Shown: positions 1 through 64,000, counted from the stretch's first letter. The stretch is DNA of 64,000 bases from an uncultured Candidatus Rokubacteria bacterium (GCA_963747235.1 CAVVEU010000020.1:64001-128000); one strand, 5' to 3'. A program made the numbers and translations. The notes: generated from the letters alone by a model not told the origin.

Positions 1-195
1 GACGCGCTTGACGAAGGCGCCCGCCGCGGCCGCGCCCAGGTCCGCCGCGATCAGGGTCTCCTCGAGCTCTTCCAGCATCGCCTCGTCGACCGGACGGGCG
101 ATGGCGAGGATGGCGCCCAGCCCCTCGTCCATCAGCTCGCGGGTGCGCCGCAGTCCCTGCCGGACGCGCTCCCCGAGGGAGCCGAACAGGCTCAC
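1..195 (-). CDS. ftsY: Signal recognition particle receptor FtsY, N-terminal part (runs off window)
   Basis: Manual translation from GTG at 195 gives MSLFGSLGERVRQGLRRTRELM...MLEELEETLIAADLG, typical of the FtsY N domain. It lies downstream of smc. Confidence 0.8.
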   Translation of the reverse strand, partial: MSLFGSLGERVRQGLRRTRELMDEGLGAILAIARPVDEAMLEELEETLIAADLGAAAAGAFVKRV

Positions 196-1080
196 GAGCC
201 GGAGGCCGGCGCCTGGGGGAGCTCGAGCCGCTGGATCACCGTCCCTTTCGGGCCGAGCGGCGGCAGGACCTTGCCGTTCAGGGCGACCTCGACCCCACCG
301 GCATTCCCGATGGTCACGAGGAAGCGGCGCTCGGCCGACCACTCCCGGCTGGCACCGGCGGGCAGGAGCTCTTCGGTGGCGCGGCCCTCGTCGGGCTGCA
401 CCCGGATCCAGGTCGCGTCCACCGCCCGGATCATGAGGCGCTGGGGGCCCGAGGCGCTCCGGGCCACGGCGGGCGCCGGGGGCGGAGCCGGAGCGGGCAT
501 GGCCGCGGGCGTGCTCGCCGGCGGGGTCGTCGCCGGCGGCGGAGCGGGTGCCGCGGCCGGCCGTGGCGTCTCGACCGGCGCGGGCGTCGGGGCCGCTATC
601 TTGGGATGTCGGAGCGGAGGGAGCCGGAGTGGGCTCCGGCAGCGAGGCCGAGACGTCCATTTTCGGTGCAGCGACTGAAGTTCCGCCCGTCCGCCTGACA
701 GTCAGGTTGATCACGATCAGCGCGATGCCCAGGATCACCAGCAGGGCCAGGCCGACCAGGACGGAGCTGGGGGCCCACGTGGTCCGGGGGCGCGGCGGCG
801 CGCTGGCCGCCTGGGCGGCCGCTCGCTCCCCCGCCAGGGCTTCGTAGTGGGCGAGCGCCTCGTCCGGGGCCTCCCGCAGGAAGCCGCAGTAGGCCCGGAT
901 GAAGCCGCGCACGAAGACCGGCGACGGCAGATCGGCCAGGCGCTCTTCCTCGAGGGCTTCCAGGTGGCGGATCCCCACCCGGGTGGAGCGCGCCATGTCC
1001 TCCAGCGAGCTGCCCTTGGCCTCGCGGAGCGCGCGGAGGTGACCGCCGAGCGAGGTCGCCGAGTTTTCCGCGGGCGTCAT
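192..1080 (-). CDS. rodZ: RodZ-like protein (HTH, TM segment, Pro/Ala linker, DUF4115-type C-terminus); one apparent frameshift
   Basis: N-terminus MTPAENSATSLGGHLRALREAKGSSLEDMARSTRV...LEALEEERLADLPSPVFVRGFIRAY. The C-terminus TWIRVQPD...VTIGNAGGVEVALNGK is in ORF 192..500, in a different frame. Confidence 0.75.
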
Positions 1081-1100
1081 GCCCAGTAGTGTAGCGCGGG

Positions 1101-4100
1101 TTACGCTTCGGTCAGCTTTACTGAGACGAGGCGGGAGAGGCCCGGCTCCTCCATGGTCACGCCATAGAGCACGTCGGCGGCCTCCATCGTCTTGCGGTTG
1201 TGCGTGATCACCACGAACTGGGTCTGGGTGCAGAGCTCGCGCAGCACCCGGAGGAACCGGTGGATGTTCGCGTCGTCGAGCGGCGCGTCCACCTCGTCGA
1301 GCACGCAGAACGGGCTCGGGCGGTGGTAGAAGATCGCGAAGAGCAGGGCCAGGCCGGTGAGGGCCTTCTCGCCCCCGGACATCAGCGTGACGGCCTGCAG
1401 GCGCTTGCCCCGGGGCTGGGCCATGAGCTCCACGCCGAGCTCCAGCGGGTCTTCCTCGCCCTCCTCGGGCGGCACCATGCGCAGCTCGGCGCGCCCGCCC
1501 TCGAAGAGCCGGGAGAAGATGTCGCTGAAGTGCCGGCTGATGTCGTCGAAGGCTTCCTGGAACCGCTCCTGGGCGGTGCGGGTCATCCCGCGCAGGGCCT
1601 TCTCGAGATCCTTGATGGACCCGACCACGTCGTCGTGCTGGGTGCGGAGGAAGTCCAGGCGCTCGGTCAGCTCGCGGAATTCCTCGTCCGCCACCAGGTT
1701 GACCGGGCCCATGGCCTCGAGCTTGCCGGTCAGCTCCTCGTGCCGCTGCCGGACCTCCTCGAGGTCGCGCGCCACGTCGTGGGCGGCCAGCAGCGCCTCC
1801 ACGGTCTCGATGGCGTGGCGCCGCCGCGCTTCCTGCACCAGCTCCTCGCGACGCACGCGGCCTTCCGTCTCGGTCAGGTCGAGCTGATGGAGCCGGCTGA
1901 CGAGGCCGTTCAGATGCTGCTGCACCTCGCGCAGGTCGGTCTCGATCGCCTGGCGCTCGTCGAGCTGACGCTGGTGCTCCTCCGCGATGACCGCGACCTC
2001 GGCCTCGAGCCGGTCGCGCTCGGCCACCGCGTCCCGGGCCTGCGCGTCCGTGCGCTCGCGCTCCGTGGCCAGGTCCCCGCGGCGCTCGGCGGTCTGCGCT
2101 CGGCGCGCCACCGACTGCTGTTGCTGGAGGCCGAAGTCCTGCTCGAGCCCGAGGATGCGCTCGATGTCGCGCCCCAGGGCCTCCACCCGCTCGGCCACCG
2201 TGGCCAGGTCGACGCGGCAGACCGTGAGCCGCTCGGTGAGCCCGGCCTCGTCACCCTGCCCGCTCTCGAGAAGGGCCTGGAGCGCGGTCAGGTCCCCGCC
2301 GAGGCGGGCCTCCTGCTCCGAGGCGGCCACCAGCGCACTCTCCAGCTCGACGAGCTGGCTCGCGGTTTCCTCGCCCTCGCCCGCGAGCTGTAGGCTCTCG
2401 GCGGTCAGCGTCTCCAGGTGGCGCGTGACCCGGTCCGCCTCGCGCAGCACGGACTCGAGGTCCTTCGCGCCCGAGACGCGCGCGGTCTCCTGCGCCTGGT
2501 AGTTGGACTGGAGTCCTTCCAGCCGGGCCCGCAGGCCGGTGACCTCGCCCTCGATCGCCTCCGCCCGCGCCCCGGCCGCGGCCACCTCACGCTCGAGGCC
2601 CGCGATCTCCTCACCGAGCTGGCGGATGGCCCGCTTGCGCCCGAGGAGGGAGTGATCGTTACTCTGCCGCTCGCTGTCGCGATGGCCGCCGGTGAGCCGC
2701 CCGATCGGCGACAGCACCTCGCCCGAGCGCGTGACGTAGGTGGCGAGCACCCCGTTCCGCCGCCAGAGTGTCTCGGCCTGGTCGAGATGGGAGACGATGC
2801 CCACGCGGCCGAGCAGGTAGTGCAGCAGGGCCGGGCGGGGGCCGCCCACCAGGCGCGCCGCCCAGCTCACCTCCCCCGAGTCATCGGGCAGCGCCGCCGC
2901 GGCCGGCAGCGTCTCGAGCGGCAGCAGGGTCGCCGCGCCCGCGCCCTCGCGCTCCAGGTATCCGAGCGCGGCGCGCGCGTGCTCGAAGCGCTCCACCACG
3001 ACCCATTGCAGGCGATCGCCGAGCACGGCTTCCACCGCCGCCTCGAGGCCGTTCGGGACTTCCAGGAGGTCGGCCACGGTGCCGACCACGCCGCCCAGGT
3101 CGCCGGCGCCGGGGCGCGCGAACATCGCCCGCACGCCCGCGCCGTAGCCCTCGCGCTCCCGCTCCAGGCGCTCGAGCGCTTCGAGCGCCGACTGCCGCGC
3201 GGCCAGCTTCACGCGCAGGCCGGCGGCCGTCTCCTGCGCCTCGGCGCGCGCGGCCTCGCGATCCCGTCGCGCCGCCTCGATCTCCTGCAGCTCCGTGCTC
3301 AGCAGCGAGAGCTGGGCGCCGGCGCGCTGGCTCGCAGCCTCGAGCCGCAGCCGCGTGGTGGCGAGCGTGCCGGCCTCCGCGCGGGCGGCCGCCAGCTCCA
3401 TGGCGAGGCGCTCGGCGCGGCGATCCACCTGGGCCCGCCGCTCGCGGAGCTCGCCACCCGAGCGCGTGAGCTCGGCCCGGGCGCCCGCGACCCGGATCTG
3501 CTCCAGCCGCAGGGCCTCGAAGCGCTCGCGGCGCTCGCTGAGCGCGCTCCGGCAGGCCTCGATCTGCGCCTCCACCTGCCGCACCTCGCCGTCCTGCTCG
3601 ATGTGGCGCCGGCGGGCCTCCTCGAGGCCGCGGTCCTTGTCCTGGCGCTCGGTGGCCAGGGCGATCCGCCGCTCGGCCAGGCCGCGGATCTCCTCCTCGA
3701 GGCGCCGCTCCTCCGCGACCAGGTCCTGGATCTGGAGGCCCATCTGCTCGCGCCGCTCCAGGAGGCGCTCGGCTTCGCCCTGGATCTTCTGCACGGACTG
3801 GCGCAGGTCGCCCAGCCGGTACTCGGTGTCCTGGATGGCGGCGGCCTGCAGGGCCTGGCGGCCGGTCAGGGTGGCGATCCGGGCGCGCTGCTGCTCCTCG
3901 GCCTCGCGCAGCGACTCCATCTCGCGCGTGACCGCCTCGTGCTGCGCGGCGCGCGCCGCGTAGTCCGCCGCGAGGAGGGCCAGGTCGAGCCCCTGCCGCT
4001 CGGCCTGGAGCACCTTGTACTGCTGCGCCTTCCGCGCCTGGCGCTCGATCGAGGAGAGCTGGCGGCGCACCTCCTCCATGACGTCTCGGAGGCGCTGGAG

Positions 4101-4658
4101 GTTCAGACGGGTCGCGTCGAGCTTGCCCTGGGTCTCGGAGCGCTGCTGCTTGTAGCGCGCGATGCCCGCCGCTTCCTCGATGAACATGCGACGCTCCCAC
4201 GGCTTGGCGGTCAGCACGTGGTTGAGCCGCTCCTGGTCCATGAGGGCGTAGGCCTTCGGGTTCACCCCGGTGCCCGCGAAGAGGTCCTGGATGTCGCGCA
4301 GCCGGCACACGTTGGTGTTGAGCAGGTACTCGCTCTCGCCGGTGCGGTAGAGGCGGCGGGCCACCGCCACCTCGCTCCACGGCACGTTGAGGCCCCCGTC
4401 GTTGTTGAAGACGAGGTTGACCTCGGCCATCCCGACCATCTTCCGGGACGACGAGCCGTGGAAGATGACGTCTTCCATCTTGGCCCCGCGGAGCGTCTTG
4501 GGGCTCTGCTCGCCGAGGGCCCAGCGGATCGCGTCGGCCACGTTGGACTTGCCGCAGCCGTTCGGGCCGACGATGCAGGTGACGCCGGGGAAGACCTTCA
4601 CGTCGGTCTTCTCCGCGAACGACTTGAAGCCGTGGATCAGGATCGATTCGAGTCGCAT
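1101..4658 (-). CDS. smc: Chromosome segregation protein SMC
   Basis: GFKSF, Walker A GPNGCGKSN, long coiled coils with hinge, MSGGEKAL signature, LDEVDAPLD Walker B/D-loop. Confidence 0.97.
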   Translation of the reverse strand: MRLESILIHGFKSFAEKTDVKVFPGVTCIVGPNGCGKSNVADAIRWALGEQSPKTLRGAKMEDVIFHGSSSRKMVGMAEVNLVFNNDGGLNVPWSEVAVARRLYRTGESEYLLNTNVCRLRDIQDLFAGTGVNPKAYALMDQERLNHVLTAKPWERRMFIEEAAGIARYKQQRSETQGKLDATRLNLQRLRDVMEEVRRQLSSIERQARKAQQYKVLQAERQGLDLALLAADYAARAAQHEAVTREMESLREAEEQQRARIATLTGRQALQAAAIQDTEYRLGDLRQSVQKIQGEAERLLERREQMGLQIQDLVAEERRLEEEIRGLAERRIALATERQDKDRGLEEARRRHIEQDGEVRQVEAQIEACRSALSERRERFEALRLEQIRVAGARAELTRSGGELRERRAQVDRRAERLAMELAAARAEAGTLATTRLRLEAASQRAGAQLSLLSTELQEIEAARRDREAARAEAQETAAGLRVKLAARQSALEALERLEREREGYGAGVRAMFARPGAGDLGGVVGTVADLLEVPNGLEAAVEAVLGDRLQWVVVERFEHARAALGYLEREGAGAATLLPLETLPAAAALPDDSGEVSWAARLVGGPRPALLHYLLGRVGIVSHLDQAETLWRRNGVLATYVTRSGEVLSPIGRLTGGHRDSERQSNDHSLLGRKRAIRQLGEEIAGLEREVAAAGARAEAIEGEVTGLRARLEGLQSNYQAQETARVSGAKDLESVLREADRVTRHLETLTAESLQLAGEGEETASQLVELESALVAASEQEARLGGDLTALQALLESGQGDEAGLTERLTVCRVDLATVAERVEALGRDIERILGLEQDFGLQQQQSVARRAQTAERRGDLATERERTDAQARDAVAERDRLEAEVAVIAEEHQRQLDERQAIETDLREVQQHLNGLVSRLHQLDLTETEGRVRREELVQEARRRHAIETVEALLAAHDVARDLEEVRQRHEELTGKLEAMGPVNLVADEEFRELTERLDFLRTQHDDVVGSIKDLEKALRGMTRTAQERFQEAFDDISRHFSDIFSRLFEGGRAELRMVPPEEGEEDPLELGVELMAQPRGKRLQAVTLMSGGEKALTGLALLFAIFYHRPSPFCVLDEVDAPLDDANIHRFLRVLRELCTQTQFVVITHNRKTMEAADVLYGVTMEEPGLSRLVSVKLTEA

Positions 4659-4787
4659 GTCGTCACGCCCGCGAGGGCGTGAATTCACTAATAACATGTG
4701 GTGGACGGATCAACCAAGAAAAAACCCCACCAGCGGGGGGCGGGGACGCGCTGCGGCACTAGATGTGGGCCGCGGCTCTGGCGGGGC

Positions 4788-7648
<2,861 letters not shown>

Positions 7649-7657
7649 GTCCGGGCC

Positions 7658-9373
7658 TCATCTTACACCACCCGCCGAGCCCCGCAGGAGCTCCCGGGCG
7701 TGACGGCGCGACGTTTCGGTGACCCGCTCGCCGCCCAGCATGCGCGCGACCTCGTCCACGCGGGCGGCGTCCCGGAGTGGGGTCACGGACGTGCGCGTGG
7801 CGCCGCGGGCGACCCGCTTCTCGACCAGTAGATGGTGCCCCGCGTAGGCCGCGATCGGGGCCAGGTGCGTCACGCAGAGCACCTGGCGGCCCGCCGCCGA
7901 GGCGCGGAGCTTCTGGCCGACGACGTCGGCCACGCGGCCGCCGATGCCCGCGTCGACCTCGTCGAAGACCAGCACCGGCACGTCGTCCGCCGCGGCGAGG
8001 ACCGTCTTGGCGGCCAGCATCACGCGCGAGAGCTCGCCGCCCGAGACGACCTTGGCGAGCGGCCGCAGGTCCTCGCCCGGGTTGGCCGAGAGCAGCAGCT
8101 CCGCGGTCTCGGCCCCGCGCGGCCCCACCCGCCAGCCCCCTTCGGCCGATGCGAGCTCGTCCGCCGCGGCTGCCTCGCGCCGCAGGGCCACGCGGAAGCG
8201 CCCGTGCTCCATGCCGAGCCCGCGGATCTCCTTCTGGATGAGGCGCTCGAGCTTCTCCGCGCCACGGGTGCGGGCCTCCGAGAGGGCGGCGGCCTCCGCG
8301 CCCGCGGCGGCCGCCGCCTCGGCCACCGCGCGGTCCATGTCCTCCGCGATCGCGTCGTGGCGCGTGATCCGATCCAGCGCCTCCGCCACCTCGTGCCGGT
8401 GGGCCAGGATGGCGGCCACCGAATCGCCGTACTTCCGCTTGAGCTTGACGATCGCGTCGAGCCGCGCGTCGATCTGCTCGAGCCGCTCGGGATCGAAGAC
8501 CGCGCGGTCCCGGAGGGCGCGCGCCCGGCCGACCACGTCCTCGACATAGGCCTGGGCGCCCTCGATCGCCTCGATGGGCGCAGCCGCTTCCGGCTCGTGG
8601 CGCGAGACGTCGCGCAGCAGCGCAGCCGCGCGCGCCAGCCGGGCCGCGGCCGACTGCGGGTCTTCGTAGAGCAGGCCGAGCGCCTCCTGCAATCCCGCCG
8701 CGATCCGCTCGGCGTGCTGGAGCCGCCCGCGCTCGGCCCGGAGCTCGTCCTCCTCCCCGTCCTTGAGCTGCAGCCCGTCGATCTCGGAGAGCTGGAAGCG
8801 GTAGAGGTCTTCCTGGCGGGCGCCCTCGCGCATTTCTTCGCGCAGGCGTAGCAGCGCCGCGCGCGCCTCTTCCCACCGCCGTACCAGCGCGCCCAGCCGC
8901 TCGCGGCGCTCGTCCGCCCCCGCGAAGCGATCCAGCAGCAGGAGCTGCCGCGCGGGTTCCAGCAGACGCTGGTGCTCGTGCTGGCCGTGAAGCTCCACCA
9001 GGAGCTCGCCCAGGCGCTCGAGCAGGCCCACGGTGGCGGGCGCGTCGTTCACGAAGGCGCGGTGTCGGCCGGTGCGCGCCAGCTCGCGCTTGATGACGAG
9101 CTCACCCTCGCCCGGGCGATGCCCGGCCTCGTCGAGTAGCGCGGCCACCGGGCCGCTGGGATCGATCTCGAAGACCGCGGAGACCATCGCGGTGTCGGCC
9201 CCGGTGCGGATCCAGTCGAGCTGGGCGCGGGCGCCGGTGAGGAGCAGGAGCGCGTCCACCACGATGGACTTGCCGGCGCCGGTCTCGCCGGTGAGTACGT
9301 TGAGGCCGGCGGCGAACGGCACCACCGCCTCTTCGACCACCGCGAGATTGCGAATCGACAGCTCGCGCAGCAT
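7658..9373 (-). CDS. recN: DNA repair protein RecN
   Basis: LTGETGAGKS, HGQHEHQ, SGGELSR, VFDEVDAGIGG, QVLCVTHLAPIA. Confidence 0.95.
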   Translation of the reverse strand: MLRELSIRNLAVVEEAVVPFAAGLNVLTGETGAGKSIVVDALLLLTGARAQLDWIRTGADTAMVSAVFEIDPSGPVAALLDEAGHRPGEGELVIKRELARTGRHRAFVNDAPATVGLLERLGELLVELHGQHEHQRLLEPARQLLLLDRFAGADERRERLGALVRRWEEARAALLRLREEMREGARQEDLYRFQLSEIDGLQLKDGEEDELRAERGRLQHAERIAAGLQEALGLLYEDPQSAAARLARAAALLRDVSRHEPEAAAPIEAIEGAQAYVEDVVGRARALRDRAVFDPERLEQIDARLDAIVKLKRKYGDSVAAILAHRHEVAEALDRITRHDAIAEDMDRAVAEAAAAAGAEAAALSEARTRGAEKLERLIQKEIRGLGMEHGRFRVALRREAAAADELASAEGGWRVGPRGAETAELLLSANPGEDLRPLAKVVSGGELSRVMLAAKTVLAAADDVPVLVFDEVDAGIGGRVADVVGQKLRASAAGRQVLCVTHLAPIAAYAGHHLLVEKRVARGATRTSVTPLRDAARVDEVARMLGGERVTETSRRHARELLRGSAGGVR

Positions 9374-9420
9374 CGTTGCGGCCATGCTACGGCCAACGCC
9401 GCGGGGCGCTCAACTGTATC

Positions 9421-10278
9421 TTATCGCTCGCCCCACTTGAGCTTCGTGCGGAGCACCGAGAAGAAGTTCTTCTGGGGTACGCGGAGGAGCCGGGTCCGGG
9501 CGGTGGCCCGGCGCACCTCGACGATGTCGTGCGCCTTGAGCGCGAAGCCGACCTGGCCGTCCAGGGTCAGCATGACGTCCTGGTCGGTGAGCAGGGTGAT
9601 CGAGATGCGCTGCGTGGCGGGCAGCACGATCGGCCGGTTGGTCAGGGTGTGCGAGCAGATCGGGGTGAGCACCACCGCGTCCATGGTCGGGAACACGATG
9701 GGGCCGCCCGCCGACAGGCAGTAGGCGGTGGAGCCGGTCGGGGTGGAGAGGATGAGCCCGTCCGCGCGGTAGCCGGTGGCGAAGACCCCGTCCACCGCCA
9801 CCTCGAGCCGGATGATGCGGCTCATGGCCGACTTGGTGATGACCACGTCGTTGAGGGCGGCGTACTCGCCGAGCCGCTCGCCCTGCCGGAACACGCGCGC
9901 CTCGAGCAGCATGCGCTCCTCGATGACCAGCTCGCCGCGCAGGTAGGACTCGAGCGCCGGGAACAGCTCGTCCACCGTGAGCGCGGTCAGGAAGCCGAGG
10001 CCGCCCAGGTTGACGCCCAGGATCGGCACGCCGAGGTCGCCCACCAGGCGGGCCATGCTGAGCAGGGTCCCGTCGCCGCCCAGGACGAGCAGGAGATCGG
10101 ACTGGGCCGGCAGCTCCGGCCGTCCCGCCATCGGTACCGTCGCCTCGGGGCAGAGCGCCGCCGTTTCCTTCTCGAGCACCGGCTGGATCCCGCGGTCCGC
10201 GCACCACTTGAGGAGCTGCGGCACCACCGTGCGGGCTTCCTCCCGGTCGGTCTTGGCGACGATACCCAGCCGCTTCAC
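9421..10278 (-). CDS. nadK: NAD(+) kinase
   Basis: GGDGT, GVNLGGLGFLT, LNDVVI, STPTGSTAYCLSAGGP. Confidence 0.95.
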   Translation of the reverse strand: MKRLGIVAKTDREEARTVVPQLLKWCADRGIQPVLEKETAALCPEATVPMAGRPELPAQSDLLLVLGGDGTLLSMARLVGDLGVPILGVNLGGLGFLTALTVDELFPALESYLRGELVIEERMLLEARVFRQGERLGEYAALNDVVITKSAMSRIIRLEVAVDGVFATGYRADGLILSTPTGSTAYCLSAGGPIVFPTMDAVVLTPICSHTLTNRPIVLPATQRISITLLTDQDVMLTLDGQVGFALKAHDIVEVRRATARTRLLRVPQKNFFSVLRTKLKWGER

Positions 10279-11189
10279 GGCACCGGCACCTCCTCCGCGG
10301 TGGTCTGGGTGATCAGCGTGTCCAGCTCGGAGAGGGTGCGGCCGGTCTTGGTCAGGAGGAGGAAGAACTCGCGGTTGCCCTTCGGGCCCTTGAGCGGTGA
10401 CGCGGTGACGCCGCGCACGTGCCAGCCGTGCAGCACCGCGAAGCGCGCCACCCGGGCGACCACCGCCCGGTGATGCGAGCTGTCCCGGACCACGCCGCCC
10501 TTGCCCACCTGCCCCTTGCCGACCTCGAACTGCGGTTTCACCAGCACGACCGCCTCGCCCTTCGAGGTGAGCACGTTGAACACCGACGGGAGCACCTTCT
10601 CGAGCGAGATGAACGAGATATCCACGGTGGCCAGATCGGGCGACTCGGGAAAGGAGTCGATCGGCAGGTTGCGCGCGTTGGTCTTCTCCATCACCACCAC
10701 CCGCCCGTCGGCGCGCAGCTTCGCGTCGAGCTGGCCCTGCCCGACGTCCACCGCGTAGACCTTCACCGCGCCCTGCTCCAGCAGGCAGTGGGTGAAGCCG
10801 CCGGTGGAGGCGCCCACGTCGATGGCCACGCGCCCGCGCGGCTCGATCGTGAAGGTGGCGAGCGCGTGCGCCAGCTTGTCGCCGCCGCGGCTCACGAAGC
10901 GCGGGCGCGCCGCCAGCTCGATGCGCGCGCCGGGCGCGACGAGCGCGCCGGCCTTGTCCACCCGCTGCCCGTCCACCATCACGTCGCCGGCCAGGATCAC
11001 CCGCGCCGCCTTCTCGCGTGATTCGAGGAGCCCGCGCTCCACCAGCGCGATGTCGAGGCGGACTTTTGTCTTCGCGCGAGCTTCGGCGGCTCGTTCGGGC
11101 ACGGCCGCCGTCTTTCCACGGACACTGGGCGCAGTCTTCCGTGGCGGGGCGGCCTTCGACAGGCCACGCTTCTTTGGGGACCTCTTCAC
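10275..11189 (-). CDS. tlyA: TlyA family rRNA 2'-O-methyltransferase
   Basis: S4 domain RLDIALVERGL, FVSRGGDKL, DVGASTGGFT, LVKPQFE, GPKGNREF. tlyA-nadK-recN synteny. Confidence 0.93.
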   Translation of the reverse strand: MKRSPKKRGLSKAAPPRKTAPSVRGKTAAVPERAAEARAKTKVRLDIALVERGLLESREKAARVILAGDVMVDGQRVDKAGALVAPGARIELAARPRFVSRGGDKLAHALATFTIEPRGRVAIDVGASTGGFTHCLLEQGAVKVYAVDVGQGQLDAKLRADGRVVVMEKTNARNLPIDSFPESPDLATVDISFISLEKVLPSVFNVLTSKGEAVVLVKPQFEVGKGQVGKGGVVRDSSHHRAVVARVARFAVLHGWHVRGVTASPLKGPKGNREFFLLLTKTGRTLSELDTLITQTTAEEVPVP

Positions 11190-11382
11190 GCCAGCTCCTT
11201 TCTTGAGCCGCCCGCGCCTCCGGCCAGGAGATGGCAGGGCGGACGATCGCAGAGAAAGACGGTGGACCGCTGCTGGTGAGGGAACGGCTCGACCGCGTTC
11301 ATGCGGGCTCCTAAGCCCAAGAGACCGTGCCAGAAATCACAGCGGTCACAATTATATAGCCGAACCCCCTCCGGGAACGAAT

Positions 11383-12078
11383 TCAGCGGACACTGGTGCC
11401 GGCCCGGGGTCGCAGCACGAAGAGCAGCCCCATGCCGGCCAGGAAGCCTCCGATGTGGGCAAAGAAGGCCACCCCGCCGCTGGCCCCGAAGCTGCCGAGC
11501 CCGTTGAGCACCTGGACCACGATCCAGAAGCCCAGCACGATCACGGCGGGGATCTTCACCAGGCGGAAGAAGAAGCCCAGGATGATCAGCGTGGTGACGT
11601 GGGCGTGCGGGAAGAGCACCAGGTAGGCGCCCAGGACCCCGGAGACCGCGCCGCTCGCGCCCACCATGGGCACCGGGGAGCCGGGGCCGATGGCGGTCTG
11701 GGCCAGCGCGGCCGCCACGCCCGAGGCCAGGTAGAAGATCAGGTAGCGGCCGTGGCCCAGGACGTCCTCGACGTTGTTCCCGAAGATCCACAGGTAGAGC
11801 ATGTTGCCCGCGATGTGGAAGAGCCCGCCGTGCATGAACATCGAGCTGAAGATGGTCAGGATCGGCGCCGGCAGGTCCAGGGCCCCCCGGCAGGCGCCGG
11901 TGAGCCGGCAGGGCACCAGCCCGAACTCCTCGATGAAGGCCTGCCCGGCCCGCGCGCCCTGCCCGTCGCCCACCTCCAGCGAGAACTGGTAGAGGAAGAC
12001 CAGCGCGTTGGCCAGGATCAGGCCGATGGTGACGATCGGGGTGCTGTGGGCGGGGTTGTCGTCCTTGAGGGGGAACAC
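11383..12078 (-). CDS. Rhomboid family intramembrane serine protease
   Basis: SMFMHGGLFHIAGNMLYLWIFG, GASGAVSG (catalytic Ser), AHIGGF (catalytic His). Confidence 0.92.
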   Translation of the reverse strand: MFPLKDDNPAHSTPIVTIGLILANALVFLYQFSLEVGDGQGARAGQAFIEEFGLVPCRLTGACRGALDLPAPILTIFSSMFMHGGLFHIAGNMLYLWIFGNNVEDVLGHGRYLIFYLASGVAAALAQTAIGPGSPVPMVGASGAVSGVLGAYLVLFPHAHVTTLIILGFFFRLVKIPAVIVLGFWIVVQVLNGLGSFGASGGVAFFAHIGGFLAGMGLLFVLRPRAGTSVR

Positions 12079-12084
12079 GGACCG

Positions 12085-13386
12085 CTATTGCGCCGCGGGA
12101 CCCAGCGTCACCACGGTGGGCGCGCTCAGATAGGCTCGCGCGACGCGCTGCACGTCCTCGGCCGTCACCACCTCCACCGCGCGCACGTACCGCTCGGCGA
12201 ACCCCGGCCCGACTCCGAGCGCTTCGAAGAAGGCGTCATACCAGGACAGCCGCGCGTTGGTGCGCCGATCCAGCGCGAACTGGCCGAGCAGGTAGCCCTT
12301 GGCGCGCGTGAGCTCGGCCGGGCTCAGGGGCTCGCGGCGGATGCGCTCGAGCTCCCCCAGCATCGCGGTCTCCGCCCGGGCCTGGTTGGCCGGCGCGGTG
12401 CCGAGCTGCGTGAAGAGCACGCCGGGCCCCTCGCGCGACGGATAGGCGCCGCCCGTCGAGTAGGCGAGGCCCTGCTTGTCGCGCACCTCGGTGAAGAGCC
12501 GTCCGGCCATGCCGCCGCCCAGCGCGGTGGCCAGCACCTTCACCGCCGCGTAGTCGGCGTGTGACGTCGGCGGGGCGAGGAAGCCGGCCAGGACCTGGGC
12601 TTGCGCAGACGCCCGCACGATCACGGTGCGGTCCGCGCGCGCGGCGGCCGCGGGCAGTGTGGGCTCGGTCTCCGCGGGGCCGGTGGGGGCGCCGGCGAAG
12701 AGGCGGCTCACCTCCGCCATCACGAGGCGCGTGTCCACGTCGCCGCTCACGGCCAGGATCATGCGCGGGGCCCGGTAGAAACGCTGGTGATGCGCGACCA
12801 GGCGGGCGCGATCGATGCGCTCCAGCGCGGCGGGCCGGCCCAGGATCGGGCGGCCGTACGGATGATCCCCGTACACGCGGCTCATCAGCGTATCCATGGC
12901 CAGCGAGAACGGCTGGTCCTGCCGGCTGCGGAGCGCGGTCAGGGTGGCGCGCCGCTCGCCGTCGATCTCGGCCACGGGCAGCGTGGGCCGCAGCGCGACG
13001 TCGGCGATCAGCTCGAGCATCGTTCGCCAGTTTCGCGCGAGCGCGGTGGCGCGGATCTCCGAGTAGTCCAGGTCGGCCGACGAGCCGATGCCCCCGCCCA
13101 GGTTCTCCGCGGTCTCGGCGACCTCGAGCGCCGAGCGCTTCTCGGTCCCCTTGAGCAGCACCTGCTGGAGCAGATGGCTGATGCCCGCGTCGTCCTCGGT
13201 CTCCCAGCGCGAGCCCATCCGCACGAAGAGCGAGGCCGCCGTCACCGCGGTCGCGGTGTTCTCCCGCACCAGCACGGTGAGGCCGCCGGGGAGCTGCTGG
13301 CGAACCGGCTGCGCCGTCGCCTGCCCCGCCGCGGCCCACCCGAGGGCCACGACCAGCGCGAGAGCCGCCGCGCGCCGCGGGCTCAC
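12085..13386 (-). CDS. M16B (pitrilysin-family) peptidase, non-catalytic subunit, with signal peptide
   Basis: GTG start overlaps the upstream stop. Signal peptide MSPRRAAALALVVALGWAAAGQATA. HXXEH is degenerate (HLLQQ). C-terminal RLFTEVRDKQGLAY R/Y motif is retained. Confidence 0.85.
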   Translation of the reverse strand: MSPRRAAALALVVALGWAAAGQATAQPVRQQLPGGLTVLVRENTATAVTAASLFVRMGSRWETEDDAGISHLLQQVLLKGTEKRSALEVAETAENLGGGIGSSADLDYSEIRATALARNWRTMLELIADVALRPTLPVAEIDGERRATLTALRSRQDQPFSLAMDTLMSRVYGDHPYGRPILGRPAALERIDRARLVAHHQRFYRAPRMILAVSGDVDTRLVMAEVSRLFAGAPTGPAETEPTLPAAAARADRTVIVRASAQAQVLAGFLAPPTSHADYAAVKVLATALGGGMAGRLFTEVRDKQGLAYSTGGAYPSREGPGVLFTQLGTAPANQARAETAMLGELERIRREPLSPAELTRAKGYLLGQFALDRRTNARLSWYDAFFEALGVGPGFAERYVRAVEVVTAEDVQRVARAYLSAPTVVTLGPAAQ

Positions 13387-14732
13387 TGCGCGCGACCCCG
13401 CGGGACGAAGGCCAGCCGCGCGTAGGCGTCGGTGAGGTAGCGGCGCGCCGCCTCCTGCACCTGCGCGCCCGTCACCGCGCGCACGCGGTCCAGGTAGGCG
13501 CGCTCGGCCTCCAGGCTCCAGGTGGTCTCGGCGCGGCCGTACGCCAGCGCCAGGCCTTCCACCGTCTCGCGCGAGAACTCGCGCTGGGCCTCGGAGGCGG
13601 TGATCGAGCGGGCCAGCTCCTCCGGCGTCACGCCGTCCGCCTGGATGCGGCGGATCTCGGCCAGGATGCCGCGCTCCACCGCCTCCTGGTCCGCGCTCTC
13701 GAGCTGCGCGGTCACGCCCACCGCGCCCGCGCCCTGGAGCGCGCCGTACCAGCCGCTGATCCCGGACACCAGCCGCGCCTTCTCGCGCAGGGCCTGGTTG
13801 AGCCGCGAGCTGCGCGAGCCGCCCAGGATGTGGCTCAGCACGTCCACCGCCGGCATGTCGGGATGACCGAGCGGCGGCGCCAGCCACGCGAGGCCGAGCT
13901 GCGTCTGGCGCTCCGGACGCTCCACCGATCGGGTGCGCACGCCGTCCAGCGGCGCCGGCGCGGGCACCGCCGGCCGGGTGTAGCCGGCCCGGGGAATCGC
14001 GCCGAACGCGGCGATCGCGGCGGCGCGGACCTCCGCCGGGTTGACGGGACCGACCACGACCAGGGCCATGTTCTCCGGGACGTAGTGGCGCTTGTAGTAC
14101 CCGCGCAGGGTCTCCTGGGTGGCGCCCCGCAGGTCTCCCGCGTCACCCAGCACGGAGCGCCCGTAGGGGTGGCCCTGGTAGAGCACGCTGTAGAGCTGGC
14201 GGCCCAGGGACGACCGCGGATTGTCCTCGTTCAGCCGCACTTCCTCGAAGACCACGTCGCGCTCGCGCGTGAGCTCGGTCGGATCGAACACGGAGTTGAG
14301 CACCATGTCCGCGATCAGGGAGATTCCGGGCACCGTGCGCGTCGCGGGCAGCAGCAGGTAGTAGAAGGTGTAGTCGTTCGATGTGCCCGCGTTGGTGCGC
14401 CCGCCCACCGCCTCGACGTCGCTCTCGACGAATCCGCGCGGCCGCGTCGCGGTTCCCTTGAAGAGCATGTGCTCCGCGAAGTGCGAGAAGCCGCGCTCGC
14501 CGATCGCCTCGTCGCGCCCGCCCACGCCGGTCCAGAGATGAATCGCGACCGTGGCCGCGGCGCGGTGCTCCTGGATGATGAGCCGCATGCCGTTGGGGAG
14601 CACCTCGCGGATGGGCGCGGGCAATCCACGCGCCCCCGGCGCGGGCGGTGCCGTCACGCATCCACCGAGCGTATATAGGAGGAAGGCGATCGCGCAGACG
14701 CGTACGGCGCATCTGCCGATGGAGGGGGTCAT
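13383..14732 (-). CDS. M16B peptidase, catalytic subunit, predicted lipoprotein
   Basis: Lipobox LGGC after a hydrophobic stretch, LPNGMRLI, intact HFAEH zinc motif, NAGTS, ERDVVFEE. Confidence 0.88.
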   Translation of the reverse strand: MTPSIGRCAVRVCAIAFLLYTLGGCVTAPPAPGARGLPAPIREVLPNGMRLIIQEHRAAATVAIHLWTGVGGRDEAIGERGFSHFAEHMLFKGTATRPRGFVESDVEAVGGRTNAGTSNDYTFYYLLLPATRTVPGISLIADMVLNSVFDPTELTRERDVVFEEVRLNEDNPRSSLGRQLYSVLYQGHPYGRSVLGDAGDLRGATQETLRGYYKRHYVPENMALVVVGPVNPAEVRAAAIAAFGAIPRAGYTRPAVPAPAPLDGVRTRSVERPERQTQLGLAWLAPPLGHPDMPAVDVLSHILGGSRSSRLNQALREKARLVSGISGWYGALQGAGAVGVTAQLESADQEAVERGILAEIRRIQADGVTPEELARSITASEAQREFSRETVEGLALAYGRAETTWSLEAERAYLDRVRAVTGAQVQEAARRYLTDAYARLAFVPRGRAQ

Positions 14733-14840
14733 TGCGGCTACACGGTACCAGAGCCCAAGACAGTTTGCCGGGTCATCTGTCGGGGCCATGCCGGGCAGAA
14801 CGCCCTCGTGGCCCCGGTGGCCGATCGGAGGCCGAAGCCT

Positions 14841-14853
14841 TAAGGTATTGAAA
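14841..14853. promoter_or_regulatory. Putative IHF-binding site
   Basis: Reverse strand TTTCAATACCTTA matches WATCAANNNNTTR with one mismatch. It lies in an AT-rich patch about 30-45 nt upstream of the -24 element. Confidence 0.45.
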
Positions 14854-14881
14854 CTATGGACTAGTTGGACTCTGAAACCCT

Positions 14882-14898
14882 CTGGCATTGCCGGTGCA
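14882..14898 (+). promoter_or_regulatory. Sigma-54 (-24/-12) promoter for the repeat-protein gene
   Basis: CTGGCA-TTGCCGG-TGCA has exact GG-N10-GC spacing, about 105 nt upstream of the ATG at 15005. Confidence 0.65.
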
Positions 14899-15004
14899 TC
14901 CTATGGCTGCGAGTTGGGGCCCCAGGGGGCCGGGAGAAGAAACCCAAGTGGGACGCGCAGTGAGCAAGAAGTCAGAAACGCAGTCAGAAAGGATGGAAAC
15001 GACG

Positions 15005-16188
15005 ATGAGAAAGTTCCTTGCAGCGACGATGAGTGTAGTGACGGTCTTCTCCCTCTCGGCCACGGTCGGGATGGCGCAGACCACGTCCTGCCCCGAGGTG
15101 GCGTCGGCGAAGGCGATGCTGACGCAGACCGCGAAGAGCCAGGACGTCCAGGCGCCCCGCTCGCTGGCGGGTGCCCGGTCGCAGGACGTGCAGGCCCCGC
15201 GTAGCCAGGACGTCCAGGCGCCCCGCTCGCTGGCGGGTGCCCGGTCGCAGGACGTGCAGGCGCCGCGTAGCCAGGACGTGCAGGCCCCGCGCGGTCAGGA
15301 TGTGCAGGCTCCTCGCGGTCAGAACATCCAGGCTCCTCGCGCCCAGGACGTGCAGGCGCCGCGTGGCCAGGATGTGCAGGCTCCTCGCGGTCAGGACATC
15401 CAGGCTCCGCGTAGCCAGGATGTGCAGGCTCCCCGCGTCAGGACTAGCGGGTGCCCGCGTCGCAGGACGTGCAGGCTCCTCGCGCCCAGGACGTGCAGGC
15501 GCCGCGTGGCGGTCGGCAGGACGTGCAGGCTCCTCGCGGCCAGGACATCCAGGCGCCGCGTGGTCAGGATGTGCAGGCTCCTCGTGGTCAGAACATCCAG
15601 GCTCCTCGCGCGCAGGACGTCCAGGCGCCGCGTGGCCAGGACATTCAGGCCCCGCGTGGTCAGGACGTGCAGGCTCCTCGTAGCCAGGACGTGCAGGCTC
15701 CTCGCGGTCAGAACATCCAGGCTCCTCGCGCCCAGGACGTGCAGGCGCCGCGTGGTCAGGATGTGCAGGCTCCTCGCGGTCAGGACATCCAGGCGCCGCG
15801 TGGCCAGGATGTGCAGGCTCCTCGCGGTCAGAACATCCAGGCTCCTCGCGCCCAGGACGTCCAGGCTCCTCGCGGCCAGGACGTGCAGGCGCCGCGTGGC
15901 CAGGACGTGCAGGCTCCTCGCGGTCAGAACATCCAGGCTCCTCGCGCCCAGGACGTGCAGGCGCCGCGTGGTCAGGATGTGCAGGCTCCTCGTGGTCAGA
16001 ACATCCAGGCTCCTCGCGGCCCAGGACGTGTCCAGGCCCCGCGTGCCCAGGATGTGCAGGCTCCCCGCTCTGCCGAGTTCAAGAAGGCTTCTGGTCTCGT
16101 GACCGAGGCCGAGGCGGCGTGCAAGGCCGGCAACTCGACGCTGGCGGCTGACAAGGCCAAGGCGGCGATGGAGATGCTGAAGAAGTAG
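15005..16188 (+). CDS. Secreted tandem-repeat protein, about 36 x Q(D/N)(V/I)QAPR(G/A/S), flanked by two single-Cys helical segments; one net frameshift near 15437-15460
   Basis: SD-like AAAGGA at 14988. Signal peptide MRKFLAATMSVVTVFSLSATVGMA, then QTTSCPEVASAKAML, repeats (11 in ORF 14888..16102, 25 in ORF 15451..16188), and C-terminus SAEFKKASGLVTEAEAACKAGNSTLAADKAKAAMEMLKK. Confidence 0.85.
15140..16068 (+). repeat. Coding tandem repeat, 24-nt unit (e.g. CAGGACGTGCAGGCTCCTCGCGGT), about 36 copies
   Basis: Directly visible. Variation is mostly synonymous (GCT/GCG/GCC, CCT/CCG/CCC, CGC/CGT). Confidence 0.95.
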
Positions 16189-16206
16189 CAGTTCGACGAC
16201 GCAACC

Positions 16207-16245
16207 AACGGCCCCGGGGCGAATCCCCCGGGGCCGTTTCTTTTT
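16207..16245 (+). terminator. Intrinsic terminator of the repeat-protein gene (possibly bidirectional with phnE)
   Basis: AACGGCCCCGGGG-cgaatc-CCCCGGGGCCGTT followed by TCTTTTT. Confidence 0.85.
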
Positions 16246-16258
16246 GTGGCGATCGCGG

Positions 16259-17007
16259 TCAGACGAGGCGGGCCCGGAGCCGGGACGACGCGAAGTCCAC
16301 GATCATCACCAGCCCGATCAGCACGAGCAGCACGGTGGCCGCCGCGGGATAGTTCAGGAGCCGCAGGTAGGTCTGGATGTAGAAGCCGATGCCCCCTGCC
16401 CCCACGAAGCCCAGGACCGCCGCCGCCCGGATGTTCGTCTCGAAGCGATACAGCGTGAAGGACAGGAACTGCGGCACGAGCTGCGGGAGCACGCCCCAGC
16501 GCAGCACCTGCAGCGTCGTGGCGCCCGTCGCCCGCACCGCCTCCACCGGCCCCGGCTCGATGGCCTCGATGGCCTCGGAGTACAGCTTGGCCAGCACGGT
16601 CGCCGTGTAGACCAGGACCGCCAGCACGCCCGGGAACGGGCCGAGCCCGACCGCGGCCACGAAGAAGAGCGCGTAGACCAGCGTGTCCACCGCGCGGAAC
16701 GCATTGAGCAGGCTGCGCGCCCAGTAGAAGAGCCAGGGCGGCGCCGCGTTGCGCGCGGCCGCGAAGCCCAGCGGCAGCGCGAGCACCGCCGCCACCGCGG
16801 TGCCCACCACCGCGATCTGGATGGTCTCCACGGCCCCGCGCAGCGCGTTGCCCAGCACCGAGAGATCGGGCGGGACCATGCGACGCAGGAAGTCCCACAT
16901 GAAGGGAAGGCCCTCGATCAGGCGGCCCAGCGAGACTTCGGTCTCCACCGCCGACCAGGCGATGGCCCCCAGGATGACCACCCACGCCGCCCATCGGCTC
17001 CCGCGGC

Positions 17008-17011
<4 letters not shown>
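16259..17011 (-). CDS. phnE: Phosphonate/phosphite-type ABC transporter permease
   Basis: ETIQIAVVGT, AAVGLGPFPGVLA, AKLYSEAIEAI, LYRFETNIRAAAVLGFVGAGGIG. Confidence 0.9.
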
Positions 17012-17750
<739 letters not shown>

Positions 17751-17754
<4 letters not shown>

Positions 17755-18080
17755 CGGCGGCCGGCGGTGAAGTGGAAGTGGACGTGGTAGACCACCTGCC
17801 CGCCCTCGGGCCCCGTGTTGCAGGACACGCGATAGCCGCGCTCGGCGTAGCCGGTGCGCTCGCCCAGCAGTCGCGCCACCTGCATGCACCGGCCGATCAC
17901 CTCGGTGTCACCGGGCTCGAGCCGCGCGAGGGACTCGATGTGGCGCTTCGGGACGATCAGCAGGTGGATCGGCGCCTTCGGGTACAGATCCCGGAACGCC
18001 AGGACCTGATCGTCCTCGTACTCGATCTCGGCGGGACTCTCCTTCGCGGCGATGCGGCAGAAGACGCAGGTCTGGGTCAC
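17751..18080 (-). CDS. Histidine triad (HIT/Hint) nucleotide-binding protein
   Basis: CVFCRI, PKAPIHLLIVPKRH, GGQVVYHVHFH. GGAGG SD before the GTG. Confidence 0.92.
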
Positions 18081-18152
18081 GGGGCCTCCCGGCTCGTGTA
18101 TAATCCTTGACGCCACGCCATCCTGTCAGCGAATCCGTTGGAGGACAACGAC

Positions 18153-18274
18153 ATGGGTACCTGTCCCAAGTGCAAGCTGCGCATCCGAAAGAACGGCAAC
18201 CACATCAAGCTGGGCTCGGTCTGGCGCCACAAGATGTGCCCGCCAAGCCCGGCCGCGCCGCCAAGAGCGCCTAG
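18153..18274 (+). CDS. Small basic zinc-finger protein (about 40 aa, CxxC-x18-HxxC); probable 1-nt indel near 18242
   Basis: GGAGG SD then ATG gives MGTCPKCKLRIRKNGNHIKLGSVWRHKMCP. After a frameshift it continues KPGRAAKSA to TAG at 18272-18274. Confidence 0.55.
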
Positions 18275-18392
18275 CTTCCCTCCCCGCTCCATCAGCACAG
18301 TCTCACCGCCGCTGGTCAGGGTAGCCGAAACCGGGCGAGGGTGGGAAGAGCCGTCCAGCGCATCGCGACACGTCCCGACGAGGAGGCCCGGC

Positions 18393-19411
18393 ATGACGGT
18401 CCGGCTCATCGCGCTTCTCCTGCTCGCCACCCTCGTCTCGGTCGGGCTGCCGGCGCCCGCCGGGGCCCAGGCGGTGGGCGACGTCTTCCGGAAGGTGAGC
18501 CCTTCCGTCGTCGTGATCCGATCCAGGGGGCGGGACGTCTCCGCGTCCGGCCAGGTCCGCTTCGGAGAGATCGGCTCCGGCGTGCTGATCTCGGCGGACG
18601 GCAAGGTGATGACGGCGGCCCACGTCGTCCACGCGATGGACGAGATCAACGTGGAGTTCATCGGAGGCGAGACGGTGCCGGCGCGGGTCGTCGCCTCCGA
18701 GCCCGCCGCCGACCTCTCGCTGCTCCAGCTCGATCGCGTGCCCGCCGACGTCCGCGTCTCTCGCCTCGCCGATTCGCGCACCGTCCGCGTGGGCGACCAG
18801 GTGCTGGTCGTGGGCGCGCCGTACGGGCTCGCCTACTCGCTGAGCGTCGGCTACGTCAGCGCCCGCTGGCCGCCGAACAGCGTGTACCCGGCCTTCCCGC
18901 TGGCCGAGTTCTTCCAGACCGACGCCACGATCAACACCGGCAACTCCGGCGGCCCTCTGTTCAACCTGGCGGGTGACGTCATCGGGATCGTGAGCCACAA
19001 CATCTCGAAGGGCGGCGGCAGCGAGGGGCTCGGCTTCGTGGTGACGATCAACACCGCCAAGGATCTCCTGCTCGCCCGGCGCTCCATCTGGAGCGGACTC
19101 GAGGGCCACACCCTGTCGGGGGACCTGGCCGCGATCTTCAACCTGCCCCAGCCCGAGGGCTTCCTGGTCAAGACGGTGGCCAAGGGCTCGCCCGCCGCGG
19201 AGGCGGGGATTCGCGGCGGCAACCGGACCGCGGTCATCGACGGCCAGACGCTGGTGGTCGGCGGCGACGTCCTGCTCGCGGTGGAGGGCATCCCGGCCGG
19301 AAACCTCGCCGACTACAACCGGATGCGCGAGCACTGCAGACGCTGCCGGGGCGCCTCAGTGACGGTGCTGCGGGCCGGCGCGTGCTGAACCTGGTCGGCA
19401 AGGCGCCCTGA
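18393..19411 (+). CDS. HtrA/DegP-like trypsin serine protease with PDZ domain (C-terminus probably frameshifted)
   Basis: AGGAGG SD, signal peptide, GSGVLI, TAAHVV, DLSLL, QTDATINTGNSGGPL, PDZ VAKGSPAAEAGI. Confidence 0.88.
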
Positions 19412-19728
19412 CCGCGGCCGGGTTCGCGAAGTCGCGTACCCGCCGGAAGCACCGGCCGCCTGACGCTCTGGCGCTCGAATCGGGCTGAGGTCGGCTGGGG
19501 AGGCCGGCGGATCAGCGGCGTGTGCGCCGAGACCAGCGCAGTCACTACGCCGGCGCCAGCATCCGCGCCGGCCGGGTCGCGGGAGGGCGGTCCCCAACGC
19601 AGACGATCACCGCTCGTCCGCGAACGCGCGTGGCGTCGACCGGGCCCGACCCGGAGATCGAAGGGCCGGGGAGCATGGCGCTCCACTCGGCCTCGCGCCC
19701 GGACGCCACTCCGCAGCGGACCTCTAAA

Positions 19729-19804
19729 TGGTGGAGGGTAAGGGAGTCGAACCCTCGACCTCGGCGTTGCGAACGCCGCGCTCTCCCAACTGAGCTAACC
19801 CCCC
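19729..19804 (-). tRNA. tRNA-Ala(CGC)
   Basis: Reverse complement GGGGGGTTAGCTCAGTTGGGAGAGCGCGGCGTT-CGC-AACGCCGAGGTCGAGGGTTCGACTCCCTTACCCTCCACCA: 76 nt, G3-U70 Ala identity pair, encoded CCA. Confidence 0.95.
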
Positions 19805-19870
19805 GTCAGACCGGCCCATTGTACTCGGCCGGCCCCCATCCGACAAGCCCGGCGACGGCCTCGTCGCGCC

Positions 19871-20680
19871 TCAGCTCTTGGGTGGCTGCGGATCGGCGCC
19901 GAACGCCCGCAGCAGCGGGGTGAAGAGGTCCAGCGGCAGCGGGAAGAAGGTCGTGGTGTTCCGCTCGGAGGCCACCTCCCGCATCGTCTGGAGATAGCGG
20001 AGCTGCACCGCGATCGGGAAGCGCATCAGCACCTCGGCGGCCTCGCCCAGCTTGGCGGCGGCCTGGAACTCGCCCTCCGCGTTGATCACCTTGGCGCGCC
20101 GCTCGCGCTCGGCCTCGGCCTGCTTGGACATGGCGCGCTGCATGTCCTGCGGCAGGTCCACGTTCTTCACCTCGACGGCGGCCACCTTCACGCCCCACGG
20201 GCTCGTGTGCTGGTCGATGATCCGGGTCAGCTCCTCGTTGATCTTCTCCCGGCGCGCCAGGAGATCGTCCATCTGCTGCTGGCCCAGCACGCTCCGCAGC
20301 GTGGTCTGCGCCATCTGGGAGGTCGCGTAGAGATAGTCCTCCACGCTGATGACCGCCTTGGCCGCGTCGAGCACGCGGAAGAAGATCACCGCGTTCACCT
20401 TCATCGACACGTTGTCGCGCGTGATCACGTCCTGGGGCGGCACGTCCATGGTGATCGTGCGGAGGCTCACCTTGACCATCTTGTCGATGAACGGGATCAG
20501 GAGCACGAGGCCCGGGCCGGTGCCGTCGCCCCCGGGGTTGAAGATCGCGTTGGTCCGCCGGCCGAAGCGGAAGATGACGCCCCGCTCGTACTCCCGCAGG
20601 ATGCGGAACGAGGAGAAGAAGATGTAGAGCAGGATGATCGCGACCGGGATGATGCCGAAGAGGAGCTGGATGCCTTCCAT
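19871..20680 (-). CDS. SPFH/stomatin-like (slipin) protein
   Basis: [63 protein letters not shown]. Confidence 0.93.
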
Positions 20681-20699
20681 GTGCGGCCTCCTGAGAGTG

Positions 20700-22022
20700 C
20701 TAGGGGCGCTGCGCCGACCTGGTGACCTTGAGCGTGAGGCCATCGATGGCCGCGACCTTGACGGACTCGCCCGCCGCCACGGTGCCGTCCTGGCTCAGCG
20801 CCCGCCACAGCTCGCCGTCGATCATCACCTGCCCCTCGGGCGCCAGCGCCGACCGCGCCACCCCGAGCCGCCCCACCATGGCGGATTCGCCGGTCACCGA
20901 GGGCCGGTAGAGCGCGCGGATGCCCATGGACACCGCGAAGAAGACCAGCGCCGCGGTCGTGCCCACCGTGGGAATCACCACGTACCAGGACAGCCGGATC
21001 CCGGTCGTCTCGGGCGAGTCGTAGAGCATGAGGGAGCCGAGCAGCATGGCGACCACGCCGCCGATCGCGAGGACGCCGTGGCTCACCACCTTGACCTCGG
21101 CGATGAGCAGCACCACGCCGAAGAGAAGCAGCAGGAGGCCGGCCCAGTTCACCGGCAGGCTCTGGAAGGCGTAGAAGGCCAGGATCAGGCAGATGCCGCC
21201 GATGACGCCGGGCAGGATCGCGCCCGGGTTGGACAGCTCGAAGAAGATGCCCGAGCATGCCCGCCATCATCAGCAGGTAGGCGATGTTGGGGTCCGAGAT
21301 CAGGGCGAGGAACCGGTCGCGGAAGCGCACCTCGATGACCTTGACCGGCGCGTCCTTGGTGGCGAGCGTGACCTGGCCGCGCGTGGTCTTGACGGCGCGG
21401 CCGTCGATCTGGGTCAGGAGATCCGGCACGCTCTCGGCCACCAGGTCCACGATCTTGAGCTTGACCGCCTCGCGCTCGGTGGCCGAGACCGACGAGCGCA
21501 CCGCCTTCTCGGCCCACTCCGCGTTGCGCCCCCGCTCGGTGGCGATGGTGCGCGCGAAGGCGGCCGCGTCGTTCTCGACCTTCTTGATCATCTCCTTGTC
21601 CCCGCCCCCGCCCACCGCCACCGGGTGCGCGGCCCCGATGTTCGTGGCGGGCGCCATCACGGCCACGTGCGCGGCCATCGTGATGAAGACTCCGGCGGAG
21701 GCGGCGCGCGCGCCACCCGGCGCGACGTAGACGATGACCGGGATCGGCGAGCCCAGGATGCTCTGCACCATCGAGCGCATGGAGCGCTCGAGCCCGCCCG
21801 GCGTGTTGAGCTGCACGATCGAGGGCCTGGGAGCCTTCGGCCTGCGCCCGGTCGATCGCGCTCGCCGAGCAGGCGGACCGTGACCGGGGTGATCGCGGAA
21901 TCCAGCTCGATCAGCGACACGGATTGAGCCGCGGAGGCCGGGCCGGCGAGGGAGAGCAGCGCGGCGGAGGCCAGCAGGATGGCGACGGCGACGAGGAGAG
22001 GCCGGTTGATGGCCGATCTCAC
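20700..22022 (-). CDS. nfeD: NfeD-family membrane protease (ClpP-like domain, TM domain, OB fold); frameshifted
   Basis: [27 protein letters not shown]-terminal [16 protein letters not shown], spread over three frames. Lies upstream of slipin. Confidence 0.85.
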
Positions 22023-22053
22023 GCGCGTCATCTTAGCACGCGCGGGACGCGCC

Positions 22054-23007
22054 CTAGCGGGCGAGGGCGACCACCGAGAGCAGCTCGAAGAGCAGGTTGG
22101 CGGCCAGCACGCCGGTGATGGCGCCGGGCCCGTCGTAGGGCGGCGAGACCTCGACGATGTCGCCCCCGGCCAGCTCGATCCCGCGCAGCCCGCGCACGAG
22201 CCCGAGCGCCTCGTAGGAGGTGAGCCCGCCCGCCTCCGGCGTCCCCGTCCCCGGGGCGTAGGCCGGATCGCACGCGTCCACGTCGAAGGAGACGTAGACG
22301 GGCCCGCCGCTCTCGAGGCGCCGCAGCCGCTCGACCGCGGCGGCGACGCCGCGCTCCTTGATCTCCTCGATGCGGATGACCTCGAAGGCGTGCTCGCGGT
22401 GGAAGTCGAAGTCCTCCGGGCCGTAGAGGGGCCCGCGGATGCCCACCTGGATGGAGCGCGCGCCGTCGATCAGCCCCTCCTCGATCGCCCGGCGGAAGGT
22501 GCTGCCGTGGTAGTAGGGCAGGCCGAAGTAGCGGTCCCAGGTGTCCGGGTGCGCGTCGAAGTGCACGAGCCCCAGGCGCCCGTGGCGCTTCGCGAGCGCG
22601 CGCAGCACCGCCAGGGTCACGGTGTGATCGCCGCCCACGCAGAGCGGGACCGCGCGGGCCTCCACCACCGGCGCCAGGGTCTGCTCGATGGCCGCGAAGG
22701 TCGCCTCGATCGACACCGGCACCGCGTCCACGTCGCCGCAGTCGGCGACCCGCAGCCGCTCGAAGGGGTGCACGCGCAGGGCCGAGTTCCACGGCCGGAT
22801 CAGCGAGGACTGCTCGCGCACGTGACGCGGGCCCATGCGCGCGCCCGAGCGGTAGGAGCAGCCGCCGTCGAAGGGAATGCCGCAGAGGGCCACGTCGAGC
22901 CCCGCGGGCGACTCCACGTGCGGCAGCCGCATGAACGTGGCCGGCTGCGCGAAGCGAGGCGACGCGAAGCCGTCGCGCTGCTTCGGATGCTCGCGGGACG
23001 GGTCCAT
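22054..23007 (-). CDS. speB: Agmatinase/guanidino-acid ureohydrolase
   Basis: GIPFDGG..R.GARMGP, GGDHT, HFDAHPD, HGSTF, SFDVDACDPAYAPGTGTP metal-binding motifs. Exact substrate uncertain. Confidence 0.8.
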   Translation of the reverse strand: MDPSREHPKQRDGFASPRFAQPATFMRLPHVESPAGLDVALCGIPFDGGCSYRSGARMGPRHVREQSSLIRPWNSALRVHPFERLRVADCGDVDAVPVSIEATFAAIEQTLAPVVEARAVPLCVGGDHTVTLAVLRALAKRHGRLGLVHFDAHPDTWDRYFGLPYYHGSTFRRAIEEGLIDGARSIQVGIRGPLYGPEDFDFHREHAFEVIRIEEIKERGVAAAVERLRRLESGGPVYVSFDVDACDPAYAPGTGTPEAGGLTSYEALGLVRGLRGIELAGGDIVEVSPPYDGPGAITGVLAANLLFELLSVVALAR

Positions 23008-23028
23008 GGCAGCGGCGGTGCCGGCCGG

Positions 23029-24246
23029 CTAGAGCGTGCCGCGCAGGGTTGCCACCGCCGCGGCCAGGCGCTCGACCTCGCCCGCCGTGGAGTGCACCGA
23101 GAAGCTCGCGCGCAGCGTGCCCGCGATGCCGAGGCGGCGCATCAGCGGCTGGGCGCAGTGAAAGCCCGCGCGCACCGCGATCCCCTGCTGGTCGAGCAGC
23201 GCGGCGCCGTCGTGGGGGTGCAGCCCCTCCACGTTGAAGGCCACCACCGCGCCCTTCATCTCGGGATTGCGCGGGCCGTAGAGGGTGACGCCCTCGATGC
23301 GCCCCAGCGCGTCCAGGCACTGCGCGACGAGCGCCTGCTCGTGGGCCAGCACCTCGCTCATGCCGAGCTTGCCGAGGTATTCGCACGCCGCGTGCAGCCC
23401 CACCGCCTCCGCGATCGGGGGCGTGCCCGGCTCGAAGCGCCACGGCAGGTCGTTCCACTGCGCGCGGTCGATCCAGACCTCCTTGATCATCTCGCCGCCG
23501 CCCCAGGCGGGCTCGAGCTTGTCCAGCACCTCGCGGCGCCCGTAGAGCACGCCGATGCCGGTGGGCCCGAGCATCTTGTGGCCGGAGAAGGCGTAGAAGT
23601 CGGCGCCGATCGCGTTCAGGTCGAGCGGGAGATGCGGCACCGCCTGGGCCCCGTCGAGCAGCACGAGCGCGCCGGCCCGGTGCGCGCGCTCCACGATCTG
23701 GGCCACCGGGTTGATCGTCCCGAGCACGTTGGAGACGTGGGCGACCGCCACCACGCGTGTGCGCGGGGAGAGCAGGCGGTCGAAGGCCTCGAGGTCGAGA
23801 TACCCCTCCCCGACCACCGGGATCGCGCGCAGCACCGCGCCGCGGTCGCGACAGGCCATCTGCCACGGGATCAGGTTCGAGTGGTGCTCGAGCTCGCTGA
23901 CGATGATCTCGTCGCCCGCCTTGAGCGTCCGTCCCACCGCCTGCGCCACCAGGTTGATCCCCTCGGTGGTGCCGCGCGTGAAGATGATCTCCTCGCGGCT
24001 GCGGGCGCCCACGAAGGCGCGCACCGCGTCCCGGGCCGCCTCGTACCGCTCGGTGGCTTCCTCGCCCAGGGTGTGGATGGAGCGGTGCACGTTGGCGTGG
24101 CTCGTCTGGTAGTAGTTCGAGATGGCCTCGATCACCGCGAGCGGCTTCTGGCTGGAGGCGGCCGAGTCGAGATAGACGAGCGGATGCCCGTTCACGATGC
24201 GGGAGAGGATCGGAAAGTCGCGGCGGGTCTTCTCGCCCAGGTTCAT
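23029..24246 (-). CDS. sufS: SufS-type (group II) cysteine desulfurase
   Basis: YLDSAASSQKP, ANVHRSIH, EHHSNLIPWQ, FSGHKMLGPTGIG (PLP Lys), RAGFHCAQP. Confidence 0.92.
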   Translation of the reverse strand: MNLGEKTRRDFPILSRIVNGHPLVYLDSAASSQKPLAVIEAISNYYQTSHANVHRSIHTLGEEATERYEAARDAVRAFVGARSREEIIFTRGTTEGINLVAQAVGRTLKAGDEIIVSELEHHSNLIPWQMACRDRGAVLRAIPVVGEGYLDLEAFDRLLSPRTRVVAVAHVSNVLGTINPVAQIVERAHRAGALVLLDGAQAVPHLPLDLNAIGADFYAFSGHKMLGPTGIGVLYGRREVLDKLEPAWGGGEMIKEVWIDRAQWNDLPWRFEPGTPPIAEAVGLHAACEYLGKLGMSEVLAHEQALVAQCLDALGRIEGVTLYGPRNPEMKGAVVAFNVEGLHPHDGAALLDQQGIAVRAGFHCAQPLMRRLGIAGTLRASFSVHSTAGEVERLAAAVATLRGTL

Positions 24247-24617
24247 CGCGTCACCTCCTGACCGCTGAGGGCCTCCTGCAGGACGCTCAGCGGGAGCGTC
24301 ACGCACTTCATCCGTGACGGCCGGATATCGGAATCGAGCCGCTCCAGCAGGCTCGACGGGGTCTGGGTCTGCGCGAAGCCCACCGGCTGGCCGAGCGCGG
24401 CCTCGAGCAGCAGGTCGGCGGAGGCCGCGCAGATCGCGCAGCAGTCGCCGGTCCAGCGGGCCTCGGCCAGGCGCCCGTCGGCGAGCCGGCCCTGGATGCG
24501 CACGCGGTCGCCGCAGAGCGGGTTCACGTCCTCGTGGGCCACGTCCGGGCGCTCGATCGCGCCGCGGAAGAGCGGCCGGCGGAAGCGCTCCCGGATCACG
24601 TCGCTGTAGAGCGCCAT
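24243..24617 (-). CDS. sufU: SufU/IscU-like sulfur-transfer or scaffold protein
   Basis: MALYSDVIRERFRRP, NPLCGD, GDCCAICAASA, RMKCVTLP (tail of ORF 24243..25601). Confidence 0.8.
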   Translation of the reverse strand: MALYSDVIRERFRRPLFRGAIERPDVAHEDVNPLCGDRVRIQGRLADGRLAEARWTGDCCAICAASADLLLEAALGQPVGFAQTQTPSSLLERLDSDIRPSRMKCVTLPLSVLQEALSGQEVTR

Positions 24618-24619
24618 GG

Positions 24620-25666
24620 TTACTCGGCCAGCTCGCCGCGGGCGCCGGTCTTGCGGTACGGCGGGAAGCGGTACGCGCTGTCGCGCGAGAGCAGGCCGCC
24701 GTGGCCGAGGGCGGCGATCTCGGCCGCGCCGGTCGGGAGCCCGGCCAGGATGCGCGGCAGCACCAGGTCGAACGTGGTCGCCTGCGAGAACATGCCGCAG
24801 GCGGGCATGCCGAGCACCGGGTGCCCGCGCACCTCCGCGATCCACAGCAGGCTGCCCGGATGGGCCGGCGCGCCGTGCCGGATCATGCGGCCGCCCAGGC
24901 GCTCGAGCCCCGCGAAGACCGGATCGAGCGGATCGAGCGAGCCCGCGCCGGCCGCGATCAGGATGTCGGCGCCGGCGGCCAGCAGGGCCTCCATCTCGCC
25001 CGCGACCGCGGCGGCGTCCCCGGCCGCGTAGCGCACCGGCAGCAGCCGCGAGCCGAACCAGTCCACCTTCTCGGTCAGGGAAGACTCGAAGCGCTGGCGC
25101 TGGGGCGGAGCCAGGGTCTCGCGGCTCAGCGCGGCCAGCACGTGAGGCTGGAAGGGCTTCACCGAGACGAGCCCGCCCGCGCTCGCCGCGCGGCTCTCCG
25201 CGTCCTTCACCAGCCGCTCCGGGATGGCCAGCGGGGTGATCTTGGCCCGGGCCACCGGCTCGCCCGACTCCACCGGCTGCAGATCGTAGAGCGTGAAGAC
25301 CGACATGCCCTCGAGCCCGTTGACCGCCGCGACCGCGGGCGCGTTGACGCCGACGAGGCCGCGCCGCTGCGCCGCGAGCGTCCACTGCCCGCCGGTATAG
25401 CCCTTGACCTCCACGTTGGCGCCGCAGGCCGCGGCGGCCAGGCGCGAGCCGGCCGGCTCCTCGTGCACGTCGCCCGGTTCCAGCTCGAGCAGGTGCACCT
25501 CCTGCCAGGGCAGCGCGAGCAGGCGCGCCGCCGCGGCCGCGTCGAGCGTCTGGCCCTTCGAGATGGCCACCTTCCCGGCCTGGTCGCGCACGTCGTGGCA
25601 CGCGATGCGCCCCTCGAGCGCGTCGGGGGTGACGTCGCTATTCCGGTTTACGGCAACGGCCTTCAA
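24620..25666 (-). CDS. Molybdopterin-binding (MoeA/MoCF_biosynth-like) protein
   Basis: C-terminal part of ORF 24620..26854 from TTG: CHDVRDQAGKVAISKG, LEPGDVHEE, SLDPLDP, HGAPAHPGSLLW, GMPACG, FDLVLPR. Confidence 0.7.
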   Translation of the reverse strand: MKAVAVNRNSDVTPDALEGRIACHDVRDQAGKVAISKGQTLDAAAAARLLALPWQEVHLLELEPGDVHEEPAGSRLAAAACGANVEVKGYTGGQWTLAAQRRGLVGVNAPAVAAVNGLEGMSVFTLYDLQPVESGEPVARAKITPLAIPERLVKDAESRAASAGGLVSVKPFQPHVLAALSRETLAPPQRQRFESSLTEKVDWFGSRLLPVRYAAGDAAAVAGEMEALLAAGADILIAAGAGSLDPLDPVFAGLERLGGRMIRHGAPAHPGSLLWIAEVRGHPVLGMPACGMFSQATTFDLVLPRILAGLPTGAAEIAALGHGGLLSRDSAYRFPPYRKTGARGELAE

Positions 25667-25678
25667 GGCTTGTTCTGA

Positions 25679-25709
25679 TTGGGGGGGAGCGGCGCCGCTC
25701 CTCCCCCAA
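25679..25709. repeat. Intergenic palindrome / REP-like element
   Basis: TTGGGGG-GGAGCGGCGCCGCTCC-T-CCCCCAA: perfect 16-bp core palindrome with extended arms. Confidence 0.6.
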
Positions 25710-25764
25710 GCCCCCCCACCACACTCATCATTCGTCTGTCCTCGGGCTCCATGCTCGGCCGCGC

Positions 25765-26854
25765 CTACTTGAGGCCGCGGCGTACTTTCTCGGAGATGGG
25801 CATGCCGGTGGCGTTGCGATGGGTGGCCAGGGCCTCGGCCAGGATGCTCAGCGCGATCTCGGGCGCGGACTGGGCGCCCAGGTCGAGCCCGATCGGCACG
25901 CGCACGCGCAGCAGCGCGTCCTCGGCCACGCCGTCCTCGCGCAGCAGGTTCAGGATCGCCGCGCCCACGCCGGCTGCTGCCGAGGAGCCCGATGTAGCCC
26001 GCCGGCGTGCTCAGGGCGTGCTTGAGCACCGGGAGGTCGTACTTGTAGTCGTGGGCGACCAGCACCAGCGCGGTGGTCGGGATCAGCGGGACCTGCTGCA
26101 CCAGCTCCGACGGCACGCCGATCCGGAGATCGTCCACGTCCGGGAAGCGCTCCTTGGTGGCGAAGCGCGGCCGGCCGTCGATCACGATCGTGCGGAAGCC
26201 GAGCGTTCTGGCCAGCGTGACGAGCGGCATCGCCACGTGGCTGGCGCCGACCACGATCAGCGTGGAGGGCGGCGCGAAGACTTCCGCGAAGGCGCGCACG
26301 TTCTCGAGGAACAGCGTCCGCGACTTCCCCGCGGCCATGGCCTCGCGGGCCTCCGCGGCGAAGCGCTGGTCGAGGAAGGTATCGCCGAGCGTGCCCTCCT
26401 GCTTGCCGTCGTCGAGCAGCAGGAGCTTGGCGCCGTTGTGGGGCGCATCGAGGCGGGTCACGATCACCGCCCGCCCGCCCTGCTCGGCGTGGACGCGCGC
26501 CCGCTCGTAGTAGACGAGCGTCGTGTCGTCCTTGTCGCCGAGCGTCACCGGCTCCAGGAAGACCTCGATGGTGCCGCCGCAGGTGAGCCCGATCTCCCAC
26601 GCTTCCTCGTCGCCCAGGTTCAGCTCGAGGAGCCGCGGGGCGTTCTTGCCGAGCACGTCGGCCGATTCCTCGATGACCTGCGCGTCCACGCAGCCGCCGA
26701 TGGTGACCGAGCCGAGCACGCGCCCGCCCTCGCCCACCAGCATCTTCGCCCCTTCCTTCCGGGGCGTGGTGCCGCGCGTGTTGACGAGGGTGGCCACCGT
26801 CACCTTGGACTCGTTCTGCTTGAGCTGGTTCAGCTGCTCGGAGAGCTCGGTCAT
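25765..26854 (-). CDS. xdhC: XdhC/CoxI family Moco maturation chaperone (frameshift near 25965)
   Basis: GTTPRKEGAKM, GSVTIGGCVD, IGLTCGGTIEVFLE, YIGLLGS, PIGLDLGAQSAPEIALSILAE. Confidence 0.88.
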
Positions 26855-26859
26855 GTCGA

Positions 26860-28014
26860 CTACCTCAGGTTGAGATGGCTGGCCAGGTCGCGCAGGCTCG
26901 CCAGGTTATGCGCCGCCGCGAAGTGGTCCACGAGCGGCAGCGCCGCGGCCATCCCTCGCGTGAGGGGCTCGTAGGACGGATTGCCCAGCAGCGGGTTGAG
27001 CCAGATGAGCCGGCCCGCCTTGCGCTTGATCGCCAGCATCTCGTTGGCCAGGATCTCGGGCTCGCCGGTATCCCAGCCGTCCGACAGCACGAGGACGATG
27101 GTGTGCCGATCCACCAGGTTCCCCCACCGCGCATTGAACTCCTGCAAGGATTCCCCGATCCGGGTCCCACCGGAGAAGTCCCGCACCTCGGTCAGCTTCG
27201 CCAGGGCCTGGCGGTAGGACGCACCCTTGAGATGCTCGGTCACCCGCGTCAGTCGCGTCGAGAAGGTGAAGGTCTCGACCCGGCCGAAGACGTTCTGGAG
27301 CGCGTAGAGGAACTGGAGCAGGAAGCGGCTGTAGAGGTCCATCGAGCCCGAGACGTCGCAGAGCAGGACGAGCCGGACCTTGCGCCTCCGGCGCTCTCGC
27401 CTCCGGAGCTCGATGATCTCGCCCTTCATGAGGTTGGCCCGCATGCTGCGCCGCATGTCGATGACCCCGCCCCGTCGGGTCGGCCGCTTGCGCCGGCTGA
27501 TGCGCCGGGCCAGCCGCTTGGCGATCAGGATCGTGAGCCGGGCCACCTCGTCGAGATCCTCAACCGGAAAGGCCGAAAAGTCCTGATCCATGAGGATTTC
27601 TCGGTCACTGACCCCGGGGACCTCGAGCGGCTCTCCGTCGTCGTCGCCCTCTTCCTCCCAGCCTTCGAGCGCCACCGAGACCTTCTTCTGCGCCGCCTCC
27701 GCCCCGGTATTGCCGGCGTGCTCCTCCGGGATGGCCGCCTCGGTCGGGCTCATGAGGCCGTCGAGCCCCTGCCCCTCGTCGGCCTGGAAGCGCCAGAAGA
27801 CGTCGAAGCAGCGGTCGAAGGCGGGGAACTCCTCCCGCCGGGCGACCAGGGTCGTGCGCAGCGCCAGGTAGACGTCCTGGCGGTCCATCAGGTCCACGAC
27901 CTCGAGCGCCCGCACCCCGTCCATCAGCTCGCCGACGGTGAGCGGCAGCCCCGCCGCCCGCAGCATCTGGCCGAAGCGGAGGACGGCGGTGGTGAGGTCG
28001 CGGGGTCCCGCCAT
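26860..28014 (-). CDS. coxE: CoxE-like VWA-domain protein
   Basis: LCDVSGSM MIDAS motif, FSTRLT, SGGTRIG, LSDGWD, WLNPLLG. Confidence 0.88.
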   Translation of the reverse strand: MAGPRDLTTAVLRFGQMLRAAGLPLTVGELMDGVRALEVVDLMDRQDVYLALRTTLVARREEFPAFDRCFDVFWRFQADEGQGLDGLMSPTEAAIPEEHAGNTGAEAAQKKVSVALEGWEEEGDDDGEPLEVPGVSDREILMDQDFSAFPVEDLDEVARLTILIAKRLARRISRRKRPTRRGGVIDMRRSMRANLMKGEIIELRRRERRRRKVRLVLLCDVSGSMDLYSRFLLQFLYALQNVFGRVETFTFSTRLTRVTEHLKGASYRQALAKLTEVRDFSGGTRIGESLQEFNARWGNLVDRHTIVLVLSDGWDTGEPEILANEMLAIKRKAGRLIWLNPLLGNPSYEPLTRGMAAALPLVDHFAAAHNLASLRDLASHLNLR

Positions 28015-28015
28015 G

Positions 28016-28907
28016 CTAGCCCTCGGCGGCCACGAAGCGCTTGAGGCCGCTCGACGTCAGCTCCCGCTTGAAGCGCTTGATGTCGTCGGCGTCCTTGAGC
28101 ACGCAGCCGAGCGTCTCCAGCACCAGGTCCTCGTCGAGATGATTGGCGTGCAGCGAGGCCAGGGCCTGCGCCCAGTCGAGGCTCTCGGCCACCCCCGGCA
28201 CCTTGGAGAGGCGCATGGTGCGGAGGCCTTCCATGAAGCGCGAGATCTCGCGGGCGAGCGCCTCGTTCACCCCGGGGACCTTGCGGGTGACGATGCGCAC
28301 TTCCTTCTCGAACCCCGGGAAGTCGATCCAGAGATAGAGACAGCGCCGGCGCAGCGCATCGGAGAGCTCGCGCACCCGGTTCGACGTGAGGATGACGTAC
28401 GGCGGGATGCTTGGCCTTGATCGTGCCGAGCTCGGGGATCGTCACCTGGAACTCGGAGAGCACCTCGAGGAGGAACGCCTCGAATTCCTCATCCGCGCGG
28501 TCGACCTCGTCCACCAGCAGCACCGGCGGCCTGCCGTCCTGGCTGATCGCCTGGAGCAGCGGGCGGCGGATCAGGAAGGGCTCGGAGAAGATCGTCGCTT
28601 CCTTCTCGCCGAGGCTGTGGGTGGTCGCCTCCTCGAGCTTGATGTGCAGGAGCTGCTTGGGGTAGTTCCACTCGTAGAGCGCCTGCGCGGCGTCGAGCCC
28701 CTCGTAGCACTGCAGGCGAATGAGGTTGGTGTCGAGCATCCGCGCCATCACCTTGGCGACCTCGGTCTTGCCCACACCCGCGTGTCCCTCGATGAGGAGC
28801 GGCTTCTTGAGCGTCATGGCCAGGTGCACGGACGTCGCGATGGCCGGATCCGTGACGTAGTCGGCCTTCTCCATCATCTGCTGGATCTTCTCGATTTCGG
28901 CTCTCAT
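28016..28907 (-). CDS. coxD: CoxD-like MoxR AAA+ ATPase (frameshift near 28405)
   Basis: EGHAGVGKTE, RLQCYEGLD, LYEWNY, DEVDRADEEFEAFLLE, RELSDALRRRCLY. Confidence 0.88.
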
Positions 28908-28919
28908 GGCCCTCTCAGT

Positions 28920-29522
28920 CTACACCGCGTGATTGCCTGCCCGGAGGTTCGCCCGGATCTTCTCATAGTCGTCGGGCGTGTCCACGTCCGGCGGCATGGG
29001 CAGGTCGAGCTCGACCCACTCCACGCGGGTCGGCTCCTTCTGGATGATGGGCCGCGCGCCCTGGTCTCCCGTCAGGCGCAGCAGCTCGGGAAAGATCTCG
29101 CGCTTGAACACCACCGGGTTGCCCTGCCCGTCGCGGTAGCGCGGCGCCACGATCAGCTTGGGGCTCGTGCGCCGCGCCGCCAGGAGCGCCGGAATGATGG
29201 AGGGCGCCAGCAAGGGCTGGTCGCCGAGCGCGATCAGGACCGCGTCCACCGACGGGGGCAGCGCGGCGATGCCCGTGCGGACCGAGCCGGCCTGGCCCTC
29301 CTCGGGCGCCGGGTTCTCCGCGATCTGCACCTCGATGCCGGACAGGGCCGCCTCGATCGGCTCGACGTCGGGCCCGGTCACCACCCACACCGAGTCCACC
29401 CCGCCCGCCAGGACGCTCTCGACGACGTACCGGATGATCGCCCGGCCGCCCACCTTCATGAGCACCTTGGACTGACCCATGCGGCGCGAGAGGCCGGCGG
29501 CGAGCACGATCCCCGCGATCAT
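28920..29522 (-). CDS. mocA: Molybdenum cofactor cytidylyltransferase (MocA/YgfJ-like)
   Basis: LAAGLSRRMG..K, LGDQP, GNPVVF, GDQGAR, DVDTPDDY. Confidence 0.85.
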   Translation of the reverse strand: MIAGIVLAAGLSRRMGQSKVLMKVGGRAIIRYVVESVLAGGVDSVWVVTGPDVEPIEAALSGIEVQIAENPAPEEGQAGSVRTGIAALPPSVDAVLIALGDQPLLAPSIIPALLAARRTSPKLIVAPRYRDGQGNPVVFKREIFPELLRLTGDQGARPIIQKEPTRVEWVELDLPMPPDVDTPDDYEKIRANLRAGNHAV

Positions 29523-29532
29523 CCCGCGCTCC

Positions 29533-29573
29533 AAAAACGACGCCCCGCGGAGGCCATCCCGCGGGGCTCGTCG
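29533..29573 (-). terminator. Intrinsic terminator or attenuator between coxM and mocA
   Basis: Minus strand GACGAGCCCCGCGG-gatggcct-CCGCGGGGCGTCG followed by TTTTT. Confidence 0.65.
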
Positions 29574-29596
29574 ACCGGACGTCTCACCCGAGCGGC

Positions 29597-30460
29597 TTAC
29601 TTCACGGCCGCGGCGGCCGCCTCCATCGCCCGCTTGGCGAAGACCCGCACCAGGTGGCTCTTGTACTCCACCGTGCCCTGCAGATCGGCCTGGACGTCCA
29701 CGCCCTCGGCCGCCTTCTCGGCCGCCGCCTGGATGGACGCCGCGTCGGCCGCCTTGCCGGTGATCGCGGCTTCCACGCCCTTGGCGCGCACCGCCTTGGT
29801 GCCCGCGCCGGTGACCGCGACGCTGGCCTTGCCGACCTTGCCGCCGTCCACGCTCAGCACCGCCGCGACGCCGACCACCGCGAACCGCGAGGCCGGATGC
29901 GGGAACTTCATGTAGGCGGCGCCGGTCTTGCCCGCCATCGCGGGGACGCGCACCTCGGTCAGGATCTCGTCTTCCGCGAGCGCGGTGGTGAGCAGGCCCT
30001 TGAAGAAATCATCGGCCTTGATGGTGCGCTTGCCCTTGGGGCCCTCGGCCACCATCTCCGCGCCGAGCGCGATGATCGCGGCCGGGTAGTCGGCGGCCGG
30101 GTCCGCGTGGGCCAGGCTGCCGCCGATCGTGCCCATGTTGCGCACCATCGGGTCCCCGATCTGGGCGGCCACCGCGGCGAGCATCGGGCACTTCGCCTTC
30201 ACGACCGCCGAGGACTCGACCTGGTAGTGGGTGGTCATCGCGCCGATGACGAGCGTGGTGCCGTCTTCCTTGATGCCGGACAGGCCGGACACTTTCCGGA
30301 GATCGACGAGGTGCTTCGGCTGGGCCAGGCGCAGCTTCATGGCCGGGAGCAGGCTGTGCCCGCCCGCCAGCAGCTTGGCGTCGTCCTTGTGGCGCCCGAG
30401 CAGGTCCAGCGCCTCTCGCACGGTGCCGGGCGTGTGGTACTCGAACTGGGCTGGGTACAT
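29597..30460 (-). CDS. coxM: Molybdenum hydroxylase FAD-binding (medium) subunit
   Basis: MYPAQFEYH, LLAGGHSLLPAMKLRL, VRNMGTIGGSLAHADPAAD. Confidence 0.92.
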   Translation of the reverse strand: MYPAQFEYHTPGTVREALDLLGRHKDDAKLLAGGHSLLPAMKLRLAQPKHLVDLRKVSGLSGIKEDGTTLVIGAMTTHYQVESSAVVKAKCPMLAAVAAQIGDPMVRNMGTIGGSLAHADPAADYPAAIIALGAEMVAEGPKGKRTIKADDFFKGLLTTALAEDEILTEVRVPAMAGKTGAAYMKFPHPASRFAVVGVAAVLSVDGGKVGKASVAVTGAGTKAVRAKGVEAAITGKAADAASIQAAAEKAAEGVDVQADLQGTVEYKSHLVRVFAKRAMEAAAAAVK

Positions 30461-30474
30461 GTCGGCGTCTCCCC

Positions 30475-32836
30475 TTACTTCCTGGATTTGGCGGCCTGAG
30501 CGGTTTTCCAGACCCGCTCCGGCGTGAGTGGCATGGCGTCGATGTGGTCCACGCCGAGCCCCGACAGGGCGTCCACCACCGCGTTGACCACCGCCGGCGT
30601 CGAGGCGATCGTGCCCGTCTCGCCCGCTCCCTTGACGCCGAGCGGGTTCACGAGCGTGGGCGTCTCGGTGCGGTCGGTCTCGTAGAACGGCAGCATGTCC
30701 GCCTTGGGGAGCGTGTAGTCCATCATGCTCCCGCTGACGAGCTGCCCGGAGGCCTTGTCGTACACCGCCTCCTCCCAGAGCGCCTGCGCCACGCCCTGGG
30801 CGATGCCCCCGTGGACCATGCCGTCCACGATCATCGGGTTGATCACGTTGCCGACGTCGTCCACCGCGACGTAACGAAGGATCTTCACGTGGCCGGTGTC
30901 CGGATCCACCTCGACCATGCAGGCGTGGGCGCCGAACGGGAAGCAGAAGTTGGACGGGTCGTAGAAGCTCGTCTCCTCGAGACCCGGCTCCACGCCCTCC
31001 GGATAGTTGTGCGGCACGTACGCGGTGAGCGCGACCTGGCCGAACGGGATCGCCTTCTCGGGCGAGCCCTTGACCACGAACTGGCCGTTGACGTACTCCA
31101 TGTCCTTCGGATTCGCCTCGAGGAGGTGGGCGGCGATCTTCTTGCCCTTCTCCTTGATCTTGTCGAGCGACATCACGATGGCGGTGCCGCCCACCGAGGC
31201 CGAGCGGCTGCCGTAGGTGCCCATGCCGAACGGCACGCGGCCGGTGTCGCCGTGCACGATCTCGATGTCGTCCATCGGGATGCCGAGGGAGTCGGCCACG
31301 ATCTGGGCCATGGTGGTCTCGTGCCCCTGCCCGTGCGAGTGGGAGCCGGTGAACACGCTGACCTTGCCGGTGGGATGCACCTGGACCTTGCCGGACTCCC
31401 AGAGACCCGCCTGGGCGCCGAGCGAGCCCACGACCTTGGAGGGCGCGATGCTGCAGGCCTCGATGTAGGTCGAGAAGCCGATGCCCATCAGCCGGCCCTG
31501 CGCGCGCGCCGCCGCCTGGTCGGCCCGGAACTTCTTGTAGTCGATCATGCCGAGCAGCTTGTCGAGGGCGCCCAGGTAGTTGCCGCTGTCGTAGGACAGC
31601 GCGACCTTGGTCTGGTAGCCGTCGGAGAACTTCGGGATGAAGTTCTTCTTCCGGATGTCCACCGGGTCCATCTTGAGCGCGGCCGCCGCGGCGTCCACCA
31701 TCCGCTCGAGCAGGTAGCAGGCCTCGGGCCGTCCGGCCCCGCGGTAGGCGTCCACCGGCGTGGTGTTGGTGAAGACGCCGGTGACCTCCGCGTGGATCGC
31801 GGGCCACTCGTACACTCCGTTGAGCAGCGTGGCGTACAGATACGTCGGCACCGCCGGCGCGAACGTCGAGAGATAGGCGCCCAGGTTGGCGGTGGTCTTC
31901 ACGCGCAGGCCCAGGAACTTGCCGTCCTTGGCGAGCGCGATCTCGGCGTCGGTCACGTGGTCGCGCCCGTGGGCGTCGGTCTGGAAGGCCTCGCGGCGCG
32001 AGGAGGTCCAGCGGATCGGCCGCTTGATCTGCTTGGTCGCCCAGGTGCAGACCGTCTCCTCGTTGTAGAGGAAGATCTTGGAGCCGAAGGCCGCCGCCCA
32101 CGTCGGGCGCGATCACCCGCACCTTGTGCTCGGGGATGCCCAGCACGAACGCGGTCATGAGCAGCCGGTGCACGTGCGGGTTCTGCGAGGTGACCCAGAG
32201 CGTCCAGTCGCCGGTGGAATCGTCGTAGCGCGCCACGCAGGCCCGCGGCTCCATGGCATTGGCCACCAGGCGCTGGTTGATGATCCGCTTCTTCACGACG
32301 ACCGGCGCCGCCTTGAAGGCGGCCTCGGTGGCCGCCGCGTCGCCGATCTGCCACTTGAAGGCCTCGTTGCTCGGGGCCACCTCGTGGATCTGCGGCGAGC
32401 CCTTGGCGGCCGCCTTCTCGGTGTCCGTCACCGAGGGCAGGACTTCCCAGTCCACCACCACCATCTCGGCCGCGTCGCTCGCCGCCGACTGGCTCTCCGC
32501 GATCACGATGGCCACCGGGTCCCCCACGTAGCGGGCGGCGTCGGAGGCGAGCGGCATGTGGGCCGGGATCTTCAGCTCGGGCAGGAGCCAGCCGCAGGGC
32601 AGCGAGTTCACCCCGGTCATGTCCTTGCCGGTGAAGATCGCCACGACGCCCGGCGCCTTCGACGCCTTGGCGATGTCGATCTTGCGGATCTTCGCGTTGG
32701 CGTGCGGGCTGCGCACGAAGAACGCGTGGGTCATGCCGGCCAGCTTCAGGTCGTCGGTGTAGTTGCCCTTGCCGGTGATGAACCGGGGATCCTCACGTCG
32801 TTTGATGCTCGCGCCGAGCAGCCGGGCGGTGGCCAT
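30475..32836 (-). CDS. coxL: Molybdenum hydroxylase large subunit, form-II CoxL-like (frameshift near 32090)
   Basis: [22 protein letters not shown](FGSK), active-site loop [31 protein letters not shown]. Confidence 0.9.
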
Positions 32837-32845
32837 GGTCGCGCC

Positions 32846-33319
32846 TCACTTCCCCGCCATCTTCTCGGCGGCGTACTGGATGGCCTTGACGATGTTGTGG
32901 TAGCCGGTGCAGCGGCACAGGTTGCCTTCCAGATCGTGGCGGATCTGCGCCTCGGTCGGCCGCGGGTTGCGCTGCAGCATCTGGTGGGCGGACATGATCA
33001 TGCCCGGCGTGCAGAAGCCGCACTGCAGGCCATGCTTCTCCCAGAAGGCGTCCTGGATCGGGTGGAGCTTGCCGTCCTTGGCGAGCCCCTCGATCGTGAG
33101 GACCTGGGCGCCGTCGCACTGCACCGCGAGCAGCGTGCACGACTTCACGGCCACGCCGTTGACGTGCACCGTACAGGCGCCGCACTGGCTCGTGTCGCAC
33201 CCGACGTGCGTGCCGGTCAGGCCCGCCTGCTCCCGGATGTAGTGCACGAGCAGCAGCCGCGGCTCGACTTCGTGGGACTGGGGAGCACCGTTGATCGTCA
33301 TCGACACGGTCTTTTTCAC
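32846..33319 (-). CDS. coxS: [2Fe-2S] small subunit of the molybdenum hydroxylase
   Basis: [37 protein letters not shown] before the GTG. Confidence 0.93.
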
Positions 33320-33393
33320 CGCGCAACCTCCTGAGTGATAAGGGTCCGAGGCCGGGAAAGCGCCCCCAACCGTATGCCGGGCCGGGGACGGTG

Positions 33394-34581
33394 TCAAGGG
33401 GTGGTGAGGAGTCGCCGGCCCTCGACGCGCGCCTGCTCGAGCACCTCCCGCACCGGGAGGCCTCGGTCCCGCGCGATGCGGCGCACTTCCTCGAATTCCG
33501 GGGTGACCGTGACCACCCGGCCCTCGAGCCGGGAGACCTTGAAGGTCACCGGCCCGTAGGCGGTGTCCAGACGCACCATCTCGCGCTCGAGGCGGCTGCG
33601 CTGGTACGCGGTCCAGCGCACGCCGATGGTGGAGGACTCCTCGAAGAGGAGCCGCGAGAGGTCGGCGACCCGCCCCGGCTCGCAGAGGGCGGTCAGGACC
33701 ACGCCCGGGCGGCTGCGCTTCATGATGACCGGGGTGAGCCAGACGTCCAGCGCGCCGGCCTCGAGGAGCCGCTCCAGCAGGGGCTCGTAGAGCTGGGGCG
33801 ACATGTCGTCCACGGTGGTCTCGACCTGCATGATGGTCTCGGTGGGCGTGGCCCCTGCGGCTGCCTCGGCCTCGCCCAGGAAGAGCCGCAGCACGTTGGG
33901 CGTCTGGAGATCCATGGTGCCGGCGCCGTAACCGACCGCGGTCACTCGCATGGCCGGCATCGTCCCGGCTCCCACCGCGAGCGTCGTGAGGATCGCGGCC
34001 CCGGTCGGGGTGACCAGCTCGCGGCGGATGCCGGTGTCGAGCGTCGGGAAGCCCTTGAGCAGCTCGGCGGTGGCGGGGCCGGGTACCGGCATGCGGCCGT
34101 GCGGGCCCTCCACGAAGCCGCCGCCCACCGGCAGGGCGCTCACGTGCACGGCGTCCACGCCGAGCAGGTGGAGGCCGATGCACGCGCCGGTGACGTCCAC
34201 GATGGCGTCCACCGCGCCCACGTCGTGGAACTGCACGCGCTCCGGCGTGGTGCCGTGCACCCGCGCCTCCGCCTCGGCCAGGCGCTGGAAGATGCGCGAG
34301 GCCATGTCCCGCACCGCCGGCGCCAGGCGGCTGCGCTCCAGGATGTCGAGGATCTCGCGGAGCCCGCGATGGCCCGCCTCGTGGTGGCCGAGCGCCACCT
34401 CCACCTTGGTGGCCCGGAAGCCCGCCTTGATGACCTCGCGGCGCTCGAGCCGGTAGCCCTGCACGCCGAGCCCGTCCAGCTCGCGCGCGAGCGCCTCGAA
34501 CGGCGCGCCCGCGTCCACCAGCGCGCCCAGGATCATGTCCCCGGACGCCCCGCTCGGGCAGTCGAAGTAAGCCAGGCGCAT
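33394..34581 (-). CDS. larC: Nickel-pincer cofactor biosynthesis nickel insertase LarC
   Basis: [68 protein letters not shown]. Confidence 0.92.
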
Positions 34582-34587
34582 GCGGGG

Positions 34588-35346
34588 TTAGCGGAGCTTG
34601 GAGGCGAGCTTGTTGATCTGGTTCGCCTGCGCGGCGGCCCCGTAGCCGTTGTCGATGTTGACGACGGAGACACCGGGGGCGCAGGAGTTCAGCATGGCGA
34701 GCAGCGCGGCCACGCCGCCGAAGGAGGCGCCGTAGCCCACGCTGGTGGGCACCGCGATCACCGGGCGATCCACCAGCCCGCCGAGCACGCTCGGGAGCGC
34801 GCCTTCCATGCCGGCCACCGCGATGATGGCGTTGGCCTCGTTGAGGCGGTCCAGATGCGGCACCAGCCGGTGGAGACCCGCCACGCCGCAGTCGAACACC
34901 CGCTCGACATGGTTGCCCATCGCCTCCGCGGTGACCGCGGCCTCCTCGGCCACCGGCTGATCGGAGGTGCCCGCGCTGACGACCACGATGAGCCCGACGC
35001 CCTCGCGCGCCACCGGCTTGATCACGACGAGGCGCGCGGCCTCGTGCACCTGGCACGGCAGCCCGCTCGCGAGCAGCGCGACCACCACCGCGGGCTCGGC
35101 GCGCGTGGCGAGCACGTTGTCGTGCGCCTCGGCGAGCCGCCGGACGATCGCCACCACCTGCTCCGGCGTCTTGCCCTGGCAGAAGACGGCCTCGGGTACG
35201 CCGTGCCGCAGCGAGCGGTGGAGATCCACGCGGGCGAAGCGCAGGTCCTCGACCGGCAGCGCGCGGAGGCGGGCCAGCGCCTGATCGGGCGCCATCGCGC
35301 CGGCCGCGACGGCCTCCAGCAGCGCTCTTACTTTTTCCCGATCCAC
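34588..35346 (-). CDS. larB: Nickel-pincer cofactor biosynthesis carboxylase/hydrolase LarB
   Basis: [66 protein letters not shown]. Confidence 0.92.
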
Positions 35347-36161
35347 TTCAGTGCCTCGTTGGCGCTGCCGCTGCGGAAGCCCTGCAGGTCGAGCGTGACG
35401 TAGAGATAGCCCAGCTCGCGGAAGCGCCGGACGATCGCGCCGTGCCGGTCCTCCTCCCAGAGGCGCGGCATCTCCTCCGGCACCAGCTCGAGGCGGGCCA
35501 GGCGGTCGTGATGGCGCACCCGGAACTGGCGGAAGCCCAGGCTCCGCACGAAGGACTCCGCGTCGTCGATGCGGCGGAGCTTCTCGGCGGTGATGGGGTC
35601 GCCGTACTGGAAGCGGGACGAGAGGCACGCGAAGGAGGGCTTGTCCCAGGTCGGCAGCCCGAGCTCCTTCGAGAGCGCCCGGATCTCCTCCTTCCAGAGC
35701 GCGGCTTCGATGAGCGGGGCGCGCACGCCGCGCGCTTCCGCGGCCTTCATGCCGGGCCGGTGATCGCCCAGGTCGTCCATGTTGGCGCCGTAGATGACCT
35801 GCGCGGTGCCCGCGGCCTGCGCGATCGGCTCGAGCCGCGTGAAGAGCTCCTCCTTGCAGTGGAAGCACCGGTCGGGCGCGTTCCGCGCGTACTCCGGCCG
35901 GTCGAGCTCGCGGGTGCGGATGACCTCCTGGCGCATGCCGAGCAGGGCGGCCAGCCGCCGCGTCTCCTCGAGCTCGGCGGCCGGGTAGGTCTCGGAGTCG
36001 GCGGTCACCAGGGTCGCGCCGTCGCCGAGGGCGTCCTTGGCGGCCCGCGCGAGGAAGGTCGAGTCCACGCCGCCGGAGAAGGCCACGATCACGCGGGTCA
36101 TCCCGCGCAGGAGGTCCACCAGCCGATCGTACTTGGCGTCGAGCGTGGTCTGATCCGCCAT
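35328..36161 (-). CDS. larE: ATP-dependent sulfur transferase LarE
   Basis: PP-loop [48 protein letters not shown]. Confidence 0.92.
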
Positions 36162-36170
36162 CGCGTGCCC

Positions 36171-37167
36171 CTACCCGAGAATCGATCCCGCGAGCTGCGC
36201 CAGCGGCACCATCGGCCGCGCGCCCACGTGCGCGATGACCTCCGCGGCGGCCAGCGAGCCGAGACGCCCGCACGTCGGCAGGTCGAGGCCCTGGCTGAGC
36301 CCGTAGAGCACACCGGCCGCGTAGAGATCGCCCGCGCCCGTCGTGTCCACCACCGCGGTGACCGGGTGCACGGCCACCGGGTGCGCCCGGCCCCTGCCCA
36401 GGATCACCGAGCCCTTCTCGCTCCGGGTGAGCGCGGCGATCTCGCAGTGCCCGCGCACGCGCGGCCAGCGCTCCGTCGAAGTCGCCGACCTCGTACAGCG
36501 CGCAGATCTCCGCCTCGTTGGCGAAGAGGATGTCCACGTGATGCTCGACCAGGTCGAGGAAGGCCTTGCGGTGCCGCCCCACGCAGAAGGGATCCGACAG
36601 CGTGAGCGAGACCTTGCGGCCGGCGGCGTGCGCGATGGCCGCCGCGGCCCGGAACGCCTCCTGGGCCTCGGGCGGATCGAAGAGGTAGCCCTCGAGGTAG
36701 AGGATCTTGCCACGCGTGATCAGTCCCTCGTCGATGTCGGCGGGGCCGAGCCGCACCGACGCGCCGAGGAACGTGCTCATGGTGCGCTGGGCGTCGGGCG
36801 TGACCAGGATGAGGCAGCGCCCGGTGGGCGGGCCGTCGGTGGCGCGCGGCGTGTCGTAGCCCACGCCGGTGGCGCGCAGGTCGTGCCCGAACACCTCGCC
36901 GAGCTGGTCGTCGCGGACCTTGCCGACGTAGTGCGCGCGCCCGCCGAAGGACGCCACGCCGACCACCGTGTTGGCGGCCGAGCCCCCCGACATCTCGATC
37001 CCGGGCCCCATCGCGTCGTAGAGCTCGCGGGCGCGCGGCTCGTCCACCAGGTGCATGGTCCCCTTGGCCAGGCCCTGGCGCGCGAGGAACCCGTCCTCCG
37101 CGTGGGTCAGCACGTCCACCAGCGCGTTGCCGATGCCGACGACGTCGAGCTCGCCTCGATCAGCCAC
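36171..37167 (-). CDS. PfkB-family (adenosine kinase-like) kinase (frameshift near 36465)
   Basis: VVGIGNALVD, SGGSAANT, TPDAQRTM, LEGYLFD, FANEAE, VDTTGAGDLYAAG. Confidence 0.88.
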
Positions 37168-38071
37168 GGCGTCCCTTGCCCTTCGGCGGGAAGTAGCGAT
37201 CGAGCAGCAGGCCGAGCCGCTTGCGGGTGCGCGGCGGGAACGCCTTCGGAGAGGTGATCACCGCGCTGGCGAGCGCGTCGCCGCAGCCCGCGCCGCAGGT
37301 CTTGCCCACCCGCGGGATGACGCGCTTGAGCACGACCTTCGCGGTGGCCACGTTCTTCTGCAGGTTGGCCACGACCGCCTCCACCGTCACCGCCGCGTGG
37401 CTCTCGTGCCACACGTCGTAGTCGGTGGCGAGCGCCAGCGTGGCGTAGCAGAGCTCGGCCTCGCGGGCCAGCTTGGCCTCCGGCATGTTGGTCATCCCGA
37501 TCACCGACACGCCCCACCGGCGGTAGATCTGCGACTCGCCCTTGGTGGAGAACTGCGGCCCCTCGATGCAGATGTAGGTGCCGCCGCGGTGCACCCGCGC
37601 GCCCGCCTCCCGGCTCCCGGTCTCGAGCAGGTCGCCCAGCGCCGGGCAGACCGGCTCGGCCATGCCGACGTGGCCGACGATGCCGTCGCCGAAGAAGGTC
37701 GAGACGCGGCGCTTGGTGTGATCGTAGAACTGGTCGGGGATCACGAGATCCAGCGGGTGGATCTCCTCCTTCATGCTGCCGACCGCGCTCACCGAGATGA
37801 TCCACCGGACGCCCAGGGCCTTGAGCCCGTAGATATTGGCGCGGTAGTTGATCTCGCTGGGCGTGACCCGGTGGCCGCGGCCGTGGCGCGGCAGGAAGAT
37901 CACGCGGCGGTCGCCGAGCCGGCCCGTGCAGTAGGCGTCCGACGGATCGCCGAACGGCGTGCGCACGCGCACCCAGCGGAGGTCCTCGATCCCCTCCATC
38001 TCGTAGAGCCCGCTGCCTCCGATGATGCCCAGCGCGGGCTCGCCGCCCGCCTCGGCCCTGGCCGCGCTCAT
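37160..38071 (-). CDS. mtnP: S-methyl-5'-thioadenosine phosphorylase
   Basis: GIIGGSGLY, TPFGDPSD, LPRHG, INYRANI, EGPQFST, GMTNMPEAKLAREAE, TDYD. Confidence 0.92.
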   Translation of the reverse strand: MSAARAEAGGEPALGIIGGSGLYEMEGIEDLRWVRVRTPFGDPSDAYCTGRLGDRRVIFLPRHGRGHRVTPSEINYRANIYGLKALGVRWIISVSAVGSMKEEIHPLDLVIPDQFYDHTKRRVSTFFGDGIVGHVGMAEPVCPALGDLLETGSREAGARVHRGGTYICIEGPQFSTKGESQIYRRWGVSVIGMTNMPEAKLAREAELCYATLALATDYDVWHESHAAVTVEAVVANLQKNVATAKVVLKRVIPRVGKTCGAGCGDALASAVITSPKAFPPRTRKRLGLLLDRYFPPKGKGRRG

Positions 38072-39394
38072 GCGCCGATCTCCTCGAGAACCCCGTGGGT
38101 GCGGTCCGCGCGGGCCTCCGTGATCGTGAGCGGCACGACCCGGCGGCCGAGCGTGTCGGGGCCTTCGAAGAGCACCTCGACGTAGTTGTCGGTGAGGCCC
38201 GCGAGGAGCCCGGTGCGCCGATCGCGCGCGGCGAGCACCGTCGCCTCGCGCCGGCGGCCGACCAGCCCGCGGCGGAAGGCCAGGCTCTTCCGGGCGCCCA
38301 GCCGGCGCAGCCGCCCGCTCCGCTCGTGGATCACCGCCGGCGCCACGTGATCGGGCCGGCGCGCCGCCTCGGTCCCGGTCCGGTCCGAGTAGGCGAAGAC
38401 GTGGAGCGACGAGAACGGCAGCGCCTCGACGAAGCGCATCGTCGCCTCGAAGTCCTCCGCGGTCTCGCCCGGATGTCCCACGATGACGTCGGCGCCGAGG
38501 CCCAGGTCTGGAATCGCGGCGGCGAGCCGGTCCACCAGGGCCCGGTACATGGCGGTGTGGTAGGGCCGCCGCATCAGGCGCAGCACGCGATCGCTCCCGC
38601 TCTGGAGCGGCAGGTGCAGGTGCGGCGCCATCACCGGCAGTGTCGTCACCGCGTCGAACAGCTCGGGCGTGAAGTAGGACGGCAGCACCGAGGAGAGCCG
38701 CAGCCGGCGGAGTCCGTCCACCTCCGCGAGCTCCCGGAGCAGCGCGGCCAGCGTGGTGCGCGGGTAGCAATCCCAGCCGTAGTGGCCGATGTCCACCCCG
38801 GTGAGCGTGACGTCGAGGTAGCCGGCGGCCACGAGGGTCCGCACCTGGTCGAGCGCGACCTTGGGCTCCTGGCTCCGGCTCCGCCCGCGCGCGGCCGGCA
38901 CGATGCAGAAGGCGCAGCGGTGCTGGCAGCCGTCCTGGATCTTCACGAAGCCGCGCGAGCGGCCGGCCACCCGGCGCGACGGGCGCGATCGGGATCTCGC
39001 GCGCTCCGCCGATGTCGGCCACCGCCACCTCGGGCCGCGCCCGCCTGGTGAGCGAGCCGAGCAGCTCGGGCAGGCGGTACTTCTCCTGGTTGCCCACGAC
39101 CAGGTCCACCCCGGCGATCGCGGCGACCGCCCGCGGGTCGGTCTGAGCGAAGCAGCCGGTCACGACCAGATAGGCGTCCGGGTTCTCGCGGGCGACGCGG
39201 CGGATGAGCTGGCGATCGGAGAAGTCCGCGCGCCCGGTCACGGTGCAGGTGTTGATCACGTACACCTGCGCGGCGGCCTCGGGCTCGACGACCCGGAAGC
39301 CGCGCCCTTCCAGCAGCGCGCCGATCTCCCGGGACTCGACCTGGTTGAGGCGGCAGCCGAGGGTGGCCAGCGCCACCGTCACCGGCGCGGTCAT
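38068..39394 (-). CDS. mtaB: tRNA methylthiotransferase MtaB-like (frameshift near 38975)
   Basis: TLGCRLNQVES, INTCTVT, VTGCFAQ, KIQDGCQHRCAFC radical SAM motif, HLHLPLQSG. Confidence 0.88.
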
Positions 39395-40428
39395 GCCGGG
39401 ACCGTCGCCTCGCGGAGCTGGCCGCAGGCGGCGCCGATGTCCTCGCCCTTGCTCCACCGGACCGTCGCCCGGATGCCGTGCTCGAGCAGCACGGTCTGGA
39501 AGTCGAGGATCCGCGCCATCGGAGGCCGCGCGAAGCTCGAGCCCTCCCAGTCGTTGAACGGGATCAGGTTGATCTTGCCGCGGATGCCCTTGAGCAGCTT
39601 GACCAGGCGGCGCGCGTCCTCGACCGAGTCGTTGACGTCCTCGAGCAGCACGTACTCGAAGGTCATGCGCTGGCGGAACGGCAGCGGGAAGCGGCGGCAC
39701 GCGGCGAGCAATTCCTCGATCGCGAAGCCCTTGTTGACCGGCATGATCCGGTCGCGGATCTCGTTGCTGGTGGCGTGGAGCGAGACCGCCAGGTTGACCC
39801 GGAGGTTCTCCTTGGCCAGCCGCTCGATGCCGGTCACGAGCCCCACCGTGGAGACCGTGATGCGCCGGGGCGAGAAGGCGAAGGCCTGCGGGTCGGTCAG
39901 CAGGCGCAGCGACTTCACGGTGGCGGTGTAGTTGGCGAGGGGCTCGCCCATGCCCATGTAGACGATGTGGGTGATCCGGAGGCCCGCGGCCAGCCCCTCG
40001 CGGGCCGCCATCACCTGGCCCACGATCTCCCCGGCGCTCAGGTTGCGCTCGAGGCCCATCGTGCCGGTGTAGCAGAAGGCGCACGCGAAGCCGCAGCCGA
40101 CCTGGGTGGAGACGCAGAGCGTGAGCCGATCCGCGTCCGGCATCAGCACCGCCTGGACGCGCGCGCCGTCGCCGTAGCGGAGCACGAGCTTCTGGCTGCC
40201 GTCCTGCGACGGGGTGCGCCGCTCGACCTCGGGCACGCCCACGCTCCCCCACGCGGCCAGGGCGGCGCGGAAGTCCTTGGGCAGGTCGGTCATCGCGTCC
40301 AGATCGGTCACGCCCTTGACGAAGATCCACTGGGCGAGCTGGCGCCCCCGATAGCGCGGGGCGCCCAGGGTCTGGGCCAGCTCCTCCATCTCCGTGGGTG
40401 ACAGATCGAGTAGATTCGTCGAGGACAT
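39391..40428 (-). CDS. rlmN: Dual-specificity RNA methyltransferase RlmN
   Basis: CVSTQVGCGFACAFCYTG, MGMGEP, SLHA, NLIPFN, DIGAACGQL. Confidence 0.95.
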   Translation of the reverse strand: MSSTNLLDLSPTEMEELAQTLGAPRYRGRQLAQWIFVKGVTDLDAMTDLPKDFRAALAAWGSVGVPEVERRTPSQDGSQKLVLRYGDGARVQAVLMPDADRLTLCVSTQVGCGFACAFCYTGTMGLERNLSAGEIVGQVMAAREGLAAGLRITHIVYMGMGEPLANYTATVKSLRLLTDPQAFAFSPRRITVSTVGLVTGIERLAKENLRVNLAVSLHATSNEIRDRIMPVNKGFAIEELLAACRRFPLPFRQRMTFEYVLLEDVNDSVEDARRLVKLLKGIRGKINLIPFNDWEGSSFARPPMARILDFQTVLLEHGIRATVRWSKGEDIGAACGQLREATVPA

Positions 40429-40529
40429 ACGCAACGCTGGATGATAGCACACGCGTGCGCGCCCTACCCGGCGCCGCGCCGTCAACCGATCGGCGCGACA
40501 ACGTCGCGCCGGATCGTTGTGCATGGGAC

Positions 40530-40680
40530 AGAAGTGGAACTCACACGCACAATCGGGTAAATGATTACCCGGAAGCGAGCCTTGTCCAATCCCCAAGAAC
40601 GGTGAATGCTTCGTGGATAACCCGGTGGGCTCGTCCGGCTCTCGCACACGATTTCGCGCACTAGGAGCGAGTCGCCTTCT
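40530..40680. ncRNA. Candidate structured non-coding RNA (long imperfect rod); family not recognised
   Basis: Nested complementary pairs AGAAG/CTTCT, ACTC/GAGT, AATCG/CGATT, CCGGA/TCCGG, CGAGCC/GGCTCG, TTGTCCA/TGGATAA in a lower-GC intergenic gap. Confidence 0.35.
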
Positions 40681-40716
40681 TTCGAGGCACTCGGGACTGA
40701 ACGGCGATTCGGTTGC

Positions 40717-42216
40717 CTACCTGAGCGTTGCCTCGTGGAACAGCATCCACTGATCGCCGCGGGGCGTCCACGTCACGCGGTCGCGCGAGGCGTAGATGTC
40801 CACCTGCTGCATGAGGAAGACCCACGTGGCATCCTCGACCATCGCGCGCGCCAGGTCCGCGTAGATCTTCTTGCGCCGGGCGGGGTCCATGGTGGAGCGG
40901 CCCGCGTCGAAGAGCGCGTCCACCTTCTCGTTCTTGTAGTAGAGGCCGCGGCCCTTCGATGACACCAGGTTGTAGAGCTCGTCGCCGTCCTGCATCGGCC
41001 CGCCGAGCCCGAGCAGGTAGGCGTCCTGGAACTGCTTGCCGAGATAGCGCTTGAAGTAGGCGCCCCACTCCGCCACCTGCACGCGCGGCTTGAAGCCCGC
41101 CTTCTGCCACTGGCCGCCCAGCGCCTCCGCGATCTCCTTGTCGCCCTGGTAGCGGCCCGCGGGCGCCTCCAGCGTGATCTCGACGCCGTCCGGGTAGCCG
41201 GCTTCCGCGAGCAGGCGGCGGGCTCGCGCCGGATCCGGCCCGTAGCCGCGGACGGAGGCGTCGAAGCCGAACATCTGCGGCGTGAAGGGCCCCGCCATGC
41301 GGCGCCCGTTGCCGTCGAGCACGCTCTTCACCAGCGCGTCCACGTCGGTCGCGTGGTTGAGCGCCTGGCGCACGCGCACGTCCGAGAGCGGCTTGTTGAA
41401 GGCGTTGAGCCCGAGATAGATGATCCACGTGCTGGGCACGCGCTGCACGCGGAGGCCGCCGACCCGCTCGAGCTCGCCCGCCAGGTTCGGCGGCACCGTG
41501 TCGATCACGTCCACCTCGTTGTTGCGGAGCGCGGCCGAGCGGGTGAAGGGCTCGGGGATGGGCTTGTAGACGATGCGCCGGATCTTCGGAGCGCCCCGCC
41601 AGTGCCGGTCGAAGGCCTCGACGATCAGGTGATCGTCCTTGACCAGCTCCACGAAGCGGAAAGGGCCGGTGCCCACCGGCCGCAGGGCCAGGCCCTGGTT
41701 GCCCTTCTCCGCGGTGTACTTCGGCGGCACGATCGGGAAGTCGATCAGCCGGTTCAGCAGCGGCGCGTAGGGCTGGCGGAGGACGAGGTTGACGGTGGAG
41801 TCGTCCACCACCTCCACCCGCGCGACCTCGCCCACGTTGGCCCGGTTGGGCGATTTCTGATTGGGGTCCAGCACCCGCTCGAAGGTGAAGCGCACCGCGT
41901 CGGCATTGAACGGCTCGCCGTTGTGGAAGACGACCCCGCGGCGCAGCTTGAGCTGGAGCGTCAGGTCGTCGAGCGCCTTCCACGACTCGGCGAGCTGGGG
42001 CGCGATGCGGTTGTCGGCGTCGCGGCCCACCAGGGAATCGAAGATGTTCACGCCCACCTTGGCCCGGATGGACGAGAGGTTCATCGTGGGGTCGAGATTC
42101 TCGGGCGTCCACGGCAGCGCGACCCGGAGCTCGCCCGGGGACTGGGCGCCCGCCGGGCCGGCCGCGTACAGGAGCAGGAGCATCGCGGCCAGCCGCAGCG
42201 GCGCGTGCCTTTTCAT
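40717..42216 (-). CDS. ABC transporter substrate-binding protein, family 5 (peptide/nickel)
   Basis: Signal peptide, LDPT, LAESW, LRRGVVFHNGEPFNADAV, PVGTGPF, DVRVRQAL. Confidence 0.9.
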   Translation of the reverse strand: MKRHAPLRLAAMLLLLYAAGPAGAQSPGELRVALPWTPENLDPTMNLSSIRAKVGVNIFDSLVGRDADNRIAPQLAESWKALDDLTLQLKLRRGVVFHNGEPFNADAVRFTFERVLDPNQKSPNRANVGEVARVEVVDDSTVNLVLRQPYAPLLNRLIDFPIVPPKYTAEKGNQGLALRPVGTGPFRFVELVKDDHLIVEAFDRHWRGAPKIRRIVYKPIPEPFTRSAALRNNEVDVIDTVPPNLAGELERVGGLRVQRVPSTWIIYLGLNAFNKPLSDVRVRQALNHATDVDALVKSVLDGNGRRMAGPFTPQMFGFDASVRGYGPDPARARRLLAEAGYPDGVEITLEAPAGRYQGDKEIAEALGGQWQKAGFKPRVQVAEWGAYFKRYLGKQFQDAYLLGLGGPMQDGDELYNLVSSKGRGLYYKNEKVDALFDAGRSTMDPARRKKIYADLARAMVEDATWVFLMQQVDIYASRDRVTWTPRGDQWMLFHEATLR

Positions 42217-42281
42217 GCCGCGGAGTCTACCACGCGGGTCGCGGGCCGGGCCCCGCCCCGCCGCCGGCTTTTGTTGCGTCG

Positions 42282-42309
42282 GGAACTTCCGCGCCGCGGT
42301 ATGGTCTTA
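42282..42309 (+). promoter_or_regulatory. ECF (sigmaE-type) promoter upstream of the ECF sigma gene
   Basis: GGAACTT-N16-TCTTA. Confidence 0.6.
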
Positions 42310-42311
42310 CC

Positions 42312-42872
42312 GTGCGAGAGGCGGAGGCAGGCGACGCGCCGCGCTTCCTGGACCGGCTTCGCGCCGGCGATGCCCCCGCCTTCGAGGAGCTGGTGATGAC
42401 GTACCAGCATCGCGTGTTCGGGGTGGCCCTTCGCATGCTGGGCAACCGGGCCGAGGCGGAAGAAGTGGCGCAGGAGGCCTTCGTCCGCGCCCATCGCGCG
42501 CTGGGCGACTTTCGCGGCGACGCCAAGCTCTCGACCTGGCTCTACGCCATCACCTCGCGACTCTGCCTGAACCGGCTCGCCTCCGGCGAGCGGCGCCTGA
42601 CGAGCCACGGCGAGGAGGCGCTGCTGCGGCTGTCCGACGCGGGCCCACGCCCGGACGCGGCGCTCGAGCGGAGCGAGCTCGAGACCGCGCTCGGGCGGGC
42701 CATCGCCGAGCTGCCGGAGGACCGGCGTATCGTGGTGGTGCTGCGCGACATCGAAGGCCTCTCCTACGAGGAGATCGCGCAGGTGCTGGAGCTGGAGCTC
42801 GGAACGGTGCGCTCCCGCCTGCACCGGGCGCGGGCGGACCTGAAGGAGAAGCTGGAGCGATTCCTGCCATGA
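42312..42872 (+). CDS. ECF RNA polymerase sigma factor
   Basis: AFEELV, AEEVAQEAF, FRGDAKLSTWLYAI, LRDIEGLSYEEIA, GTVRSRLHRAR. Confidence 0.93.
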   Translation: MREAEAGDAPRFLDRLRAGDAPAFEELVMTYQHRVFGVALRMLGNRAEAEEVAQEAFVRAHRALGDFRGDAKLSTWLYAITSRLCLNRLASGERRLTSHGEEALLRLSDAGPRPDAALERSELETALGRAIAELPEDRRIVVVLRDIEGLSYEEIAQVLELELGTVRSRLHRARADLKEKLERFLP

Positions 42873-43973
42873 CCTGTGACGAGACGCGCGACACGCTGTC
42901 GGCCTATCTCGACGAGGCGCTGGCCCCGGACGAGCGGAGCCTGGTCGCCGCGCACCTCCTGGGCTGTCCGGAGTGCCGGCGCGAGCTCGAGGCCCTCCGG
43001 GGCACGGTCGCGCTGCTCCAGCGCGTGGAGCCGGCGCGCGCGCCGGTGGGCTTCGTGGACCGCGTGGTGGCCGCGGCGCGGCCTCGACCGTGGTACCGGC
43101 GCGCGGCGGACGCGGTGCTCCTGCCGCTGTCGGTGAAGCTGCCGCTCGAGGCCGCCGCGGTGGTGATGGTGGGGCTGCTCGCGGTCTATCTCTTCGAGCG
43201 CTCGCCGGAGCTGCAGCGGGCCGCGCGCGAGGTGGCCCCGCAGCAGGAAGCGGCGGCGCCCGCGAAGGAGAAGGCGGTGGAGCCGCTCGCGGACAAGGCC
43301 GCGCCGTCTCCGGTCCCCGCCGCGCCCGTGCCCGCGGAGCGCCCTTCCCGAGCGGCCGGCGAGCGCGACCAACGCGCCGATGCGCCGTTATCGCGGGAGG
43401 CCGTCCCGCCGCCGGCGGCTTCTCCACCCGTCGTCGGGGCGCCACCGCCACCGGCTGCCCCCGCGCCGGCGACCGCTCCCCCGCCACCGGCCGCCTCGAC
43501 GCCGTCGGGCGCCCCGGTGCCTCTGCCGACCGCGGCGCCGCCACCCGAGATCAAGGCCCAGGCCAGGAAGGAGGCCGCGCCCAGCGAGAACGTGGCCGGC
43601 GCGGTCCGCTCCGAGGCCGAGAGCCGCCAGCGGGTGCTCCCGCCGAGTGCCACCGGGGACTCGGCCCGCGCGGCTCCGTCGGTATCGAAGCTGGCCGCCA
43701 AGCGCGTGCTGCCCTCGGCGGACGTCGTGGCCCGCGTAGGTGTGAAGGATCGCGATGCGGCGGAGCGTGAGCTCACGGTCCTCATCGCGCGCCTGGGCGG
43801 CAGCGTCACGCAGCGGCGGCGGGAGGACGAGGCCACCGTGGTGGAGGCCGTGATTCCGCAGCCGCGCTACGCGGAGTTCTCCGACAGCGTGGCGCGCATC
43901 GGCGCCTGGCAGGTCGAGGCCGAGCGCGCCGGATCTCCCGGCCCAGATCCACGTGATCCTGCGCCTGCAGTAG
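42869..43973 (+). CDS. Zinc-finger (zf-HC2/ZAS) transmembrane anti-sigma factor with Pro/Ala linker and C-terminal periplasmic domain (last codons frameshifted)
   Basis: ATG overlaps the sigma stop. MTCDETRDTLSAYLD...HLLGCPEC, TM segment AAAVVMVGLLAVYLF, Pro-rich linker. Confidence 0.85.
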
Positions 43974-43977
43974 CCCC

Positions 43978-44005
43978 GGAACTTCTCCGGGTTCCCCCGG
44001 TCTAA
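43978..44005 (+). promoter_or_regulatory. ECF (sigmaE-type) promoter upstream of the DUF4139 gene
   Basis: GGAACTT-N16-TCTAA, matching the RpoE/AlgU-type consensus GAACTT-N16-TCTRA. Confidence 0.7.
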
Positions 44006-44044
44006 CCGGACAGCAACAGCCACCCGGTTCCTGGAGGATCACCG

Positions 44045-45463
44045 ATGAGAACGCTTCCGCAACGCCTGATCGCCTTCACCCTCGCCGGCCTGCTCGGCGC
44101 GGCCCCGATCGCCGGCGCGGCGCCGGTCAAGATCACCGCCGCCGAGCAGCGCGACGTCATGATCACGGTCTACAACGGCAATCTGGGCCTCGTGAAGGAT
44201 GTGCGCGAGGTCCGGCTCGACGCCGGGCTGATCGAGACCCACTTCATGGACGTGGCGGCCCAGATCGACCCCACCTCCGTGCTGCTCCGCTCCCTCACCG
44301 ACCCGACCGGGCTCAAGATCCTGGAGCAGAACTACGAGTACGACCTGCTCTCGAGCGAGAAGCTCATGGAGAAGTACGTGGGCCGGAAGGTGCGGCTCTA
44401 CCAGAGCAACGGCACCTTCCAGGAGGCCACCCTGCTCTCCACGCGCGGCCCGGTCTACGACATCAACGGCCAGATCCACATGGGGCACTTCGGCAGCGTG
44501 GTGCTGCCCGCGCTGCCCGAGAACCTGGTGTCGAAGCCGACGCTCGCCTGGCTGCTGCGCAACACGCGCCCGGCGCCCCAGCGGGTGGAGGCGTCCTATC
44601 TCACCGCCGGCATCAGCTGGAAGTCCGACTACGTGATGCTGATCAACGCGGCCGACTCCCGCGCGGACCTCACCGGCTGGGTCACGATCAACAACCAGAG
44701 CGGGGCGACGTACCAGAACGCGGCCTTGAAGCTGGTGGCCGGCGACATCAACCGGGCCGCGAGCCGCGACGACTCGCGGCGGGCCATGGAGATGGCCGCG
44801 AAGGCGTCGTCTCCCGCGGTGGCCGACCGCGAGTTCAAGTCGGAGGGCTTCTTCGAGTACCACCTCTACACCCTCGACGGCCGCACCACCATCAAGGAGA
44901 GCCAGACCAAGCAGCTCACGCTCATGTCGGCGGCGGACTTCCCGGTGGACAAGCAGTTCATCTACTACGGCGCCGCGAACTACCACCGCACCCAGTACGG
45001 GGTGCCGATCTCGAACCAGAAGGTGGGCGTCTACCTCGACATCCGCAACACGAAGGAGAACCGTCTCGGCGTGCCCCTGCCCAAGGGCAAGGTGCGCGTG
45101 TACAAGGCGGACGCGTCGGGGAGCCAGCAGCTCATCGGCGAGGACTGGATCGACCACACGCCGAAGGACGAGCGGGTCCGGATCAAGATGGGCGAGGCCT
45201 TCGACCTGGTGGGCGAGCGCGTGCAGAAGGACTGGAAGAAGATCGGCGGCAATCTCTACGAGATCGAGTGGGAGATCACCCTCCGCAACCACAAGAAGGA
45301 GGCGGTCACCGTCGAGGTGATCGAGCCCATGCCGGGGGACTGGGAGATCCTGAGAAGCACCCATCCTCACGAGAAGCTCCAGGCCTTCACCGCCCGATGG
45401 AAGATCCCGGTGCCCAAGGAAGGCGCCACCACGCTCGGCTACCGCACCCGCGTCCGCTTCTAG
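44045..45463 (+). CDS. Secreted DUF4139/DUF4140-domain protein
   Basis: GGAGG SD, signal peptide, ITVYNGNLGLVKDVR, EQNYEYDLL, SYLTAGISWKSDY, EYHLY, LGVPLPKGKVRVY, IDHTPKDE. Confidence 0.82.
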   Translation: MRTLPQRLIAFTLAGLLGAAPIAGAAPVKITAAEQRDVMITVYNGNLGLVKDVREVRLDAGLIETHFMDVAAQIDPTSVLLRSLTDPTGLKILEQNYEYDLLSSEKLMEKYVGRKVRLYQSNGTFQEATLLSTRGPVYDINGQIHMGHFGSVVLPALPENLVSKPTLAWLLRNTRPAPQRVEASYLTAGISWKSDYVMLINAADSRADLTGWVTINNQSGATYQNAALKLVAGDINRAASRDDSRRAMEMAAKASSPAVADREFKSEGFFEYHLYTLDGRTTIKESQTKQLTLMSAADFPVDKQFIYYGAANYHRTQYGVPISNQKVGVYLDIRNTKENRLGVPLPKGKVRVYKADASGSQQLIGEDWIDHTPKDERVRIKMGEAFDLVGERVQKDWKKIGGNLYEIEWEITLRNHKKEAVTVEVIEPMPGDWEILRSTHPHEKLQAFTARWKIPVPKEGATTLGYRTRVRF

Positions 45464-45478
45464 CCGGACGGCTTCCGG

Positions 45479-45516
45479 TTGACAGGCGCTGCGGCTTAGG
45501 TGACCCTAAGCCGCAG
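45479..45516 (+). promoter_or_regulatory. Sigma-70 -35 box followed by a 12-bp inverted repeat with a DtxR/IdeR-like core
   Basis: TTGACA at 45479-45484, then CTGCGGCTTAGG-TGAC-CCTAAGCCGCAG. Confidence 0.5.
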
Positions 45517-45529
45517 AGGCCTTTTCCCG

Positions 45530-46516
45530 ATGCCGACACGCGCGACGCTGATCACGCTGCTCCTGCTCCTCTCCGGGGCCACCGTGGCCCACGCCCAGGG
45601 CGACCAGCAGGCCCGCGGGCGGCAGGCGGTCCAGGGCATGGCGGGCTGCTACCTGGTGGACTACAGCTACGTCGAGGTCCAGGACCTCAAGCCCGGCTAC
45701 GTCCGGGATCCCCGCGTCTACGACGTCAACCGCGACAAGTCGGCGAAGGAGTGGATCGTCGCCGAGACGCTGTCGGCGAACCGGCTGCGCCTGCAGCGCA
45801 TCCTGTTCCTCAGCGATCTCGCCGGAAATGTCCGGGAAGACACGATGATCCGGCACCAGTCGGAGGACTGGGAGTACGACGCGGCCTCGCTCTACGATTT
45901 CGTCGCGCCACTGCACTGGCAGGCGCGCGATCTGCGGGCCACGCCCGGGCTCTGGACCCGGCGCGTGACCAACCTGGACGACGGGCTGCGCTACCAGTGC
46001 GCGGCGCGCTGGACCGAGGATCGCGCCTACCCCGAGTGGTCTTGCGCGAACTACGCGCCGATCCCGGGTCGCGAGACGCGCGACATGGGCCGGTCCGACT
46101 ACCAGACGCTCCAGCGCGGGACCCGCATCCTGGTGTACGGGGCGGCCCAGGGCGGGAGCTGGCTCGAGCGGCAGGACAACGTGAAGACCATTCACACCGA
46201 CAGCGGCCGCGTCCCGCTGGTGCGCGAGCTCGGCAAGAACTGGTACGTGCGGCTGCCCGACGCGGAGTGCGCCGGCGCGCGGACGTTCGCGGAGCGGCGC
46301 CGGGACTACTGGGCCCTGCTGCGGGAGACCTGGGACGGCCTCCTCGACGGCTCCGGCCCCTTCACCGAGCGCGCGCCGGCCGGGCGGCCGCCGCGCTTCG
46401 TGAAGATGTTCGAGGTCGAGGAGGACGCGATCGCCCAGAACCTCGCCGATCCCACGGTGCGCGAGGCCGTCCGCCAGCGCATCCTCGCGGTGATCGAGGA
46501 GTACCGCGCCCGCTGA
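45530..46516 (+). CDS. Secreted protein, DUF6607-like
   Basis: Signal peptide ending AHA, then MAGCYLVDYSYVE, LQRILF, RHQSEDWEY, PIPGRE, DYQTLQR, WLERQDNVK. Family assignment is from memory. Confidence 0.6.
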   Translation: MPTRATLITLLLLLSGATVAHAQGDQQARGRQAVQGMAGCYLVDYSYVEVQDLKPGYVRDPRVYDVNRDKSAKEWIVAETLSANRLRLQRILFLSDLAGNVREDTMIRHQSEDWEYDAASLYDFVAPLHWQARDLRATPGLWTRRVTNLDDGLRYQCAARWTEDRAYPEWSCANYAPIPGRETRDMGRSDYQTLQRGTRILVYGAAQGGSWLERQDNVKTIHTDSGRVPLVRELGKNWYVRLPDAECAGARTFAERRRDYWALLRETWDGLLDGSGPFTERAPAGRPPRFVKMFEVEEDAIAQNLADPTVREAVRQRILAVIEEYRAR

Positions 46517-46531
46517 AGGGCGCGGCCCTTT

Positions 46532-47832
46532 TCAGCGCCCTTCGACCAGCAGCAGGTAGAGGTCGAGCAGGTTGGTGTTGGTCGGGCCGGTGACCACCAG
46601 GTCGCCCAGGGCCGCGAACAGCGGGTTCGAGTCGTTCCGGTCCAGCCGGGCCCGCGGATCGTCGCCGCGCGCCCGCGCGCGCTTCACGGTGGCGCCGTCC
46701 GCGATCGCCCCGGCCGCGTCGGTGGGCCCGTCGGTGCCGTCCGTGCCCGCGGCCAGCGACCACGACGCCGTCCACGCCGTCGAGCTCGAGCGCGGCGGCC
46801 AGCGCCAACTCCTGGCAGCGCCCGCCGCTGCCCGGCCCGCGCACGGTCACGGTGGTCTCGCCGCCCGCGATCACGCAGGCGGGCGGCGCCACGGGCCCCC
46901 GGCCGGCCTGGATCGTCGCGGGCCAGGCCGACGAAGCGTCCGCGCCACCTCCCGCGCCTCGCCCTCGAGCGCGCGCGTCAGCACGTGCGGGGCGTAGCCG
47001 AGCGCGCGCGCCTGCGCGGCCGCGGCCTCGACGACCAGGAGATTGTTGCCGATCACGGTGTTGGTCACGCCGCGGAAGACCGGGTCGTCGGGCTTCGGCG
47101 TCTCCGGGATCTCCCCGCGGGCTCCCGCGCTCGAGCCGCTCGACGATCGGCGGCGGGCGTCCGCGCGCGGAGCTCGAAGCGGTCGAGGATGGCGAGCGCC
47201 TCCGCGAAGGTGGACGCGTCGGGCGCGGTCGGGCCGGAGGCGATGACGTCGAGCGGATCGCCGATCACGTCGGAGAGCAGCAGCGCGTGCACGCGGGCGG
47301 GCGCCGCGGCCCGCGCGAGCTGGCCGCCCTTCAGCAGCGAGCAGTGCTTCCGCACCGCGTTGAGCTGGTTGATGTTGGCGCCGGCGGCGAGCAGGAGCCG
47401 CGTCATCGCCTGCTTGTCGGCCAGGGTGATGGGCGGCACCGGCGCGGGGTCAGCGCCGAGCCGCCGCCCGAGACGAGGACCAGCAGCAGATCGTCGGCCC
47501 CGGCGGACTCGGCGAGCGCGCGGATCTCGCGCGCGGCCGCGGCCTCGCCGCGCTCGTCGGGGACCGGGTGCCCGGCCTCGACCAGGCGGACGCGGGCGTG
47601 TCGGGCGAGATAGCCGTCCTTGACCACCACGAGGCCGTCGGCGATCCGGTCGCCGAGCGCGTCCTCGACGGCGGCGGCCATGGCGCCCGAGGCCTTCCCC
47701 GCCCCCACCACGAGCACGCGGCCGCGCGGCGGCCAGGCGCACGTCGGCGAGGGCGCGGCGGACCAGCGGATGAACGTCGGCGGCGCGCAGCGCGGCGTCG
47801 AAGATCGAGCGCGCGGCCTCGCGGAGGCTCAC
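46532..47832 (-). CDS. Glycerate kinase type 2 (MOFRL/TtuD-like); several frameshifts
   Basis: VVGAGKASGAMA, EAGHPVPD, SGGGSAL, NAVRKH, LSDVIGDPLDVIASGPT, GGETTV, GGRCQE, GPTNTNLLDL across frames. Confidence 0.85.
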
Positions 47833-48999
47833 CGCGAGAGCTTCTGCAGCCGGCGGCCCGCCTCGATCAGCATGTCGTCCGTCTTGGGGAAGCAGAAGCG
47901 GATCTTGGTCCGGCCCAGCTCCGCGTGCGCGTAGAAGGACGAGCCCGGCACCGTCGCCACGCCGATCTCCCGGATCAGGTACATGCGCGAACTCGTGGTC
48001 GTCGCGGCAGTCGAACTCGCTTCAGGAAGTGCTCGACGTCGGTCAGGATGTAGTAGGCGCCCCGGGGCTTGTAGGCCACGAAGCCCGCCTCCTCCACCTT
48101 GCCCGAAGCAGCAGATCGCGCCGGGCCTGGTAGCTCTCGCGCAGGTAGACGTAGTACGAGTCGGGCAGGTTGAGCGCGGTCACCGCCGCTTCCTGGAGCG
48201 GGTGCGGCGCGCCCACCGTGATGAAGTCGTGCGCCCGCCGGATGCCGAGCGACAGCTCGGGGCTGGCCACCGCGTAGCCGACCCGCCAGCCGGTGACCGA
48301 GTAGGACTTCGAGATGCCCGAGATGGTGATGGTGCGGTCGGCCATGCCGGGCAGCGTCGCGATCGGGAGTGTGCGCCGAGCCCGTCGTAGATGATGTGCT
48401 CGTAGATCTCGTCGGTGATCGCGAGCAGGTCGTGCTCGATGCAGAGATCGGCGATGACCTGGAGCTCCGCGCGGGAGAACACCTTGCCGGAGGGGTTGTT
48501 CGGGCTGTTGAAGACGATGGCGCGGGTGCGCGGGACGACCGCCCGGCGCGAGCCGGTCGGGATCGAACGAGAAGTCCGGCGGCTCGAGCGGCACGTAGAC
48601 CGGCTCCGCGCCTGCGATGATGCAGCCCGGCCCGTAGTTCTCGTAGAAGGGCTCGAAGATGATGACCTCGTCGCCGGGGTTGAGCACCGCCAGCAGGGTG
48701 GCCAGCATGGTCTCGGTGGAGCCGCAGCAGACCGTGACGTTGCGGTCGGCCTCGACGTCCATGCCGTAGAACTTCCGGTACTTCTCCGCGATGGCGCGCC
48801 GGAGCGACGGCGTGCCCCACGTGATCGCGTACTGGTGGAAGTCGCCGTCGATGGCGCGGTGGGCCGCCTCGATCAGCTCCCGCGGCGGCGGGAAGTTCGG
48901 CATGCCCTGGGCGAGGTTGATGCCGTCGTACTGGTTGTTGACCCGGGTCATCTCCCGGATGACCGACTCGGTGAAGCCCTGGACGCGCTTGGAGATCAT
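47829..48999 (-). CDS. Class I/II PLP-dependent aminotransferase; several frameshifts
   Basis: INLAQGMPNF, EPFYENY, NSPNNPSGKVF, TDEIYEHI, SKSYSVTGWRVG. Confidence 0.88.
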
Positions 49000-49025
49000 G
49001 CGGCGCGGGAGCGGGTCGCGTCGGG

Positions 49026-49307
49026 TTACCGGCCGCCCGCGATGGCCGGGACGATGGAGACCTCGTCGCCCTGCTTGAGCGTGGTGGTCGCGCCCTGCAG
49101 GAACCGGATGTCTTCCTGGTTGACGTAGATGTTGATGAAGCGGCGGAGCTCGCCGCCGTCCTCGACCAGGCGCTCCTTGAGCCCGGGAAACTGGCGCTCC
49201 AGGATCCTCGATGAGATCGGTGACGTTGTCGCCGCGTCGGCCTGGACCTCGGCCGCGCCCTTCGTGAGGGTGCGGAGCGGTGTGGGAATGCGGACCAGAA
49301 CGGCCAT
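49026..49307 (-). CDS. MoaD/ThiS/CysO-type ubiquitin-like sulfur carrier
   Basis: VRIPTPLR, RRFINIYVNQEDIRFL, VSIVPAIAGGR. Confidence 0.9.
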   Translation of the reverse strand: MAVLVRIPTPLRTLTKGAAEVQADAATTSPISSRILERQFPGLKERLVEDGGELRRFINIYVNQEDIRFLQGATTTLKQGDEVSIVPAIAGGR

Positions 49308-49329
49308 GTGAGGGTCTCCTTCGTCCGGG

Positions 49330-50589
49330 CTACGTCCCGGTCTTGGACTTGAGATCGGCCAGCGCCCGGTCGAACACGGTGAGCGAGGGCTGGATGGTCA
49401 CGTCACTGTGCAGCCGGTCGTGCAGCACGTCGGGTGTCTTCAAGCCGTTGCCCGGTGACGCACATGACGATGGGCTCGTCGCGGGGGATGCGTCCGGCCT
49501 CGATGAGCTTGCGGGTCGCCGCCACCGTCACGCCGCCCGCGGTCTCCGCGAAGATGCCCTCGGTGCGGGCCAGCAGGCGCATGCCCTCGATGATCTCCTC
49601 GTCGGTGGCGTGCTCGCCGTAGCCGCCCGAGTCCTTCACCGCGCGGTAGGCATAGTACCCGTCGGCCGGGTTGCCGATCGCGAGCGACTTGCAGATGGTC
49701 TGGGGCCGCACCGGCACCAGCACGTCGGTGTCGTTCTTGATCATGGTGACGATGGGCCCGCAGCCGGCGGCCTGCGCCGCGTACATGCGGGTGCGGCTCT
49801 CGGGGATCAGCCCGAGCATGGCCAGCTCCTGCATCGCCTTGGCGATCTTGGTGAGGAGCGAGCCGCCCGCGCAGGGCACCACCACGTGGGCGGGGGCGCG
49901 CCAGCCGAGCTGCTCGGCGATCTCGTACCCGTACGTCTTCGAGCCCTCCGCGTAGTACGGCCGGAGGTTGATGTTCACGAAGGCCCAGTGGTAGCGGTCC
50001 CCGACCTCGGCGCAGAGGCGGTTGACCTCGTCGTAGGTCCCCCGCACCTCGATGACGGTGGGGTCGTAGATCAGCGTCGCGATGACCTTGCCCTGCTCGA
50101 GATCGGCCGGGATGAAGATGTAGGAGGCCAGGCGCGCCTCCGCGGCGTGGGCCGCCACCGAGTTGGCGAGGTTGCCGGTGGAGGCGCAGGCGACGGTGTC
50201 GAAGCCGAACTCCCGGGCCTTGCCGATCGCCATCGCGACCACGCGATCCTTGAACGAGCAGGTCGGGTGGCGAGACCGCGTCGTTCTTGACGTAGAGCTC
50301 CTTCACGCCCCACTCCGTCGGCCAGGTTGCGCGCGCGCACCAGCGGGGTGAAGCCCACCGCGGCGCCGATGGGCGGCTCACCGTCCACCAGATCGAGCGG
50401 CAGCAGATCGGCGTAGCGCCAGATCGACTGGGGGCCGGCCTCGATGCGCGCGCGGCTGATGCGCGCGCGGATCACCTCGTAGTCGTAGTCGACCTCGAGG
50501 GGACCGAAGCAGAACTCGCAGACGTGAGACGGGGAGGAAGGGTAGCCGCGGCCACACTCCCGGCACTTCAAGCCCTTCAATCTGTCCAA
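49330..50589 (-). CDS. thrC: Threonine-synthase-like PLP enzyme with N-terminal zinc ribbon; frameshifted
   Basis: CRECG...CEFCFGPL, IWRYADLLP, GFTPL, SFKDR (PLP Lys), CASTGNLANS, EGSKT, AIGNPADG, ETAGG. Confidence 0.85.
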
Positions 50590-50687
50590 TGGCCTCTCCA
50601 ATCGGTAGGGGATTTGAGCCCCGGAATGAGCTGCACGATCCGGGTTGGCCGTCCCGGATCACCGACCAAGCGACAACGATTTCGTTT

Positions 50688-50716
50688 ACTTAACACTCCA
50701 CGCCGCGGATTGTCAA
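50688..50716 (-). promoter_or_regulatory. Sigma-70 promoter of the thrC-moaD operon
   Basis: Minus strand TTGACA-N17-TTAAGT. Confidence 0.6.
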
Positions 50717-50740
50717 CGCGATGCCGTATCATCGCCATCC

Positions 50741-52666
50741 GTGGCCCGCGCCTGGCTGCCTCCCGCGCTGCTCTCGGTCTACGCCGTGGCCTTCGGCTGG
50801 CGTGCGCTGGGCGGCGGCCTGCTCGTCTTCGACGATCATCCGGGCCAGCTCTATCGCCTCGGCGCACGCGATCACGCTGGGACTCGCCCCGTGGCGCTTC
50901 AATCCCGGGCTGGTGGGCCGGCTACGCGGAGCTCCAGTACTACCCGCCCGGCTTCGCCTGGCTCGGCGCGCTGGTCCACCTGGCGGCCGCCGGCGCGCTC
51001 GACCTGCCGGCCGTCTACCAGATCCTGCTCTGGCTCGCCTGGCTGCTGCCGGGCGTGGCGGTGTACGCGCTGCTGCGCCGCGCGCTCGGCGATCCGTGGC
51101 TCGCGCTCCCGGCGCCTTCGTCGCGCTGACGCTGTCGGCGGGCTCCCGGAGCGGCGTGGAGGAGGGCCTGCGCTGGGGCCTGATCGCGGCGCGCCTGGGC
51201 TGGGGCGTGCTGCCGCTGCTGGCGCTCTGCCTGCTGCGCTGGGCCGAGGGCGCCGCGCGCCCGCCGCTCGCGAGCGCCCCGCTCGTCGCCGCGGTGATCC
51301 TGCTGCATCCGGCGCACGCGCCGGCCGGCCGTGGCGCTGGTGGCGCTGGCCGCCCTTCACGCCGCGCCACGCCGCGCTCGTCTCGGCGAGGCCGCGCTGA
51401 TCCTCGCCGCCGGGCTCGGGCTGGCCGCCGTCTGGCTGCTGCCGCTGCTCGCGCACCTGCGCATGGCCTTGCCGCTGGCCTGGGCGGACGCGACGCTTTT
51501 CGCGCTCGGCCGCCGGCTCGCCTCGCAGCCGGTGCTGCTCGCGCTGGCGCTGCTGACCCTCGTCGCGTGGCGCGGGCGCGCGCGGCTCCCCATCCTCGCC
51601 GATGGGGGCGCGCGATGGCTGCTGGGCCTGACGCCGGCCATGCTCATCGTGATCGCGCTCGACGCGCTCGTCGCGGAGCCGCTCGGCGTGCGCGTGGCTC
51701 CCCGCGGATCGCCTCGTGGACGGCCTCTACCTCGGGCTCGCGCTGGGCGGCGCCATGGGATTCGCGGCGCTCGTCGCGGGGCGCGCGCGCCCGGCCGTCG
51801 CCGCGGTGGTCGCCCTCGCGGTGTGCGTGCCGCTGGCCTGGGGCCCGGATGAGCCCGGGCTCACGCTCTGGCCGCGGGCGCGCGAGTGGCCCCGGGAGCA
51901 GGAGGTCACGCGCGGGCTCCGGATGGACGCGCTCTGGGAGGCGATCCGTCAGGCGCCGCCCGGCCGCGTGCTCTTCCTCCGCTCCGCCGTTCCGCTCGAC
52001 TGGCGGCCTGAATGGTGGCGGCCCCACACGCATCTCACCGCGCTCACTCCCCTCCGGACGGGGCGCGCGATCGTCGGCGGCACGTTCACGCATCCGTCGC
52101 CGGTGGCCGGGCTGGTCTACACGGGCTCGGCGACCCCGCGTCCGATCACGATGCTGGCGGAGCAGCGGGACGGCCGGAGCCTGTTCGGTCGCCCGCTCGA
52201 GGACCTCTCGCCGGAGACGTTCAATCAGCTCGCCCGGAGCCTCGGGATCGGGCTGGTGGTCGCGCTCGAAGAGGACATGGGGAAGATGTTATTTGTGACT
52301 GACAATCAGCAGGTTAGGAGCCTGTCCCGAATAGGCTCGTTCAGGCTCTTCGCGATGGCGGATGCCGTGGCCGAGCCGGTGCCCATCGGGATCCAGCGCT
52401 GGCGAATCTCCCTGCCCGCGTCCGCGTCGGGCTGGGTCCCGCTGCCCATCGCCTACTCCCCGCTCTGGCGGGCGCGCGCCAATGACGCACCGCTGGCGGT
52501 GCGGCGCGACGAACGAGGGCTGCTCGCGGTCGCGCTCGTCGCGCCCACATCGTCGGTGGAGCTCGAGCATCGCCCGGGCGCGGCGGAGTGGGCAGGCATC
52601 ATGGTCAGCCTGGTCGCCGTCCTCGCCCTGCTCGCGGTCTGGTGGAGGCGGGCCTCGCGCCCGTGA
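50741..52666 (+). CDS. Polytopic membrane protein, GT-C/'PTPS-related' glycosyltransferase-like; several frameshifts
   Basis: FDDHPGQLYR, (W)WAGYAELQYYPPG motif, many TM helices, periplasmic C-terminal domain with YSPLWRA and a final TM segment. Confidence 0.55.
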
Positions 52667-53544
52667 ACCCGTCCGGCCGCCTGGGCGCGCTGCCGGTCGC
52701 CCTCCTGCTGCTCTGCTGCCTGGTCTGGGGCCTGAACCAGGTGGCGATCAAGATGAGCGGAGCCGGTGTCTCGCCGCTCATGGGCGCCGGGCTGCGCTCG
52801 CTGGTGGCCGCCGCGCTCGTCTGGCTCTGGTGCGGGATTCGCGGCGAGCCGCTGTTCCGCCGCGACGGCACCGGCGCCTACGGTCTCCTCATCGGCCTCC
52901 TGTTCGCGGCCGAGGTCGCGCTCATCTACTGGGGCCTGGCCTTCACCACCGCGTCCCGCAGCGTGATCTTCCTCTACTCGGCTCCGTTCTTCGTGGCGCT
53001 GGGCGCGCACCGGTACATCCCGGGCGAGCGCCTGACTCGACGGCGCATCGCGGGCCTGGTCCTCGCCTTCGCGGGGCTCTGCCTGGCCTGCGCGGACGCG
53101 CTCTACCTGCCCTCGCGGCGCGAGCTGTTCGGCGACATGCTCGAGCTGGCGGCCGGGTTCCTGTGGGGCGCGACTACTGTAGTTATCAAGATGGGCGGCC
53201 GCGTGCCGCTGAGCCCGCCGCGGATGCTCTTCTATCAGCTCGCGATCTCGAGCGTGGCGCTCATCGGCGCGTCGGTGGCGCTGCGCGAGCCGGGCGTCGT
53301 CGCGGCGACCGCGCCGGTGGTGGCCGCGCTCGCCTACCAGGCGGTGGTCGTCGCGTTCGCGTCGTATCTGGCGTGGTTCTGGCTGCTCAGGCGCTACCCG
53401 GCCTCCGACCTCGCGCCGCATCTGTTCTGGACGCCGCTCTTCGGCGTGCTCGCGGGCTGGGCGCTGCTGGGCGATCCGCTGAGCGGCAATCTGGGCGCCG
53501 CCGCGGTGCTCATCGCGGTCGGGATCTACCTGGTGAACCGCTGA
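52663..53544 (+). CDS. DMT/EamA family transporter
   Basis: WGLNQVAIK, TTASRSVIFLYSAPFF, about 10 TM helices. Confidence 0.88.
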   Translation: MNPSGRLGALPVALLLLCCLVWGLNQVAIKMSGAGVSPLMGAGLRSLVAAALVWLWCGIRGEPLFRRDGTGAYGLLIGLLFAAEVALIYWGLAFTTASRSVIFLYSAPFFVALGAHRYIPGERLTRRRIAGLVLAFAGLCLACADALYLPSRRELFGDMLELAAGFLWGATTVVIKMGGRVPLSPPRMLFYQLAISSVALIGASVALREPGVVAATAPVVAALAYQAVVVAFASYLAWFWLLRRYPASDLAPHLFWTPLFGVLAGWALLGDPLSGNLGAAAVLIAVGIYLVNR

Positions 53545-53549
53545 GCGAC

Positions 53550-54463
53550 TCAGACCATCGGGTCGTAGTTGAAGAACTGCCCCGAGGTGTCGAGCGGCGC
53601 CAGGTGGTGCTTGAGCGTGCCGGGGAACATCGCGGCCAGCCGCTCCGGCGTCCACCCCAGATCGTGGTGGATGCTCCGCAGCGGGCGCATGTGGCCGAAC
53701 AGCATGACCTCCTTGCCGCGCACCCCGAAGACCTGGCCCGAGATCTCCTTGGCCTCGTCGCTGGCCAGGAACACCGCGACCGGGGCGATGTGCTCGGGGC
53801 CCATCTTCTTGATCTTCTCGACGCGAGCCTTCTGGGCCTCGGTCTCGGTGGGGATGGTGCCGATCATGCGGGTCCACGCGAACGGCGAGATGCAGTTGGC
53901 GGTCACGTTGTAGCGCGCCATGTCCAGCGCCACCACCTTGGTGAAGCCCACGATGCCGAGCTTGGCCGCCGCGTAGTTGGCCTGGCCGATATTGCCGACG
54001 AGCCCCGAGGTGGACGTCATGTTGATGATGCGGCCCCACTTGCTGCTCCCGCATGTGCGGGACCGCGGCGCGGGTCACCGCGAAGGTGCCCTTGAGATGC
54101 GTGTCGAGGACCGCGTCCCACTCCTCCTCGGTCATGTTGAAGATCATGCGATCGCGGAGGATGCCCGCGTTGTTGACCACGATGTCCACGTGCCCGAAGT
54201 GGTCGAGCGCGGTCTGGATGATGCGCTGGCCGCCCGCCATGCTCGCCACCGAGTCGTAGTTGGCGGCGGCCTGGCCGCCCTGCCCCTTGATCTCGTTGAC
54301 CACGTCGTCGGCGGGGCCGCGCGCGTCCGCCCGTGCCGTCGGAGCTCCCGCCGTAGTCGTTCACCACCACCTTGGCTCCGTGCTTCGCCATGAGCAGCGC
54401 GATCTCGCGGCCGATGCCGCGCGCCGCGCCCGTGACCACCGCGACCTTGTCCTTGAGCATCAT
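53550..54463 (-). CDS. Short-chain dehydrogenase/reductase (hydroxyacyl-CoA dehydrogenase-like); frameshifted
   Basis: VTGAARGIG, VVVNDYG, NNAGILRDR, GNIGQANYAAAK. Confidence 0.85.
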
Positions 54464-54503
54464 GAGTCGTCGCCATCGGAGCTCTCTCCTCGTTGGAACG
54501 TAG

Positions 54504-55708
54504 TCAGATGATGCCGCGGGCGGCGAGCGAGTCGATCTCGGCGGTCGTGAAGCCGGCCTCGGCGAGCACGTCGCGGCTGTGCTCGCCCAGCGGCGGGGCC
54601 GGGGTCCGGATGGTCCCCGGGGTCTTCTCGAGCTTCACCGGGGTGGCCATCGTCTTGAAGCGTGCCGGCCCGCGGATGGTCCTGCTCGGTGATGAACCCG
54701 GTCGCCACCACCGCGGGTGGCGCACCAGCATGCGGGTAGTCGTTGACCGGCGCGCAGAGCACGTCGGTCTGCTCGAGCACCTCCATCCAGTGGTCGACCG
54801 GGCGCGCGCGGAACGACCGGGGCCAGGATCGTCTCGAGCTCGCCGCGGTGGGCGAGACGGTCCCGGCGCGTGGCGAAGCGCGGATCGGAGCCGAGCGCGT
54901 CCATGCCGACCGCCTTGCAGAAGGGCAGCCACAGGCGATCCACCCACGCGGCCACGAAGAGCCAGCCGTCCGCCGCGTGGAAGGCCTGGTAGGGCACGAT
55001 CTCGGGATGGCCGCTGCCGTAGCGCGGCAGCGGCTCGCCGGTCTCGTGGAAGACGGAGAGGCGCGCGGTGTGGGCGAAGAGCATGCCGTTGAGCAGCGAG
55101 GCGTCCACCCGCTGCCCCTGCCCGTTCGCGCCGCGCGCGATCAGCGCGGTGAGGATGCCCTGGATCGCGAGCATGCCGCCCAGGGTGTCGACCACCGGCG
55201 CGCCGCACAGGACCGGGCCGCCGTCGGGCTCGCCGGTGATGGCCATGAGGCCGCCCAGGGCCTGGGCCAGCGAGTCGAGGCCGGGCTTCTCGCGCCAGGG
55301 CCCCTCGGGGCCGAAGGCGGAGATCGAGCAGTAGATGAGGCGCGGGTTCACGCCCTTGACCGAGTCGTAGTCGATGCCGAGCCGCTCCGCCACGCCGCCG
55401 CGGTAGCCCTCGATGATCACGTCGGCCCACGCGGCGAGCCGGTGGAAGGCGGCCCGGCCCTCCGGCTGCTTGACGTCGAGACAGATGCCGCGCTTGTTGC
55501 GGTTGACCGTGAGGTGCAGGATGCCCTCGCCGTTGCGCATCGCGCGCGGGTACACCGAGCGCCCCGCATCGGGCGCCTCCCGCGACTCCACCTTCACCAC
55601 GTCGGCGCCCATGTCGGCGAGATACATGCCGCAGATGGGCCCCGCGATCAGGTGGGCCAGCTCGAGGACCCGCACGCCGTGAAGGGGCGGGCGCAGAGGG
55701 TCGGCCAT
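54504..55708 (-). CDS. CaiB/BaiF family III CoA-transferase; frameshifted
   Basis: VRVLEL, IAGPIC, MGADVVKVE, NRNKRG, NPRLIYCSISAFG, APPLGEHS. Confidence 0.88.
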
Positions 55709-55730
55709 GACCGCATCACCCTAGCACAGA

Positions 55731-56539
55731 TCAGCCGCGGCTGGTCCGCATCAGGGCGGCCGCGAACTCCGCGCCCAGGATGAAGACGACGCCCGAGTAG
55801 TAGGCGAACATGGCCAGCGCCACCAGGACGCCGAGGGGACCGTAGATCCTGTCGTAGACCCCGAAGGAGAGGATGTACCAGCGGAAGAGCTGCTTGGCCG
55901 CCTCCCACAGCACCGCGGCGAGGAGCGCGCCCGCCAGCGCCGCGCCCACCGGGACCCGGCGGTGCGGGAAGTAGCGATACGGGACGAAGAAGAAGGCGGT
56001 GCTGAGCGTCAGGGCCAGCGCGAGCGACCAGGAGCGCACCCACTGCGACGGGATCGCCCATGGTCTGGAAGAGCAGGATGCTTGAGCCAGCCGAAGAGGT
56101 CGCTGATGACGAGGCTGCCGAGGAAGAGGATGCCCATCGCGACGACCATCACCATGTCCCGCAGCATGCCGCGGAGGAAGCCGGGCCCGCCGCGGAACCC
56201 GAAGATGTCGCTCAGGACCAGCCCGGATCGAGTTGAAGAGCTGGCTCGCGAAGAGGAGCAGCACCGCGGTGCCGAGGAGGCCCGAGAGCCGCCGCCGCCG
56301 GATGATGGCGGCGAGGGCCTCGTGGAGCTCGTTCTTGTACACCGGGACGATCGCGGAGAGCTGGTTCGAGCACCGCGTCCGATCACGGTGCGGCGGCTCA
56401 GCACGAAGCCGGCCACCGACACGATGAAGAAGAGCAGCGGGATGAGGCCCACCATGAAGTTGAAGGCGAGCCCGGAGGCCAGGAACATCCCGCGGCGGGC
56501 GCGGAAGTTGGCCGCCGCGGTTCTGAGCGCCCCGATCAC
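55731..56539 (-). CDS. YihY/virulence factor BrkB family membrane protein; frameshifted
   Basis: ASGLAFNF..GLIP, YRYFP, WEAAKQLFRWY, IYGPLG, ILGAEF. Confidence 0.8.
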
Positions 56540-56549
56540 GAGCCCGCGC

Positions 56550-57344
56550 CTACACGACGCTCCGGATCAGGCCGCCGTCCACCTGCACCGCGGTGCCCGT
56601 GATGTAGGACGCGCGCGCGGAGGCGAGGAAGACCACCATCGCGGCGAACTCCTCCGGGGTGCCGATGCGGCCCATCGGGATGTCGGCCGAGGACGAGCGC
56701 CATCTGCTGCTCCATCGTGACGCCGCCGCGCTTGGCCCGGTCGGTCTGGTGCTCGATGAAGCGGTCGGTCAGGATGCGCCCGGGCAGCACCAGGTTGACC
56801 GTGATGTTGTCCTTGGCCAGATCGCCGGCGAGGGTCTTGAACATGCCCGGCGATGCCCGGCCGGATGCCGTTGGAGAGGATGAGGCCGTCCACCGGCTGC
56901 TTCACCGAGCTCGACTGGATCGCGAGGATGCGCCCCCACTTCGCCTTCTTCATGTGAGGCAGGACGTCCCGGATGAAGCGCACGGTTGAGAGATGCACCT
57001 GCTCGAAGGCCGTCGTCCAGTGCTCGTCGGTCATGCTGCTCGAAGGGCCCGGGCGGCGGCCCGCCCACGTTGGCCACCAGGATGTCCACGCCGCCGAAGG
57101 CCCGGTTGGCCTCCGCGACCACCTTCGAGATGTCGGCGGCCCGGCTCGCGTCGGCGGTCAGCGCCAGCACTTCCGCGCCGGTCTGCCGCTTCACCTCGGC
57201 GGCCGCGTCGTTCAGCGCGGCCTCGCCGCGCGCGCACATCACGACCCGCGCGCCCTCCGCGGCCAGCCCCAGTGCGCTCGCCTTGCCCATGCCCTTGCTC
57301 GCCGCCACCACGAGGGCGGTCTTGCCCTTGATGCCCAGATCCAT
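56550..57344 (-). CDS. Short-chain dehydrogenase/reductase; frameshifted
   Basis: [51 protein letters not shown]. Confidence 0.85.
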
Positions 57345-57371
57345 GGGGACCCCTTTGTCGGCCTGCGTGAA

Positions 57372-58283
57372 TCAGGATGTCTGCTTGTAGAAGTCGGCGC
57401 GGTCGCCGCCGGTGACCGACAGGCGGCGCACCTCGTTGTCGCGCATGACCTCGAGGGTCATCTTCTCGCCGGGCGCGTGCTTCCAGAGCGAGAGGTAGAG
57501 CTCCTTGCGCGTCGGCACCTCCTGGGCATTCAGCGAGACGATCACGTCGCCCTCCTGGATGCCGGAGCGCGCGCCCGGCCCGTTCGGCACGAGGCCCGCC
57601 ACCACCACGCCCTCGTCCAGCGACGTGGGCGAAGACGCCGAGCCAGGCCCGCTGCGGCCGGCTCACCACGCGGCCGAAGCGCATGAACTCCTGCTGGCTG
57701 CGGCGGTAGTACTCGCCCGGGATGGCGAGCGAGCAGCGCGCGATCTCGTTCAGGTTCAGCGAGACGACGCCCATCATCTGGCCGCTCAGCGTGAAGAGCG
57801 GGCCGCCCCCGAAGCCCGGGATTGGAGGCGCTCGAGACGATCTCGCGATCGAGCAGGTACTCCCAGTAGCGCCTCGAACTCGCCGAGGTGGGTCACGAGG
57901 CCCCCGGCCACGCGGCGCTCGCGGGGCCCGGTGGAGCCGATCGCGAAGACGGGCTCCCCGCGCGTGAGCGTGTCGGAGTCCCCGATGGCGACGGCCTGCA
58001 GCCCCTGGCGCTTCACGTGGAGCAGGGCCAGCCCGATCTCGAAGTCCTGGGCGACGATCTCGGCCTTCAGCGCCCGGCCGCGTCCCAGCGTGACCTGGAT
58101 GGTCTCGGCGCCCATGACCACGTAGTTCACGGTGAGGATGAGGCCGGCGGGATCCACCACCGTCCCGGTGCCCATCCGCTCGTCACCGAGGATGCGGGTG
58201 GAGGGATGGCTCGCGGGGACCTCGGCGTGGATGTGCACCACCGAGGCGAGCAGATGCTTGACGATCTCGACCGACGCGTCCAT
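57372..58283 (-). CDS. S1C/HtrA-fold protein with PDZ domain and degenerate catalytic residues; frameshifted
   Basis: GTGTVV, LTVNYVV, NPGFGGGPLF, RAWLGV, GPGARSGIQEGDVI. Confidence 0.75.
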
Positions 58284-58353
58284 GAATCGAGTGCGTTCAC
58301 GCTAGCACGCGCGCGCCCGGGCCTTGCAACGCGACAGCGTACAAACCGAGCGG

Positions 58354-59210
58354 CTATTTGAGGTGGCGGGCCAGGAACTCCTCGATCCGGCGACGGGCGT
58401 CCGCCGCGGCTTCCGCCTGGTACGACGACGGTGGCGCCGAAGCCGCCGGGCCGGTTGTCGTTCTCCACCTGGGCCTGCACCTCGTGCCGCTGCCCCTCCA
58501 CGTCGAAGTAGTGGTAGGCGCCCGGATAGACGACGATGGTGGCGTCGGCGCCGCGGCCGCGCATGGCCTCGACCATCTCCCGGCACTTCGCCGCCGGCGT
58601 CCAGTCGTCGGCCTCGCCGATGAGCACGAGCAGCGGCCGGATCACCTGCTCTCCCACCAGCGAGAAGCAGCCGCCCGGGTAGACGCCGATGCCCGCGGCG
58701 AAGCCCCCCGTCGTGGAATCAATGATCGGCAGCGTGACGCCGCGGCGCGCGGGCGCGCTCGAGGCTCGGGCCGTTGATCGCGGCCATGGCGTAGACCCCG
58801 CCCTGCGACCAGCCGATGGCGGCCACCCGGTCCGCGCGGATCTCGGGGAGCGATTGCAGATAGCGCAGGGCGCCGAACGCGTCGTCGAAGCGCGCGGTGA
58901 TCGGCGGATCGTCCGGCCCCGAACGGCAGTCGCCCTTGAGGCCCCGCGGGCCGAAGCTGTCCACCACCAGGGCCACGTAGCCGCGCTCGGCGAGCCAGCG
59001 CGCCCAGCGGAAGGACTGCGCCTCGATGCCGGCGCAGCCGTGGAGCTGCACCACCGCGGGAAACGGGCCGGGGCCGGCGGGGCGAACGAGCGTCGCGGTG
59101 ATCGTCACCGGGGCGCCAGGCGTGACGCTGGGGAAGCGGACGATCCGAGTCTGCGCGGCGCAGCCCGCGAGGAGTGTCGCCGCCATCACCGCCGCCGCGA
59201 GCCGGTGCAC
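58354..59210 (-). CDS. Dienelactone hydrolase-family lipoprotein; frameshifted
   Basis: Lipobox LAGC, GPFPAVVQLHGC, nucleophile GWSQGG, GEADDW, YPGAYHYFD. Confidence 0.82.
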
Positions 59211-59317
59211 GGGTCGAGCATAGCAGGAGATCGCGCGCCGCCGCCCCGGCACACCGGCGCTGAGGTAGAATGCCGCCAGGAGGAGCCAGCCATCCGGGAG
59301 GCGCACGAGTCGGGCCG

Positions 59318-59814
59318 ATGAGCGACGAGCCGTCAAGGGAGACGCGCGCGGAAGCGCAGCGGCATTTCCAGCAGGGCTACGAGGCGCAGATGCAGGGGCG
59401 CCTCGAGGAGGCGGTGGCGCACTACCAGCGGTCCATCGCGCTGCATCCGACCGCGGAGGCCCACACCTTCCTCGGGTGGGCGTACAGCTATCAGGGGCGG
59501 CCCGACGACGGCGATCGCCGAGTGCAAGATCGCGATCTCCGTGGACCCGGACTTCGGGAACCCCTACAACGACATCGGCGCCTACCTGATCGAGCTGGGG
59601 CGCGAGGAGGAGGCGGTGGCCTGGCTCGAGCGCGCGAAGGAGGCGCGCCCGCTACGAGCCGCGCCACTATCCGTACTTCAACCTCGCGCGCATCCACATC
59701 AAGCGTCACGAGATCCTCGACGCCATCCGGGAGCTCGAGGCCGCGCTGGCGATCGAGCCGCGCTACGTGACCGCCCGGAAGGAGCTGCACCGGCTCCGCG
59801 GCCTGCTCAATTGA
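59318..59814 (+). CDS. Tetratricopeptide repeat protein; frameshifted
   Basis: [53 protein letters not shown]. Confidence 0.8.
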
Positions 59815-62097
59815 CCTCGATCCCGCTGCCGTTCTACGACAATCCCCTGCTCTTCGGTCACGACCCGGCCCGCGGCCTGCTCGCCTTCCGCCCGGCCGAC
59901 AGCCACGTCACGGTCTACGCCCGGCGCGACGGCGTCGTGACCACCACCGACGAGCCCTTCCGGCCGTTCCTGCTCCTGGCCGATCCCGATCTCCTCAAGG
60001 AATTCAAGGGCGACGTGGAGGTGACCCCGCTCGACGGGGACGGCGTCTACCGCTGGCTCGCGGAGTGCCCCTCCTGGCCGGAGGCCCTCCGGGTGCGCGA
60101 CCACTGCCTGCGCGTCTCCGGCAAGAGCGCGGGCGCGCCCGAGGCCCCGTACCGCTTCCTCAGCGATCCGGTGCACCAGTTCCTGCTGCGATCCGGGAAG
60201 ACGTCCTTCCTCGGCATGGCCTTCGGCGACCTGCGGCGCATGGCCGCTCGACATCGAGGTCACCACCGCGCCCGGCTTCGAGTTCCCCAACGCGGCGCGC
60301 GAGTCCGATCGCATCATCGCGATCGCGATGGCCGACTCCACCGGGTTCTCGACCGTGCTGTCGGGCGCCGAGCTGTCCGAGGCCCAGCTCCTGGCCGAGT
60401 GCTCGCGCATCCTCCGCGAGCGCGATCCCGACGTGCTGGAAGGCCACAACATCTTCCGCTTCGACCTCGAGTACCTGGAGGCGCGGGCGCGCCGCCACCG
60501 CGTGCCGCTCGCGTGGGGGCGCGACGGCTCCGTGCTGCGCGGGTACCCCTCGCGCATGCAGGTGGCGGAGCGCACGATCGGCTACCGGCGCTACGGGGTG
60601 ATCGGGCGCCACATCGTGGACACCTGGATCCTGGCCCAGCTCTACGACGTGGGCGCGCGCGACCTCGAGTCCTACGGCCTCAAGGACGTGGCGCGGCACT
60701 TCGGGGTGGCCGCGCCCGACCGGACCTACCTCCCGCCCGAAGACATCCCGCGCATCTTCGCGGAGGACCCCGCGCGGCTCATGGCCTACGCGCGCGACGA
60801 CGTGCTGGAGACGCTCGCGATCTCGGCCATCCTGTCGCCGCCCTACTTCGTGCAGGCGCAGGCCCTGCCCTTCGACTACCAGACCACCGTGCTGCGCGGC
60901 AACGCGACCAAGATCGACGCGCTGCTGATGCGGGAGTACCTGCACCGCCGCCAGGCGGTGCCCGCCCCCGGCCAGGGCCGCGGCGTGGCGGGCGGCTACA
61001 CCGCGGTGTTCCAGCAGGGCGTGGCCCGCGACGTGCTGCACGTGGACGTGACCTCGCTCTACCCGTCGCTGATGCTCGGGCAGGATCTCTTCCCGGCCTC
61101 GGACCGGCTCGGGGTCTCCGCCTCCCTGCTCCGCGACCTCCGCGAGTTCCGCGTCTCGGCCAAGCGGCTGGCCCGCGACGCGGCCGCGCCGGAGGACCGG
61201 ATCTTCCTGAACGCGCTCCAGCAGACCTTCAAGATCTTCATCAACTCGTTCTACGGCTACCTCGCCTTCTCGCAGGGGCACTGGAACGACTTCGACGTGG
61301 CCAACCGCGTGACCGGCGAGGGCCGGCGCCTCGTGCAGGCGCTGCTCGACCGGCTCGGCGAGCTGGGCGCCACCGTGGTCGAGGTGGACACGGACGGGAT
61401 CTACTTCGTCCCGCCCGCGGCGGCCTCCGCGGCTCGAGGAGCATCTCGTGAGCGAGCTGTCGGCGCGTGCTCCCGGAGGGGATCCAGCTCGAGCTCGACG
61501 GCCGCTACGTCGCGATGTTCAGCTACAAGATGAAGAACTACGTCGTGCTCGACGAGCGCGGCAAGCTCCTGATCAAGGGCTCGGGCCTGCGCTCGCGCGG
61601 CATCGAGCTCTTCCAGCGGCTCTGGATGGAGGAGATGTTCCGCCTGCTCCTCACCGGGCGGCGCGACGAGATCCCGGCCCTGGTCGCGCCGCTGGGAGGA
61701 GGACTTCCGGGCCCACCGCGTGCCCGTCAAGCAGTTCATGAAGACGGAGACGCTGCAGGAGTCGCTCGGGGTGTATCGGCAGAAGCTGCAGGCGGGCGCG
61801 CGCAACGTGGGCGCGGCCTACGAGCTGGCCCAGGGCTCGAGCCGGTCGTACCAGCCGGGCGATCAGGTCTCCTACTATGTGACGGGCGAGTCGAAGCGGG
61901 TCACGGTCAACGAGGCGGCCAAGCTCGCGGCCGAGTGGAGCGCGGCCGCGCCCGACGAGAACACCGCGTACTACGTGGCCAAGCTGCAGGAGCTCTACGA
62001 GAAGTTCCGGCCGCTGATCGAGCAGGACGGCCTCTCGCCCGTCGTCGAGGCCGCGCCCGCGCGCCGTCGCCCCGAGCAGGGCAGCCTGTTCGACTGA
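59811..62097 (+). CDS. polB: Family B DNA polymerase with 3'-5' exonuclease; several frameshifts
   Basis: ExoI DIE, Exo[10 protein letters not shown], ExoIII YARDD, motif A DVTSLYPS, motif [14 protein letters not shown], motif [21 protein letters not shown]. Confidence 0.88.
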
Positions 62098-62110
62098 GGC
62101 GGGGCCGCCC

Positions 62111-63023
62111 TCACCAGACCAGCGAGAGCTGGCGCGGCCGCGCGGGCGCCTCCGCCCGCACGCGGTCGTCCCGGGTGCGGGCCGGGAAGCCGACCTCCGC
62201 GGCGAGCCGCGCCACGCGGCGCTCGATGTCCTCGCGGTAGGCCCGCGGGGCATTGCCGGGCGCCGGATAGAGCGCGCGGTAGCGCGCGAGCGCCCACGGG
62301 AACTCCCGCTCCACGAAGTCGAGGAAGAAGCGCCACGTCATCTCGGTTCGCAGGAAGAGCGCCTGCGAGATCGCCTCGCGCGCGCCCGCCGCGAGGGCGG
62401 CGGCCAGCAGCTCGCGCAGGCTCGCGTCGCCGTCCGTCAGCAGCGGGAGCACCGGCATCAGGAACAGGCGCGCGCGGATGCCGTCGGCGGACAGCGCCCG
62501 CATGGCCTCGAGCCTCAGATCGGGCCGGGGCGCCCGGGGCTCGAGCTGCCGCAGGAGCGCGGCGTCGAGCGAGATCAGCGAGACGTTGACCCACAGGTCC
62601 GAGGCGCGCGCGATGCGGGCCAGGAGCTCGCGATCGCGCAGGACGCCGGTGGACTTGGTGGTGAGCCCGATGCGGAGCCCGGGCACGCGCGCCATCACCT
62701 CGAGCACGCCGCGCGTGACCGCGAAGCGCGCTTCCGCCGGCTGGTAGGGATCGGTCGCGGTGCCGATGGCGATCTCCTGCCCGGCGTCGCGCGCGCGGAT
62801 CAGCCCGCTCAGCAGCCGCGCCGTGCCGGCCTCCTTGACGTAGATGCGCTCCTCGAACTCCTCGGGGTCGCCGTGTCCCAGGTACTCGTGCGTGGGTCGG
62901 GCGTAGCAGTAGCGGCAGCCCAGCTCGCACCCGCGGAACGGGTTCACGGTCCAGCCGAAGGGCATGCTCTCGCCGGTGAGGCGGTTCAGCAGGTTCTCCG
63001 ACTTGAGCGGCCTGGAACGTCAC
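62111..63023 (-). CDS. Radical SAM protein, SplB-like (Rv2578c/PA0069 type); N-terminal frameshift
   Basis: WTVNPFRGCELGCRYCYARPTHEYL, IGTATDPYQPAE, TTKS, LEPRAP. Confidence 0.85.
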
Positions 63024-63126
63024 GCCCCTACGGCTGATCTACGATGCCGCCGAGACGCTTCACGAAGCCGGGAGCCGGCCGCGGGCTATCCATGAGCTCT
63101 CCACATGACGAGTACTATAGCACCAG

Positions 63127-63163
63127 AAAAAACCCCGGGGAACCGCGCCAGGCTTCCCCGGGG
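63127..63163 (-). terminator. Intrinsic terminator after the RRM gene
   Basis: Minus strand CCCCGGGGAA-loop-TTCCCCGGGG followed by TTTTTT. Confidence 0.8.
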
Positions 63164-63174
63164 CCGAAGTCGCG

Positions 63175-63516
63175 TTACCGGCGCCAGCCGCCTCCGCCGC
63201 CTCCGCCGGGCCGCCCACCACCGCCGCCACCCCGAGGGCCGCCGCCACCGCCGCCACCGGTACGCTGGGGCTGGGGCCGGGCCTCGTCGACGACGAGGTT
63301 GCGATCCCTGAAAAGTCGACCGTTTAGCATCTCGATGGCCTTGGCGAGCTCTTCCTTGGTCGCCATCTCGACGAAGCCGAAGCCTCGGGGCCTGCCGGTG
63401 AACTGATCGGTGACAATGCGGACGGACTCGACCGTCCCGGCCTGCTGGAAGAGCTCACGCAGGTCTTCTTCTGTCGCCTGGAAGGAGAGATTGCCGACGA
63501 AAAGCTTTGCAGGCAT
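63175..63516 (-). CDS. RRM RNA-binding protein with Gly-rich tail
   Basis: RNP2 KLFVGNL, RNP1 RGFGFVEM, Gly/Arg tail. GGAGG SD. Confidence 0.93.
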   Translation of the reverse strand: MPAKLFVGNLSFQATEEDLRELFQQAGTVESVRIVTDQFTGRPRGFGFVEMATKEELAKAIEMLNGRLFRDRNLVVDEARPQPQRTGGGGGGGPRGGGGGGRPGGGGGGGWRR

Positions 63517-63631
63517 TGCCGAACCTCCTGCCGCGATCAGGACCGAGTAGACTCCCCCCCGGCTCACCAGCGGCGTCAAGGAAAGCCATCCGCTCATGGG
63601 CCTCGCCAGGCGGGCCCGCAGCGTGGCCGCT

Positions 63632-63660
63632 ACCCTACTGATGGTCCGACCACCTGTCAA
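63632..63660 (-). promoter_or_regulatory. Sigma-70 promoter of the RRM gene
   Basis: Minus strand TTGACA-N17-TAGGGT. Confidence 0.55.
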
Positions 63661-63740
63661 GCGAATCTTCCGGCAGAATGTTCTTTATTTCACTACGTTA
63701 TGCCCTTACTGGGTGTGCTGTTCAGGGCAACAAAACTTGC

Positions 63741-64000
<260 letters not shown>

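Follow-up and report, generated by a model that had tools for sequence, protein, structure and literature searches.

Gene Content of the Locus

The window analyzed here, a stretch of 64,000 nucleotides, comes from a soil Methylomirabilota ('Rokubacteria') genome (G000) that is 88% complete. It contains a gene for a predicted secreted protein built from tandem octads, which lies between a sigma-54-type promoter and an intrinsic terminator, and a divergent row of two M16B peptidase genes and a rhomboid gene (Table 1). A preceding sequence-only reading had described the two M16B genes as translationally coupled and followed by the rhomboid, and we could confirm this arrangement: the GTG start of the second M16 gene (13386) overlaps the TGA stop of the first in the sequence GTGA, and the rhomboid gene starts 6 nt past the stop of the inactive M16 gene. 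The divergent intergenic region, previously put at 270 nt, is 2 nt longer.

Table 1. Features of the octad repeat locus (positions counted from the first nucleotide of the window)
Feature	Coordinates	Strand	Evidence
Rhomboid intramembrane serine protease, last in the M16 operon-like row	11383..12078	-	Pfam Rhomboid PF01694, E 1.8e-32
M16B non-catalytic subunit; HLLQQ replaces HxxEH; signal-peptide-like hydrophobic N-terminus	12085..13386	-	Pfam, alignment A4 (46 rows)
M16B catalytic subunit with HFAEH and distal Glu; predicted lipoprotein (LGGC lipobox)	13383..14732	-	Pfam, 48-row alignment
Divergent intergenic region, 272 nt	14733..15004	.	Gene coordinates; aligned across 12 same-genus loci
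Conserved non-coding block; candidate activator (enhancer-binding protein) site	14757..14805	+	12-row alignment
Sigma-54-type promoter TGGCAT-N6-TGCA (GG-N10-GC)	14883..14898	+	TGGCA and TGCAT identical throughout the 12 same-genus rows
Repeat gene, 5' part, encoding a putative signal peptide, an N-terminal helix with Cys (CPEVASAKAMLTQTAKS), 11 octads and SLAGAR spacers	15005..15436	+	Translation
Frame break (+2), probably from assembly indels; the SLAGAR spacer here is garbled	15437..15459	+	X3 contig, intact orthologs
Repeat gene, 3' part, encoding 24 octads and an irregular unit, then two C-terminal helices with Cys (SAEFKK...AACKAGN...MEMLKK); stop codon	15460..16188	+	Translation; helices modelled on a family member
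Intrinsic terminator: stem of 13 pairs, 11 of them G-C, followed by a T run	16207..16248	+	Sequence

The Octad Array

TRF finds a tandem array with a period of 24 nt and 33.9 copies at 15248-16068, and gives a 48-nt period of the same array a score of 845. A six-frame motif count yielded 35 exact Q[DN][VI]QAPR units at this locus, 11 in frame with 15005 and 24 in frame with 15460, and two elsewhere, both on contig C39. The array proposed by the sequence-only reading is therefore real, while the approximately 36 near-identical units claimed come to 35 clean ones. The consensus of the roughly 35-36 octads is [S/G/A]-Q-D/N-V/I-Q-A-P-R; SLAGAR spacers interrupt them in the 5' part of the gene, and the unit near 16017-16040 is irregular (GPGRVQAPR).

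Both Gln residues and the Ala, Pro and Arg residues are constant in all 35 units of the window, but their codons vary (Ala: GCG 11, GCC 3, GCT 21; Pro: CCC 4, CCG 13, CCT 18; Arg: CGC 20, CGT 15). Across the family, 1305 units anchored on Pro-Arg in 120 database proteins show frequencies of 0.91 for Q, 0.87 for D/E, 0.85 for V/I/L, 0.96 for the second Q and 0.98 for A/S, with G, S or A as the following residue at 0.89. Judged from these codon and residue counts, the octad is under selection at the amino-acid level. Since seven of the eight positions are near-invariant and the unit ends on Pro-Arg, the pattern fits a recognition or cleavage site and exceeds what a generic disordered spacer would need.

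The two frames contradict the earlier assignment of 15005-16188 to a single open reading frame, a span of 1184 nt that is not a multiple of three. A conserved ribosome site (AAAGGA) and orthologs without the upstream ATG back the start at 15005. Because these relatives carry intact genes (single ORFs of 169-435 residues with 7-41 units, as counted by regular expression), the break at 15437-15459 is most likely an assembly error. A contig from run X3 omits 5 nt (1 + 1 + 2 + 1) across this interval, which restores the frame, and contigs of runs X2, X3 and X15 omit 3 nt at 16017-16031. Several further ORFs of the window match their Pfam profile over a portion of its length only. Run X15 also has RNA contigs on the array, but they are only 90-95% alike and cannot rank expression.

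Is the repeat gene a pseudogene instead, with real breaks both here and in the C39 paralog? Both family genes of the source genome are indeed frame-broken in the assembly. However, the 24 units past the break keep perfect register and their invariant positions vary only synonymously, and the X3 contig that restores the frame is near-identical to the window. Outside the array, too, single bases of the window (16224, 16254 and 16256) are absent from contigs of three or four runs, and in assemblies of relatives housekeeping genes are broken in a similar way (nadK in L015, recN in L042). Decay of the gene is thus very improbable.

The Repeat Protein

The N-terminus of the product reads MRKFLAATMSVVTVFSLSATVGMA followed by QTTSCPE. 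By eye, the window protein and all intact orthologs have a basic n-region, a hydrophobic core and an A-x-A-like site, features that resemble a Sec signal and agree with the signal peptide assigned earlier. In the family, this putative signal is followed by a Cys-bearing helix, 4-41 octads and two helices with a second Cys; C28 and C153 are invariant among 105 family sequences. An AF2 model of one member contains helices at 30-49, 133-154 and 158-173 with block pLDDT values of 77-87, and the octad repeats fall below 50. The protein is predicted to be Sec-exported and mostly disordered. With one invariant Cys in the N-terminal helix and the other on the two-helix C-terminal side, a disulfide could close the ring. 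Pfam and NCBIfam returned no real match for either ORF part of the window or for three intact relatives, and the repeat family is undescribed.

A unit that is kept at the amino-acid level, ends on an invariant Pro-Arg and occurs in variable numbers (4-41) would suit a polyprotein that is cleaved at each repeat by the exported M16B pair, by an HtrA-like S1C protease or by the two together. Dozens of near-identical octapeptides would then be released to serve as a signal, nutrient or binder, and the helical cap would act as a recognition or handling module. We consider this reading improbable. It leaves the SLAGAR spacers and the conserved two-Cys cap unexplained, and a mere precursor would not need such a cap. 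Among the window ORFs scanned we saw no receptor, exporter or modifying enzyme; for glutaminyl cyclase, the genome contains a weak-scoring similar match only.

Promoter and Terminator

GG-N10-GC is the consensus of sigma-54 promoters. The element at this locus is located 106 nt before the ATG of the repeat gene. Of 58 family genes, 26 carry its strict pattern in their upstream region, an enrichment given a total of 42 matches in the 2.13 Mb of all fetched loci; a relaxed pattern has 68 matches in the source genome, counted over 11.1 Mb of both strands. About 80-125 nt farther upstream, the conserved block at 14757-14805 is a candidate site for an enhancer-binding protein, and the indels near it are not multiples of three in the 12-row alignment. 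Its motif has no convincing recurrence elsewhere in the genome, and no cognate activator was found among 43 window ORFs scanned. Downstream, a hairpin similar to the terminator also stands 3' of the ortholog in L057, before the downstream protease gene. As far as promoter and terminator can define it, the repeat gene is its own transcription unit, even where a protease gene follows, which argues against a dedicated precursor-protease system and for an adjacency that is coincidental.

The Peptidases

The sequence-only reading of the M16B pair as a lipoprotein with HFAEH and a non-catalytic partner with a hydrophobic N-terminus agrees with Pfam and the alignments. Peptidase_M16 and Peptidase_M16_C match the catalytic subunit with E 2.4e-27 and 1.8e-35, and the second subunit with E 2.2e-22 and 5.9e-33. 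H84, E87, H88 and E157/E163/E164 of the catalytic subunit are invariant in 48 rows, and none of the rows that extend to the N-terminus lacks the lipobox Cys; the 46-row alignment of the second subunit contains no invariant His-x-x-Glu-His.

In the PDB, the catalytic profile matches 3hdi (E 1.7e-79) and the active subunit of 3amj (6.8e-77) best, with MPP-beta also among the top matches. Like Sphingomonas SPH2681/SPH2682 (3amj), B. halodurans BH2405 (3hdi) and MPP alpha/beta, the proteins combine Peptidase_M16 and M16_C in about 430-450 residues, here as two genes; and, as in bacterial M16B heterodimers and MPP, only one subunit has HxxEH and the distal Glu. Given the gene overlap and the resemblance to chains C and B of 3amj, the subunits may pair into a clam-shell dimer. 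Unlike in the known heterodimers and MPP, both subunits carry predicted export signals, the catalytic one with a lipobox, and a rhomboid gene follows the pair. This rhomboid scores far below the cut-offs of the NCBIfam GlpG models and is therefore no GlpG equivalog. According to PMC12731061, substrates of bacterial M16B enzymes are mostly unknown and one of these enzymes, RPP, prefers positively charged peptides, both points in favor of cleavage into octapeptides.

Family Range and Gene Neighborhood

Within Methylomirabilota, the repeat family is confined to one family-level lineage, where 143 of 158 genomes have it; none of 92 genomes from the rest of the phylum does. The M16 clade has a similar range (146 of 158 and 6 of 92). 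Of 60 family genes that could be assessed, 40, from 18 genera, have the M16 catalytic gene as their divergent neighbor, with M16 identities among linked loci down to 47%, and an HtrA-like protease gene lies downstream of 22 family genes in 15 genera. By this distribution the pairing of repeat gene and M16B genes is old, and such long-standing linkage to two kinds of protease also speaks for the polyprotein.

The synteny with M16B genes expected from the sequence-only reading thus holds for the majority of family genes but not for all, an outcome that does not refute that reading. Seventeen paralogs at other loci and three main-locus genes do not have the M16 pair. Genera g25 and g23 retain the repeat gene while the pair has moved, and in g4 and g5 the pair likewise lies elsewhere; no repeat gene was found beside the relocated pairs. 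These exceptions weigh against the M16B enzymes as dedicated processing peptidases. Moreover, the locus is part of a syntenic block of about ten genes (recN-nadK-tlyA-rhomboid-M16-M16 / repeat / (S1C protease) / HIT / HtrA), so the repeat/M16 junction is conserved no better than the junctions around it. Farther along the window lie a DegP-type HtrA gene and an SPFH/NfeD pair.

The same observations raise the question as to whether the protein, exported and disordered or structural, is functionally untied to the peptidases and kept beside them by a slowly rearranging housekeeping block. The block is collinear across genera, with insertions and losses at several junctions including this one, the four genera above show unlinked arrangements, and paralogs occur in unrelated contexts (amidase/cupin, Sel1/hemerythrin, acyl-CoA dehydrogenases, RtcB/CBS). 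On the other hand, a divergent pair that persists in 17 further genera, at protein identities of 47-60%, exceeds typical gene-order decay, and two different protease genes flank the repeat gene in 15 genera. The nearly equal, narrow range of M16 clade and repeat family also points to a connection, although plain shared ancestry could account for it. On balance, pure coincidence seems unlikely to us.

The C39 paralog also has a sigma-54-type promoter. It adjoins archease-RtcB and CBS genes, amid sigma-54-type sites before genes for HPF/S30AE, BON, Hsp20, USP, a HAD hydrolase and an efflux adaptor.

Comparison with Known Systems

The thiovarsolin precursor VarA shares with the repeat protein a tandem repeat with a conserved Ala-Pro-Arg end, and according to PMC6511847 VarA gives one product per repeat, a precedent for APR-ending cores as sources of peptides. 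VarA has at most five repeats and requires YcaO/TfuA; YcaO (PF02624) has no match in the 88% complete source genome, and controls match in 5 of 14 genomes. VarA is also not known to carry a signal peptide. Two family members score 20.9 and 21.3 bits against NCBIfam NF033878 (thiovarsolin precursor), a third has no match, and no stretch passes the 35-bit cut-off. Together with the YcaO result, this led us to reject a thiovarsolin-type RiPP precursor: judged by profile scores, the likeness to VarA is a resemblance of composition and not membership.

Secretory multi-copy precursors include yeast alpha-factor, KEX2-cut fungal RiPPs (ustiloxin, phomopsin) and neuropeptide polyproteins, which are cleaved within the secretory pathway by subtilisin-like convertases, mostly at dibasic sites. 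The repeat protein resembles them in its predicted signal peptide and its many short, near-identical, basic-ended units of variable copy number; it differs in its bacterial host, in the single Arg after Pro and in the ends that form a conserved helical cap.

Spy, CpxP, ZraP, Asr and hydrophilin/LEA-type proteins are small, exported, stress-induced proteins that are helical or disordered. Expression of zraP depends on sigma-54, and CpxP is both substrate and adaptor of DegP; the repeat locus is similar in its sigma-54-type promoter and HtrA-type neighbors. Membership in the Spy/CpxP/ZraP group was rejected, as neither the two ORF parts of the window nor the three intact relatives gave a Pfam or NCBIfam match to it. 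None of these proteins is known to have a long conserved octad array closed by a two-Cys cap.

Proposed Role

We tentatively favor, at somewhat less than even confidence, a stress-induced, periplasmic disordered protein that acts whole next to exported proteases. The stand-alone gene would be transcribed from the sigma-54 promoter to the terminator and its product exported by Sec. A small three-helix cap (one N-terminal, two C-terminal helices) would hold the long disordered octad loop, so that the intact protein may bind multivalently, shield or buffer, with a capacity that grows with the number of units. The divergent operon-like row would supply an exported M16B heterodimer and a rhomboid; this pair here, and the HtrA-like S1C protease in most other genera, may belong to the same envelope-maintenance neighborhood, where the linked proteases may turn over or trim the repeat protein. 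The stress role is suggested by the promoter type and the neighbors of one paralog, and intact function and any protease-substrate relation are likewise proposals.

Several observations count against this preferred reading. The octad is kept more strictly than a generic disordered spacer would require; copy number differs widely among close species (4 to 41), much like that of multi-copy precursors; the adjoining exported or membrane proteases, of three kinds, could mean processing; and the Pfam and NCBIfam searches matched the protein to no periplasmic stress family.

In its full form, the processing scheme describes a Sec-exported, sigma-54-induced polyprotein that M16B and S1C proteases cut in the periplasm into up to about 40 octapeptides, for which we see only a slim chance. 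If true, the repeat protein would be a prokaryotic counterpart of neuropeptide and alpha-factor precursors, and an exported bacterial M16B pair would have its first assigned physiological substrate.

The repeat gene and its reading frame

The array in the window has, besides its basic period (see table), higher-order periods of 48, 66 and 72 nt (TRF). A six-frame count over the whole 5.57-Mb genome located exact Q[DN][VI]QAPR units only at this locus (35) and on contig C39 (2). The sequence-only reading had described one signal-peptide gene at 15005–16188 with about 36 units. The 35 units and the signal peptide (by eye) agree with this description; the single open reading frame does not. The interval is 1184 nt long, which is not divisible by three, and the ORF list and the DNA place it in more than one frame: the frame of 15005 codes for the signal peptide followed by 11 units, and the frame of 15460 for the remaining 24 units and the C-terminal segment. 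The break falls at 15437–15459, within a garbled SLAGAR spacer.

The family genes of relatives are single ORFs of 169–435 aa with the same ends; intact examples at L017 and L015 measure 255 and 366 aa. To check the frame, Logan contigs from other public runs were aligned on the window (shares ≤0.54, no piece covering the whole array). One contig of run X3 across 15437–15458 omits 1 + 1 + 2 + 1 = 5 nt and thereby brings the gene back into frame. At the irregular unit GPGRVQAPR (16017–16031), contigs of runs X2, X3 and X15 each omit 3 nt, and outside the array the single bases 16224, 16254 and 16256 are missing from contigs of one to three runs. This genome's other family gene (C39:48891–49400) also has a single break, at a place that in an intact relative reads ...AQASLKKAP.... 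Several other ORFs in the window align to part of a Pfam profile only (e.g., PfkB 221–300, adh_short 134–179). They lie at 36171–36713, 48043–48999, 53550–54020, 57786–58283 and 60328–61533 (PfkB, aminotransferase, adh_short, Trypsin_2, family-B DNA polymerase), a pattern that points to numerous small frame breaks in the assembly. Given the intact relatives, the contig omissions, the partial-profile ORFs and the broken C39 gene, we read the breaks as small assembly indel errors, and consider it very unlikely that the repeat gene, split as it stands, is a true pseudogene in this genome. Contigs from RNA runs that align to the array were rejected as a sign of expression, because at 90–95% likeness they come from relatives.

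Features of the repeat locus in the window
Feature	Position	Strand	Remarks
M16 inactive gene	12085–13386		HLLQQ; both M16 Pfam domains
M16 catalytic gene	13383–14732	−	HFAEH, LGGC lipobox; both M16 Pfam domains
Conserved upstream block	14757–14805	+	invariant in 12/12 same-genus intergenic regions
Sigma-54-type promoter TGGCATTGCCGGTGCA	14883–14898	+	106 nt 5′ of ATG; TGGCA and TGCAT invariant in 12/12 same-genus intergenic regions
Repeat array	15248–16068		24-nt period, 33.9 copies (TRF)
PhnE- and PhnC-like ABC permease/ATPase genes	16259–17889	−	above NCBIfam equivalog cut-offs
DegP/HtrA-type protease gene	18138–19388		
SPFH/Band-7 and NfeD genes	19871–21152	−	

A family confined to one lineage

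With an intact ortholog as query against 5.8 billion proteins, 1356 database proteins matched at E ≤ 0.001. Among the 120 matches listed, all source names shown are "hypothetical protein", and the organisms, where given, are Candidatus Rokuibacteriota or Methylomirabilota. A profile of 14 sequences was positive in 144 of 251 genomes across the phylum. It found the family in 143 of the 158 genomes of the window's own GTDB family (140 of 155 when G116, G232 and G233, three positive but unpublished genomes, are set aside) and in none of 92 genomes of all other families. Most genomes contain several copies.

Family members share one order: a signal peptide, a helix starting C-P-x-E, a first unit followed by SLAGAR, a variable number of octads, and a C-terminal segment (...L-V-x-E-A-E-A-A-C-K-x-G...K-A...L-L-K). 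Both Cys residues are invariant in 105 aligned sequences. An AlphaFold2 model from this alignment predicts helices at 30–49, 133–154 and 158–173 (block pLDDT 77–87), with repeats below 50 and a mean of 55.7. At another locus (L020, G023:C33), about 2.3 kb separates two family genes; a DUF6788 gene occupies the gap, and next to them is a gene for VKOR (disulfide-bond), which may have a bearing on the conserved Cys pair.

No Pfam or NCBIfam model fits the repeat protein. Where the array matched Peptidase_M23, Gp5_trimer_C and Cornifin, the matches are low-complexity artifacts; no stretch passes alone, and the ESM Atlas clusters bearing these names are the family's own. That atlas returned only "hypothetical" clusters from Methylomirabilota/Rokuibacteriota and no lead outside the lineage. 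NCBIfam thiovarsolin matches (20.9 and 21.3 bits) fell below the cut-off of 35. The unit strings do not occur in the literature searched, and a search for Rokubacteria with repeat proteins gave nothing relevant by title or abstract. By sequence, the repeat protein belongs to no described family.

Within the 35 units of the window, Q, Q, A, P and R are constant while their codons vary (Ala: GCG 11, GCC 3, GCT 21; Pro: CCC 4, CCG 13, CCT 18; Arg: CGC 20, CGT 15). Codon differences between unit pairs comprise 1345 synonymous versus 799 nonsynonymous changes, the latter restricted to three positions. Across 120 database proteins, the frequencies in 1305 units anchored on PR are Q 0.91, D/E 0.87, V/I/L 0.85, Q 0.96, A/S 0.98, and G/S/A 0.89 for the next residue. 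Conservation at the amino acid level argues for selection of the octad as a peptide with a function of its own, which could be that of a cleaved peptide or of a binding motif. A role of the loop as a ruler or spacer is unlikely, since its length differs about tenfold among close species. The conserved unit with Pro-Arg at its end and the swings in copy number would suit a polyprotein that is exported and processed into peptides; the conserved two-Cys cap and the spacers speak against it.

The M16 pair and other proteases at the locus

The sequence-only reading of a coupled M16B pair, one subunit with HFAEH and one noncatalytic, followed by a rhomboid and facing the repeat gene across about 270 nt, was borne out. 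Beyond the Pfam domains, the GTG of the inactive gene overlaps the TGA of the catalytic gene as GTGA, the rhomboid gene starts 6 nt past the inactive gene, and the divergent spacer measures 272 nt. Export signals were assessed by eye: all catalytic ortholog rows that reach the N-terminus have the lipobox Cys, and the inactive-subunit rows have a hydrophobic stretch with A-x-A-like sites at its end. HxxEH and acidic residues about 70–77 positions further on are invariant in 48 rows. The best solved matches of the catalytic profile are 3hdi, the active subunit of 3amj/3ami, and MPP-beta; the inactive subunit of 3amj matches too. By sequence the pair is an ordinary M16B member, unusual in that both subunits have predicted export signals and a rhomboid lies behind them. 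According to a 2025 review (PMC12731061), the only substrates of most prokaryotic M16B enzymes are non-physiological ones used in tests. A complex prediction from alignments of both subunits and a 40-residue array piece (score 0.00, mark 0.32) speaks neither for nor against binding.

A second protease, of the Trypsin_2 type (about 460 aa), is encoded on the same strand directly 3′ of 22 repeat genes in 15 genera (most of the loci L040–L079, e.g., L051:9877–11280). Its core is HtrA-like, a PDZ match is absent, and its closest solved relatives, HTRA1/2 and DegS (E ~1e-11), match over the catalytic core only. In the window's genus this gene is missing at the repeat site; a 57%-identical copy lies in the window's genome at C15:46877–48238 without a repeat gene. 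That two kinds of exported protease adjoin the repeat gene in most genera favors processing into peptides.

Next to the repeat gene in the window stands a PhnE/PhnC-like pair, beside which no binding-protein gene was seen; this pair occurs at the repeat site only in some genera (g1, g56, g31, g32 and g5). A DegP/HtrA-type protease gene and SPFH/NfeD genes follow; counted with the rhomboid and M16 genes, they make up a run of envelope and membrane proteostasis genes. Farther on, at 22054–34581, is a cluster of arginase, class-V aminotransferase, XdhC/CoxI, CoxE-VWA, MobA-like, molybdopterin-binding subunit and Ni-insertion (LarC-like) genes, unrelated to the repeat and M16 genes.

Conservation of the linkage

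Synteny was scored for 65 family genes at 62 loci from 54 genomes and 21 genera (locus L030 by hand); five genes with less than 200 nt upstream were set aside. The M16 catalytic gene is the divergent upstream neighbor of 40 of the 60 assessable genes; the window's genus accounts for 11 of these and 17 further genera for 29 (M16 identity 47–63%). The sequence-only reading had suggested testing whether the pair stays syntenic. It does so in 18 genera; the synteny does not extend to 17 paralogs at other loci, nor to three main-locus genes where the M16 pair is missing. The rhomboid directly adjoins the repeat gene in g25; what is left in g23 is no more than a fragment of the inactive subunit. Both genera have an M16 pair elsewhere, without a repeat gene, as is the case for the second M16 pair of the window's genome; in g4 and g5 the pair adjoins a short-chain dehydrogenase. 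These many unlinked paralogs, and the genera with the pair apart from the repeat gene, count against the polyprotein.

Family-wide, the row recN-nadK-tlyA-rhomboid-M16-M16, repeat gene, (protease), (PhnE/PhnC-like ABC), HIT, HtrA is collinear, with insertions or losses at several junctions. Since the whole row is collinear, the M16/repeat junction is old, yet not visibly better kept than its neighbors. We would date the protease linkage to the base of the family and derive no mechanism from it.

The M16 clade (E ≤ 1e-95) has a range nearly as narrow as that of the repeat family: 146 of 158 genomes of the window's family, 5 of 21 in f4, 1 of 1 in f3 and 0 of 70 in other families. These matching ranges may reflect shared ancestry only. 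Within the window's family, 138 genomes have both, 5 only the repeat gene, 8 only M16 and 7 neither, counts in which kin are not independent. In four of the "neither" genomes, which we inspected, the nadK-tlyA(-rhomboid) contig stops at or just before the expected M16 site, so that co-absence is uninformative as support for linkage. In G156 (L085:2325–6018), one paralog is followed on its own strand, after 179 nt, by the gene for a 936-aa single-chain M16 peptidase. This arrangement occurs at 2 of 29 assessable orthologous loci, in G156 and its 93%-identical relative G153 (L094), and was therefore rejected as an independent association, being weak evidence from one recent event.

Promoter and possible stress context

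In addition to the conserved promoter and upstream block, a leader element GGGGCCCC and the AAAGGA ribosome site are invariant in 12/12 same-genus intergenic regions; the latter establishes 15005 as the start. The strict pattern TGG[CT]A[CT]-N5-[CT]TGC[AT] occurs within 450 nt 5′ of 26 of 58 family genes, compared with 42 sites in total on both strands of 2.13 Mb of fetched loci. Downstream of the repeat gene lies a 13-pair terminator, and the ortholog at L057 also has a terminator before the next gene. With its own sigma-54-type promoter and terminator, the repeat gene would be a unit separate from the divergent M16 row. A genome-wide search for a second copy of the upstream block gave none that was convincing, and we therefore draw no regulon.

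A sigma-54-type promoter also lies 58 nt 5′ of the start of the C39 paralog, whose immediate neighbors are archease-RtcB and CBS genes. Around it, G000:C39:4700–58900 (L090, L091, L039, L092) contains nine sigma-54-type promoter matches on one strand over about 55 kb. Behind these sites lie genes for S30AE/HPF-like, BON, CBS, Hsp20, HAD hydrolase, efflux adaptor and USP proteins and the C39 repeat paralog itself. The stretch resembles a dormancy or stress island under sigma-54 control. From the promoter type and the company of the C39 paralog, we infer that the repeat family is stress-linked. Separate transcription from such a promoter and a paralog in stress-type company weigh further against a peptide precursor.

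Processed or intact

We tentatively favor a stress-induced, disordered periplasmic protein that would act mainly intact and might be turned over by the neighboring proteases. The same disordered protein without any tie to the peptidases is a possible, rather doubtful reading. Processing into peptides is unlikely: no modifying enzyme, receptor or exporter was seen among the ORFs scanned, and YcaO was not found in the genome. A search for glutaminyl cyclase (PF05096) gave one match too weak for use (20.5 bits, 31.2 with neighbors). The repeat protein would work at most like secretory multicopy precursors, or at most like periplasmic stress proteins.

The linkage of this repeat family with proteases is new here. 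It concerns a large family without description, near-universal in one abundant uncultured soil lineage, and of unusual design: a predicted two-Cys helical cap would close a loop of conserved octads expressed from a sigma-54-type promoter. Should the repeat protein be processed by the M16B pair or by the HtrA-like S1C protease, it would be the first bacterial secreted multicopy peptide precursor this large, and, in the case of the M16B pair, a natural substrate for exported M16B heterodimers, which mostly have no known substrates. If the protein acts intact, it would be a disordered stress protein of the periplasm, of a kind not described before.
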